Positions 1 to 64,000 of a DNA stretch of 64,000 nt are shown piece after piece. How positions within the stretch are numbered: the stretch's first letter is position 1; each line of letters starts with the position of its first letter. This DNA comes from Heptranchias perlo (Eukaryota). A program made the translations under genes and the position numbers. The stretch covers positions 42,842,001 to 42,906,000 of the forward strand of contig NC_090329.1 in assembly GCF_035084215.1 (NCBI RefSeq), read 5' to 3'. The notes under the pieces were generated by a model. That model was given only the letters and a program-made list of their open reading frames with translations, had not been told where the DNA came from and did no database searches.

Positions 1-1343
1 TTTACAGAGCCTCCTCCTCCCATTAGTTGTTTAATTGTCCACCACCATTCACAACTGGATGTGGCAGGACTGCAGAGCTTTGATCTGATCTGTTTTGTGT
101 GGAATCGCTTAGCTCTGTCTATAGCATGTGGCTTCCACTGTTTAGCATGCATGTAGTCCTGTGTTGCAGCTTCACCAGGTTGGCACCTCATTTTTAGGTA
201 CGCCTGGTGCTGCTCCTGGCATGCTCTTCTACACTCCTCATTGAACCAGGGTTGATCCCCTGGCTTGTTGGTAATGGTAGAGTGAGGAATATGCTGGGCC
301 ATGAGGTTACAGATTGTGCTCGAATACAATTCTGCTGCTGCTGATGGCCCACAGCACCTCATGGATGCCCAGTTTTGAGCTGCTAGATCTGTTCTGAATC
401 TATCCCCTTTAGCACGGTGGTAGTGCCACACAACACGTTGGATGGTGTCCTCAGTGTAAAGACGGGACTTTGTCTCCACAAGGACTGTGCGGTGGTCACT
501 CCTACCAATACTGTCACGGAAAGATGCACCTGCGACAGGTAGATTGGTGAGGACGAGGTCAAGTAGGTTTTTCCCTCGTGTTGGTTTGCTTAACATCTGC
601 CGCAGGCCCAGTCTGGCAGCTATGTCCTTCAGGACTCGACCAGCTCGGTCAGTAGTGGTGCTACTGAGCTACTTTTGGTGATGGACATTGAAGTCCCCCA
701 CCCAGAGTACATTTTGTGCCCTTGCTACTCTCAGACTTTCCTGAAAGTGGTGCTCAACATGGAGGAGGACTGATTCATCAGCTGAGGATGGGCAGTAGGT
801 GGTAATCAGAAGGAGGTTTCCTTGCCAATGTTTGACCTGATGCCATGAGATTTCATGGGGTCCGGAGTCGATGTTGAGGACGTCAAGGGATACTCCCTCC
901 TGACTGTATATCACTGTACCGCCACCTCTGGTGTGTCTGTCCTGCCGGTGGGACAGGACATATCCAGGGATGGTGATGGAAGAGACTGGGACGTTGGCTG
1001 AAAGTTATGATTCTGTGAGTATGGCTATGTCAGGCTGTTGCTTGACTAGTCTGTGGGACAGCTCTCCCAATTTTGGCAAAAGTCCCCAGTTTTTTAGTGA
1101 GGAGGACTTTACAGGGTCGACTGGGCTTGGTTTGCCTTTCTCGTGTCCAGTGCCTAGTGGTCTGATGCTGGGTGGTCCGTCCAGTTTTATTCTTAATATG
1201 ACTTTTCGTAGCAAGATTGTACAACTGAATCGCTTGCTAGGCTATTTCTGAGGGCGATTAAGAATCAATCGCATTGCTGTGGGTCTGGAGTCACATATAG
1301 GCCAGACCAGGTAAGGACGGCAGGTTTCCTTCCCTGAAGGACA
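1..1343 (-). mobile_element. LINE family B (CR1/L2-group non-LTR retrotransposon), 5' region: UTR plus disrupted APE endonuclease; runs off window start
   Basis: ORF pieces 1005-1214 (NWGLLPKLGELSHRLVKQQPDIAILTES) and 669-914 (VLWVGDFNVHH) are APE motifs; frameshifts and stops present. Confidence 0.85.
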
Positions 1344-1427
1344 TTAGTGAACCAGGGCATTAATTAAAGGCAGCCTGCACCTGTTAAAGGGGAGGTGCAC
1401 TGTCAAATTGATCGGTGGAGGGAGACA

Positions 1428-3289
1428 ATTGGACCGGCAAGAGATCACGCACCAAGGTTCTCCAATGATGCACTTGCGGCCTTGGTGGACGAGGTGAACG
1501 CACGGAGGTCTATCTTGTACCTGCAGCGTGGCATGAGACCCACGAGACACCAGCTGTGGAGGCACTAGAAGTAGCCCTGGAGATGAATGCCAGGAGCATA
1601 GCACCACGCATGTGGATGCAGTGCAGGATAAAGTTCAATGATTTGACACAAGTGATCAAGGTGAGTGAATGCAAGTGTTAAGTGGCACATCCTACCAACT
1701 GCACCACTGCTCCATGCACATCACCAACCCACCAACAAACGCAACCTATCCATAAGCAACGCTGCACTTCGGATGCTGCATCTCACCCTCACATAGTACC
1801 ACACTTGCAATCCACACACCCACCACTTACAGGTCCCACGCACTGACTATGACAGGCACATCACCGAAACACCTTGCAGCAAAGTCAATGACACACTTCC
1901 CTCTGTCCTGCAGGTGAAATTGGTGCATAACAGCTGGCAGCAGGGACGAACGGATGAGGGACAGGCACATCTACATTTCGTCATCCCCATGGAGGAGACC
2001 TTGTTAAGGATCATTGGGCGGGCCGGCGCTGCGGCCGTGGACACTGACGGCGCTGGAGGTCCCAACGATGGGGGTCTCTGCATACCTAATTCTCCTTCTC
2101 ATTTCCCGCATCTCCCTCATCCCACAATCCTTTCTGACTCACATGCTGCAGATGGTATAAGCTCGCACGTCTTACTTGCTCCTCTCCCTGCTCCACAACT
2201 CAACCCATCTCCCTTTGTCATTGCAGATACCCAAGAACTGGAGTCGGCACCGTCCGAGGTGGAGGAGGAGGAAGACACAGACAATGAAGCCACACCGTCA
2301 CTTGATCTGACACTTGCTTCCGCCAGCTCAGATACTGACACTGCGTGTCCTTTAGAGGCTAGATTAGAGGAGGGATCTGCACATGGTGAGAAACCGGGCA
2401 CATGTGCGTAGGAGCTGGAGCAGGGGGAACGGATACCGCAGGTGCCAACTCGCTGGAGGGCGAGGTCGCACAATGGTTTTGCTGTCGAGGAGTCAGATGA
2501 TGACTTCGATGGGCCAGGCTACAGAAGAAGGCTGATGGGCGTACACAAACAAATACTTGGTGCACTGGAAAGCCTGCCAGAATGCCTGCGCACAATATCA
2601 AGGGGCATGGAGGAGTCCAGCTCCAACTTGGCACAGGGCTTTGCGCTGAGCTTGGAGCCCATCCTTACCCACACGGGTGGGTCACCGCCATCAGCACACC
2701 TGTGGAATCCGCCTGATGACCGATGGTCTCAGCTTCCATTGCAGCATAAACAGCTTCCATCGCAGAACAAACAGATGCCATCAAAAGTGTGCATGCTTCA
2801 TCTGGAGCTCAGGCTGCTGCTTTGGAATCTCAGACTGCTGCTTTGGAAGCTCAGGCTTCAGTGTTACAGGCTCAGACTGCTGCTATTGTGGCTCTGGGTA
2901 CCACAGTGGAACGGGGCTTCCAGGGCATCAAAGCACTCCAGCAATCCGTTCTCCAGCAGATCACCAGGATTGCTGAGGCACCACCCCATGGGAGTGGCGG
3001 TGGCATCATGACAGTCGAACCTGCTGCCCTCTCTCGGGGTGACAGCATTCCTGCTCTCACCGCTGCCACTCTGCCAATGCCTTTGCGATTGCCTGTCAGC
3101 CAGGCAGGCCAGAATGCTGCAGCCCAGGCCGAGATGGTGCAGTCTGAAGCTTGGCTCTCCCTGCTTGAGGTCATCCTCCATGGCCATCTGCACTCTCCTC
3201 CTTCCACCACCCATGTCCCAGCCATTGGGAATGCACCTTGTAGGAACACTAGGAGAGGAAAAGACACACAAATGACAGACACTGAGTAA
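1428..3289 (+). pseudogene. Harbinger Myb/SANT-like (trihelix) DNA-binding protein, 3 exons, disrupted
   Basis: Manual translation APRFSNDALAALVDEV...WMQCRIKFNDLTQVIK; donor GTGAGT at 1661, acceptors CAG at 1911-1913 and 2224-2226; acidic linker and heptad-repeat C-terminus. Confidence 0.8.
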
Positions 3290-3499
3290 ATGCACAAGGG
3301 TGAATAGTGCAATGTTGTATACATGATTTCATGTGTAAGTTTATAAATTTGTATTGGACATCGCAGTTGGTGGTGGTTTTTATTCATGCGATGCGCTGCG
3401 GGAAGAAGCAATGTGTAATCATAAGGAGGGTGATTTAATGGTCATGTGGGAGAGGAAAGGTGAGGGGTGTAGGACTGTTGGTGGCTTGGGAGGTATCGT

Positions 3500-4660
3500 T
3501 GAGGTTACTGATATCGCTCATTAATAAGGTGAGCTCACAGAGCCCTGGCAGACAGGACTGGTGCACCTTGCTGTCTCCTTGCCTCTTCCTCCTCCTCCTC
3601 CTCCTCCTCTTCCTCCTCCTCCTCGTCCTTTTCCTCGGCCTCTTGCCAGATAGGCGGTGGCAAGGGCTGTTCCCTCATAAGGGCGAGGTTGTGCAGCATG
3701 CATCATACCACGACGAAACTTGACACCTGCTCAGCGGAGTACTGCAGGGCTTCACCGGAATGGTCCAGGTAGCTGGAGCGTTGCTTTAGGATGCCTATGG
3801 CATGCTTGATGACATTTCGTGTGGCCGCATGGTTCTTGCTGTAGGCCTGCTCTGCATGTGTACATTCCTGAGCAGAGTCATAAGCCACCCCATGAGGGGA
3901 TAGCCCTTGTCACCCAGTAGCCAGCCTTTGACTTGCCGTGCCGAGTGAAAGATAGGTGGAACTTTGGACTGCAGCATAAAGAAGGCGTCATGACTGCTGC
4001 TAGGGTAGTGAGCATTGACCTGCATGATGCACTGCGTGTGGTCGCACACCAGCTGCATATTGAGGGAATGGAATCCCTTTCTGTTCATGAATATGGCCGA
4101 GTTGAGATGTGGAGCAGGCAAGGCAATATGCATGCAGTCAATGGCACCCTGCACCTTGGGGAAGCCTGCAATGCGAGCAAAACCTCATGCTCAATCGTTC
4201 TGCTTCTCTCTTTCAAGTGGGAAGGTTATGAATCTGTTGCGCAGCTCGTACAGAACCTCAGTGACCTCCCTTTTGCAGCAGTGCACTGCAAACTGCGAGA
4301 TGTTGCACATATCACCAGCAGAGGCCTGAAAGGATCCAGAGCCATAAAAGTTCAGTGCCACAGTTACCTTCACAGCCACAGGCAATGCTGTCCTTGCCCT
4401 GCTCTGAGGCTGCAGCAGTTGACATATCTCCATCACTACCTCTTTTGTGAACCACAGCCATCGGATGCACTGATCTTTGCTCAGGTTGAGGGAAGAGAAT
4501 TGGTCCCTGAAGGCCTTCATGGGATATGGCCTTCTGTTCAGTGCCCTGCGCCCCCTCCTCCTCCTCCATTTCCTCGCAGCTTGACCTGCTCTGCGTGGCC
4601 TCTTTGCATGTTCCCAGTCATGTTCTGTGCCCAGCGGGAGCCCTAGCAGGCCATCCATGG
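3500..4660 (-). pseudogene. HARBI1-like DDE transposase, frameshifted
   Basis: ALPVAVKVTVALNFYGSGSFQ, GAIDCMHI, NRKGFHSLNMQLVCD, HDAF, LLGDKGYP motifs in ORFs 4191-4703, 3795-4154 and 3703-3888. Confidence 0.92.
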
Positions 4661-5394
4661 TTGCCAGAAATCTTGTACAGCACACTGTTGTAAATGCCAC
4701 CAACAGTATTGCAGGACCTGCCAGACCACTTTCTATATACTATTGCAACTTTCTCCAAGTATAGGAAGCTTCAACAAACACGTCCAATTATACCAAGAAG
4801 CAATAATCCAGCAACTAACCTGCAACAACTGTATGATCCCTTTAAATAGCGCAGGTGGGGGGTCCTGCAAGTCATTTACGACCTGTTCAACAATGCATGG
4901 TTAAGACAGTGCATTGGCTGGAGCCAACGTTGAGTTCCAAGATTGTATCTGTCCCTTTAAATCAGCGTTGCACGCTGATCCAATTCATATTTTCCTTACT
5001 TTACATGCTGCCGGCGTTTGTTATCTGCGTGTGCGCAAACACCTTTACCGAGATGGTGTCCAGCGCACCTCAAACTAGAAGCGTGCGCGCGCATTCCGGA
5101 TGCAATTTGGGTCCTTCGGAGGCCACGAAGCGTCTACAAAATGGGCGCTACATGGCCCAATTTATAGCCCTATGTTCCTAATGGTTGAGAAATGACTCGT
5201 AGATTGTCCAAATACATCCTCATGGAATCTATTTTCTCAACAGCAAGTAATAAATTATGAAGTAGATTTTATGAACATGTGCTACTTTCATGGAGCTTCG
5301 TGCGCTGGGTAGTACATATCAGGAATTCATTTGCAGAGATCTGCAGGATTTTCCATCCATTGAAGTTGGCTTAAACCCTGGGTGGAATCATCTC

Positions 5395-5650
5395 ATCACA
5401 GTTTGGGAGACCTTGCTATGCACAAAATGGCTGTCGCATTTGCCTACAGAATGTATGTGAAGCATTTTGAGACCCAAAGCAATATTTGAAGGCGAGCAAG
5501 GAGCTCTCCTGGTGCCCTGGCTAATATTGCTCCCTAAATCCAAACCATCAAAAATAGATTAAATTGCCTTTCATTTCAATGCTGTTTGTTGGATCTTGCT
5601 GTGCACTAAATCAATGCTACATTTACCTACATAATAAGTCACTGTAATTC
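5395..5650 (+). repeat. Degraded Deu-domain SINE fragments
   Basis: Two partial matches to CTTGCTGTGCAC-AAATGGCTG-CGCATTTGCCTAC, also present in the SINE at 43178-43650. Confidence 0.55.
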
Positions 5651-5923
5651 ACTGTTAATAGGCTGTACAAATATGAATATTTCTTGATGCCATTTCTTCC
5701 AGCCTACAATTTTTAGAGACAGGTGTCCAATACTTTACTAAATCAATGACATGTGAAGTACAATAAATGAATAAATAAATTAAAATAAGGAGTAAACCCT
5801 TATCTGACCCTGTCATTCCTTTTATTCCAGAAAGAAAAGCTTGCTGGCTGTCAAAAAAACATCCACAATCAATTGTAAACAATTTTACAACACCAAGTTA
5901 TAGTCCAACAATTTTTATTTGAA

Positions 5924-5964
5924 ATCTACAAGCTTTCGGAGGCTTCCTCCTTCGTCAGGTAAAT
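5924..5964 (-). ncRNA. Minimal hammerhead ribozyme motif (left arm)
   Basis: Exact reverse complement of 7855-7895. Confidence 0.8.
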
Positions 5965-6194
5965 GTTCAGGAGCTCCTCGAAGTCTACGCATTTATACAT
6001 ATAGAACAATACATGGTGTTTACAGACTGCCCCTGCAACTGCCCGTTGCCAAGGCAATCACCGTGTTCAGACAGAGAGGTGTCACCTACAGAACCCCCGA
6101 ATACACATTCAACAAAAAAACAAACAGGGAAAAAAAAACAGAGAGAGGCAGAAACATCCGGAAGGCAGAGAAAGCCAGCAAATGACCCATTATA

Positions 6195-6899
6195 TTAAAA
6201 AGATAGCTTTTGTTCGCTGGTGGGGTAACGTGTAGCGTGACATGAACCCAAGAGGCCGTCCTCATGGGTGCGGAACTTGGCTATCAATTTCTGCTCGACG
6301 ATTTTGCGTTGTCGTGTGTCTCGAAGGCCGCCTTGGAGAACGCTTACGCGAAGATCGGTGACTGAATGTCCCTGACTGCAGAAGTGTTCCCCGACTGGGA
6401 GGGAACCCTCCTGTCTGGCGATTGTTGCGCGGTGTCCGTTCATCCGTTGCCGCAGTGTCTGCATGGTCTCGCCAATGTACCATGCTCCGGGGCATCCTTT
6501 CCTGCAACGTATGAGGTAGACAACGTTGGCCGAGTCACAGGAGTATGAACCATGCACCTGGTGGGTGGTGTCCTCTCGTGTGATGGTGGCATCTGTGTCG
6601 ATGATCTGGCATGTCTTGCAGCGGTTACCGTGGCAGGGTTGTGTGGTGTCGTGGACGCTGTTCTCCTGAAAGCTGGGTAATTTGCTGCGAACGATAGTCT
6701 GTTTGAGGTTGGGTGGCTGTTTAAAGGCGAGTAGTGGAGGTGTGGGGAAGGCCATAGCGAGGTGTTCATCGTCATTGATGACATGTTGAAGGCTGCGGAG
6801 AACATGGCGTAGTTTCTCCGCTCCGGGGAAGTACTGGACGACGAAGGGTACTCTGTTGGTTGCGTCCCGTGTTAGTCTTCTGAGGAGGTCTATGCGATT
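6195..6899 (-). pseudogene. Penelope ORF C-terminus (Cys-rich linker plus GIY-YIG endonuclease), left arm; 10-nt deletion removes the terminal GLN motif
   Basis: CHGNRCKTC, NVVYLIRC...WYIGET...RMNGH. Confidence 0.9.
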
Positions 6900-6907
6900 C
6901 AACGAAA

Positions 6908-7624
6908 AATCGCATAGACCTCCTCAGAAGACTAACACGGGACGCAACCAACAGAGTACCCTTCGTCGTCCAGTACTTCCCCGGAGCGGAGAAACTACGC
7001 CATGTTCTCCGCAGCCTTCAACATGTCATCAATGACGACGAACACCTCGCTATGGCCTTCCCCACAACTCCACTACTCGCCTTTAAACAGCCACCCAACC
7101 TCAAACAGACTATCGTTCGCAGCAAATTACCCAGCTTTCAGGAGAACAGCGTCCACGACACCACACAACCCTGCCACGGTAACCGCTGCAAGACATGCCA
7201 GATCATCGACACAGATACCACCATCACACGAGAGGACACCAACCACCAGGTGCATGGTTCATACTCCTGTGACTCGGCCAACGTTGTCTACCTCATACGT
7301 TGCAGGAAAGGATGCCCCGGAGCATGGTACATTGGCGAGACCATGCAGACACTGCGGCAACGGATGAACGGACACCGCGCAACAATCGCCAGACAGGAGG
7401 GTTCCCTCCCAGTCGGGGAACACTTCAGCAGTCAGGGACATTCAGTCACCGATCTTCGCGTAAGCGTTCTCCAAGGCGGCCTTCGAGACACACGACAACG
7501 CAAAATCGTCGAGCAGAAATTGATAGCCAAGTGCCGCACCCATGAGGACGGCCTCAACCGGGATCTTGGGTTCATGTCACGCTACACGTTACCCCACCAG
7601 CGAACAAAAGCTATCTGTTTTTAA
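6908..7624 (+). pseudogene. Penelope ORF C-terminus (Cys-rich linker plus GIY-YIG endonuclease), right arm; frame open but 5'-truncated (no RT core)
   Basis: NVVYLIRC...WYIGET...RMNGH...VEQKLI...DGLNRD. Confidence 0.9.
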
Positions 7625-7854
7625 TATAATGGGTCATTTGCTGGCTTTCTCTGCCTTCCGGATGTTTCTGCCTCTCTCTGTGTTTTTTTTCCTGTTTGTT
7701 TTTTTGTTGAATGTGTATTCGGGGGTTCTGTAGGTGACACCTCTCTGTCTGAACACGGTGATTGCCTTGGCAACGGGCAGTTGCAGGGGCAGTCTGTAAA
7801 CACCATGTATTGTTCTATATGTATAAATGCGTAGGCTTCGAGGAGCTCCTGAAC

Positions 7855-7895
7855 ATTTACCTGACGAAGGAGGAAGCCTCCGAAAGCTTGTAGAT
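7855..7895 (+). ncRNA. Minimal hammerhead ribozyme motif (right arm)
   Basis: ATTTAC-CTGACGA-A-GGAGG(AAG)CCTCC-GAAA-GCTT-GTAGAT: catalytic core, stem II, palindromic AGCT stem III, 6-bp stem I. Confidence 0.8.
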
Positions 7896-9564
7896 TTCAA
7901 ATAAAAATTGTTGGACTATAACTTGGTGTTGTAAAATTGTTTACAATTGTCAACCCCAGTCCATCACCGGCATCTCCACATCATGACATCCACAATCAAA
8001 ACATTTTGAACTAAACCTATATCCTAAAAATTCTATGTCTAAAAAAAAATCAACTTTGTTAACCCCTTATTTGCTAGTTTTATAACTGATCTTTTCTGTG
8101 TTCCTGCTAAATGGGCTTGTGCCTAGTATTTAAATACTGGGGAATTCCAGTGGTGTCTGTCATACCCGGTTTCTGCAGCTCCTGGGACAAGCCATCAACC
8201 AGCTCCAGGATATATTCATTGGGCTGAATGCCAGGATACGATTCCAAAGTTTTGTCATCCACCTTGAGACCCATGATGAAGTCCTCCCAAATTAACTGCT
8301 TTCTCTAAGTCCTTTGAGAGTTCTTCAACAAGCACATTAATTTGCCAAACATTTCCTGGATAGCCTTCAAGCAGAAAAAGGAAAGAAGAGGCCATAAGGT
8401 AGTCTAACAAGGGGAAAAATAAGATAGGAAAAATTGGCTCCTTGTCACATCATTGGAATGTCTTAAAGCGCTTCACACGATAAATTCCTTTTTTTTTGGA
8501 ATGCAGTGACTGCTATGCAGGCAAAGGAGAATAGATCAGATTATTGCGGATTTCTCATTTTTGCATTGCACTACCAAAGCAATTGTTCTGAGTATGTATT
8601 CTTACATGGTCAAAAGATAATGCATGTCACATGCAGACAAGATTCCAATTTGGTTTTACCTTTACTTAAAATGTAAGAGAAATGTATTATGTTAGTGACC
8701 TGAAATGGGTTCTAAAGCCCAAAAGTGAAGGCTGAAGGCACATTTGGACACCCTTGTGTAATTTGAGGGGTTCTGGTTTATCCTATAATACAGCATACAC
8801 CCACATTTTTATGTTGTCTCTCTGTATCTTTTATAGAGACATGTCAGTAAAAAAATGATGCAAAGGCTGCCAGTTGTAGAGGTTGGATTTTTTTTTAACT
8901 GCATGCTTTCCTGTAATCATTCCAAAACGGGCTTGATCCTGTTCTTTCTGGTTGTCTATTGAAAGCAACTATGTGGATTATCAATATAATATTCAAACAG
9001 ATTAAATGATCCCAGAACAATTTTAAAGCAACAGTATGTTGGACAACATAATTTTATGCTGTATTCTGCATTTTACAACTAATAAAATCTATATTTGTTA
9101 TAACTAAAACTTCTTTTAAAAAGCAATGAGACAAGCGTGATCAGGCCCATCCTACCTCTTAACAGCAATTAGCTCACCGTGGCCCCAAAATTCCTGTAGG
9201 GCCGTTGTGCTGGCTGCACACTGGCAGAGAGGACTCTAAATCCCTTTGAGGCCACCGGTACCCACCCTGGCATCGCCCCCAAAAAATCAGACCAATGTCA
9301 TGCTACTCCATGCTGAAGAAGAGGCTCAAGAAGGCAAGAAGGGCCCAGTGACCAGGTGAGTTTTCTTCCCCTCCAGGATCGATTAGCTTTGGCTGGTCGG
9401 GGTTTCAGGCCTTTTACGTGTCCTCAACAGTGCTCACACATAGACGAATGTGATGGCGGGATAGAAGATCCACTCTCTCCTTCCCACCAAAATTTACCAA
9501 CTTCCTCTCCACACAGCTAAATCCCAGCAGAACCAAGTTCCACCCCATTTTCTGTCACCAATCC

Positions 9565-12500
9565 GACAAGAACAACTTGGATTTATAAAACTCCTTTAAT
9601 ATAAAAAAAAAATCCCAAGGCACTTCAGAAAGGCGTAATTGGAAAAAAATGGACACTGAGCAAAAGAAGAAGATATTCGAGTGGTGACTAAAAGTTTGAC
9701 CAGAGACGTGGGTTTTAAGAGTGTATTAAAGGATAAAAGGTATTTGGAGAAGCGGAGAGGTTTAGGGAGGGAATTATAGGGCCCAGACAGGTGAAAGCAT
9801 GACCTCCAATGGTGGGGTGAAAGGATGGAAGGATGTAGAATCATTGAATGGTTACAGCACAGAAGGAGGCCATTCGTCCCATCAAGCCCGCTCTGGGCTC
9901 TTTGTAAGAGCAATCCAGTTAGTCCCATTCCCCGCCTTTTCCCAATAGCCTTGTAATTTTTTTCCTTTCAAGTATTTATACAATCCCATTTTGAAAGCCA
10001 CGATTGAATTTGCTTCCACCACCCTTTCAGGCAGCGCATTCCAAATCATAACTACTCGCTGCGTAAAAAAGTTTTTCCTCATGTCATCTTTGGTTCTTTT
10101 GCCAATCACCTTAAATCTGTGTCCTCTGGTTCTCGACCCTTCCACCAATGGGAACAGATTCTCTTTATTTACTTTATCTAAACCCTTCATGATTTTGAAC
10201 ACTTCTATCAAATCTCCTCTCAAACGTCTCTGCTCTAAGGAGAACAACCCCAGCTTCTCCAGTCTATCCACGTAACTGAAGTCCCCCACCCCTGGAACCA
10301 TTCTAGTTAATCTTTTCTGCACCCTCTCTGAGGCCTTCACATCCTTCCTAAAACGTGGTGTCCAGAATTGAACACAATACTCCAGCTGTGGCCGAACCAA
10401 TGTTTTATAAAGGTTCAACATAACTTCCTTGCTTTTGTACTCTGCCTCTATTTATAAAGCCCATGATCCTGTATACATTTTTAACAGCCTTCTCAACTTG
10501 TCCTGCCACCTTCAAAGATTTGTGCATGTGCACCCTCAGGTGTCTCTGTTCCTGCACCGCCTTTTAAATTGCACCACTTAGTTTATATTGCCTCTCCTCA
10601 TTCTTCCTGCCAAAATGTATCATTTTGTACTGCTCTGCGTTAAATTTCATCTATCATGTGTCTGCCCATTCCACCAGCCTGTCTATGTTCTCTTGAAGTT
10701 TATTACTATCCTCCTCTCTGTTTACTACATTTCCAAGTTTTGTGTCATCTGCAAATTTTGAAATTGTGCCCTGTACACCGGAGTCCAAGTCATTAATATA
10801 TACCAAGAAAAGCAGTGGTCCTAGTACCGAACCCTGGGGAACACCATTGTACACCTCCCTCCTGTCCGAAAAACAACCGTTCACCACTACTCTCTGTTTC
10901 CTGTCACTTAGCCAATTTCGTATCCATGCTGCCACTGCTCCTTTTATTCCATGGGCTTCAATTTTGCTGATAAGCCTATTATGTGGAACTTTATCAAACG
11001 CCTTTTGAAAGTCTATATACATAATATCAACCGCATTGCCCTCATCAACCCTCTCTGTTACCTCCTCAAAATACTCAATCATGTTAGTTAAACACGATTT
11101 GCCTTTAACAAATCTATGCTGGCTTTCCATTATTAATCCACAATTGTTCAAGTGGCTATTAATTTTGTCCCGGGCTATCCTTTCTAAAAGCTTCCCACCA
11201 CTGAGGTTAAACTGACTGGCCTGTAGTTGCCGGGTTTATCCTTTCACCCTTTTTTGAACAAGGGTGTAACATTAGCAATTATCCAGTCCTCTGGCACCAA
11301 CCCTATATCTAAGGAGGATTGGAAGATTGTGGCCAGCACCTTTGCAATTTCCACTCTTACTTTCCTCAGCAACCTAGGATGCATCCCACCCAGACCAGGT
11401 GACTTATCTACTTTAAGTACAGCCAGCCTTTCTAGTACCTCCTCTTTACCAATTTTTAGCCAATCCAGTATCTCAACTACCTCCTCTTTTACAGTGACTT
11501 TGGCAGCATCTTCTTCCTTGGTAAAAACAGATAAAAAGTATTCATTTAGTACCTAAGCCATGCCCTCTGCCTCCATGCATAGATCTCCTTATTGGTCCCT
11601 GATCGGCCTCACCCCTCCTCTTACTACCTGTTTCCTATTTATATACCTATAGAAGACTTTTGGATTCCCTTTTACGTTAGTCGCCAGTCTATTCTCATAC
11701 TCTCTCTTCGCACCTCTTATTTCCTTTTTCACCTCTTCTCTGTACTTTCTATATTCAGCCTGGTTCTCACTTGTATTATCAAAGTGACATCTAACATAAG
11801 CCCCTTTTTTCTGCTTGATCTTACTCTCTATCGCTTTCGTCATCCAGGGAGCTCTAGCTTTAGTTGTCCTACCTTTCCCCCTCGTTGGAATGTACCTAGA
11901 CTGTACTCGAACCATCTCCTCTTTAAAGGCCACCTATTGTTCGATTACAGTTTTGCCTGCCAATCTTTGATTCCAATTTATCCGGGCCAGATCCGTTCTC
12001 AACCCGCTGAAATTGGCCCTTCTCCAATTAAGTATTTTTACTCTAGATTGCTCCTTGTCCTTTTCCATAACTAGTCTAAACCTTATGATACTATGATCAT
12101 TGTTCCCTAAATGTCCCCCACTGACTCATGCTCCACTTGGCCCACCTCATTTCCCAGAACTAGATCCAACAAAGACTCCTTCCTCATTGAGCAGGAAACA
12201 TACTGATCAAGAAAGTTCTCCTGAACACACTTCAGAAATTCTTCCCCCTCCTTGTCCTTTACACTATTACTATCCCAGTCTATATCAGGATAGTTGAAAT
12301 CCCCCATTATTACTACTCTATAGTTCTCTGTAATTTACCTGCAAATTTGCTCCTCTATATCCTTCCCACTAATTGGTGGCCTATAGAATACACCCAGTAG
12401 TGCAATGGCGCCTCTATTGTTTCTTAACTCTAACCAAATAGATTCTGTCCTTGACCACTCAAGGACATCCTCTCTCTCCAGTACTGCAATATTTTCTATA

Positions 12501-13005
12501 ATCAATACTGCCACTCCCCCCCACCTCCTTTTTTTCCTTTGCTATCTTTCCTGAACACCTTGTATCCAGGAATATTTAGAATCAAATCCTACCCTTTTTT
12601 GAGCCAAATCTCCGTTATCACCAATACATCATATTCCCATGTGACTATTTGTGCCTGCAGCTCACCAACCTTATTTACCACACTTCGTGCGTTTACGCAA
12701 ATGCACTCTAAATCTATCTTAGACCTCTCGTATTTTCTTTTATTCTGATCCCACCTATTACTCTAGTGCTACCTGCCTCTCACCCTTTGTGCACCTTGTT
12801 TCTCCTTTCTAATGCTACATCCTGGTGCCCATCCCCCTGCCAAATTAGCACAAGAGGTCAGAGTCGGAAAAATGCAAAGTTCTTGGGCAGGGGGTTGTAG
12901 GGATGGAGGAGGTTACAGAGATAGGGAGGGGCAAGGCTATGAAGCTATTTTAAATTTGAGGTATTAGGAGAGCCAACGTAGGCCAGTGAGGACAGGGGTA
13001 ATGTA
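9565..13005 (-). mobile_element. Old L2-type LINE 3' fragment split into 9565-9837 and 12849-13005 by a CR1 insertion
   Basis: Purine-rich L2-like antisense sequence is contiguous across the CR1; related to 58815-60030. Confidence 0.6.
9838..12848 (-). mobile_element. CR1 LINE, near-complete disrupted ORF2 (APE plus RT) and 3' UTR
   Basis: [54 protein letters not shown]. Confidence 0.95.
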
Positions 13006-13286
13006 TCCATATTTTTAAAGAAAATTAAGAAAATAGGACAATGTAAAGTAGAGTAGAATTACAGCTATTACACAGTGTGTATCAATGTACCATGTTAAAA
13101 TATCAGAGCAAATCTTTTCACTGGATATGGCAGGGTAGAGCCTGTGCTCTGTGATACACGTTCTGTTGCCCTCTGATGTTGTTCGGTGAACATGTCTTGG
13201 ATAAAATATAATAGAACGATTCATATCATTTTATTATTTTACCAATTTTATTTCAGTCTGGGACTAGAATAAAGTGCACATTGTAG

Positions 13287-13476
13287 AGCTGGTTTTCTGA
13301 CTTCAGGGGAAGCCTTAAGCACCTGTAGCAAAGATTGGAGATTTGGGCACATTTTATGCACGATTTCCCAACCATCAATGGTCATGGAATCGTGCTTAGT
13401 GCATGCCGGACTCTTTGATGTACGCTACAGATGGGCCTGGCTCCCCACTGGCAGTGTGAACTCAGTAAATGACCCT
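13287..13476. mobile_element. Degraded palindromic MITE
   Basis: Nested inverted pairs GGGGAAGCC/GGCTCCCC, CTGTAGC/GCTACAG, GCACGATT/AATCGTGC. Confidence 0.55.
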
Positions 13477-13485
13477 TGTATCATA

Positions 13486-13671
13486 TTGGTAATTTTAACC
13501 TAACATGCCCATCGGGAAACAGATGGGATCAGGTACAAATGCCAGTTTTACACCCGGTCCGATTTTACTCTTCATTGAAGGCAATGGAGAGTAATAATGA
13601 CCTGTTGTAAAACCAGCATTCTACTCAATCCCACAGGTTTCCTGCCCAGAACTTAGGTTAAAATGACCCCC
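13486..13671. mobile_element. Fully palindromic Harbinger-type MITE
   Basis: GGTAATTTTAACCTAA/TTAGGTTAAAATGACC, AATGCCAGTTTTACA/TGTAAAACCAGCATT and inner pairs. Confidence 0.7.
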
Positions 13672-13828
13672 ACTTAGTTTCGGTCAGCAAAGTAGCACGT
13701 CCAGAAACCCATCACTGTGCTTAGAAGTTTCCAAAGCAAACTGCTGTGAAATGATGGTGCTGTTCAATCTACATAAGTAGGGTTTGCTTGCCTGACATAG
13801 CGTGCATGCTTCCTCACTGTAGGGACAT

Positions 13829-14054
13829 AGGGGGTGAAATCGGTCTTGGCAGTGCAAAACGGGCGATAACGAATCCAGCCCCCATGGCCATGCCCCATCA
13901 CTGGTGTCCCTGTTAGGGGGAGGCCCGCCCCAAACAACGTCCCACTGAAACTAATGGGGAAGGCTGGGTCCCGGCCTAATGTTCAGCCCTTCCACCACTC
14001 TCCTGCCATGCTTACAGTAGGGTTGCGTCGGAATAGCCACGGATTTTTGGCCCC
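13829..14054. mobile_element. Harbinger-type MITE remnant
   Basis: GGGGGTGAAATC...GATTTTTGGCCCC termini; left end related to 27287-27380. Confidence 0.45.
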
Positions 14055-15832
14055 ATTATCTTGACAACATTTGAAATTAATAAATTGTCCTGTTGTTAAA
14101 ATATGGGCAAAACCTATGAACAAACAAAAGAATATTTGCATCCATCATTTGATGCCTTAATGGAGAAGATGCTTTACAGCTGTCGTTATGTGAAGCACTT
14201 ATCAACTTGTTCCAGAAAATACCATTAGCCTATTTGAAGTCCGATTGCTAAGGTATGTGCATCCCAAACAAATGTTGCTGAAATTCTTCTAGTGATGTTA
14301 CCACAGACTGCGGGATTACTACTAATACTTAGAAAGCACTAATTATAGTTCCGCAAAAACAAATTAATCTAGTTTAATAGCTTAGTCTACCTAACCAAAA
14401 TGTCATTAAGCCAGCTATTACAGAATAGATCTGACTAAACTATCCCAAACTCTAGTGTTGTGAACATTTAGGGGATGGTAAAGTGTGAGAGACATTTAAA
14501 GTGGCTTTAATGCCTCCCACGGTGGTGGACATAACACTTTTTTAAAGGTGCAACAACAATGTAACTCATTTTGAGGTCACTGAGGCAGCTATTCGGACTA
14601 TTGGCAAGTTTAGCACCACTTACTCTCTTTAAAAAAGCTGTGGGAGATAACAAGTTCAGGATATGGTGAAGCCTATTTATGGCACGTGAACATTTCTGTG
14701 GAAATCATTAACAATGAGTATAACCTCATTGCCTGAACAGCGTGTAGATAATCTACAATTCATTTCCCACTGATACAAAAGTCTTGAAATACCGTTGTAC
14801 CAGTAAAGCGATGATGTTTCCCCACTACTATCATTTACAGTTTACTTCCAACACAGCACTTTTGCCACTGTTTTATGCACCACATTTTACAAAAAGAAAA
14901 GTCTAAAACATTTTGTTAGAAACTACATGCACTATATTATAAATAACAACAGATATTTAGCAGTTAGTTTAAGGCAGTAATTCAGTCTTATGCATATTCT
15001 GACATTCATAAAACGCTTTGCTCTTGTGGTTTATGCTCAATTGAATTACTGCTTCTTTGTAACTTACTGCCAGCCATTTGTTATTCTGATCACACAGTAA
15101 ACATTGTACCGATTTATATATCCCATTAAGGAACGTTGTGCAAGTGATGAGTGCAACAGATTGAACAGTCACTTAGCCTCCAATTCCATGGCAGTTTGCT
15201 GCTCACTGCAATTCCTCTTGTGATGCAGGATTAAATTGCAAAGGAGTGATGACGGACAAAATGTGCCTCTTACCCTTTTTATTTACATTTTCTCCTCCCT
15301 CTTCTCTACTGTGCATTCTTTCGTTGGATGGGCATTGCAAATAGATTAAGAATATTCTCACAGCGACCATTAGTACTACTTAATGTTCGCTTGACAGAAA
15401 GTGACTTAGATGCTATCTGTTCTGCCATCACTATCCTGGGTGAACTGTCTCACTATTGGGCAGCACAGCACTGGGTGCCGATTCTGAAAATAGACAAAAC
15501 TGAACTGAAAGAGAAGTTTGAGTGACAGGCAGCCCTGGGAACCCTAATCCATGGCCAGGATGGAAGTCAAGCGTGTAAGCATATGAGCTATCAGTCTCAT
15601 GCACAACTGTCTCATTTTATTTTTGTCTCACCACATTCAAAGCAAACAAAGGATGACAAAATTTAGCAGGCTAGTAATTACTGTTGGTGAACCTTCAACT
15701 TCCATATCCTGAGGGAGCAGAATCTGTTAGTTCATTTACAATAAAAATGCCAAATCATTCACAATATGCAAGTGTAAAGCATATGTAATGTAAATTAATT
15801 TGATATTGATTACAGGATTATTAAAAAATATT

Positions 15833-16443
15833 GGGGTAGAAGTTGGACCTCCTAGCGCCTGTTTTCTGGGTGGAAAACGGAGGCACAGGGGTCTAATTGA
15901 GGGGTCAACCTCCCGCACCTGAACAGTGTCAGAAACATTTTCAACGCCATTTTGGTTCGGGCACTCTAAAGCGTCCCTGGCATCAGCCTGAAACAGGAGT
16001 TAGACCTCTTGAGGGGTCTAACGTCAATTTAAGCACGCCTCCCTGAAATGCTTTTCCAGGAGTAGATGTGGCCTCACAAGTAGCCGCCACCAAAAAGTTA
16101 TGGTTTTCTTTTAAAAAATCCTTCATGTGAAGCTAGGAATGGCAGGAGTGCTCCTCCCAGCTCCACAGCACTCCTTAGGGCCACTGCTGGCCCAGGTCGC
16201 CTCCCTGCCCCCCATTATCGTCTCTCCCTATCACTTACTCGAAGGCCACTGCCAGGGTCACAGTGGCCAGAAATTGACCTCCACTTCGCTGGCAAGTTGC
16301 CTGGGGTCATATGGTAGGCACTGGCAGTTCACTAGACTTATTAAAATGAGGCCTGAGGACCAATATCGATCGGGCCTACCTCTTCAGGTACAGCGATCGT
16401 TCCCTGCATCCAGTTTGTGCCGGCGTTCACAAATTTCTATCCC
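15833..16443. mobile_element. Non-autonomous Harbinger-type element
   Basis: TIR-like ends GGGGTAGAAGTT / AATTTCTATCCC enclosing a GC-richer interior. Confidence 0.6.
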
Positions 16444-17124
16444 GTTACATCCTTAGATAATGTTTTTTTCAAAATCCTTATCAAACTTTTACCATTAAAA
16501 TGTGTTCAATTCAAACAATTCTTTCTACACCATTTCACTTTTGTTGCTATTGATATAGTGGTTAGAATAATTATTACTTCATTTTATTTGATGTACAAAA
16601 ATCACTTAGTTATTTCCCAAATGTAAAATTTGCTTTAATATAGAAAGTAACATTGTGGCATTAAATAAACTTTCATTGTACATCATTTGAAATATATAAA
16701 ACTTATTTACTGACCTGTGAAACAGTCTATGATTGTTTGGTTTACCTTTTTTTAATAATTTCTGTGTCCAGCGCATTCCTTTCCCCCTCGATGTAACTTG
16801 TCCATTGCCATTTCATATAAGAAAACATATCAGTCTGCAGCATAGTGTCACTTCACTGCTGTCTAAAACATTCTTACAATGTCTGCAATCTTCTGACACT
16901 CAGGGGGCTCTTATATCTTTTGAGTGCTCGTGTCATTAATATATTCATGTGGAAAGTGTCTTGATTTATACCAATTCAAACATAAATATGCCTAACTCAA
17001 AATATTGCAATTAGAATTTTTTTCTAAATGAAGGACATTAATAACATTATAGTCCTATAACATAGTGGATATAGGATTGTTACACATCAGGCTGCAAAGA
17101 TATAGGGGATATAGATATAGGATA

Positions 17125-17923
17125 ATCTGAGAGCAAGTTATTATCTTAATGGCGAGAAACTGGAAAGTACTGCAGTACAAAGGGATCTGGGGGTCCTAGT
17201 GCAAGAAAATCAAAATGTTAGTATGGAGGTGTAGCAGGTGATCAAGAAGGCCAACGGAATGTTGGCTTTTATTGCTAGGGGGATAGAATATAAAAACAGG
17301 GAGGTATTGCTGCAGTTATATAAGGTATTGGTGAGACCACAACTGGAATACTGCATACAGTTTTGGTGTCCATACTTAAGAAAATACATACTTGCTCTCG
17401 AGGCAGTACAAAGAAGGTTCACTCGGTTAATCCTGGGGATGAGGGGGTGGACATATGAGGAGAGGTTGAGTAGATTGGGACTCTACTCATTGGAGTTCAG
17501 AAGAATGAGAGGCGATCTTATTGAAACATATAAGATTGTGAAGGGGCTTGATCGGGTGGATGCGGTAAGGATGTTCCCAAGGATGGGTGAAACTAGAACT
17601 AGGGGACATAATCTAAGAATAAGGGGCTGCTCTTTCAAAACTGAGATGAGGAGAAACTTCTTCACTCAGAGGGGAGTAGGTCTGTGGAATTTGCTGCCCC
17701 AGGAAGCTGTGGAAGCTACATCATTAAATAAATTTAAAACAGAAATCGACAGTTTCCTAGAAGTAAAGGGAATTAGGGGTTACGGGGAGCGGGCAGGAAA
17801 TTGGACATGAATTTAGATTTGAGGTTAGGATCAGATCAGCCATGATCTTATTGAATGGCGGAGCAGTCTCGAGGGGCCGATTGGCCTACTCCTGCTCTTA
17901 TTTCTTATGTTCTTATGTTCTTA
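17125..17923 (+). mobile_element. CR1 LINE 3' fragment, same subfamily as 51484-53376
   Basis: ORF 17238-17810 (LVRPQLEYCIQFW, RRMRGDLIETYKI); (TTCTTATG)n tail. Confidence 0.95.
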
Positions 17924-18364
17924 TAATTCCAGTTGCATTATAATTATTCCTAAGCACAAATAAAGTTTAAATAATGTCAGTAAGTCTGTCAAAGCATTTT
18001 AAAGATCAGGAAATTGCAGCTTGGCCTATTTAAATGATAGCTACCTCCGGTACAGTAATTGGCTTCATTTTTGTTTTTTGTTGGGAATTCCATCCCATTA
18101 GTATTTTGTTAAACTCATGTTAATCTATGTGGAATGATGGGAATACCCCTGCAAAAGGACTTACCACCTGAAATGTCATTTTCTGCTTGACACAAAATGT
18201 GTGGTTAGATTCAACTCAACACTCTGGGATATTCTGTCATAGGTTCCTCAGGAGAAAAACTGTCCACTAGAAATCAAAGTGGCTACTTATTTACTAAACA
18301 CGTTTAATATTACATGGAAAATGTGGCTCACTCTTGCCAGATTGTCGTAAGTTTAAACACAACA

Positions 18365-18690
18365 TCAGGGTTTAAGCTTACAATCCAGCTGGCACTCCAG
18401 TGTGGTGCAGAGGGAGTGCTGCATTGTCCTTTAGATGAGATCTCATCTGCTCAATCCAACGCTTCAGGTGGACATTAAATATTCCACAGCACTACTGGAA
18501 GAAGAGCAGGGAGTCCTTCTGTGACCTGGCCAACATTGCTGCCTCAACCAATACGGCCAAGAAAACACAGATTAGTTGGTCACTGCTGTTTGTGGCTGCC
18601 ATCTTTACCTACATAACAACAGTTTTTGTCCTTTGGAATAGTTCATTCAGCAAGACATTCTGACGTGATAAAGCGCTATATAATTACAAG
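18365..18690 (+). repeat. Degraded Deu-domain SINE
   Basis: GAGGGAGTGCTGCATTGTC, CAGGTGGAC, GAAGAAGAGCAGGGAGT motifs shared with 43178-43650. Confidence 0.7.
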
Positions 18691-19654
18691 TATTATTATT
18701 AGCAAATGTATAGTAGTGGTAATTGCTGTGAGTGCTTCACTACTGCCAGTGACAATGTACAACACTCAGCAACAAATGTACAGCAGCATTGCTCAACACA
18801 GGGCAACCGGAGCAAAGAATGCCACTGACACAATGGGAATTAATTTTCACTTAACTCACAGCAGCGGTGCTGAACTCCCTGCTGATGTCTGCAAAAATCC
18901 AGGCGGCAATTCTATCAACACTTCTTTACACTAATGAAATGGGATTGAATAGTAATTACAGGCTGTTCCTGTACCGCACTGCACTGGGGATTTGAAGATA
19001 GGCCAGTTGAAGGATAAGCCTGCCTGAACTCAACTTTAAGAATGAGCTGCCTATTTGTAATTTTATGCTACAGCAAAGCCAGTTCTCCATTATTAATTTC
19101 AAAGCATGACTAAACACTAAGATCTTTGCCATGGTAAAAAGATCTATTTTACATTCAGTTTATTGTTTGGAGAGGAGTAGGCATCTGCAAGTTAGTGACA
19201 AGGCTCTAGTATAATATGATATATGAAAATACGAAACTGACGGGCAGGAAAAGACCAGCTGATCCATCAAGCCTGCCCCACACTATGAGGGCCAAACCAT
19301 CATGACTAAACACGTCTTCCCTCCTTCTCACACACGCAGCCATGTAATCTCCTGGGAAAGCAAAAAAACAGAGAAAAAATCAGGGCCAATAAGGGAAAAA
19401 ATACTCTGGAAAATACCGGTCCTCCTCAGGCAATCAAAACCAGTCCAGGAGATCACACGGACTAAATGTTATCTATAAAGACACTTATCTTCTCCCTCAG
19501 AGGCTGAGACAGGAGAAATTATAATGGAGAATAAGGAAATGGCAGAGACGTTAAACAAATATTTTGTATCTGTCTTCGCAGAAGACACTGAAAACATACC
19601 AGAAATAGTGGGGAACCAAGGGTCTAATGAGAGTGAGCAGCTTAAAGTAATTAA

Positions 19655-19890
19655 TCATAGAAGCGTAGAAAGGTTACAACACGGAAGGAGGCCATTCAGC
19701 CCATCAAGTCCATGCTGGCTTTATGCAAGAGCAATCCAGTCCGTCCCATTCCCTCGCCCTATCCCCGTAGTCCTGCAAATTCTTTCCTTTCAAGTACTTA
19801 TCCAGTTCCCTTTTGAAAGCCATAATTGAATCTGCCTCTACCATGCCCTCAGGCAGTGTATTCCAGATCCTAACCACTCGCTGTGTGAAA
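19655..19890 (-). mobile_element. CR1 LINE short 3' fragment
   Basis: FTQRVVRIWNTLPE...AFKRELDKYL; matches 9838-10070. Confidence 0.9.
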
Positions 19891-19892
19891 AC

Positions 19893-22558
19893 AGTCCAGC
19901 TCCATCCTGTATCCACAGGGTGACAGGAGGACCTCCAGACACATGCTGCGGAGTCAGTGGGAGGAAGTGATGTTGGAAGTGAATGCCAGGAGCATTGCAC
20001 CACACACATGGATGCAATGCAGGAAGAAGTTCAACGATTTGACTCGAGTGGTCAAGGTGAGTGAATTCAACTGTCAAGTGACACATCCTACCAACTGCAC
20101 CACTGCTCCACGCACGACACCCCCCCGTCATGCACCCACCAACAAACACTATCCGTCTACCCAAACACCTTGCAGGACACTCACTGACACACTTCCGTCT
20201 GCCTTGCAGGAGAAGGTGATGCATAACTGCTGGCAGAATGAAAGACCTGAGGGAGGTCAGGCACGCCTATATGTCCTCACCCCCATGGAGGAGACAGTGC
20301 TGGCGATCATTGGGCAGGCTGTCGCTGCGGCTGTGGCCACTGGCGGTGCTGGAGGTATCGATGACGAGGGTCTCCTCTTTCTCACTTTCCACATCTCCCT
20401 CAACCCACAATCTCTTCTGACACACGAGCTACAGGTGGTGTAAGCACACACGTCTTAATTTCTCCTCTCCTTGCTCCACAACTCAACCCGTCTTCCTTTG
20501 TTATTACAGATACCCAACATCTGGAGCCGGCACCCTCCGAGGTGGAGCAGGAGGAGGACAGTGATGATGAAGTCACTTGATCTGACACTCGCAGCCACCA
20601 GCTCAAACACTGAAACAATGCCTAGTGTAGAGGGTAGGTTAGAGGAGGGACCTGCCTGTGGTGAGACACCGGACACAAGCGCGCAGGAGCCGGAGCGGGG
20701 GGGAATGGATACCACAGGTGCCAGCTCGCCGGAGGGTGAGGTCGCACACTGGTTCTGCTGCCAAGGAGTCAGATGATGATTTCGATGGGCAAGGCTACAG
20801 AAGAAGGCTGATGGGCGTACACAACCAAATGCTTGGTGCATTGGAAAGCTTGCCAGAAAGCCTGCGCGCAATGTCACAAAGGAGTCCACCTCGAACTTGG
20901 CACAGGACTGTACGCAGAGCTTGGAGCCCATCCTTACCCACATGGAACGGGTGGTCACCTCCATTAGCGCACCTGTGGAACACACCATGATGCGGCGTCT
21001 GATGACCGATGTCATAGCTTCCATTGCAGCACAAACATCCGCCATCCAAGGTCTGGCTGGTGCATTTGGAAGCTCAGACCGCTGCATAACAAGCTCATAC
21101 TACTGCTATTGTGGCTCTGGGTTCCACTGTGAAATGGGGCTTCCAGGGCATCACAGCACTCCAGGGACCTGTTGTCCAGCAGATCACCAGGATTGCTGAG
21201 GCAGTGGTGCCGTGGAAGAAGAACCTACTGTCCTCTCTCAGGATGACAGCATTCCTGCTCCCATCCCTGCCTCTCCACCAGTGCCCTTACTATTGCATGT
21301 CAGCCAGCCAGGCCCGTCTGCTGCAACCCAGGCTGAGCTGGTGCATTCTGAAGTCGGGCCCTCCCAGCCCAGAGCTGCTCAAGGTGTCCTCCACAGCCAT
21401 CAGCATGCTCCTCAATTGAAGGTCAGCAGCCTCCACCATCCATGCTCCAGCTAATGGGGATGCATCTCGTAGAAGCACTAGGAAAGGAAAAGGCACATGA
21501 ATGACAGGCAGTAAAGGAATGTACAAGGATGAATAGTGTAATGTTGTATACGTGATTTCATGTGTAAGTTTATAAATTTGTGTTTGAAGTCGCAGTTGGT
21601 GGTGATTTTTATTTATGCGCCAAGCTGCGGGTGGAAGCAATGTATAATCATAAGGAGGATGATTTGATGATCACATGGGAGAGGAAAGGTGAGGAATGTA
21701 GGACTGTGGTGACTTGGGAGGTGTCATTGAGGTTACTGATATCGCTCATGAATAAGGTGAGCACGCAGATCCCTGACAGACAGGACCTGTGCACCTTGTT
21801 GCCTCCTTGCCTCTTCCACCACTTCCTCCTCCATCTCCTCCTCTTCCTCTGCCTCTGGTTCAGAGTCTCACCGGATAGGTGATGGCAAGCACTGTCCTCT
21901 CACAATGTCGAGGTTGTACAGCATGCAGCATAAAATGACACCCGCTCAGCTGAGTACTTTAGGGCTCCAGAACAGTCAAGGCAGCGGAATCGTGGCTTTA
22001 GGACGCCTATCGTGTGCTCGATGATGTTTCATGTGGCTGCATGGCTCTCCTTATAGGTCTGCTCTGCATGTGCGTGTGCGATCCTGAACAGAGTCATGAG
22101 CCATTTCATGGGGGGATAGCCCTTGTCACCCAGTAGCTAGCCTTTGACTTGCCAAACCGGTTGAAAGACAGGTGGGACGTTGGACTGCAGCATAATGAAG
22201 GCTTCATGACTGGTGCTAAGGTAGATGGCATTGACCTGCATGATGCGTTGAGTGTCCATGCTGTTTAAGACCTGCTCAGCTGGTTCAGAGGTTAAGACAG
22301 TGCATTGGCTGGAGCGTTGAGTTCCAAAATCGCATCTGTCTCTTTAAATCAGCATTGCACACTGATCGACCGTATATTCTCTCTACTTTACATTGTGCCG
22401 GCATTCGTTATCTGGGCATGCACACACGCCTTTACCAAGATGGCGTCCGGCGCATGTCACGCTAGAAGTGTGCACACGCATTCCGGATGCCATTTTGGGT
22501 CCTTAGGAGTCCACGTAGTGCTGACACAATGGGTGTTACGCGGCCCAATTTAGAGCCC
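19893..22558. mobile_element. PIF/Harbinger copy 2, same family as copy 1; left end missing and transposase internally deleted near 22255
   Basis: WEEVMLEVNARSIAPHTWMQCRKKFNDLTRVVK; splice sites at 20057, 20209, 20509; collinear with 1510-4035 then 4870-5170. Confidence 0.9.
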
Positions 22559-23254
22559 ATTATATTTAGATTTTCAAAAGGCTTTTGATAAGACGCTACA
22601 CAAAAAGTTGTTACACAAGATAAGGGCTCATGGGATTTGGCGTAATATATTAACATGGATAGGGGATTGATTAACGGACCATACACAGAGAGTAGGAATA
22701 AATGGGTCATTCTCAGGTTGGCAGACTGTAACGAGTGGGGTGCCGCAGGAATCAGTGCTTGGGCCTCAGCTATTTACAATCTATATTAATGACTTAGATG
22801 AAGGGACCGAATGTAATGTGTCCAAGTTTGCTGATGATACAAAGCTAGGTGAGAAAGTAAGCTGCAAGGAGGACACAAGGGGGTAAATTTCAACGGGAAG
22901 CCAAGAAGAGAGCAGGGTGGGGGGTGGATTTACTGATGGGAAACCCGGAAGTATGAGTTTCCCAAACCTCTTTACGATTTTGATGTTAAGATATCTATCA
23001 ATTTTTTTCAGTAGGGAGCATATGCCATCATGTAAGTCTTAGATCCAGGGGTGGGGGGGGGGGGGGGGGGGCGCGGGGCAGGTGGCAGTCATGGGGGGGT
23101 GTCATCGGGAGTGGGGTGTGTCATGGGAGAGGTCATCATCAGGGGAAGTCATCGGGGGAAGTCATCAGGGCAGTCATCAGTGTTGGGGGTCATCAGGGGT
23201 CATCAGGGGCTCAGTCATGGGGGGGAGTTGGACATCGGGGGTGTCGGAGCTCAT

Positions 23255-25090
23255 GGGGTCGATTTTGAAATAGTGGCGGGTTGGCAGCGGGGCTGAAGGT
23301 GCGCGTGACAAACCCACATAAACAAAACTTACCGTTTCCGACGCGATCGCATGGTGATGGCTGATGATTAACGTGCTCTCCGGGTTTCGCGGCCGGCAGC
23401 CAGCCTAATTGACAGGCTGGCTGCCGTCAGGGAGCTGCAACATGAGTGGGGGGGGGCGCGAGAAAGAGAAAGAGCGAGACGTCATCCAGCGCTGGAATGG
23501 AAGATCGGGGCGGTGGGAGAGTGGAAGATCGGGGGGGAGGGAGAGGAGAAGATCGGGGGGGGGGAGAGGGGAAGATCGGGGTGGGGAGAGGGGAAGATCG
23601 AGGTGAAGAGCGGGACATCAGGGGGTGAAGAGGGAGACATCAGGAGGACATCGGGGGTGGGGGGTGAAGAGGGGGAGATCGGAGAGGGAAACATCAGACA
23701 TCGCAGCAGGGTGGAAAGGTAGGTTGATTTTGTATTTTAACTTCGTGCAATGGTTTTTGATGTAATTTATTTTGTTTCTTTTTCCCTGATCCAGCCCTTC
23801 ACTCCTGGGTTCACTGGGCATGAATCAGAAGCGGTGAGCAATCCGCCCAGGTAAGTTAAAAACCATTATAATCATTTAATCTGTCACAAGTAAAGTGCCT
23901 TAAGTACCTTAATGAGATACATTTGGCTCTTTAACTGTCATCCCGCCAGCTTTAATTGCCAGCGGGATTTCCGTTTTCGGGTTGCCCGCGTGCACACAGG
24001 TGGGTCCCTGGGAAACTCGGAAGTCTTCAGCTGCTTCATCAATGACCTTCCCTCCATCATAAGGTCAGAAATGGGGATGTTCGCTGATGATTGCACAGTG
24101 TTCAGTTCCATTCGCAACCCCTCAAATAATGAAGCAGTCCGAGCCCGCATGCAGCAAGACCTGGACAACATCCAGGCTTGGGCTCATAAGTGGCAAGTAA
24201 CATTCGCGCCAGATAAGTGCCAGGCAATGACCATCTCCAAAAAGAGAGAGTCTAACCACCTCCCCTTGACATTCAACGGCATTACCATTGCTGAATCCCC
24301 CACCATCAACATCCTGGGGGTCACCATTGACCAGAAACTTAACTGGACCAGCCATATAAATACAGTGGCTATGAGAGCAGGTCAGAGGCTGGGTATTCTG
24401 CGGCGAGTGACTCAACTCCTGACTCCCCAAAGCCTTTCCACCATCTACAAGGCACAAGTCAGGAGTGTGATGCAATACTCTCCACTTGCTTGGATGAGTG
24501 CAGCTCCAACAACACTCAAGAAGCTCGACACCATCCAAGTTAAAGCAGCCCGCTTGATTGGCACCCCATCCACCACCCTAAACATTCACTTCCTTCACCA
24601 CCGGCGCACAGTGGCTGCAGTGTGTACCATCCACAGGATGCACTGCAGCAACTCGCCAAGGCTTCTTCGACAGCACCTCCCAAACCCATGACCTCTACCA
24701 CTGAGAAGGACAAGAGCAGCAGGCACATGGGAACAACACCGCCTGCACGTTCCCCTCCAAGTCACACACCATCCCGACTTGGAAATATATCGCCGTTCCT
24801 TCATCGTTGCTGGGTCAAAATCCTGGAAATCCCTTCCTAACAGCACCGTGGGAGAACCTTCACCACACGGACTGCAGCGGTTCAAGGCGGTGGCTCACCA
24901 CCAGCTTCTCAAGGGCAATTAGGGATGGGCAATAAATGCCGGCCTCGCCAGCGACGCCCACATCCCATGAATGAATTTTAAAAAAAGTCGACGGGTTGGA
25001 GCCGGCTTCCGAACCCGAACGGGATTTCCGCGATTTTCAGAGCCCCCACGCCCCCAACGCACCCACAATTTCCCCCTAAAATTGAGCCCC
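23255..25090. mobile_element. Inner non-autonomous Harbinger-type element with G-rich tandem repeats
   Basis: Ends GGGGTCGATTTT / AAAATTGAGCCCC flanked by ATG; CpG-rich; GGAAGATCGGGG repeats at 23500-23690. Confidence 0.65.
24026..24984 (+). mobile_element. LINE family B 3' fragment (RT C-terminal half plus tail)
   Basis: FINDLP...MFADDC...LGVTID; tail GGGATGGGCAATAAATG...CCCATGAATGAA(T)(A)n; TSD AAGTC at 24021-24025 and 24985-24989. Confidence 0.92.
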
Positions 25091-26311
25091 ATGTGTGTGG
25101 GATCATGGCAGGTAAGCTTGTTGGGCCTGGAGGAAACATTCCTGCTCCTCCTGGCCCACAAGCAGTGCAATAAAGGCACTTACCTGTTGATCCGGGCCTT
25201 CTCGCCTCCTTTTATAATCAGAAGGCCCGGGAATCCCGGCCCCCAGGAGTTAAAAATAAAAAACCTATTAAAATGGAGGCCCGCAGTCTCCTTAAATGAT
25301 TTTACTGACCGACCCGCCTCCTGAGTGTGGGTTGGTTGCCCACCTCCCGACCCGCCTCCGTTAAAACTGGAAGTGGACGGGTTTTACTTTTTTACAATTT
25401 TTACCTTCCCACCCATCTCAAACACATCCGTTCGTGGGGTTAAAATTTATTCCAAAGAGTCTGCAAAGGGATATAGACAGGTTAAGTGAGTGGGCAAGAA
25501 GGTGGCAGATGGAGTATAATGTGGGGAGGTGTGAGGTTATTCACTTTGGTAAGACGAATAAAAAAAGACAATACTTTTTAAATGGTGAGAAACTATTAAA
25601 TATTGGTAGTCAGAGAGATATGGGTGTCCTTGTACATGAAACACAGAAAGTTAACATGTAAGTACAGCAAGCAATTAGGAAGGCAAATAGTATGTTGGCC
25701 TTTATTGCAAGGGGGTTGTAGTACAAGAGTAAGGAAGTCTTGCTGCAATTGTACAGGGCTTTGGTGAGACCACACCTGGAATACTGTGCATAATTTTGGT
25801 CTCCTTGCCTAAGAAAAGATATACCTGCCTTGGTAAGATTCACTAGATAGATTCCTGGGATGAGTGGATTGTCCTATGAGAAGAGATTGAGTAGAATGAG
25901 CCTACACTCTTTGGAGTTTAGAAGAATGAGAGGTGATCTCATTGAAACATATAAGATTCTGAGAGGGCTTGACAGGGTAGATGCTGAGAGGCTGTTTCCC
26001 ATGGCTGGAGAGACTAGAACTAGGGGGCATAGTCTCAGGATAAGGGGTCAGACATTTAGGACTGAGATGAGGAGGAATTTCTTCACTCAGAGGGCTGTGA
26101 ATCTTTGGAATTCTTTACCCCAGAGGGCTGTGAAGTATATTAAAGACTGAGATCGATAGATTTTTGGACTCTAAGTCTCGAAGGAAATCAAGGGATATGG
26201 GCATCGGGCAGGAAAGTTGATTTGAGGTCGAAGATCAGCCATGATCTTATTGAATGGAGGAGCAGGCTTGAGGGGCCAAGTGGCCTACTCCTGCTCCTAT
26301 TTCTTATGTTC

Positions 26312-26590
26312 TATCAGGTCACCTCTAAGTTTACGCTGCTCTAAAGTAAATAGACCACGGTCCTTGAGCCTACCTGAGTAGCTAAGGTTCTTTAAGCAAG
26401 AATTCATTCTAGCAGCTCTCCTCTGGACCTTTTCCAGGGCCACTATATCATCCGCATGTGGGGAGACCAAAGCTGGGCACTGTACTCAAGACATAGTCTG
26501 ACCAGTGACCTAACCTGTATAGTGTCAAAATGGTTCCCTTTGATTTATAATGAATGGTTCTATTAATACAACCCAATACCTTGTTACTGA
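26312..26590 (-). mobile_element. Old CR1-like ORF2 fragment; possibly the same element as the 3' end at 19230-19480
   Basis: Antisense encodes LFTLEQRKLRGDLIE and LVRLCLEYSAQLWSP. Confidence 0.7.
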
Positions 26591-27488
26591 CCTTCTATCA
26601 GAAAATAATATGTAGCAAATGATCAGTATTTTTCTCTATCTCATATATATCACAATTAAGATGATTAGCAGGTACCTACATTATTGTTCAGAAGCTGTGG
26701 TTCCCCATTGTCTAAATGAGAAACCATGCCAACTTTCCTATGGCTGTGTTATCTGCTCACCAGCTCATAGAACAGAAATGTATGTGGCCTGTCTCAACAT
26801 GACATTATCTTACTGAGAACCAGTAGAAACCAGCAATCCTGAAAAATGGGAAAACAATTCAAGTACATTTTAAACATACAGCTGGAATGGGAAAAAAAAG
26901 TGCAAACCTTACCCATCTAGTCATTACTTTTTGTTCAGAAACTGGCTGATTTTACATAATGAACCTTTTGCTGCTTTCTAAAACCTGCAGGAGGATAACT
27001 GCATTGCAGAAATGTAATGCTTTTTATTTCACTCAGTGGTGTCCAGAAATTGATATTGCCTTCCCCCATTGATATCTTTTTATTAATCCCTAGAGAAAGT
27101 AAACCACAATTAGATTGTTAAGAAAACAACAAAATAAATAGCAAGCATCTCATGTAAACACATTACACACCAATTTCACACACTGCAATCAAATAAAATC
27201 TGTCCTGGTTACCTGAAAATAAACATTAATATTTTTCAAATTTTCACCTTTTCCTCCATCCTCTGGCAATAACCCTGCCGAGACATTGGGGTAGATTTTG
27301 TCTTTGTGCTATAGTGTAAAATGGGTGATAGCAAATCAGTTCCCGTTTTACGTCTCTTCCGAGTTTTAGTTCCATTGACTTCTGTCTTTTGGATCATTCT
27401 CTTGTTGCTGAAAATACCATCACAGTCAAATACTAGTTTCTTTTCATTCCATAAATAAACAATTTTTGAAAATTGGAAACAAATCCTT

Positions 27489-28099
27489 GGGGGCGATTTT
27501 AACCCTACCCATCCCGTGGAATCCAGGCGGGTGGGCAGTTAAAATAGCCCAAGTTACTTACCCGCCCTGGAGCTGATTAATTTGGATTTTCACCTGTTCA
27601 ACTGAGCAGACAGCAAGGACACATGCCCAAAGCCCGCGGGGTCCTTTTTAACATATGCATATTGGGTCCTGATGATGTCATTGCAATTTTCCCTAGGTAG
27701 CCTGAGTGGGAAGCGGCAGTGAGTTTCCCACAATAGGATCGAGGCTAGAAGAGGCCCAGAAAAGTAAATTTTCACTTTTGTTTTTACTTTCCTGGTGGTC
27801 CTGCCAGTCCCTACAAGGAAAGCAAAGGGCTGTCCTGTGTGATCTCACCTTCCCCCCCACCCACCGATCGCCAAGACCCCCACGGGATGGCCCGTTAGCT
27901 GATCCCACCAATTAACTGCTGTCAACCGACAATCTCCAGGTCGCGTGATGTTCTGTTGCTTCCCGCCGACGTCCTGCCCAGAATAGGTGGGACGTCAGCT
28001 GGTGGGATTTAACCACGGCCCGGGAGTTAAAGTACCCACACCTATATTTTTGGAGCAACGGGTGATTTTGGCTGTTTGCCCACAATTAAAACTGGAGCC
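27489..28099. mobile_element. Non-autonomous Harbinger-type element
   Basis: GGGGGCGATTTTAA start, internal GTTAAAATAGCCC, end TTAAAACTGGAGCCC. Confidence 0.45.
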
Positions 28100-28599
28100 C
28101 AATTTATAGCTTAGAAGTTCCTGTCAGCATAAAATATTATGCCCACAGCAATTGAATGACAGAAGGCAGCAATTTTGGGGGGTCTGCGAATTCGCACAAT
28201 TCCCCCCTACTAAGCCCCTGTCATTAAATTGCTGCAGGACTTTTGAGTTGGCAGCATGCTGTAGTATAAATTATGTTCTTTAAGCTTGTAGTTCTTGCTA
28301 ATTCAGGATTACTTGCTAAGTAAGAAAGGCACAAAATTGCAGGTGTGATGTGCTGATCTTGCTCATGACGTGGCACTTACAGCTCAGGCAGGTTCTTACA
28401 TGTGGGGAAGGAGAAGACAGCTGCACCAGTTTCAATCAGATTATCCAGTCAAAATGTTCACAACAATGGGGACTCCATCGTCCCTATTGGAATTGGCAGA
28501 AGAGGTTCCCCAAAATCAAGAAAGTAATGCACATGATGTTAGATGGCAAGAAGTCAAGTCTCGGGGCTTCATTAAACAGCAGGTCTCCTCCACCAGGCA

Positions 28600-28820
28600 T
28601 GGTTACTTGGTAATGACAGTAGAAATGTGCCTAAGGAGGCTGAGTTTAGCAAGGAGATCCTGACAGGGCCACGTCATCTCATTCACAAAGCCCTCCACAT
28701 ATATAACCATCCATACAGCACTGCCCGGGACTGTCAAGTTCAGTGGGGCCTTCAATTTTTACACATTGAGTTCCTTCCAGGTTAGTACTGGGGACATCTG
28801 CAATGTCAATCAGTTCATTC
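28600..28820 (+). pseudogene. HARBI1-like transposase N-terminal remnant
   Basis: MCLRRL, ALPGTVK, AFNFY, SSFQVSTGDICNVNQF by manual translation. Confidence 0.7.
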
Positions 28821-29258
28821 GGTGGGAGTGAGGTCACCACACCTCCCATTAGTGGAGACCCAAAATGATGGGCACCTACAGCAGGTGGTTTTGCTGCTCT
28901 TGCCCAGCCCCCTCAGATTGGAGGATCTGAGAAGGGGTTAGGGGCAAAGAGCTTGAGGCAGCAAAAAGGTAAGTGTCTTATTTTAATAGGGTAAGCAGGA
29001 CAACCAACAATGGAATGAAAATCGGACAGGTTCTATAAAGGGTGGACAGTCCACTCCACCAGATTACTGCCCAGATGGTGAAGATGAAGATCTACTATTG
29101 CTCAGAAAAGATGTACCAACTTCCTGGATCTTGAATATCCCTCCACTTAGATTTAACAAGGAATTATCAGTCATTTGCAAACTGAGCTAATCACACAGCA
29201 TTGCTTAAATTTGATTTAGTTCTCTCTCCAGCCTGTAACCGACAAAACTTGAAACACT

Positions 29259-30244
29259 GGGGTCCATTTTCATGCATGGTGTACATCTGGTGTGTGATGG
29301 GCAGAGTGAACGGGGCATCTGCTCAATGGCACCAGCCACAGGCCTGAACTATTTTGACGGCCCGGTCTCATTTTGGTCTCATAGGTGAGCAGCTCATGCA
29401 TTTGCAGCATTGATTGGTAGCTCGCAGATTTGAAGGGCGGGATAGCCAGCAGACGCAACACATATTTAAAGCAAGCTTGCACCTCTTAAAGGGAAGTGTC
29501 CTTTAACTTATCAGTAACTTTTGGTGCGATTTTTTCAACTTTGGGTCAAAGATATCTCCTGCCAAGGTTCCAAGGTTTAGTGATGCAGCGGTGGAAGTCC
29601 TGGTGCAGACAGATCCTCAGATGGCAGAAGGTGCCCAGGCAGATGCTGCAGCAAACCTGGAAGGAGGTGGCTGAAAATGTGAATGCCAGATGCATCATCC
29701 CCATGATGGCCCAGCCCTCCTCTTTCCTGGACTCCTTGCAGGGCCTGTTCCTGCTGTTCCTCCTCTTCCAGCAGCCAGTAAGGGATGACCAGTATCACTC
29801 CCAGCTTTCAGTGAAGCAAGCACCCCTCTGTGCTAACAGAATGGTTGAAATGCAAAATAAAAGCACAATTTCAGCCAAAAAAAACTTTCTCATCATAGTT
29901 CCTTTAACAGATAGATATCAATGATCTGACTACTTGCTCCTTTAAATATCGCTGCAAATGTCCATTTCTGCCAATAGTACTGGCAGGTCCAGCATTGAAC
30001 ATTCACCACGCTAAAATTCATGAAAATGTCACCGGGGTCCTATTGACATATAAGACTCTGATTTGCATACTTTAATGAGGCGCCCACCTGTTTCAGGCGG
30101 GAGTTCTGACCACCTATGTCCAGGCCCCGGACAAAATTGCAACAGGTGGAGCAGCAGCAGGAACGAGGCAGCATGTGCTGCACTATCATTTTTATCACAG
30201 TACCACCCCGATCCTGCCTGGCGGAGGGGACGAAAATCATCCCC
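29259..30244. mobile_element. Internally deleted Harbinger retaining both ends and Myb exon 1
   Basis: Ends GGGGTCCATTTTC / GAAAATCATCCCC; QTWKEVAENVNARCIIP fused near 29710 to antisense transposase 5' region. Confidence 0.7.
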
Positions 30245-30439
30245 ATTGTATCAAAATAAGCTTTGTATGGGGATAGTAATTGCAGCCATTTTTTTAAACT
30301 GCTTGTGTTCTTTAACTGGATTTAAAGGAACAGCTACTAAACCAAAACGAGACAAAAATATCTCATTTATGCCGCAGCCTGCTTCCCTGGAAACTCTAAC
30401 AATGCCTTAATTTTAAGCCGACCAACTGTACCACCCTCA

Positions 30440-30750
30440 CTTGGAAGGATGGCACCAGGGAGACCAAGGCTATTCTATGCACCCACGGCTCATGACACCT
30501 GAGCAGCAACATCTGGACTGATGCAGAGAGCAGAGACAACATAGTTCACGTTACAATTGGAAATACTATCAAACATTCCATTCATACCTTTGTAATATAA
30601 GGTAATGATCTGATCATATATTTCAGCTAAAGCCAGCCCAGTGGGGAGCAAGTGCACATACTGCATGGAGAGTGAAAGCTGGGCAGCACTGCATTATCAC
30701 TCCCATATCATCAGTACTACTTTAAATCCTTTCCTTCTTATTAGCCATTG
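30440..30750 (+). pseudogene. HARBI1-like transposase C-terminal remnant
   Basis: GDQGYSMHPRLMTP, TDAESRDNIVH by manual translation. Confidence 0.6.
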
Positions 30751-30922
30751 TTGATATATCCCTTACATTTGCCTCTTAAAAACAATATTCAATCCTTATT
30801 AACATTATCATCACTGCAAAACTCACTATCCACATGTCTCACTCTTAAGTCTCGCCTGCTATCTTAATGGTTCATCATATCACATTACATCCTATCCCCC
30901 ATCACCTGTAACATTGCGCACC

Positions 30923-31542
30923 TGTTAGCAGATTACTCCAGTTACTGTCAAAACTATAGGTTATTAATCCATCTAGCCCGAATGGATATAAAATAGCAAG
31001 TTTAATAGATTCACTTACAACAGAGTTGCACTACAGTTGCCTTCAACATTACATTCAACAATATTATAGTTATAATACATCTGTCTACAGATTACATTAA
31101 ATGTACCCTCTTGAGAGCTCTAACTTTTGGGTGGGAACATGCCCTCTCTATACTATTCAGCCAAGTTGTTCTGTACGTAAGCACCGCTGGTCTTATCTCA
31201 TGGTCGTAAACCATCCCACCATGCTGACGCCATGTTAGCAACTCAAGACGTAGCTAATGACCTCAACTCTCATCTCTGTTTACAAGTTGTTATGTTCCTC
31301 TGAGGAATGCGTGGTTCCTTCTTATCTGAGTACAGCCCCCCTAATTTGGCCTTGTACGGTCCCACCAATGTCAGTTTCGTCACAACACATCGCTTGTTTT
31401 GGTGTAAACCACTTTCTGACGTTAATGTTATCTATTCTATGGCCTCCCTGATGTTCTGCTGTGTGAGCTGTCCTTGTTCTCGCAAAGATGCTGAACTTTT
31501 GCCGTCCTATTTTCTATGCTTGTTTTAAACCATGTTCTTACA
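30923..31542 (-). repeat. 3' LTR (620 bp)
   Basis: Collinear with 35466-36163 apart from three deletions and scattered substitutions. Confidence 0.93.
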
Positions 31543-31554
31543 TTCCCTCCTCTT
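31543..31554 (-). other. Polypurine tract
   Basis: AAGAGGAGGGAA abutting the 3' LTR on the minus strand. Confidence 0.85.
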
Positions 31555-32323
31555 GAATCTCAGTGAACCTCAGTTGAACTCTGGTTCAATTATAGCACCT
31601 AGAAATGGGCCATCTCTTCACCTTTGGGTGTTTATAGCTCTGAAGTGTCAGCATGCTCTGTCTCTTACAAACTGTCGTTCATACACACACCGAGACACCA
31701 CTTCACCCCCTCCTATTAACACCATCCTCTATCTAAATGTTTGGGAGCTTTATGCGAGCAATGTGAGATGGAATATTGACCATGCTTGGCTCTTGGTTCC
31801 ACCCAGGTTCAATTTTCAGTTTATCCCTTAACTATCTCTTTGTTCTTGCCTAAGATCATCTTGAGTTTACATAAGCACATATGGGCACATACATATTGCA
31901 TCTAACTTTCATTTGGTTAATACGGAAACCTACAGTGTATCATAATATCAAGAAATCATGGACTTAAAAGATTCTCCAGCTCTCCTTTTATTAATATCCA
32001 TCTTGTGGATATATTATTTCTCCCAACCCAATTTCATTGTTAACGGAAAAGAACCTAATCCTGAATTTTGCAAATCTAATTTACTAGGTCCCTCTGCTTC
32101 AATTTCAATCCCTCTGATTGGTACCAGTGTTTCCTGATTGTTTCATTAATTAGTCAGTTTCTCTATGGTGCACGTGTCAGTGCCTTGTTTAAAAGATTTT
32201 CTCACTCTCCTGAGCCATGTTGATCATTTCGTGTCATGCTGTTGTCAAGTGACTGAGCATGTCTGAGACCTGTTCTTCAGTGCATCTTCATCACGCATTT
32301 CTGCTTACCAGTTGCCTCACACG

Positions 32324-33817
32324 CAACATATTACAAGTGAATATTAACTTTCTGCTGGCCAGTTTTTTCTTCCTCATTGTATTTCCAAATGTGTTTTCCA
32401 TTAGTGTTCTTTGAGGAAATAACAAGCAACATGGTTAAAGGGGATCCTGTGGATGTGGTGTACTTGGATTTCCAGAAGGCTTTTGACAAGGAGCCACATC
32501 AAAGGCTACTACACAAAATAAGAGCTCATGGTGTAGGGGGTAACATATTAGCATGGATAAAGGATTGGTTAGCTAACAGGAAACAGAGAGTAGGCATAAA
32601 TGGGTCATTTTCAGGTTGACAAGATGTAACGAGCGGAGTGCCACAGGGATCAGTGCTGGGGCCTTAACTATTTACAATCTATATCAATGACTTGGATGAA
32701 AGGACCGAACGTATGGTTGCTAAATTTGCTGATGACACAAAGGTAGGTAGGAAAGTAAGTTGTGAAGAGGAAATAAAAGGAGTCTGCAAAGGGATATAGA
32801 CAGGTTAACTTGGCAGATGGAGTATAATGTGGGAAAATGTGAACTTGTCCACTTTGGCAGGAGGAATAGAAAAGCAGTATATTATTTAAATGGAGAGAGA
32901 TTGCAGAACTCTGAGGTACAGAGGGATCTGGGTGTCCTAGTACATGAATCACAAAAGTGTTAGTATGCAGGTACAGCAAGTGATTAGGAAGGCAAATGGA
33001 ATGTTGTCATTTATTGCAAGGGGAATGGAATATAAAAGTAGAGATGTTTTGCTACAGTTGTACAGGGCATTGGTGAGACCACATCTAATACTGTGTGCAA
33101 TTTTGATCTCCTCAATTAAAAAAGGACATAATTGCTTTAAAGGCGATTCAGAGAAGATTCACCTGACTGTTTCCTGGGATAAGGGGGTTATCTCATGAGG
33201 AAAGGTTGGACAAGTTAGGCCTGTATACATTGGAGTTTAGAAGAATGAGAGGTGATCTTATTGAAACATATAAGATCTTGAGGGGACTTGACGGGGTAGA
33301 TGCTGAGAAGATATTTCCCCTTGTGGGAGAGACTAGAACTAGGGGCCACAGTTTAAAAATAAGGGGTCTCTCATTTAAGACGGAGATGAGGAGAATTTTT
33401 TTTTCTCAGATGGTCGTGAGTCTGTGGAACTCCCTTCCCCAGAGAGTGGTGGAGGCAGGGCCATTGAATATTTTTAAGGCTGAGTTAGATAGATTCCTGA
33501 TTAACAAGGGAGTCAAAGGTTATAGTAAGTAGACAGGAAAGAAGGGTTGTGGTCACAATCAGATCAGCCAAGATCTTATCAAATGGCGGAACAGGCTCGA
33601 GGGGTCGAATGGCCTGCTCCTACTCTTAATTCATATGTTCGTATGGCATACTTCATATATCCAGTAAGATTCAATCCTGTAGGAGCAACTGCTCTGTTTA
33701 AAGAGTGGTTCCAATAGCTCACCAGGCCGTAGGTCTTTGTAATCGTCTTCTTCATCCTGGTCTCTGTTTCCAAATGATGGCAACATAATTTGTATCTTTC
33801 ATGTCCATTGTAGCCAT
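32324..33817 (-). pseudogene. ERLEC1: Captured intronless ERLEC1 (XTP3-B) fragment, N-terminal part of first MRH domain; pieces 33643-33817 and 32324-32401 separated by CR1
   Basis: Manual translation [38 protein letters not shown] then GKHIWKYNEEEKTGQQKVNIH matches recalled vertebrate ERLEC1 [46 protein letters not shown]. Confidence 0.88.
32403..33644 (+). mobile_element. CR1 LINE 3' fragment inserted into the LTR element
   Basis: VYLDFQKAFDK, RRMRGDLIETYKI, CR1 3' UTR and TATGTTC tail. Confidence 0.93.
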
Positions 33818-35448
33818 TCTTGGGCTTTCAGGTTATCTTATCAAAAGATCGGGGGGGGGTGTCTGGAGATATTTGCTTCTCTCCCCCTGCAGAGTCCTGA
33901 TATCTCAGGTAGTGGCCAGACTATGAAATGCAGTTTTCTCATTGTTCAATATAGGCATCAGCACAAATATCTCCAAGAAAAAGCTATCAATTACTATTCA
34001 CAACTACACTTTCCTGATTTCACTAGATTGTACATTAATACCAGATTGATATCTTTTGGTAAATCATGCCCAGGTGATTTATTTACCCATAATCACCCAA
34101 GGCACTTACTTTAGAGAAATTCCCATTTGGTGGTGTAATTTCCCTGTTTCTATCTTATATTCTCAATCACTTCCTCTCATCTAATTTTACATATGGCATT
34201 ATATTACCATTTCATTTCATTCATGAGCCCTGGAGGAGCTTTACTGTCCAATACAATATTTACAGTTTGGTCCAATATCTTAATACATTTTTTTGTTTAT
34301 TTTACTTAAATTCTTCTTGGACCGCTTTTCATTATCCAAATTTGAGAGTAGTACTGTTGGACTGACAGGATTTGTCAATGTACAATTTTATTTCCCCCCA
34401 AAATACTTTCTTCCTTGATTCACAGCATTGGACAAGAACCATATTTTCCATAAGTCCTGGTCCAAAACGTCACCAGGCTGTGACATTTGATATCTGCCAA
34501 TGTCCACAAATAAATTCTTAACACCACTGGATCGTTTCCTGCATTTTGTGGTCCCGAAAACCATGGTCTCCTGTTTTAAAAAGAAACACAGAAAATCCAT
34601 TGTGGCTCTTCTTGAGAGCCCAAAGGGTTAAAAACAACAAACGATTCATTAATTTCCTTCTGTTATCCATTATCCCAGGACTAGAGAGGAATCCACACAT
34701 GTTTCCGTGAATGAATTTAATTACCTCACTCCAGGAGGAATAGTCAGCAAAGGGAACACAAAATTATGTCCAATATATCCTTCTATCATGTGGGGAAATA
34801 TCCACTTACATTAAGAAAATCATTTTAAATAAATGCAAAGGCTGTTGTTTTATGAATTAAAACAGATGTCGGTGTCCTTGGAAGGGGTTAACCTCTTCGC
34901 AGAAAAATAAGCAACTGACGCAGCTTGTGTCAAGGCAGTGTTCACGTAAAATTTTTTTTAAATCTTTCGTGTCAGGGAAGATATTTTAATTCGTTCATCT
35001 TATTTTTAGTTAATCCAATATTTGTTGTCAAAGAGACACAAGATTAAGTTTAATTTCTTCCACTTTTAATTGAAAGATACGTTACCCTTCACAGCTAAAC
35101 AAAATCTTTGTAACATTACACAAAAGAGAACACAAAGCAAACATTGTGAAAAGAAAGCACTAACACAGGCTTTTAAAACAAAGAACACATTCTGCAGATA
35201 GTAACGCTCTACTGATTCTTATATAATTCCTTTACAGCCTCTATGCTGTGAAAGAATCCATTCTTAACTCTTCGTCCCCCTGCACAATTTATTTCCCTCT
35301 TCTCTTTTGCTTTGAACATAAACTATACGGTGCACTCGCCATGCTTATTTCTTTCTCTATCTCTGTCTTCCTCTCCCTCTGTCTCCACCTCTCTCTCTCA
35401 CTCTCTCTATCTCTCTGTCAATCTCTTAACGCTAGTTATCTTTAAAAC

Positions 35449-35465
35449 TCGAGCCCACCCAGGGA
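35449..35465 (-). other. Primer-binding site complementary to tRNA-Asn 3' end, lacking terminal TGGCG
   Basis: Plus strand TCGAGCCCACCCAGGGA equals the recalled 3' end of vertebrate tRNA-Asn(GTT) and abuts the 5' LTR. Confidence 0.75.
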
Positions 35466-36163
35466 TGTTAGTGGATTTCTCCTGTTGCTGTCACAACTAT
35501 GGGTTGTTAATCCACCAACAATAACTTCTGCTTGATTCTAGCCCCAGTGGTTATAAAATTGCAAGTTTAATAGACTGACTTACAACAGAGTTGTACTACA
35601 GCTGTCTTCAACATTACATTCAACAATATTATAGTTATAATACAACTGTCTACAGATTACATTAAATGACAAGCAATCAATACAACCTGATGGACTTCCA
35701 ACCGTACCCTCTTGAGAGCACTAACTTTTGGGAGGAAGCATGCACTCTCTTTATACTATTCGGCTGTGTTGTTCTGTATATAAACACCGCTGGTCTTATC
35801 TCATGGTCATAAACCATCCCACCATGCTGACGCCATGTTAGCAACTCAAGATAAGCCGTTCTACATAACGTAGCTAATGACCTCAACTCTCATCTCTGTT
35901 TACAAGCTGTTATGTTCCTCTGAGGAATGCATAGGTCCTTCTCATCTGAGTACAGCCCCCCTTATTTGGCCTTGCATGGTCCTACCAATGTCGGTTTCTT
36001 AGCAACCACATCTCTTGTTTTAGTGTAAACCACCTTCTGACGTTAATGTTATCTATTCTATGGTCTCCCTGATGTTCTGCTGCGTGAGCTGTCCCTGTTC
36101 TCACAGAGATGCTAAACTTCTGCCCTCCTATTTTCTATGCTTGTTTTAAACCATGTTCTTACA
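35466..36163 (-). repeat. 5' LTR (698 bp) with TATA-like box and poly(A) signal
   Basis: Minus strand TATAAA at 35750-35755 and ATTAAA at 35566-35571. Confidence 0.9.
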
Positions 36164-36420
36164 GCACCCAGATTCTACCACTTCGTTTGTTACAGTTACC
36201 TTCTCGTCTTGCGTAACAGTCTTACCTTCATATTGTTCTCATTAATTATTTCCCTATCCATATAGGAATCTGATACTGCGGACCTGTGAAAGGTCTTGAC
36301 GCCAAAGTCAGCTAAGGGTGCCTTTGTTGGATATATTGAGATATCTTGTGAAGGGGAGCAAACCGAAATCATTCTATCAACTGCACTGCTGACTGGCAGG
36401 AGGACTTCACAGGGGTGAAG

Positions 36421-36916
36421 TGCCTGTATGAGTGCAGCTCCAACAACACTCAAGAAGCTCGACACCATCCAGGACAAAGCAGCCCGCTTGATTGGCATCC
36501 CATCCACCACCCTAAACATTCACTCCCTTCACCACCGGCGCACTGTGGCTGCAGTGTGTACCATCTACAGGATGCACTACAGCAACTCACCAAAGCTTCT
36601 TCGACAGCACCTCCCAAACCCATGATCTTTACCACCTAGAAGGACAAGGGCAGCAGGCACATGGAAACAACACCACCTGCACGTTCCCCTCCAAGTCACA
36701 CACCATCCCGACTTGGAACTATATCGCCGTTCCTTTGTCGTCGCTGGGTCAAAATCTTGGAATTCCCTACCTAACAGCACTGTGGGAGAACCTTCACCAC
36801 ACGGACTGCAGCGGTTCAAGAAGGCGGCTCACCACCACCTTCTCAAGGGCAATTAGGGATGGGCAATAAATGATGGCCTTGCCAGTGATGCCCACATCCC
36901 ATGAACGAATAAAAAA
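36421..36916 (+). mobile_element. LINE family B 3' fragment
   Basis: MSAAPTTLKKLDTIQDKAARLIG; same tail as 24900-24984. Confidence 0.92.
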
Positions 36917-37249
36917 TTTTTTCCCAATTTCGAACTTGCCAGCAGCACCTATTGGAAATTCAGTGCACACTGCAAGTTTGAAGGGCTGTGCCATATCAAT
37001 GCACATGGCCACCCTGCCCATGAGAATACAGCATTCAAGTTGCTGTAAACATTAGAAGGCCTAAGTTTCCTGACAATGAGCCACATCATCAAAAGATTTC
37101 TTTGGCAGCTGGCAGGTGTGTTAGACATCAAAATGCGCTGCCTTGTGATAACATGAAAAAACAGTTACAGAGTTCAGAAAATGATTAACTTGCTTGCAAA
37201 GTCAAAGTGCAGTTGTCTGAGGTGAAAACGTTTGATGTAGGTATGCCAC

Positions 37250-40200
37250 ATCATTGTACTTGATGCAGCTAAGTACCGGGTTATGTTGCCAAACCTCCGG
37301 AGGTAGAATTTCTTTTTATCTTTTCTGTGTGGATGACCTCCTCACAAGTAGCACTACATTTACCTGACTGCAGCATCACCCCCAGGACATGGGTTCAGTG
37401 TACACATGCTTCAACAACCTGACCTTGACAGCAAGGATGTGCATGATGTCTTCCTATCTTTATTTCTCTGCATTAGACCTGGCCACAGCACTACTCCCCC
37501 CTCCCCCAACACTCCAAACACTTCCTTCCCCCATTCATAATTTTCCAAAGTAATCTAAATTAGGGAATTGAGCTTTTGAATTACAAAATGGCAAATGTCA
37601 CTCCATTATTTAAGAAAGGAGGGAGGGAGAAATGAGGAAACTATAGACATGTCAGTTTAAATCAATGGTGAGGAAGTTACTGGAATCTATCACCAGGGAC
37701 AGAGTGACTGAGCACTTGAACAAATATGAACTGATCAAAGAGAGCCTTCAAAAGAAAACTGCTTTCTACACACATGCAATTGTATGAGGTATTAGGAAGC
37801 CTGATTAGTAGCTGCTGCACCAAGTCTGAGAGTATGGCGGAGTCTGATTCCAGCTCATGTGGTATTCTGGTGCAAGACAGCGACACTCTACATTCTACCA
37901 TGGAACATGTGGTCACCTCTACGGATGCTGCATCCATGCCTTCACATCAAGAGTCCTGGCACCAGCTCTTGCAGCTTTGATCGAAGCTCAAACTAGTCCC
38001 ATTCAGGCTCTGAGCTCCACCATCTCCACCGCCCACAAAAGGCTGGGGGGATGCATTGATAAGGGCTTCAGTCACGTCACAGATCTCCTGCAGTCCACAC
38101 TGCCATAAATCGGTGGGAGTGATGAGCCGCAGCCCCATGGGAGTGGCAGTGGCGTAATGGGAGTGGCACATGTTGCACTCTCGCAGGATGTCAGCACATC
38201 TGCTCCCTTGCCACCTCCTCAACTAATGCCTGCCTTGGTGCCAGAAAGTCAGCAGAATTACTGCCCCAGCGGTAGCTGAGGAGTTGCAGTCTGTGGTAGA
38301 ACAGGCAACAGAACCAGAGGCGAGATGAGGATTTTTTTTAAGCGAGTTGTTATGATCTGGAATGTACTGCCTGAAAGGGTAGTGGAAGCAGATTCAATAA
38401 TAACTTTCAAAAGGGAATTGGATAACAACTTGAAGGGAAAAAATTGCAGGGCTATGGGGAAAGGGCAGGGGAGTGGGTTTAATTGGAAAGCTCTTTCAAG
38501 AGCTGGCATAGGCACGATGGACTGAATGGCCTCCTTCTATGCAGTATCATTCTATGATTCCATTAAGTCACTTAAGAAAAGCACTTTGGGTTAACACTTG
38601 AATGAAAATATAATGTTATGGCTCTTGTTTAAAAAAATTACATTCAGAAAATCACAGCTTTTGACTTCCCAACTTTGTCTGCAGTGTGGTTCCACAGTAA
38701 CTACTGAACCTGCAAAGCCAGGTGTCAAGTATATAAAAGTTGGTCAGAGGTTGGAATTTCTTTATTGCAGGGTGAAAGGACTGGTAGAGGTGGTATTGAG
38801 GAGTGTTAATGTGGCGGTGGGGGTAGGCAGAAGGGAAGGAGTAATCAACTGTTAGCAAAGACCTCTGGCTGTAGGCTGGTGCTGTCGTCCTCCTGCTTCT
38901 GCTCCGTCCTCACTGTCATCGAACTCTATCTCGTCAGATTGTGAAAGGTCTTTTTGCTGTGCAGGCTCCATGCACTGACTCCATTGCACAGCAAAGTTGT
39001 GCAGGATGCAGCACAAAACCACAATGTGGGAGACTCTCTGTGGGCTGTATGTCAGAGAGCCCCCAGATGTGCCCAGGCAGTGAAAGTGTTATTTGAGCAG
39101 TCCGATGGTATGCTGTATGATGGTTCTAGCGGTACCATGGCTCTGATTGTATCTCCATTCAACGGGCGAGCGCAATTTACATCGACAGATCATGGGCCAT
39201 GTGTACGGAGCGCAACTTTGGTCCCCAAGTAGCCACGCTGGATCAAAGAGTGGGGGGCTGGTGGACTGGTGGAGTATGAAGGCGCTGTAACAGCTGCAAG
39301 GAAACCAAGCACAGACCTCCATGTTTCACTGCCAATGATCACTCACCATCTGAATACTGATGGAGTGATAGCCTTTCTTGATCATGAAGGCTGTTGGCTG
39401 ATTGGGAGGAGCCCTCATGGCTCTATGGGTGCAGTCAACTACAGCCTGATCCTGTGAGAAGCCTGCTATGGCAGCAATGCCTACAGCCCTTTCCTGCTGA
39501 CTATTGGCATCCATGGGGAATATTATAAAATTGTTGGCTTTGGCAAAGAGGGCATCAGTGACCTGCTTAAGGCAGGCATGGGCTGCAGACTCATTAATCT
39601 GACAGATGCCATCTGGAAAGAGCCAGAGGCAAAAAAAATTAAGGGCCATAGTCATTTTGGCTGTCACAGAAAATGCATGGTCAGCTAGGAGAGTAGGTTG
39701 TAGGTCAAGCTATAAGAGGCTGTACGGGTCCTTGACAGGAGCTTAGCCTCCTGATACACTGCTCCATGGAAAACTGGAGGTAACTAACTCAGGACCTATA
39801 CACCCTATGGGCAGGGTAAGAGCACCTATGAGCAGCCTTCCTCGTGTGCGGTCCAACTGCAGCTATTTGAGGTTCCCTGACTTGCTACTCCTGCTCCTGT
39901 TGCTCCTCTTCCTCCAACCAGAGCAGAGTGCTCAGGATGACTTCCATCTTGAGCTCTAGGATTCTTGAAGGTTTAGAAGCAGAAGAAAAGTGAAAACCAG
40001 CCAATTCGAATGCAAAAACTTGTGAAAAAATCCAGCCAGGTGAACCGCAAACAGATACCAATGATCTGAGTACTTGCAGTTGAGTGCCCCTTTAAATTGT
40101 GCTTCCAATTGCTTTTCCATTCCTGTATTGCCCAGTAGTGCTTCAGGTGAGCCCCTAAACCCATGATGGAAGGTCGGATCAAAGAAGAAGTGCAAGACTG

Positions 40201-40259
40201 TGATTTTAAGGCTACTACCGCCCCTATCCCACTGGGCGCAGCAGGTTAAAATGGGCTCT
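37250..40259. mobile_element. Degraded PIF/Harbinger copy 3 (Myb side plus strand; transposase minus strand about 38850-39960), interrupted by CR1 pieces at about 37575-37750 and 38305-38560
   Basis: AKMTMALNFF, AVVDCTH, KKGYHSISIQMVSD, WLLGDQ; 37800-38250 resembles Myb exon 3; end GGTTAAAATGGGCTC. Confidence 0.7.
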
Positions 40260-41949
40260 ATTGGATCAAATGTGTCCACAGGAAAAAACCCTGGTTTCAT
40301 TGTAACTTGCAGCCCTGGTGGCAAACAAACTTTAAATATCAGAAAATAGCTAACTACCTAAATTCATCCCATAAAAATGGTCAAGACTGTTGTTATTTTT
40401 TCACTCTCAGCAATCATTTACCACAATGAGAAAGTATAGATTGGTGGTTATTCCACTAAAAGGACCCTTACAGCTTAAAGTACTGTATTCTGATCAGCAG
40501 TAAATTGGCAGGAAAGTTACTGACAATCCAAAAAAATTATTCCCGTTGTTTGTATCTCATGGTAGAAAAGCACTGCAGTCATGGTATCCTGTCATCTATT
40601 TGAAATGGAATCAATATATCACTCAATGATTTTATATAATGTAGGCCAATACATTTGTCAATATACTTGGGAATTTACTAATAAAATTCCAAACATGCCA
40701 CTTATTATAAAAATAACACAGGTAAGAGTGTGTTGCAAGACACTAATATATTGATTGCTTCGGATGACTAATAAACTGCTCAAGCTTCACTTTTGCAGCT
40801 TATAACATCATCTCAACCATTTGATGTATTGCTGTCTAATAGCACAGCCTAACCTATGTGTTGCCTTATAGGTAGTAAGTTAATAATATGAGTTTCCTGT
40901 CACTTTCTGTACATTACTAAGCATGCCCCCTTACATATAAAATATGCTAAACTGAAAGAGATACTTCATTTTGTTTAGAATTTATAATTTGTACCTTAGA
41001 CTTTTAAAGTACTTTTACATAACCCTGTCCAATTTTCCATTTCATAATACTGATGCATTATGGCAGATTAGTTTTTTTAAGTGATAGTGCATTTTTATTA
41101 CCTATTTTGACAGTTCCAAAACTATTATTTATCCAATTCAAAATCTACATTTTTCTACACAGACAAACCTTTGGGAATGAACATTATATAACTGGCAGTA
41201 AAAAGTGCATTTTAAAATATTGACAAATAACCTATTATAATCTGTATATCAGGCTGATAGTGAAGTAGTTCTGCAATGTTGTCAGGAATATCATTTTGAT
41301 GTATCTGAATTACTTTTTTTTAACTTCAAAGTCTTTCAAATTACACCAAACTTGTCAATTTTCTTTTCAGCTTTCACTCATTTGGCAAATTTCTATTGCT
41401 TCAGACAGAAGCTAAAGGCCCTTCGTGCCAGTCACCTCGTTTATCAAAATTGATTGTAAGATTCTTCCATCACATATGTTGAGGATTTTACCTATGGTCA
41501 TCAACTCAGATCAGGGGCTAACCTGTCTGCTGCAGTTCTGAATGAGTGGCCACTGCTGTAGGTGCTAAACTCAGTAGAGAACAGAAAATTGCAGATAGAA
41601 GTTGAAGTTCTCTGTCACCTTCAAACTTCAGGAGTGCCTTTGATTGGATTATTTCTTCTACAATCACTTTAACTGCAACGTGTGTTATTAACGTGTCCTC
41701 ATTTTGGCTGGTAGTTAAAATAACAGATGTACAGCAAATGCTGCACAGTTAACAAGAACAACTTGCATTTTTATTACGCTCCCCATGTTAACCAGATCAA
41801 CAGTGTTGCCAATGTTTGATCATATTTAGCACATAGGTTCAGAAGGCAAAGACCTGAAATGGAGCACAGACTGGGTAAAGCCCTGGCATCAGATACCCAA
41901 AGAAGCACATCTACCACCTTAGAACCAACCACCTGGATATAACAGTGGG

Positions 41950-42200
41950 CCACTGCATTCAAAGCAATTGGTAATCCACATTCTCTGGCAGTCAAATATC
42001 CAAGATTTGGCTTATCTCTTTAACTATGTCTGATGACACCAGTTGCCATGACAGTCAACAAGGCAGAACAGGACTATAATGCCAAACACAGGGTGCTCAT
42101 TAAGCAATGTTTTGAAGCCTTAAAGAATGATTCCATGACTGAATCACTTAAAGGGGGGAATATTAGAATTTGCCCTAGAGAAGGTGTGCAAGATTACCAA
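41950..42200 (+). pseudogene. HARBI1-like transposase C-terminal remnant
   Basis: LMTPV...AEQDYNAKHRVLIKQCFEALK. Confidence 0.55.
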
Positions 42201-43177
42201 GGTGATGGTATATCTGGTCAACCAAATGATTTCCACCCAATCCAGCAACACGTGCTCTGTCATAGCATGGCCAAAGCACCTGACTCTCTTGCCATTCTTT
42301 CATGCTATTCAGAAGTCCAAATCGCCACTCCAGCTGCTTCAGAGTCTATGGTTACTTTAATCTCATTATTTATGTTTGTTAAGGCATTTAAAAGGTGCCA
42401 AATAGAGTGACTGCTGCCCGATTGATTTTTTTGCAGCTATCAGTAGTGGCACAAGGAGCACTTGCAGGAGCCAATGGAGGGCATGGTCTGGTGCTCATTT
42501 TTACTATTATTCGAGCTGCAAGGGTGGGGACAGCCATAACACCTAAAATGGAGAAATGAGCCCCAGGTAAATTTTGTAATCCATCTGGTATAATACTTGA
42601 AAGTATTTAGATCTTCTGGTTTGGTTCAGGGAGATGGTGCATCAACAGCTGGAATCTAATAGATACAAAAAAAAAGTCTTTGATCAGGTAAAGTGCCATA
42701 CCTTAGTTACACTGCATATCTATTTGAGTTTGGTCAGTATGTTTTTTGATTCATTTCAACTGTGCTTGCTACCCCGATGCTATCCCAGTTTTCAAGCCTT
42801 TTGGTTTGGCAATTTGACACACATTGAGCCTCGCTGTCTCTCCTTTGCTACTCATTCTGGCTTTGCAAATACTTGTATCTTACATTGGAACAAATTCAGG
42901 TATAGAAGCAGCTGAATGTAGGAGCCAGTATGTGCCAAATGTTCCATATGCAACTTTCTGGAATCATCAACTGCTTTATTGAATTTAGTTAAGCAATGTG
43001 GTGGCATCTTCAGTTATAAAATATAGTCGAAATAAACCAGAGGTTAGTCCTACTCCTGTGTCTCATCTTCCGAGACCTTGTGGGATTTTGTGTTTTTGAT
43101 AGATGATCCCTAGATTGAAATAACTGAGCATTAAGTTTTTCCTAGTTATGCAGATCATGATGTCTATAAAACTGGTA

Positions 43178-43650
43178 GTCTCAGCAGTGGCTCAGTGGTA
43201 CTGAGGGAGTACTACACAGTCAGAGATTTTTTTTTATTCGTTCATGGGATGTGGGCGTCGCTGGTAAGGCCAGCATTTATTGCCCATCCCTAATTGCCCT
43301 TGAAAAGGTGCTGGTGAGCCACCTTCTTGAACCACTGCTGCCTTTTGGATGAGACGTTAAACTGAGGCCCCATCTACCCTCTCAAGTGGACATAAAAGAT
43401 CCCATGGCACTATTTCAAAGAAGAGCAGAGGAGTTAGCCCTGGTGTCCTGGCCAAAATTTATCCCTCAATCAATAAAACAGATTATCTGGCCCTTATCAC
43501 ATTGCTGTTTGTGGGACCTTGCTGCGTGCAAATTGGCTGTCCCGTTTCCTATATCACAGCAGTGACTACACTGAAAAAGTACTTCATTGGCTGTAATGCG
43601 CTTTGGGACATCCTGAGGTCATGAAGAACGTTATATAAATACAAGACTTT
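43178..43650 (+). repeat. Deu-domain SINE (AmnSINE1/SacSINE1-like) carrying an antisense LINE-B tail at about 43226-43338
   Basis: GGATGAGACGTTAAAC-GAGGCCCC...AAAAGATCCCATGGCACTATT...GGTGTCCTGGCCAA; L2-type 3' end. Confidence 0.82.
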
Positions 43651-44744
43651 TTTTTTTCACTCCTTTACAGAAATGGATTTGTGCAAGTGGGGGCCAATCT
43701 CACTTTGTGGTTACACCGAAGCATTCAAGATGAAGGCAACTAAAGTAGCTAAGTTATATTAAATTAAAATGAACTCTTTATTGCCACTTATATAATTTTT
43801 ATGTCCAACTAAAGAAAATGTTGTGGTCCTCACTGACTTTACCAGTGGACTCGAAATTTCTATAAAAAGCTAAACAGGCTTGTGCCCATTTGTAAGATGT
43901 GGGAAAAAGCAACAAATTGACTATATATTTACTGGAAGACATTCTGGTGCTTAGGTTACTAAGGTATTTTTGCAGGAAAGATTAGCTGATGACCCTGGAC
44001 TTTATGTTTTTTTCAAGATGATTATCAGGCCTCCGTTTATACATAATTTCACATGGGAAAGATTATAGCTAGAGATTCAGATTAAGGTTGAATTGCATTA
44101 GTCGTGTCCAGCTTTGGCAGTTGGGTGTCGTTTTGGCTAGAAATGACTTGTTGATATTAATGAACAAATGTTTAATAGGAAAAACTCAGACCAGAGAAAA
44201 TAGTACATTTCTCCACATTACACCACCAGGGAAGTCAACAATGAACTATTAGAAAAGATAAACATGTACCAAGCACCAGATGACCCAAAAAGTTGTCTCT
44301 GTACATATACAAAAGGACATAAATTTGAAAAATGTATCCATATGCATGCACTACTACTGGTGCATCAAATCCAAAGTAGTCCAAACTAGCTTCGTCTGGA
44401 TTTTTTTAATAATCACATCACTCTAGTTTGTACTGGTTTGAAGACCTTATCAGATCTATCACTCATCGGCAGTGTATATGATAATTAACATACACAAACA
44501 CTAATTAAAACCTACAGTTCCACAACTGTCAGCATCAGGAAATATTAAGGAGTGATATTTCTGATCATCAAGAATTACACAGATTGCAAACCTATTCAAA
44601 AATGTTCATTTATTTTTAAGAATGGATATACTCCTGCAGACATATAAATGCTTAGTGGTAGAATCTTAATAATGGACTGAATTAAGTTATAAGACACTGC
44701 AGCATGTTTCACAACATAAGAAGTGAGCTTCTGTTTTAAAGTCT

Positions 44745-47700
44745 ATGGCCTGGAAATTTTTGGGGCCCCTCTCTGCTGGCATAAGTGCAGTAAAGTGATA
44801 CTTATGCCCAGCGAACCCGAAAGAAGGGGCAGTTAATTTAAATAATGCTGGTGGGACAAGGGCAGGAGTCTTGGCGGCAGTGGGCCAGATACGTTGGGGG
44901 AGCCCAAAAATCCAGTAAGGGGGCAGAACAAGGCCATAACTTTCCTATTTAAAGGAAACCATGCACTTAAAGGCCGAGCAGGGGCTTGGATAAGGGACTG
45001 AAATGGCTGGAGCGAAAGAAGGACGAAGGCAAGCTTCTAATTTTTCAGATGCTGATGTGGAAGTGCTGCTGGCACAAATTAGAAAACAGGGGAATGGCAT
45101 AGATGGAGTACCAGGGAAGAGGACATCACATGCAGCAGCATGACCCACCTGGAAGGAGGTGACAGTGGCTGTGTGTGGGACCTCCATAAACACAAGGACC
45201 TCCTTGCAGTATTGGAAGTATAATTACCACACTAGGTCAACAAAGGTATGAAAGTGTTCAGATGAATAATGGGGCAGATAACCGAATAGCAGAAAAGCAT
45301 GAGGATAAAACAATAGTCAAGCATTGCCCTTTAGGGTATCACAAGGCACCATGTGCCTTGTCCCAGAAGCAAAGTAAATTGGCAGCACTCTTGTTAAGTG
45401 TTTCACATTCTGCAATGCATGCTAGCACACTAAAGTCTCACAGCCTAGGTCCTTGCGCCCTGACACCTACTTTTACTAACAAAAAGAAAAAAAGAACTTG
45501 CTATTTACTACTCTCCTTATATACTTTCTTTATTTACTACCATCCATTCCATGAATCCTGATTGCTTGTGACTGCAGGATTTGGAGACTGCAGCAGCTAA
45601 TTAACACCAAGCAGTCCTCCTGCAAGAGAAGACAACGTACAATGCCAGGGAACACCAGGTTACCAGAGGAGAACATGCCAATTCTTGGCATTTGACACCA
45701 CATAAAGAGGAAGCAAAGGCTATAATTGGCTTCCACTCTGGCCTAGCAGTTGGAGATGGAGATGTGGGAGTCTCTGTGCTTTCAGTGAGTTTGTGAGAAT
45801 GCATAACATTTGTTTTCTAATGTTTCCATGTATTCTTCATGTCCATGTCCCTTGTCCCAGGAGCAAAGTCACCTGACAACACTCTTGTTGAGTGTTTCAC
45901 TTTCTGTAATGCGTGCTATCACACTGAAATCTCACAGCCTAGATCCTTGCTCCCTAACACCTACTCTTACTACCATCCATTCTGCCAATCCTGATTGTTT
46001 GTGACTGCAGGATCTGGAGATTGCAGCAGCTAATTAAAACTGTGCATTCCTCCTGCAGGAGGAAACAGCTCACAATGTCAGTGAACGCCAGGCTACTGCA
46101 GGACGATGTGCCAACATCCAGCATTTGACACCACATGAAGAGGAAGCAAAAGCCACAATTGGCTTCCACATTGGCCTGGCAGTTGGGGATGGAGATGTGG
46201 GAGTCCTTGCCTTCAGTGGGTTTGTGAGAGTGTATACTTTTTGTTTTTTAATGTTTCTATGTATTCTTCAATCTCTTCACCACCTACCACTTTCCTTATA
46301 AGGAATATATAAAGTAACTGAAAATGATAGAATGCTGCTCAACCAGAGTTAACAAGTATTGTTTTTTTCTCCTGCTGCAAGCCAGCCCACAGCAGAAAAT
46401 ATTGCTGAAGGGCAAGACGTTACAGTCCTTTCTACCTCTGGTAACTCTGGTGATCACTCACCCACCCCATCATTCATTCTCTCCCTTACACTCAACAGCC
46501 CAGAGACACCCACTTGAGGAGGTACAGATAGTGTAGATGAGGAATTAACACATGGTGCACAAGGAAGCCAGAGGATGCAGATGTGGAAGTGGAGTCCAAT
46601 TAAGTTGAGTGGTGGCAGAAGACTTGACAGCCTCTGACTGCAGAGTTAGCAGATGATAATCTCAGGGGTCCTGCTGTGAAGAAAAGGATGCCAGCAGAGC
46701 ATTAGACACATATGGAGGTTCTGTGTGACTTCTCTCAAGATATGCGACAAATAGCAAGGATAACGGCGAAGTCCACTGCCCTTTGTGCATCAAAATCTGA
46801 GAAGGGCTCAACTCATTGTTGGACAGCTTAGAGAAAATGTCAGCTGTAGGAGCTTCTGCTAACCTTCTCCCACTTCATGAGGGATCTAGGCAAGTCAGTC
46901 AATTCAATATGGAGGCATTGCAGGTCTTGAGGGACACTATCTGGAGAGGTCATGTCAATCGGATTGCAAAGTATACAGGACAGCATCTCAGAAAGACCAA
47001 AGAATGTTTGCTTAACTCTCTCTCAGGGTTATAAAGATCTTTTTGATTCAGTGCGATCCATTCTTTTACTGATTACTGGTAACCAGCATCCTGTTCCCAG
47101 TACCAGTGTATAAGCTATTATGTGTGCTTCAGAGGCTGCTTCCCCTTACAGCAGCTTCAGAGGCTGCTTCCCCTTACAGCAGCAGCACAAAGAAGTATTC
47201 CATTACTTCCCTACAGAAGCTTTCATCTTGCAGGAGCAGACTACCAAAGAGCCCATAATTAAGAGTCGACCTGTCCCGTGTTCATCCCAGGACTTGGGGA
47301 CCTTGAGAGAAGGGCCACTTCCATCCTTAGAGGCTCATAATATAATACAGCAACCATCTACATGTCAGACCCCGGCCCTCAACTGGCATGCAGAAGTGTT
47401 CGAATTGGGCAGAGAAAAGGATGCATGGCCACAAGGGGTGTGCACGGTAACAGAACCAAGTTATGTTTTTGCAAATAGTTGTAATAAATTATTGGAATAT
47501 TTGATGTAAGGACTGCTTGGTGTTTGGTTTTCATGTATGACAATGGGAAAGAGGTAATGGGCTGATTTGATGGCTCAGGATTAGGATGTGATGGCTCGAT
47601 GTGAGGAGCAACGATTTTAGATAGGCCACTGAGAGTTTGGTGAAAGGAGGCAGATCTCTGATGGGCTGGGACTTCCAAATAATAGTGCTCTATTTGTCTG

Positions 47701-48060
47701 TGAAAGTGTGCCAAATGAGTCTGTCTCTCAGCTGTCTAGCAGTAGTTTGCCATTGCACTTGCTTCCTGTTCTTCATGGGCTGGGTCTATAGCATCAGCAG
47801 TGTCATCATCAGGCTCTCTACAGACCTTTGAGCATCCCAACAACTTGCTCAGTTATTATCCTTGTCTTCATGTGTGCACCATTGTAGCAGTCCTCTTCAG
47901 CACTGGTGGTCCCACAAAGAGACAACATGAGCCACAGGAGTAGTGTCATCCAGCTGCCATCATGCCCCTTGCCTCTGTTGTTGAAATAGAGCTGAGACAC
48001 TGGACTAACAAAGTACAAAAGCATCCTGACATGAGGAGGCTCCATATTTAAAGTGTCTCT
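44745..48060. mobile_element. Degraded PIF/Harbinger copy 4 (Myb gene from 45003 with duplicated exon 2; transposase remnant on minus strand)
   Basis: MAGAKEGRRQASNFSDADVEVLL, TWKEVTVAVC; donor at 45246; right boundary uncertain. Confidence 0.65.
45350..46270 (+). repeat. Diverged tandem duplication (45350-45843 and 45844-46270)
   Basis: Both units begin CATGT-CCTTGTCCCAG-AGCAAAGT and contain GTGACTGCAGGAT and GCAGTTGG-GATGGAGATGTGGGAGTC. Confidence 0.9.
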
Positions 48061-48339
48061 TACCTCAGTATTAACATTGGTTCACTTCAGACATTCTTGG
48101 AGGGCTAATTTGAACCTTCAGAAGGACAGTAAGATTCAACATTTCAGTCTGGTTAGCAATTCCTACATGTTCTCCATTGTGCAATATTTTTATCTTGAGA
48201 AACCAAGGTAAAGGATCAAAGCTCATACAACAGAAACCAAGTTTGAAAAGAATAAGACAGAAGTTAATGTAATGATGCCATATTTGGGTTTTAGAAGTCA
48301 GAAGTCCTGGGATAAGATCAGTTAGAGTACGAGACAACA

Positions 48340-49008
48340 CAATCCCGTAAATTGAACTGCGAGTTCGAAAAAAATCAGCGTTCTTTCCCTGGCTGTGTGA
48401 GTGGCGAAAGGATCGCTAAAGCCCCTCAACCAATCAGCTTGAAGCAAGTCACGCTGTGAGAACCAGGAAGTGCAGTTCATTTATATACCGCGCAAACTAA
48501 AAACCCGGATGTGCCCGATAAGGTATTATAAAATTACATAGAGAAAATGAAATAAAGAGAGGATACGACTAAAAGACGGAGATAAAAGAAACAGAAGGAA
48601 AAAGTATTAAAAAAGTTTTAATTTTTTTTAAATGTCTAAGAACTATTAAAATCAGGAGTAATGAGACGCCACATTTTTAAAAGTTAATTATTAGTGCGAG
48701 AGAGATTGCTTAGCAGTCATTAAGACTTACCACACTGTTAAAACTTAGTTTAGACTTTAAAAACTGAGCATACCTGTTTTGTGGCAAGGTTAGTTCGTTT
48801 CCAGCTGGGCAGGAGAGCAAGTTGGCGTTGGTCCATTGATTACACTGATTGCAGCCAGCAAAATCCCTTTAAGGTGAAGCAGTCACATCGCCAGCGAAAC
48901 AGGAAGGGCAAGTTCCAGATTTCTGCATTTAACTGCACATGTGCGGTCGCCACTAACAACAGTGAGCGCTGTTAGGCTCATCGTTATTTTAAAAGCAATT
49001 TCTGGGCC
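48340..49008. mobile_element. Probable non-autonomous DNA transposon
   Basis: CCCGTAAATTG / CAATTTCTGGGCC ends; CpG-richer than flanks. Confidence 0.45.
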
Positions 49009-49081
49009 ATTGGGTCTTGATTCTTCAATGCAACAAGGATGTCAGGAGGAGAAAGAATGTGTAGGGCAGCATTTTTTGGAA

Positions 49082-49870
49082 ACATACGCACATAGGAACA
49101 GGAGTAGGCCATTCAGCCCCTCCATTCAATTAGATCATGGCTGATCAGTAGCACTACCCCAGTTACCCCTCTTTGCCCCATATCCCTTGATATCCTTACC
49201 TACCTATCTTAGTCTTGAAAATTTCAACTGACCCAGTATTCAAAGCCTTTTGGGGGAAATAGTTCCACATTTCCACTACACTTTGTGTGAAAATTTGCTT
49301 CCTGATTTCACACCTAAATGCCTAGCTCTATTTGCAAGATTATGCCCCCTTGTTCTTGATTATCCCACCAGAGGAAATATTTTATATCTATCCTATCAAA
49401 TCCCTTTGTCATTTTAATGACCTCAAATTAGATCTCCCCTCAACCTTCTAAACTCAAGGGAATACAAGCCAAATTGATTAAACCTAGACTCATAATTTAA
49501 CCCTTTAAGCCCCAGTGTCATTCTGGTGAATCTGCACCGTACCATCCTTCCTGAGGTGCAGTACCCAAAACTGAATGCAGTACTCCAGATGGGGTCTGAC
49601 CAAGGCTCTGTACCACTGAAAAATAACTTTCCCCACTTTGTATTCCAGCCCCCTCGAGATAAAGGCCAACATTCCATCAGCCTTTTTAAAAATTATTGTT
49701 TGTATCCGTTTACTAGCTTTTAGTGATTTGTATACATGGACACCTAAATCTCTTTGCTCCTAGTCTCTCCCCATTAAGAAAATATTTCAATTCATCTTTC
49801 TTGGATCCAAAGTGGATGACCTCACACTTCTTCACATTGAAATCCATCTGCCACAGTTTTGCCCACTGTC
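49082..49870 (-). mobile_element. Older CR1 LINE 3' fragment
   Basis: GLYSLEFRRLRGDLI; CR1 3' UTR at 49082-49145. Confidence 0.85.
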
Positions 49871-51483
49871 TATGCCAATTTTACTGCTGCCGTTTTACGC
49901 CCCTACTGAATTTGAATGCTCCACCCATGGAGTTCCTCTGGAGGGGAACATAGCCCTAAGAATTGATACTGAATCACTTGCTTTCTTCAATAGGGGCTTA
50001 TCATGTGTTGTCACAACTCAGACTGTGATCTTTTTACTGTTGCAGTTTTACTTGGTAGTTGGTTCTCCTGTGGTTGAATTACCATAGTTGCTGCTTTTCT
50101 TTGTAGGCTTCCTTTTGTTATGGTGTTTGAGATATAAATTACAATACTTAAAGTTGAGGTATCATATTCTACACTGTTATTTTCATACCAGAATTAGATC
50201 ATCATTTCTACAGAATTGGCACACGTCACACAGTACATTCAGGACTCACGCCTCTCACAAACTGCACGATAAGCTGATATTAGCATGGCAAACTACTCAT
50301 CAGTGATGATTATAGTGTTTAGTGTTGCTCTGTGCTTTCAGTTTTTATTTCTCAAAAAAGTTCCCTGGGATTTTTCAGTAATTATTTCTGACTTTGCAAG
50401 AACATGTAAAAGTTAGCAAGAATGCAAAAGACAAAAGTTTAGTGACGATCAAAAAAAAATCTATTTCAGTTAGCAAAAACAGTATGCAATTACAGACAAT
50501 ATGTAATTGCAAATATGTAATCACAATATGTAATTGCAAATGCTTACAAATAATTACATAAAATTCATTTTACAAAGCATGAGCTGGCAGTCATCAGTAT
50601 TCTTTTGGTTTGTATATACCTTTATACAAGGTCTCAGCCTCATCGTCATTCACTTACCTGAAGTTGCAAGCAGGATTTTCAGTTCGTCAATGAAATAAAA
50701 TGGGATTTTTTTTTCCAGTAATTAAAACTCAACAATATAAAAATAATTCTAGTAAAAATTGAAAACTTAAATGAAGAAAACAACAGTAACTTTTCAGGAG
50801 AAGTCAGTATAAACCAGAAATGTGGTGCTGTAAGTGTATGTAAACACCATAATGTTTTACTTCCTCTGTGGTTTAAATTTAGAGGAACCACAGTGTGGAC
50901 TGCAGTAAGTGCACTGCATATCTATATGCAAGGATGTGTAGCTTGACTAAAGCTGGAAAATAGAACCTGAATTTTGAGTCTGGATCAGAGTCAGTATAAA
51001 GAAGGTAAACTGTTTATGTTGGTGTGAAGCAAACTGACAGAATTAGGCTTTTCAAATAAATTGAGGTGCACGTGACAAAAATTCTGTATTTTTTGTATAA
51101 TGTCATTTTGGTAGCTGTCATTTCAAACCTCATTGTACAAGAGGATTTTAGCAGTATGTGGAAGAATTCAGGGCTTATGTTTATTGGGAAAAAAATTGAC
51201 CCCTTCAAGATACTTTTATAGAAACTGACATCATGCAAACCAAAATAATATTTTCTTTCCTCCAATGTAAATATTAAAGAATTGCAGAATATGCTGAAGC
51301 AAATTATCTACCTCCCAAACCGGAATTACTATATATCAGAGGTTCTGGTTCTGAAAGTGCAGCAAGCTGTTGTGTAATGTTTGTTTGAGGTGGTAAAATA
51401 TAAATAACTGCTCTGTTATGACACATGTCCTTCATTTGCAGAATCCTCAAGATAATTATAGCTGTGTGTTCTAATTGCCCAAG

Positions 51484-53376
51484 AGGATGAGACCGGGAAA
51501 TTAATGGTGGGAAACATGGAGATGGCAAAAATGCTGAACAAATATTTTGTTTCAGTCTTTACAGTAGAGGACACTAAGAATATCCCAACGCTGGACAAAC
51601 AGGGGACTCTCGGGGGGGAGGAGCTAAATACGATTAAAATCACTCAGGAGATGGTACTCAGTAAAATAATGGGACTCAAGGCGGATAAATCCCCTGGACC
51701 TGATGGCTTCCATCCTAGGGTCTTGAGGGAAGTGGCAGTAGGGATTGTGGATGCTTTGGTGATAGTTTTCCAAAATTCCCTGGACTCAGGAGAGGTCCCG
51801 GCAGATTGGAAAACTGCTAATGTAACACCGTTATTTAAAAAGGGTAGTAGGCAGAAGGCTGGAAATTATAGGCCAGTTAGCTTAACATCTGTGGTGGGTA
51901 AAATTTTGGAGTCTATTATTAAGGAGACAGTAACGGAACATTTAGATAAGCATAATTTAATAGGACAAAGTCAGCATGGCTTTATGAAGGGGAAGTCATG
52001 TCTGACAAATTTGCTTGAGTTCTTCGAGGATATAACGTATAGGGTGGATAAAGGGGAACCAGTGGACATAGTGTATTTAGACTTCCAGAAGGCATTCGAC
52101 AAGGTGCCACATAAAAGATTATTACTTAAGATAAAAAATCACGGGATTGGGGGTAATATTCTGGCATGGGTGGAGGATTGGTTATCGAACAGGAAGCAGA
52201 GAGTTGGGATAAATGGTTCATTTTCGGACTGGCAACCAGTAACCAGTGGTGTTCCACAGGGGTCGGTGCTGGGTCCCCAACTCTTTACAATCTATATTAA
52301 CGATTTGGAGGAGGGGACCGAGTGCAACATATCAAAATTTGCAGATGATACAAAGATGGGAGGGAAAGTAGAGAGTGAGGAGGACATAAAAAACCTGCAA
52401 GGGGATATAGACAGGCTGGGTGAGTGGGCGGAGATTTGGCAGATGCAATATAATATTGGAAAATGTGAGGTTATGCACTTTGGCAGGAAAAATCAGAGAG
52501 CAAGTTATTTTCTTAATGGCGAGAGACTGGAAAGTACTGCAGTACAAAGGGATCTGGGGGTCCTAGTGCAAGAAAATCAAAAAGTTGGTATGCAGGTGCA
52601 GCAGGTGATCAAGAAAGCCAACGGAATGTTGGCTTTTATTGCTCGGGGGATAGAATATAAAAACAAGGAGGTATTGCTGCAGTTATATAAGGTATTGGTG
52701 AGACCGCACCTGGAATACTGCATACAGTTTTGGTCTCCATACTTAAGAAAAGACATACTTGCTCTCGAGGCAGTACAAAGAAGGTTCACTCGGTTAATCC
52801 CGGGGATGAGGGGGCGGACATATGAGGAGAGGTTGAGTAGATTGGGACTCTACTCATTGGAGTTCAGAAGAATGAGAGGCGATCTTATTGAAACATATAA
52901 GATTGTGAAGGGTCTTGATCGGGTGGATGCAGTAAGGATGTTCCCAAAGATGGGTGAAACTAGAACTAGGGGGCATAATCTTAGAATAAGGGGCTGCTCT
53001 TTCAAAACTGAGATGAGGAGAAACTTCTTCACTCAGAGGGTGGTCGGTCTGTGGAATTTGCTGCCCCAGGAAGCTGTGGAAGCTACATCATTAGATAAAT
53101 TTAAAACAGAAATAGACAGTTTCCTAGAAGTAAAGGGAATTAGGGGTTATGGGGAGCGGGCAGGAAATTGGACATGAAGCTGAGTTCGGATCGGTCAATG
53201 CCCTGTGGGTGGCGGAGAGGGCCCAGGGGCTATGTGGCCGGGTCCTGCTCCGACTTCTTGTGTTCTTTAGATTTGTGGTTGGGATCAGATCAGCCATGAT
53301 CTTATTGAATGGCGGAGCAGGCTCGAGGGGCCGATTGGCCTACTCCTGCTCCAATTTCTTATGTTCTTATGTTCTT
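51484..53376 (+). mobile_element. Young 5'-truncated CR1 LINE
   Basis: Uninterrupted RT ORF, CR1 3' UTR, (TTCTTATG)n tail. Confidence 0.96.
51504..53177 (+). CDS. CR1 ORF2 reverse transcriptase domain (557 aa open; lacks APE)
   Basis: [43 protein letters not shown]. Confidence 0.9.
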   Translation: MVGNMEMAKMLNKYFVSVFTVEDTKNIPTLDKQGTLGGEELNTIKITQEMVLSKIMGLKADKSPGPDGFHPRVLREVAVGIVDALVIVFQNSLDSGEVPADWKTANVTPLFKKGSRQKAGNYRPVSLTSVVGKILESIIKETVTEHLDKHNLIGQSQHGFMKGKSCLTNLLEFFEDITYRVDKGEPVDIVYLDFQKAFDKVPHKRLLLKIKNHGIGGNILAWVEDWLSNRKQRVGINGSFSDWQPVTSGVPQGSVLGPQLFTIYINDLEEGTECNISKFADDTKMGGKVESEEDIKNLQGDIDRLGEWAEIWQMQYNIGKCEVMHFGRKNQRASYFLNGERLESTAVQRDLGVLVQENQKVGMQVQQVIKKANGMLAFIARGIEYKNKEVLLQLYKVLVRPHLEYCIQFWSPYLRKDILALEAVQRRFTRLIPGMRGRTYEERLSRLGLYSLEFRRMRGDLIETYKIVKGLDRVDAVRMFPKMGETRTRGHNLRIRGCSFKTEMRRNFFTQRVVGLWNLLPQEAVEATSLDKFKTEIDSFLEVKGIRGYGERAGNWT

Positions 53377-54342
53377 AACCAATTAAGGACTTTGTGAAGA
53401 GCTTTGTGAGTCAGCACAACTGTAACACATTCTATGTGTTATGTTTGGTTGATGCGCATGTGTTTTCATTCTGGAAAGTGTTTAGCCTGGACTGTATTAA
53501 ATCTGGGGTAGCTAGCCTAGTCATGTAAAGACCTGCAATAGGAAAAGCTGAGCTGAATATTTTGAGGATAAATCAAGATCACAATGTAAAATATACATAA
53601 AGGGAGACCATTCAGCCCATCTTACCTCATCCATCTGGAATAATTATTTTCAAACTTTCCTATGCAAGGAGCTCCCTGCAAATATTGATACCCTAAGATA
53701 GGGACCTATGAAAGACAGTGTCAGCTCCCCAAAGGAAATAACATGCTAGAACACAGCACTTGAGCAGAACACGAGCAACATAGTGAAATGCTGGTGGACA
53801 TTTTGCTACCCAGCATTCGAATTACCTGCAGAAAGCTTGCTAGGAAAGTTCATAACCGAATCAACAAGTAAAGAGAAATACAGAAATCTGAGGCCAGGCA
53901 GTCAAAAATCTTATTGCTTTAGGGATCCCTTGGGCCTAGGCACCCCAGATAGAAAACCTATGATCTAGAAAAACCCCAATCACAGTATCCAACTGTTTTT
54001 TAAAGTACTTCAAGGTTTTTACCCACACTATCCTCCCCAGGAGTCATTTACAAGTGTTAATTATTGGATCTGAAGCGAAAGTTACACAAAATAAAGTCAT
54101 TTGGTTTTGTTTTTGAAGCTCTGCAGGACTGTGCTTTTTCCTATTTAGGTCTTCTACCTATAGCCTGTAATGTTAGAATATAGTACACAAAGAACTTTTC
54201 ATCATTAGTACTAGTTATGTAGCTCATTATATGCTTGAGTAATATTAAAGAGTCATTGTTATACGTGTATTGTGACCACCTGATTTTTGCCGATCCCACA
54301 AATTAAATCGTACTGCACAAAATCTTCTGTTTAAAAATCACA

Positions 54343-57300
54343 CATAATCATAGAATGATTACAGCACAGAAGGAGGCCATTTGACCCATCGAGCCCAGGG
54401 TGGCTCTTTGTAAGAGCAATCCAGGCAGTCCCATTCCCCATAGCCCTGCAATTTTTTTCCTTTCAAGTATTTATCCAATTCTTTTTTGAAATCCATGATT
54501 GAATCTGCCTCCACCACCCTTTCAGGCAGTACGTTCCAGATCATAACAACTCGCTGCGTAAAAAAAAATTCCTCATGTCGCCTTTGGTTCTTTTAAATCT
54601 GTGTCCTTTGGCTCTACACCCTTCCGTCAATGGAAACAGTTTCTCTATATCTACTCTGTCTAGACCCCCCCCCCCCCTCATGATTGTGAATACCTCTATC
54701 GAATCTCCTCTCAACCTTCTGTGCTCTAAGGAGAACAACCTCAGCTTCTCCAGTCTATCCACATAACTGAAGTCCATCATCCCTGGAACTATTCTAGTAA
54801 ATCTTTTCTGCACCCTCTCTAAGGCCTTCACATCCTTCCTAAAGTGCGGTGCCCAGAATTGGACACAATACTTCAGTTGTGGCCGAACTAGTGTTTTATA
54901 AAGGTTCAATATAACCTCCTTGCTTTTATACTCTATGCCTCTGTTTCTAAAGCCCAGGATCCCATATGCTTTTTAACCACTTTCTCAACCTGCCCTGTCA
55001 CCTTCAGAGATTTGTGCACATATACTCCCAGGTCTCTCTGTTCCTGCACCCCCTTTAGAATTGTACCCTTTAGTTTATATTGCTTCTCCTCATTCTTCCT
55101 GCCAAAATGTATCATTTTGCACTTCTCTGCGTTAAATTTCATCTGCAATGTGTCCACCCATTCTGCCAGCCTGTCTATGTCCTATGGAAGTCTATCACTA
55201 TCTTCGTCACTGTTCACTACACTTCCAAGTTTTGTGTCATCTGCAAGTTTTGAAATTGTGCCCTGTACACCCAAATCCAAGTCATTAGTATATATCAAAA
55301 AAAGCAGTGGTCCTAGTACCGATCCCTGGGGAACACCACTGTTTACCTTACTCCAGTCCGAAAAACACCCATTCACCACTACTCTCTGTTTCCTGTCACT
55401 TAGCCAATTTTATATCCACGCTGCCACTGCCCTTTTTATTCCATGGGCTTCAATTTTGCTGATAAGTTTATTATGTGGCACGTTATCACACGCCTTTTGA
55501 AAGTCCATATACAAAATATCAACCACATTTCCCTCATCAACCCTCTCTGTTACCTCATCAAAAAACTCAATCATGTTAGTTAAACACAATTTGCCTTTAA
55601 CAAATCCGTGCTGGCTTTCCTTTATTAATCCACACTTGTCCAAGTGACTATTAATTTTGTCCCAGATTATCCTTTCTAAAAGCTTCCCCATCATTGAGGT
55701 TAAACTACTGGCCTGTATTTGCCAGGTTTATCCTTAAATCCTTTTTTGAACAAGTGTATAACATTTGTAATTCTCCAGTCCTCTGGCACCACCTCCATAT
55801 CTAAGGATGATTGGAAGATTATGGCCAGCACCACTGCAATTTCCACCCTTACTTCCCTCAGCAACCTAGGATGCATCTCATCCGGACCAGGTAACTTATT
55901 TACTTTAAGTACAGCCAGCCTAGCTAGTACCTCCTCTTTATCAATTTTTAGCCCATCCAGTTTCTCAACTACTTCCTCTTTTACTGTGACTTTGGCAGCA
56001 CCTTCTTCCTTGATTAAGAGAGATAAAAAGTACTTATTTAGTACCTCAGCCATGCCCTCTGCCTCCATGCGTAGATGGCCTTTTTGGTCCCTAATCGGCC
56101 CCACCCCTCCTCTTACTCCACATTTACTACTTATATGCCTATAGAAGACTTTTGGATTCCCTTTTATGTTAGTCGCCAGTCTATTCTCATACACTGTCTT
56201 TGCCCCTCTTATTTCCTTTCTCACTTTTCCTCTGTACTTTCTATATTCAAGCTGGTTCTTACTTGTATTATCAAGCTGACATCTGTCATATGCCCCCCTT
56301 TTCTGCTTCATCTTGCTCTCTATCTCTTTCATCATCCAGGGAGCTCTGGCTTTGTTTGCCCTACCTTTCCCCCTCGTGGGATTGTACCTAGACTGTACCC
56401 GAACCATCTCTTTAAAGGCTATTTTTTGATTCCAGTTTTGCCTGCCAATCTTTGATTCCAATTTACCCAGACCAGATCTGTTCTCAACCCACTGAAATTG
56501 GCCCTCTTCCAATAAAGTATTTTTACTCTAGGTTGCTCCTTGTCCTTTTCCATAACTAATCTAAACCTTATGATACTATGATCACTGTTCCCTAAATGTT
56601 CCCCCATAGATACTTGCTCCACTTGACCCACTTCATTCCCCGATCTAGATCCAGCAATGCCTCCTTCCTCGTTGGGCCAGAAACATACTGATCAAGAAAG
56701 TTTTCCTGAATGCACTTTAGAAATTCCTCCCCCTCTTTGCCCTTTACACTATTACTATCCCAGTCTATATTAGGATAATTGAAGTCCCCCATTATCACTA
56801 CTCTATAGCTCTTGCATCCCTCTGTAACTTCCCTGCAAATTTGCTCCTCTATATCCTTCCCACTAGTTGGTGGCCTATAGAATACACCCAGTAGTGCAAT
56901 GGCGCCTCTATTGTTTCTTAGAACTAACCAAATAGATTCTGTCCTTGACCCCTCAAGGACATCCTCTCTCTCCAGCACTACAATATTCTCCTTAATCAAT
57001 ACTGCCACCACCCCCATCCCACTCCTTTTTTCCTTCCCTATCTTTCCTGAACACCTTGTATCCAGGAATATTTGGAACCCAATCCTACCCTTTTTTGAGC
57101 CAAGTCTCCGTTATCGCCAATACATCATATTCCCATGTGACTATTTGCGCCTGCGGCTCACCAACCTTATTTATCATGCTTTGTGCATTTACACACATGG
57201 AGTCTAAACCTATCTTAGAACTTCTTGTATTCTCTTTTAGTCTGATCCCACCTAATACTGTACTATTTCTTACTCTAGTGCTATCTGTCTCTCCCAATCC

Positions 57301-57855
57301 TTTGTGCACCTTGTTTCTTCTTTCTAATGCTACATCCTGGTGCCTATCCCCCTGCCAAATTAGTTTAAATCCTCCCCGACAGCACTAATGAACCTCCCCG
57401 TGAGAACATTGGTCCCAGCTCTGTTGAGGTGCAACCTGTCCGTCTTGAACAGGTCCCTCCTGCCCCAGAACTGCTCCCAATGCCCCAAGAATCTGAAGCC
57501 CCCCTCTCTTGCACCATGTCTCTACCCGTGCATTAACCTGCATTAAATTCCTATTTCGGCACTCACTAGCGTGTGGCACTGGGAGTAATCCAGAGATTAC
57601 TACCTTTTGAGGTCCCACTTTTTAACTTCCTCCCTAGCTGCTGAAACTCTGACTTCAGGACCTCATCCCTTTTCTTTCCTATGTTGTTGGTAGCCACGTG
57701 GACCACAACTTCTGGCTGTTCCCCTTCCCCCCACAGAATGTTCTGCATCCTCTCCATGAAGTCCTTTACCCTGGCACCAGGGAGGCAATACGCCATGCGG
57801 TACTCATGTCGGTGGTCACAGAAATGCCTGTCTGTCCCCTTGACTATCGAATCCA
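54343..57855 (-). mobile_element. CR1 LINE with disrupted ORF2 and 3' part of ORF1; same subfamily as 9838-12848
   Basis: ORF2 motifs throughout; APE start CVNAQS...LAITETWL at 57085-57200. Confidence 0.95.
57385..57855 (-). pseudogene. CR1 ORF1 SGNH/GDSL esterase domain, disrupted
   Basis: DSIVKG, CLPGARV, VVVHVATNNI, KVVISGLLP. Confidence 0.82.
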
Positions 57856-58706
57856 CCATTTTGATTGCAGGTAGTGAAACATATATTAACAAAAGGATTA
57901 TTTACCCTTTTTTAAATAACGGGGAAAATATAGTGCAAAATAATTTATTTATATCCAAATCAGAGAATTGTATTGCCAAATTATAAAAGATTCCAATATT
58001 AAGTAATGTCACGTAATTAACCTACATAATCAAACTCCAATCGTCACTTCCTACTGCAGAATTTGCTTTGCAAAATTGGCATTGATTTTTTTTTCCATTA
58101 AAATTTCATTGGATATTCAATTAGCAGCAAATATCCTGAGGTATGTTCTCAGTTGCTGTTAATTTCACCAAAGTTTCTAAAAACTCTGAAGCTTTTAGTT
58201 CACATCTCATCACATAAGGCCAAAACAGCATCATGTCTCGAATGGTGATTTGTGACCAGTTTTACTCCCCTTAATTTCTTTTTTCTCCTACGATGATGTG
58301 GATGGGAAAGAGGAATTACTATTACTGCACTGAGAATGTTAAATGGGAGTAGATTTCTTTTGAAATGCACTGCCTGACAAAAGTTTTCTGTGTGCTTTCT
58401 GAGAGGTTGAGTGTGTACAACTGAGTAGCCACTCAGAATTCACTTGCAGCAACAGTGCATTGTCACTCCATAGCTGGCCAAGTCACCATCTAACAGGAAT
58501 AAACAGCATGGAATGAAACCATCTGGCTTAGGAGTGAACTATTTTCATGTTCATGGAGCAGGAATACATAACGTGCAGGGCGCAGTTTACTGAGGCAACC
58601 GTGCAGATTATTGAAACACCAGAACCAGCTGGTGAATTTCCCTGCTAAGTGTTCTATAGCTGTAAAGCAGGATGCCACTTTGACTGCTTGTCTGTTTTGG
58701 TGCTGA

Positions 58707-58814
58707 CAATTGTAAACAATTTTACAACACCAAGTTATAGTCCAGCAATTTTATTTTAAATTCACAAGCTTTCGGAGGCTTCCTCCTTCGTCAGGTGAAC
58801 GATGTGAAGGCATT
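58707..58814 (-). mobile_element. 108-bp Penelope terminal-repeat fragment
   Basis: Matches 5870-5965; flanked by GTGCTGA at 58700-58706 and 58815-58821. Confidence 0.85.
58761..58799 (-). ncRNA. Minimal hammerhead ribozyme motif
   Basis: TTCAC-CTGACGA-A-GGAGG(AAG)CCTCC-GAAA-GCTT-GTGAA. Confidence 0.78.
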
Positions 58815-60030
58815 GTGCTGAGGCACAAAGGCCCTTGAAGCTGTACTCCCAGCTTATTAAACAGGTTAAACAGTCGAAGGGGCCGATGCATAAAATGTTA
58901 GAGTTAAATGACTGAAGGGTATCGGATAGGATTGGCCAGGCTCTGGAGGGATTAGAAGAAGAGGTTGAGAGTTTTAAATTTAATGCATTGGAAGACAGGG
59001 AGCCAGTGTAGGTCAGCAAAGACAAAGGTGATGGGTGACTTAGTGCAGGACAAGTTGGGGTTTATGGAGAGTGGAGAATGGGAGGCCTGCAAGATGGATG
59101 TTAAAGAAACCAAATTAAGATGTTGTAAGGGTTTCAGCAGCAGAGAGGCTGAGGTGCAGGCAGATATAGGCAATGTGGTGTAGGTGGAAATAAACAGTCC
59201 TGGTAATTGGTAGGGTATGGTGTTTGAAGCTTAACTAAGGTTCCATACAATATGATTTAGCCTGAACAAGTAGCTGAGGAGAGGGCTGATGTCAACGGCA
59301 AGAGAATGGAGTTTATGGCAGGGGGACAAAAACAATAGCTTCGGAGTTCCCAATGTTAAGCTGGAGGAAGTTTTGACTCAGCGTGGCTCGATGTCAGACA
59401 GGCAGTCTAACAGTATAGAGATTGTTGTGAGGTTGAGGCAATTGGTGGAAAGGTAGAGCTGGTATCATCAGCACACGTATTGAAGTTGACCCTGTGTCTG
59501 CACATGATGTTTCCAAGAGGCAGCATGTAAATAAAGAAGAGGAGGTGGCTAAGGATAGATCTTTGAGGAAGTTGCTAGTGAAGGAACGGGAAGAGAAGAC
59601 GTTTCTCGAGATGTGCTGGCTGCATTCATACAGGTAGAAGTGGAACCACATAAGGCAGTTCCATGCAAGTGGACAATGAAGGAGGGACGATGTAGGAGGA
59701 CACCATGGTCAACCAGGTAAAATGCTGTGAAAAGTGAAGGAGGACAATATGACAATCACAACTTTGGTCAGAACAGTCTCATTGCCACGAGAAGGGCAGA
59801 AGTGGATTGAAGTGAAATGAACTGGAAGTTTTGGGGAGAAATGGGCACAGAATGCATGTCATGATATGTTCAAGCACCTTGGACAGGAAAGCAGATTAGA
59901 GATGAACCAATAGTTGGAGAGGATGGATGAGTTGAGGGTGGTTATTCTGAGGAAGGGGTGATGATAGTGGTTTTGAAAGATAGAGAGACAGTGCCTGAGG
60001 AAAGAATAATTTCATGGGGAGCCAGCAGGT
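58815..60030 (-). mobile_element. Old L2-type LINE fragment
   Basis: PITFVFADLHWLPVFQCIKFK; AFYLVDHGVLLHR. Confidence 0.75.
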
Positions 60031-60887
60031 GTGCTACATTCAGCACAACATCATTATGAATAATGTAACGCACCATTAATCAACCAATCAAATTCAAAGA
60101 TGCAGTGGAGCATCCTGTGCTTAAAATCTTTTGATGAGCAGATATTCACATTTTATCCAAACTTTGCACACCTATTAGCGTTCTGACCATGTATAATATC
60201 ATTAATACCTAACACAAATCATTGGCACCTTGGCTAATATACAAATCACACAACCCAACCTGGTCTCATAGCCAAATCATCTCCAGTTCTTCACCTTGAA
60301 GCTGATCAAGACAAGTCAGTTTCCATTTTAATTGTAGCTCAGTTTCATATATTTTCCATCCCCCTGACTCAGAGACATATAGAAGGGCGCTTTCTGGAGA
60401 ATGTGCATTGGAATGCAAAATCCTTTGCCTGAGGTCATGCACCATTGGGACGTTCATGAAGTGGCAATGTTTCCTGTTAATTTCCTTTTCAGTCACAGCT
60501 AACTGAAACCAATTTTTAAATCACATTTACCCTCCCTTCCTGAAGCCATAAATAAAGAGATAGAAATCTCCAAATCACTACAATCTAAATGCGAGTATAT
60601 TATTTATTATTGATGGTGTGCAGAGTGTGGCTCACCATTAATCATTCTATTATTCACCAACTCTTCCTAGGTCATACTCTAGATCACTGCCAGAGCAGTC
60701 TACACATTGAAACCATTGTTTAAGCAGCCCAAGTGTCTAGTGTATGATGTTTCTGTGCCTCAAATGTGCTTCATATAAAACATGCTAGGGAATGCAGGGA
60801 TTGTATACTGATGGCATGAGCCATTTTTTGGGCCAACCATTCATCCAGTTCTCATCCTGAAAGGGGTGAGAAACCCACAATTAAGAT

Positions 60888-61028
60888 GGGGGTAATTTTC
60901 ACCTTCACCACCTGGGCGGTAATCTTACAGAGTGGGTCACCTGCCCAAAACTGGTCAAGGTCTATGCTGGATGGGCAATCTGTTCTGCCAAAATTTCCAC
61001 TCAGGTGGTGATGGTGAAAATTACCCTC
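60888..61028. mobile_element. 141-bp Harbinger-type MITE
   Basis: TIRs GGGTAATTTTCACCTTCACCACCTG / CAGGTGGTGATGGTGAAAATTACCC; TSD GAT at 60885-60887 and 61029-61031. Confidence 0.88.
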
Positions 61029-61732
61029 GATTTGTGCACTTGTGTGCTCCCTGGAAAAAGTGCATTGGGATGCAATCTTCCTTTGCTTGAGGTCATGCAT
61101 TATTTGGAGTTTCACGGCATGCCAATGTTTCCTGTCAAGGAAAGCCATAAGATTTTGTACAGGCAATTGAATGACCACATGGGTGCAGTGAATGCCACCT
61201 TGTTTATTGGGAATGTCATGTCATTCACTGTGCACTGTCTGTTTCTCCAGCTGCTGCTGCACCCCAGTGCTGAGCTTAATGTACTTACGAGCACATTAAA
61301 ATAGAGGGTCTTTGGCCTCTATAATGCAGTAGTGAATTGCAAATTGATTGACCCGTGCGATGTCTTCCAGTGGTGCCTGGAAGGATCACAGAGCATAAAA
61401 ATTTGGTGTTGTCATTTTTACTGTTCCTGGCAGCACTGTGCTGAGGTTGTTTCTTTGCTGAAGATGGCACAATCCCTGAATGGCATACCTGGCAAAACAT
61501 AACCTCCTCACACGGTGCTCCTCGATGAGGTTGAGGTAGCTTATGGTAGAAATGCTGTCTAAGATAATAGAAAGGCCTGGTGGTTTTCTTTGTAAGGCCT
61601 TGCAAATACCTGAATCTCCTCTTCACTTCCTTCAATATATCCATGATGTGGAGATGCCGGTGATGGACTGGGGTGGACAAATGTAAGGAATCTTACAACA
61701 CCAGGTTATAGTCCAACAGTTTTATTTGAAAA

Positions 61733-61769
61733 TCTCAAGCTTTCGGAGCTTACCTCCTTCGTCAGGTGA
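61733..61769 (-). ncRNA. Minimal hammerhead ribozyme motif with one stem I mismatch
   Basis: TCAC-CTGACGA-A-GGAG(GTAAG)CTCC-GAAA-GCTT-GAGA. Confidence 0.7.
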
Positions 61770-62397
61770 GTGAGTGAAGCATAGCATATATTAGGCTGGG
61801 AGGCGATCACAGCAATCAAAGGTGTCGTTGGTGTTCAGACAGGTTAGCCACGGAAAACATTACATCCCAGTATACTGAATACACAATGGGTCAGATTACA
61901 CAGACAGATAGAGAAAGAGACCCGAAAGGCAGAGAGAGAGAGAGAATGTCCAGTTGTATTAAAAACAGATAACTTTTTATTCCGCTGGTGGGGTTACGTG
62001 TAGCGTGACATGAACCCGAGATCCCGGTTGAGGCCGTCCTCATGGGTGCGGAACTTGGCTATCAATTTCTGCTCGACGATTTTGTTGAGCAGAAATTGAT
62101 AGCCAAGTTCCGCACCCATGAGGACGGCCTCAACCGGGATCTCGGGTTCATGTCACGCTACACGTAACCCCACCAGCGGAAAAAAAAGTTATCTGTTTTT
62201 AATGCAACTGGACATTCTCTCTCTCTCTCTCTCTCTGCCTTTCGGGTCTCTTTCTCTATCTGTCTGTGTAATCTGACCCATTGTGTATTCAGTATACTGG
62301 GATGTAATGTTTTCCATGGCTAACCTGTCTGAACACCAACAACACCTTTCATTGCTGTGATCGCCTCCCAGCTTAATATATGCTATGCTTCACTCAC

Positions 62398-62434
62398 TCA
62401 CCTGACGAAGGAGGTAAGCTCCGAAAGCTTGTGA
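62398..62434 (+). ncRNA. Minimal hammerhead ribozyme motif
   Basis: TCAC-CTGACGA-A-GGAG(GTAAG)CTCC-GAAA-GCTT-GTGA. Confidence 0.78.
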
Positions 62435-64000
62435 TTTTCAAATAAAACTGTTGGACTATAACCTGGTGTTGTAAGATTCCTTACATTTGTCCAATATATC
62501 CAGCAAAGCAAGACAATCGCTGCATCCATGCTGCTGTATGGAATAAAGCTGGTCATTAACTAAGACATCCTTATGATATGCCTTGTCCCTGCTCCATGAT
62601 GATCTTCTGCAACCTCCTTCCACATGATTGAACATCAGCTTTTAGTGAGTCTCAGAATGTCTGCGTGCTGGGCACTGAATCATTTTGTATGAGCCCTATC
62701 AAAACAAAAAAAAAGCGATGAATGCTGGGTCTGTGTGTTAACATGCACTGTTTATGCACAATAGTAATTGCAAGAAAGTGGGGTAAAAGTGTCCATTACG
62801 CTAGTCACTGCTAAGGTACAAAACGGCCAAATTTAACTCTCAGTGGGAAGCCTGCGGAAGTGGAAGGGAGGTGGGCTAGGGGCTGGGGACTCCCTAAGTT
62901 GGGAGCTCCCACTCCTCAGTCTTCCGTTGAGATCCAGTGAAACATCAGCACTGGCACACCCGATCACACCAGCACCCATCTGACCTTATTACAGTAACAA
63001 GGCTACAAAATTGAGACCGCTGGAGCCATGATCAACTTTTTTGGGGAGGCTTGGCAACCCTCCCAGGCTGCCCAGCTTCCACCAGGCATAGATGCCCCCC
63101 ACTTTGCCAAAGACACCTCCTGAAGAACCCTCCGTCTGATGCCATGAACTTTGGTGGGATCAGCAGCGGCATTCCGCAACAAAACAATCCCAGTATATCT
63201 ATCAGGATCATACTTGTATGGGTTTTAGGAGCCAACTATCCCCTAACCTCATTTATTTTATATTGCTGCTACCAAAGTCAGGTTTTCAGCCCACGCTAAT
63301 GTGTAAAATAGATGCATCATAGGGATAAAAAAAATTGTATTAAAGAAGGTTCTAATCATTGGTGGTCTCCAGCAATTGACACCATAGAGCCGATATTACC
63401 ATGATTTTCCAGTGGCACGAAGCCTCACTGTTGGTGGGTGTAAGTCAAAAACATTAGGTCCCAACCATGCATGCCTATTTTGCAGAATGCCCAATTTTTT
63501 AATGTGGGATTTTGTAGGGTATATGAGGCTGGTCTATAGGCATACAGAGATTTATTTAAATAGTATATTTAGTCAAATGAGATTCTTGATTGAATTTCAT
63601 GGCCTTGGGCAAAGCTTCTTCCCCCAGAACTCATCTTGCTCGAATATAAAATGGACACATGGCTGCTCAGTGAGCCTGACCTGTTTTGGGGTGTTTGATA
63701 AAACAAGTTTGCTGTTGTATCAGTTGCTGCCAAAGTCTAATTTTTTGGCTTGTGCAATCAACAACTTACATGATTTTATTTCCCTCCATATTTCTGACTT
63801 TTTACTGAAGTCTTTTGTTTGCAAAACCACACTTTCCTGAAGTCTTGCCTATTACTGCTGCAGTACACGTTGCACTTAGCAAGGTTGGGAGAATGTAAAT
63901 CCCTTTGGTTGTTCCGATAGTGCTTTAAGATTTAGATGAGGAGGACTGATTCATGAGGGGACAATGCCTTCAGGTCCAACAACACCTCACTGTTTTTTTC

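What the first reader, a model, noticed from the sequence alone, without database searches (positions are those of the whole stretch)
32324..33817. LTR retroelement carrying a transduced fragment of the ER-quality-control lectin gene ERLEC1
Seen: between two LTRs and in the element's sense orientation, a frame absent from the ORF track reads ...[26 protein letters not shown], and on the far side of a CR1 insertion continues GKHIWKYNEEEKTGQQKVNIH. Upstream, MATMD/ERYK/MLPS is recoverable across two frameshifts. Known (recalled): this matches the start of the first MRH (mannose-6-phosphate receptor homology) domain of ERLEC1/XTP3-B, an ERAD lectin. Inference: about 250 nt of spliced host mRNA was captured by template switching, as in transducing retroviruses. 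There is no poly(A) tail or separate TSD, which argues against an independent LINE-made retrocopy. I know of no report of such a capture but cannot verify novelty.
Basis: partly seen in the sequence, partly recalled or inferred. Interest (0 to 1): 0.8.

Follow-up and report, generated by a model that had tools for sequence, protein, structure and literature searches.

The report
Shark LTR family carrying ERLEC1 exons
A gene-less, retrovirus-like jumping element in a shark once picked up a spliced piece of the host's ERLEC1 messenger RNA and carried it, as a dead passenger, to roughly a thousand places in the genome under four different sets of end repeats; such captures are known, but this one is unusually large and well travelled.

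Summary
Confirmed. The window holds a decayed, non-autonomous LTR element (minus strand, 30923-36163; TG..CA LTRs, 5-bp target duplication, tRNA-Asn primer site). Inside it lie about 235 nt of ERLEC1 coding sequence, 91% identical to the host gene on another contig, split by a CR1 insertion private to this copy. The piece joins host exons 2-5 with three introns (7.5 kb, 1.4 kb, 85 bp) missing, so it came from spliced mRNA. It is family-wide: about 730 copies by motif counts, about 960 estimated. The same cassette sits under four unrelated LTR types (LTR divergence 0.4-11%). In young ERV-derived elements it replaces 263 nt of an env-like remnant. The fragment is a passenger: dN/dS about 1 in old copies, 79 of 95 copies broken, no upstream frame. 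Template switching is inferred; no pre-capture parent was found. Precedents are in print (Tan 2016; crocodilian ERVs, 6-9 copies; FAM8A1), and this scan noted similar shark captures (RBPMS2, RBM25) on other DNA. No ERLEC1 case turned up in my searches. New variant of a known kind.

The parts
35466..36163 (-). 5' LTR (698 bp, TG..CA), LTR type A
   Evidence: 8.9% substitution divergence from the 3' LTR over 620 aligned bases; 1,579 first-look candidates genome-wide, including solo LTRs
35448..35465 (-). primer-binding site complementary to the 3' end of tRNA-Asn(GTT); this copy lacks about 8 nt next to the LTR compared with sister copies
   Evidence: the exact 17-mer lies in the 3' end of an ARAGORN-called tRNA-Asn gene, L145; sister copies
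33814..35447 (-). non-coding internal region; its 3' part is the upstream flank of the travelling cassette
   Evidence: no Pfam hit in the 3 sense frames; shared at 70-94% with other copies and other LTR types
33643..33813 (-). captured ERLEC1 mRNA, 5' piece: end of exon 2, exon 3, start of exon 4 (host CDS 188-360); one 1-nt deletion in the coding part
   Evidence: 156/171 nt identical to the host exons
32402..33642 (+). 5'-truncated CR1-type LINE, antisense to the element, private to this copy; 2-nt overlap at the junctions
   Evidence: RVT_1 E 1.2e-14; absent at this site in 29 of 29 other loci; junctions. The name CR1 rests on recalled C-terminal motifs
32338..32401 (-). captured ERLEC1 mRNA, 3' piece: rest of exon 4 and start of exon 5 (host CDS 359-422)
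   Evidence: 57/64 nt identical to the host exons
31554..32337 (-). non-coding internal region; its first 300-500 nt are the downstream flank of the cassette
   Evidence: no Pfam hit; shared with other LTR types
31543..31553 (-). polypurine tract
   Evidence: read directly; same tract before 3' LTRs of sister copies
30923..31542 (-). 3' LTR (620 bp, with internal deletions)
30918..30922 (.). 5-bp target-site duplication, 3' side (partner at 36164-36168)
   Evidence: 0 mismatches at 5 bp, 3 at 4 bp, 4 at 6 bp
36164..36168 (.). 5-bp target-site duplication, 5' side

Best explanation
One capture, then passive hitch-hiking. (1, shown) A piece of spliced ERLEC1 mRNA, host CDS about 188-434, exons 2-5, entered the internal region of an LTR element once. 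(2, inferred) This happened when reverse transcriptase switched twice between element RNA and co-packaged host mRNA. (3, shown) The gene-less chimera was copied as a whole by LTR-type integration to about a thousand sites; (inferred) the enzymes came in trans from helpers. (4, shown as a pattern, mechanism inferred) A 2-kb cassette holding the fragment passed by recombination between co-packaged RNAs into at least four LTR/primer-site types. In the youngest, ERV-derived type it replaced part of an env-like remnant. (5, shown for coding, inferred for other roles) The fragment encodes no lectin and decays neutrally. The window copy is an old type-A insertion that later received a CR1.
For: Spliced origin: three junctions crossed in 76/76, 76/76, 65/76 copies; the element matches only exons within 100 kb of the host locus, apart from CR1. 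Single event: the 5' end of the match is at CDS 184-190 or 200-203 in 48 of 50 loci, and 3' ends cluster at 434 with shorter ends down to 410. Family-wide: 271 exact matches to an exon2/exon3 junction 17-mer (control 2); 682 to an upstream-flank 19-mer (control 0); 19 of 20 flank-only places sampled carry the fragment; about 730 by motif union, about 960 by mark-recapture scaled from contig C1. 9 of 10 type-A elements picked by their LTR carry it. Whole-element integration: TSDs lie outside the LTRs. Four LTR types with no BLAST similarity to one another at E 1e-3 and different primer sites; TSDs mostly 5 bp in type A, 4 bp in B, C and D. Cassettes of young types B and C form one branch (13 rows, 100/100) among older copies. 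The cassette (2,135 nt in L075) replaces 263 nt of cassette-free L143. Neutral decay: stratified dN/dS 1.19 (0.81-1.83) in 26 DNA-selected old copies, 0.89 (0.66-1.25) in 57; 79 of 95 copies have a frameshift or nonsense change; only 7 of 76 have the frame open more than 42 codons upstream of host codon 101, and about 20 young copies share one frameshift.
Against: No element with both flanks but without the fragment was found (0 of 20 places tested; the one place lacking the fragment had unrelated sequence right after the flank), so microhomology and the replaced stretch at the primary junctions are unmeasured. No pol-bearing helper was identified. Variants shared among copies are more often synonymous than private ones (52/174 vs 32/192, Fisher p 0.003); transition bias could explain this and the stratified ratio is near 1, but weak early constraint is not excluded. 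Decay after insertion is neutral whatever the fragment did during replication, and the stem changes are few (4 near-universal differences, all synonymous; young stem 6 synonymous, 7 non-synonymous). The tree is poorly resolved (3 of 46 inner branches starred), so the order of transfers among old types is open. An LTR pair could be assigned for only 21 of 50 long loci.
Confidence: 0.82

Rival explanations
1. A LINE-made, doubly truncated ERLEC1 retrocopy (or a cDNA patch at a DNA break) landed in one resident LTR element, which then multiplied. The spread is the same; only the first step differs.
For: CR1-type LINEs are abundant and insert into these elements often. No parent was found to show replacement.
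Against: The fragment ends in mid exon 5 of a gene whose exons run on for a further 17 kb, with no poly(A) and no 3' UTR. [quoted passage not shown] The later cassette transfer shows the replacement pattern described for template switches (PMC5131818 section 5).
Confidence: 0.1
2. The fragment was kept because it helps the element, as RNA (small RNAs or a decoy against host ERLEC1, an ER quality-control lectin that could act on envelope glycoproteins) or once as part of a fusion protein.
For: It persists across four LTR types and from about 10% to under 1% LTR divergence. Shared variants are richer in synonymous changes. The young carriers are ERV-derived and env-bearing.
Against: The flanks travel with it just as faithfully. 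6 of 29 loci have lost its 3' part. The most recently successful lineage carries a shared frameshift. dN/dS is about 1. There is no signal peptide and only Pfam PRKCSH positions 1-37 of 74 are present.
Confidence: 0.07
3. These are genuine exons of the ERLEC1 locus or a DNA-level duplicate of it, or an assembly artefact.
For: 91% nucleotide identity to the host exons.
Against: The host gene is on C8 with introns. Hundreds of dispersed intronless copies have their own LTRs and TSDs. Contigs from runs under two other organism codes bridge the fragment-flank junctions.
Confidence: 0.01

Closest known systems
LTR-mediated retroposition (Tan et al. 2016, PMC5131818; passages and section 5 read)
   Same: Partial spliced mRNA between LTR-element sequence, truncated at both ends, no poly(A) or own TSD, further copied as a non-autonomous element.
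   Different: In the passages read, only two fly retrocopies had more than one insertion site and 'shark' does not occur in the text. Here there are about 1,000 copies under four LTR types. Their microsimilarity test could not be run on the primary junctions here.
Crocodilian ERVs CrocERV29 (KIT-ligand) and CrocERV31 (nectin3) (Chong et al. 2014, PMC4299795; passages read)
   Same: Host mRNA captured by an ERV lineage in a non-mammalian vertebrate, inherited by several copies and by more than one species; nectin3 replaces env.
   Different: Nine and six copies, long open frames, purifying selection reported. Here a 78-codon fragment with dN/dS about 1, mostly broken, at roughly a hundred times the copy number.
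FAM8A1 capture by HERV-K (Jamain et al. 2001; seen only as cited in PMC5131818)
   Same: ERV-borne processed pseudogene of a host gene. That FAM8A1 also serves the HRD1 ERAD complex is recalled, not checked, and is probably coincidence.
   Different: Human, microsimilarity shown; copy number not given in the passages read.
Transducing retroviruses (v-src of RSV, v-sis of SSV; review PMC13297096, passages read)
   Same: Route of capture; loss of viral coding sequence.
   Different: Those cargoes are expressed, selected proteins; this one is not coding.

Membership tests
Non-autonomous LTR retroelement | Paired TG..CA LTRs with a target-site duplication | tested here: met
Non-autonomous LTR retroelement | tRNA primer-binding site and polypurine tract | tested here: met
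   tRNA-Asn match; PPT
Non-autonomous LTR retroelement | No gag/pol of its own, yet many dispersed copies | tested here: met
   no Pfam gag/protease/RT/integrase hit inside the window element, L042, L046, L050, L143, L144; copy counts
LTR-mediated retrocopy (Tan et al. 2016) | Intronless, partial mRNA flanked by LTR-element sequence | tested here: met
LTR-mediated retrocopy (Tan et al. 2016) | No poly(A) and no own target duplication | tested here: met
   fragment ends inside exon 5 and runs into element sequence; a short duplication cannot be wholly excluded without the parent
LTR-mediated retrocopy (Tan et al. 2016) | Part of the element replaced, with microsimilarity at the switch points | tested here: inconclusive
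   no fragment-free parent in 20 places; replacement shown only for the later cassette transfer
Endogenous retrovirus (Retroviridae-derived) | Retroviral pol by phylogeny | tested here: inconclusive
   no pol in any of the 6 elements scanned; no helper identified
Endogenous retrovirus (Retroviridae-derived) | Retroviral env remnant | tested here: inconclusive
   met for one cassette-free type-B element (TLV_coat E 1e-10, L144); none in the window's type A, which only shares short internal stretches with type B
Transducing retrovirus with functional host cargo | Cargo in an expressed open frame under purifying selection | tested here: not met
Functional MRH-domain lectin (ERLEC1/OS-9) | Signal peptide and a complete MRH domain | tested here: not met
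   host codons about 63-145 only; PRKCSH positions 1-37 of 74

The most novel reading that the evidence does not exclude
The cassette is a selected RNA module, not baggage: it gives a packaging, export or splicing advantage, or yields small RNAs that damp the host ER-quality-control lectin ERLEC1 to the benefit of envelope-bearing helper viruses, and this is why unrelated LTR lineages kept acquiring it over a long span of shark evolution.
Probability: 0.08. Interest if true: 0.8.

Novelty: new variant of a known kind. Interest (0 to 1): 0.45.

Why it matters
The captured exons are a heritable tag of known origin. They show one cassette passing between LTR lineages with different LTRs, primer tRNAs and target-duplication lengths, which makes recombination among co-packaged non-autonomous elements traceable and datable in a slowly evolving genome. 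They also show that a captured host fragment needs no benefit to reach about a thousand copies. In practice these copies will disturb ERLEC1 annotation, read mapping and gene-family counts in this lineage, and the insertion family is a possible phylogenetic marker.

Tried and rejected
Search for a fragment-free parent: 20 of the 47 C1 places with the upstream motif, chosen among those lacking the junction motif; 19 carried the fragment, 1 was interrupted. Search for further captured host genes in the internal region: Pfam on 18 frames and PDB on 3 sense frames of L046 gave only PRKCSH, ERLEC1 and OS-9, plus one sub-threshold BRI3BP hit (E 0.0035) and one capsid hit (E 0.49) that I discount; short or non-coding captures are not excluded. 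Pfam on the env-like remnant alone gave nothing credible; the ESM Atlas placed it near viral glycoprotein clusters at 0.93 with low recognition, a lead only. Other elements with the same tRNA-Asn primer site (L146, L147) share no LTR with the window element and gave no Pfam hit (L146 scanned), so no helper was found. Primer tRNAs of types B and C look like tRNA-Gln and tRNA-Ser from recall; ARAGORN on all fetched loci found neither, so this is untested. Expression: no RNA holder listed. Run X14 laid 0 reads from 6% of the run, which is no test. First-look candidate numbers (1,318, 1,516, 30,998) were not used as copy numbers. The raw pN/pS of 0.28 against the host was rejected as a sign of selection on the element: it includes host-branch synonymous changes and copies chosen by protein score. 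Literature: ERLEC1 + retrotranspos* gave 3 unrelated listings, XTP3-B + endogenous retrovir* 1 listing on another topic; searches gave no listing on this family (listings only, open-licence library; subscription papers and repeat libraries such as Repbase or Dfam were not searched; no supplements were read).

Full report
Observation. Self-comparison shows two direct repeats, 35466-36163 and 30923-31542, 81% alike with gaps and 8.9% divergent by substitutions. On the minus strand they begin TG and end CA, are bracketed by a perfect 5-bp duplication, and a purine tract precedes the 3' copy. The 17 bases after the 5' LTR are complementary to the 3' end of a tRNA-Asn(GTT) gene in the same genome (1 of 3 loci fetched for that motif was the tRNA gene). 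The 48-residue frame at 33643-33786 hits human ERLEC1 at E 5e-18; its best relatives among 206 proteins are shark ERLEC1s at 81-85%. The 1.24-kb insert is a truncated LINE (RVT_1, E 1.2e-14) on the opposite strand.

Origin in spliced mRNA. A shark ERLEC1 protein located the host gene at G000:C8:39.864-39.893 Mb; the window is on C5. Exon borders follow GT-AG. The window pieces match host CDS 188-360 (156/171) and 359-422 (57/64), with a 2-nt overlap at the LINE. They join exons 2, 3, 4 and 5; the introns of 7,463, 1,412 and 85 nt are absent. Within 100 kb of the host locus the element matched exons only, apart from CR1 repeats.

A family, not a single copy. In 23 of 29 other loci the two pieces are contiguous; 6 lack the 3' piece; none has the CR1 there. 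Over 76 copies the three junctions are crossed without gap in 76, 76 and 65. A 17-mer across the exon 2/3 junction has 271 exact matches (control 2), and a 19-mer of the upstream flank 682 (control 0). Of 20 flank-only places fetched, 19 carry the fragment. The motif union gives about 730 copies and mark-recapture on C1 about 960; this is an estimate from one contig. Nine of 10 type-A elements chosen by LTR carry the fragment; the tenth was cut off by insertions within the 10 kb fetched. Contigs from runs under organism codes A, B and C bridge the fragment-flank junctions (three studies laid with signal), so the cassette is not peculiar to one assembly.

One cassette, four vehicles. Among 50 long loci, 21 had a recognisable LTR pair around the fragment (the rest had none or only CR1 pairs). 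They fall into four types with different primer sites and no BLAST similarity between types. LTR divergence is 8.9-11.2% in A (5 measured), 2.4-9.2% in D (4), 0.7-2.2% in B (4) and 0.4-2.0% in C (5). Target duplications fit 5 bp best in 9 of 11 type-A cases (2 uninformative) and 4 bp in 7 of 7 B, C and D cases. That points to at least two integrases (inference). In a tree of 49 rows the B and C cassettes form one branch (100/100) and are intermixed, among star-like older copies; the rest is unresolved. Cassette-free type-B elements exist (L143, L144): 2,135 nt of cassette in L075 stand in place of 263 nt of their env-like remnant. L144 also has a TLV_coat env remnant, so type B is ERV-derived. 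For the window's type A the class is open. Eight of 11 other loci picked by the env-like remnant carry the fragment within 1.5 kb. No gag or pol domain was found in the six elements scanned.

Function. Private changes are 17-19% synonymous, near the neutral 19-26%. Stratified by transition or transversion and base, dN/dS is 1.19 (0.81-1.83) in 26 DNA-selected old copies and 0.89 (0.66-1.25) in 57, after dropping 8-9 of 78 codons that hold common differences. 79 of 95 copies have a frameshift or nonsense change. In 69 of 76 copies the frame is closed within 42 codons upstream of host codon 101, that is at most a few codons before the fragment, and about 20 young copies share one frameshift. The four near-universal differences from the host are synonymous, as expected if the host gene has kept evolving under constraint since the capture. 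Against this reading, shared variants are richer in synonymous changes than private ones (p 0.003); recurrent transitions may explain it, but weak early constraint is not excluded. The piece lacks the signal peptide and half of the Pfam domain, so it cannot be an ER lectin.

Mechanism. Shown: spliced origin, common breakpoints, spread as whole LTR elements, presence under four LTR types, replacement in the type-B transfer, neutral decay. Inferred: capture by two template switches on co-packaged mRNA, mobilisation by helpers in trans, transfer by recombination between co-packaged RNAs. Not found: the pre-capture parent and the helpers. The capture postdates a host-lineage amino-acid change not seen in four named elasmobranchs.

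Comparison with what is known. Tan et al. 2016 (PMC5131818; passages and section 5) describe this route across animals, including further copying as non-autonomous elements, and cite the HERV-K capture of FAM8A1. Chong et al. 2014 (PMC4299795; passages) report KIT-ligand and nectin3 captures in crocodilian ERVs, with nine and six copies under purifying selection; I reached that paper through this scan's notes e1-8023565 and e1-8025832 and checked it. Those notes and e1-7942110 and e1-7790852 describe RBPMS2 and RBM25 captures in other genomes, some named as cartilaginous fish, one with a move to a second LTR; they are unchecked leads and suggest the pattern recurs in sharks. No ERLEC1 case appeared or the other listings, within an open-licence library.

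Verdict. This is an LTR-mediated retrocopy that became a large non-autonomous family. What sets it apart is scale (about 1,000 copies), lack of coding constraint, and passage of one tagged cassette through four LTR types. New variant of a known kind; interest 0.45.

Noticed in passing
L144 (G000:C15:2263500-2272900, minus): A gene-poor type-B LTR element holds two different envelope-like remnants in tandem: a cysteine-rich fusion-protein-like one (ESM Atlas lead only, on the L044 copy) and a Pfam TLV_coat one (E 1e-10). The first has 30,998 first-look candidates in the genome.
   Followed up: partly
L077:7095-7191 (oriented as): A second, partial ERLEC1 piece (host CDS 312-408) lies downstream of the first in this type-C element.
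   Followed up: no
L046:3000-3060 and related young copies: A short CR1-like 3' piece forms the downstream end of the cassette in young type-B and type-C elements, so it was carried along during their spread.
   Followed up: no
window 5870-7949 and 61674-62493: Long near-perfect inverted repeats (648 nt at 99%; 272 nt at 98%) with frames that resemble a Penelope-type GIY-YIG endonuclease from recall; Pfam gave no hit.
   Followed up: partly
window 3795-4739 and 39326-39709 (minus): Frames that resemble Harbinger transposase remnants from recall; no Pfam hit for 4194-4739.
   Followed up: partly
window 51462-53177 (+), 9882-12074 (-), 54541-57110 (-): Several CR1-type LINE copies, one with a 571-aa open stretch.
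   Followed up: no
L146, L147: Another LTR-like family primed by tRNA-Asn, unrelated in its LTR to the window element, with a broken gag-like frame.
   Followed up: partly
G000:C8:39874296-39874376: Host ERLEC1 reads KGLRP where four named elasmobranch proteins read KGHGP and the chimaera KGLGP. The window copy and 10 of 10 copies shown read L followed by R, W or Q, which places the capture in the host's own lineage.
   Followed up: yes
L048:959-2822: A 41-nt tandem array of about 1.9 kb upstream of a cassette-bearing copy.
   Followed up: no
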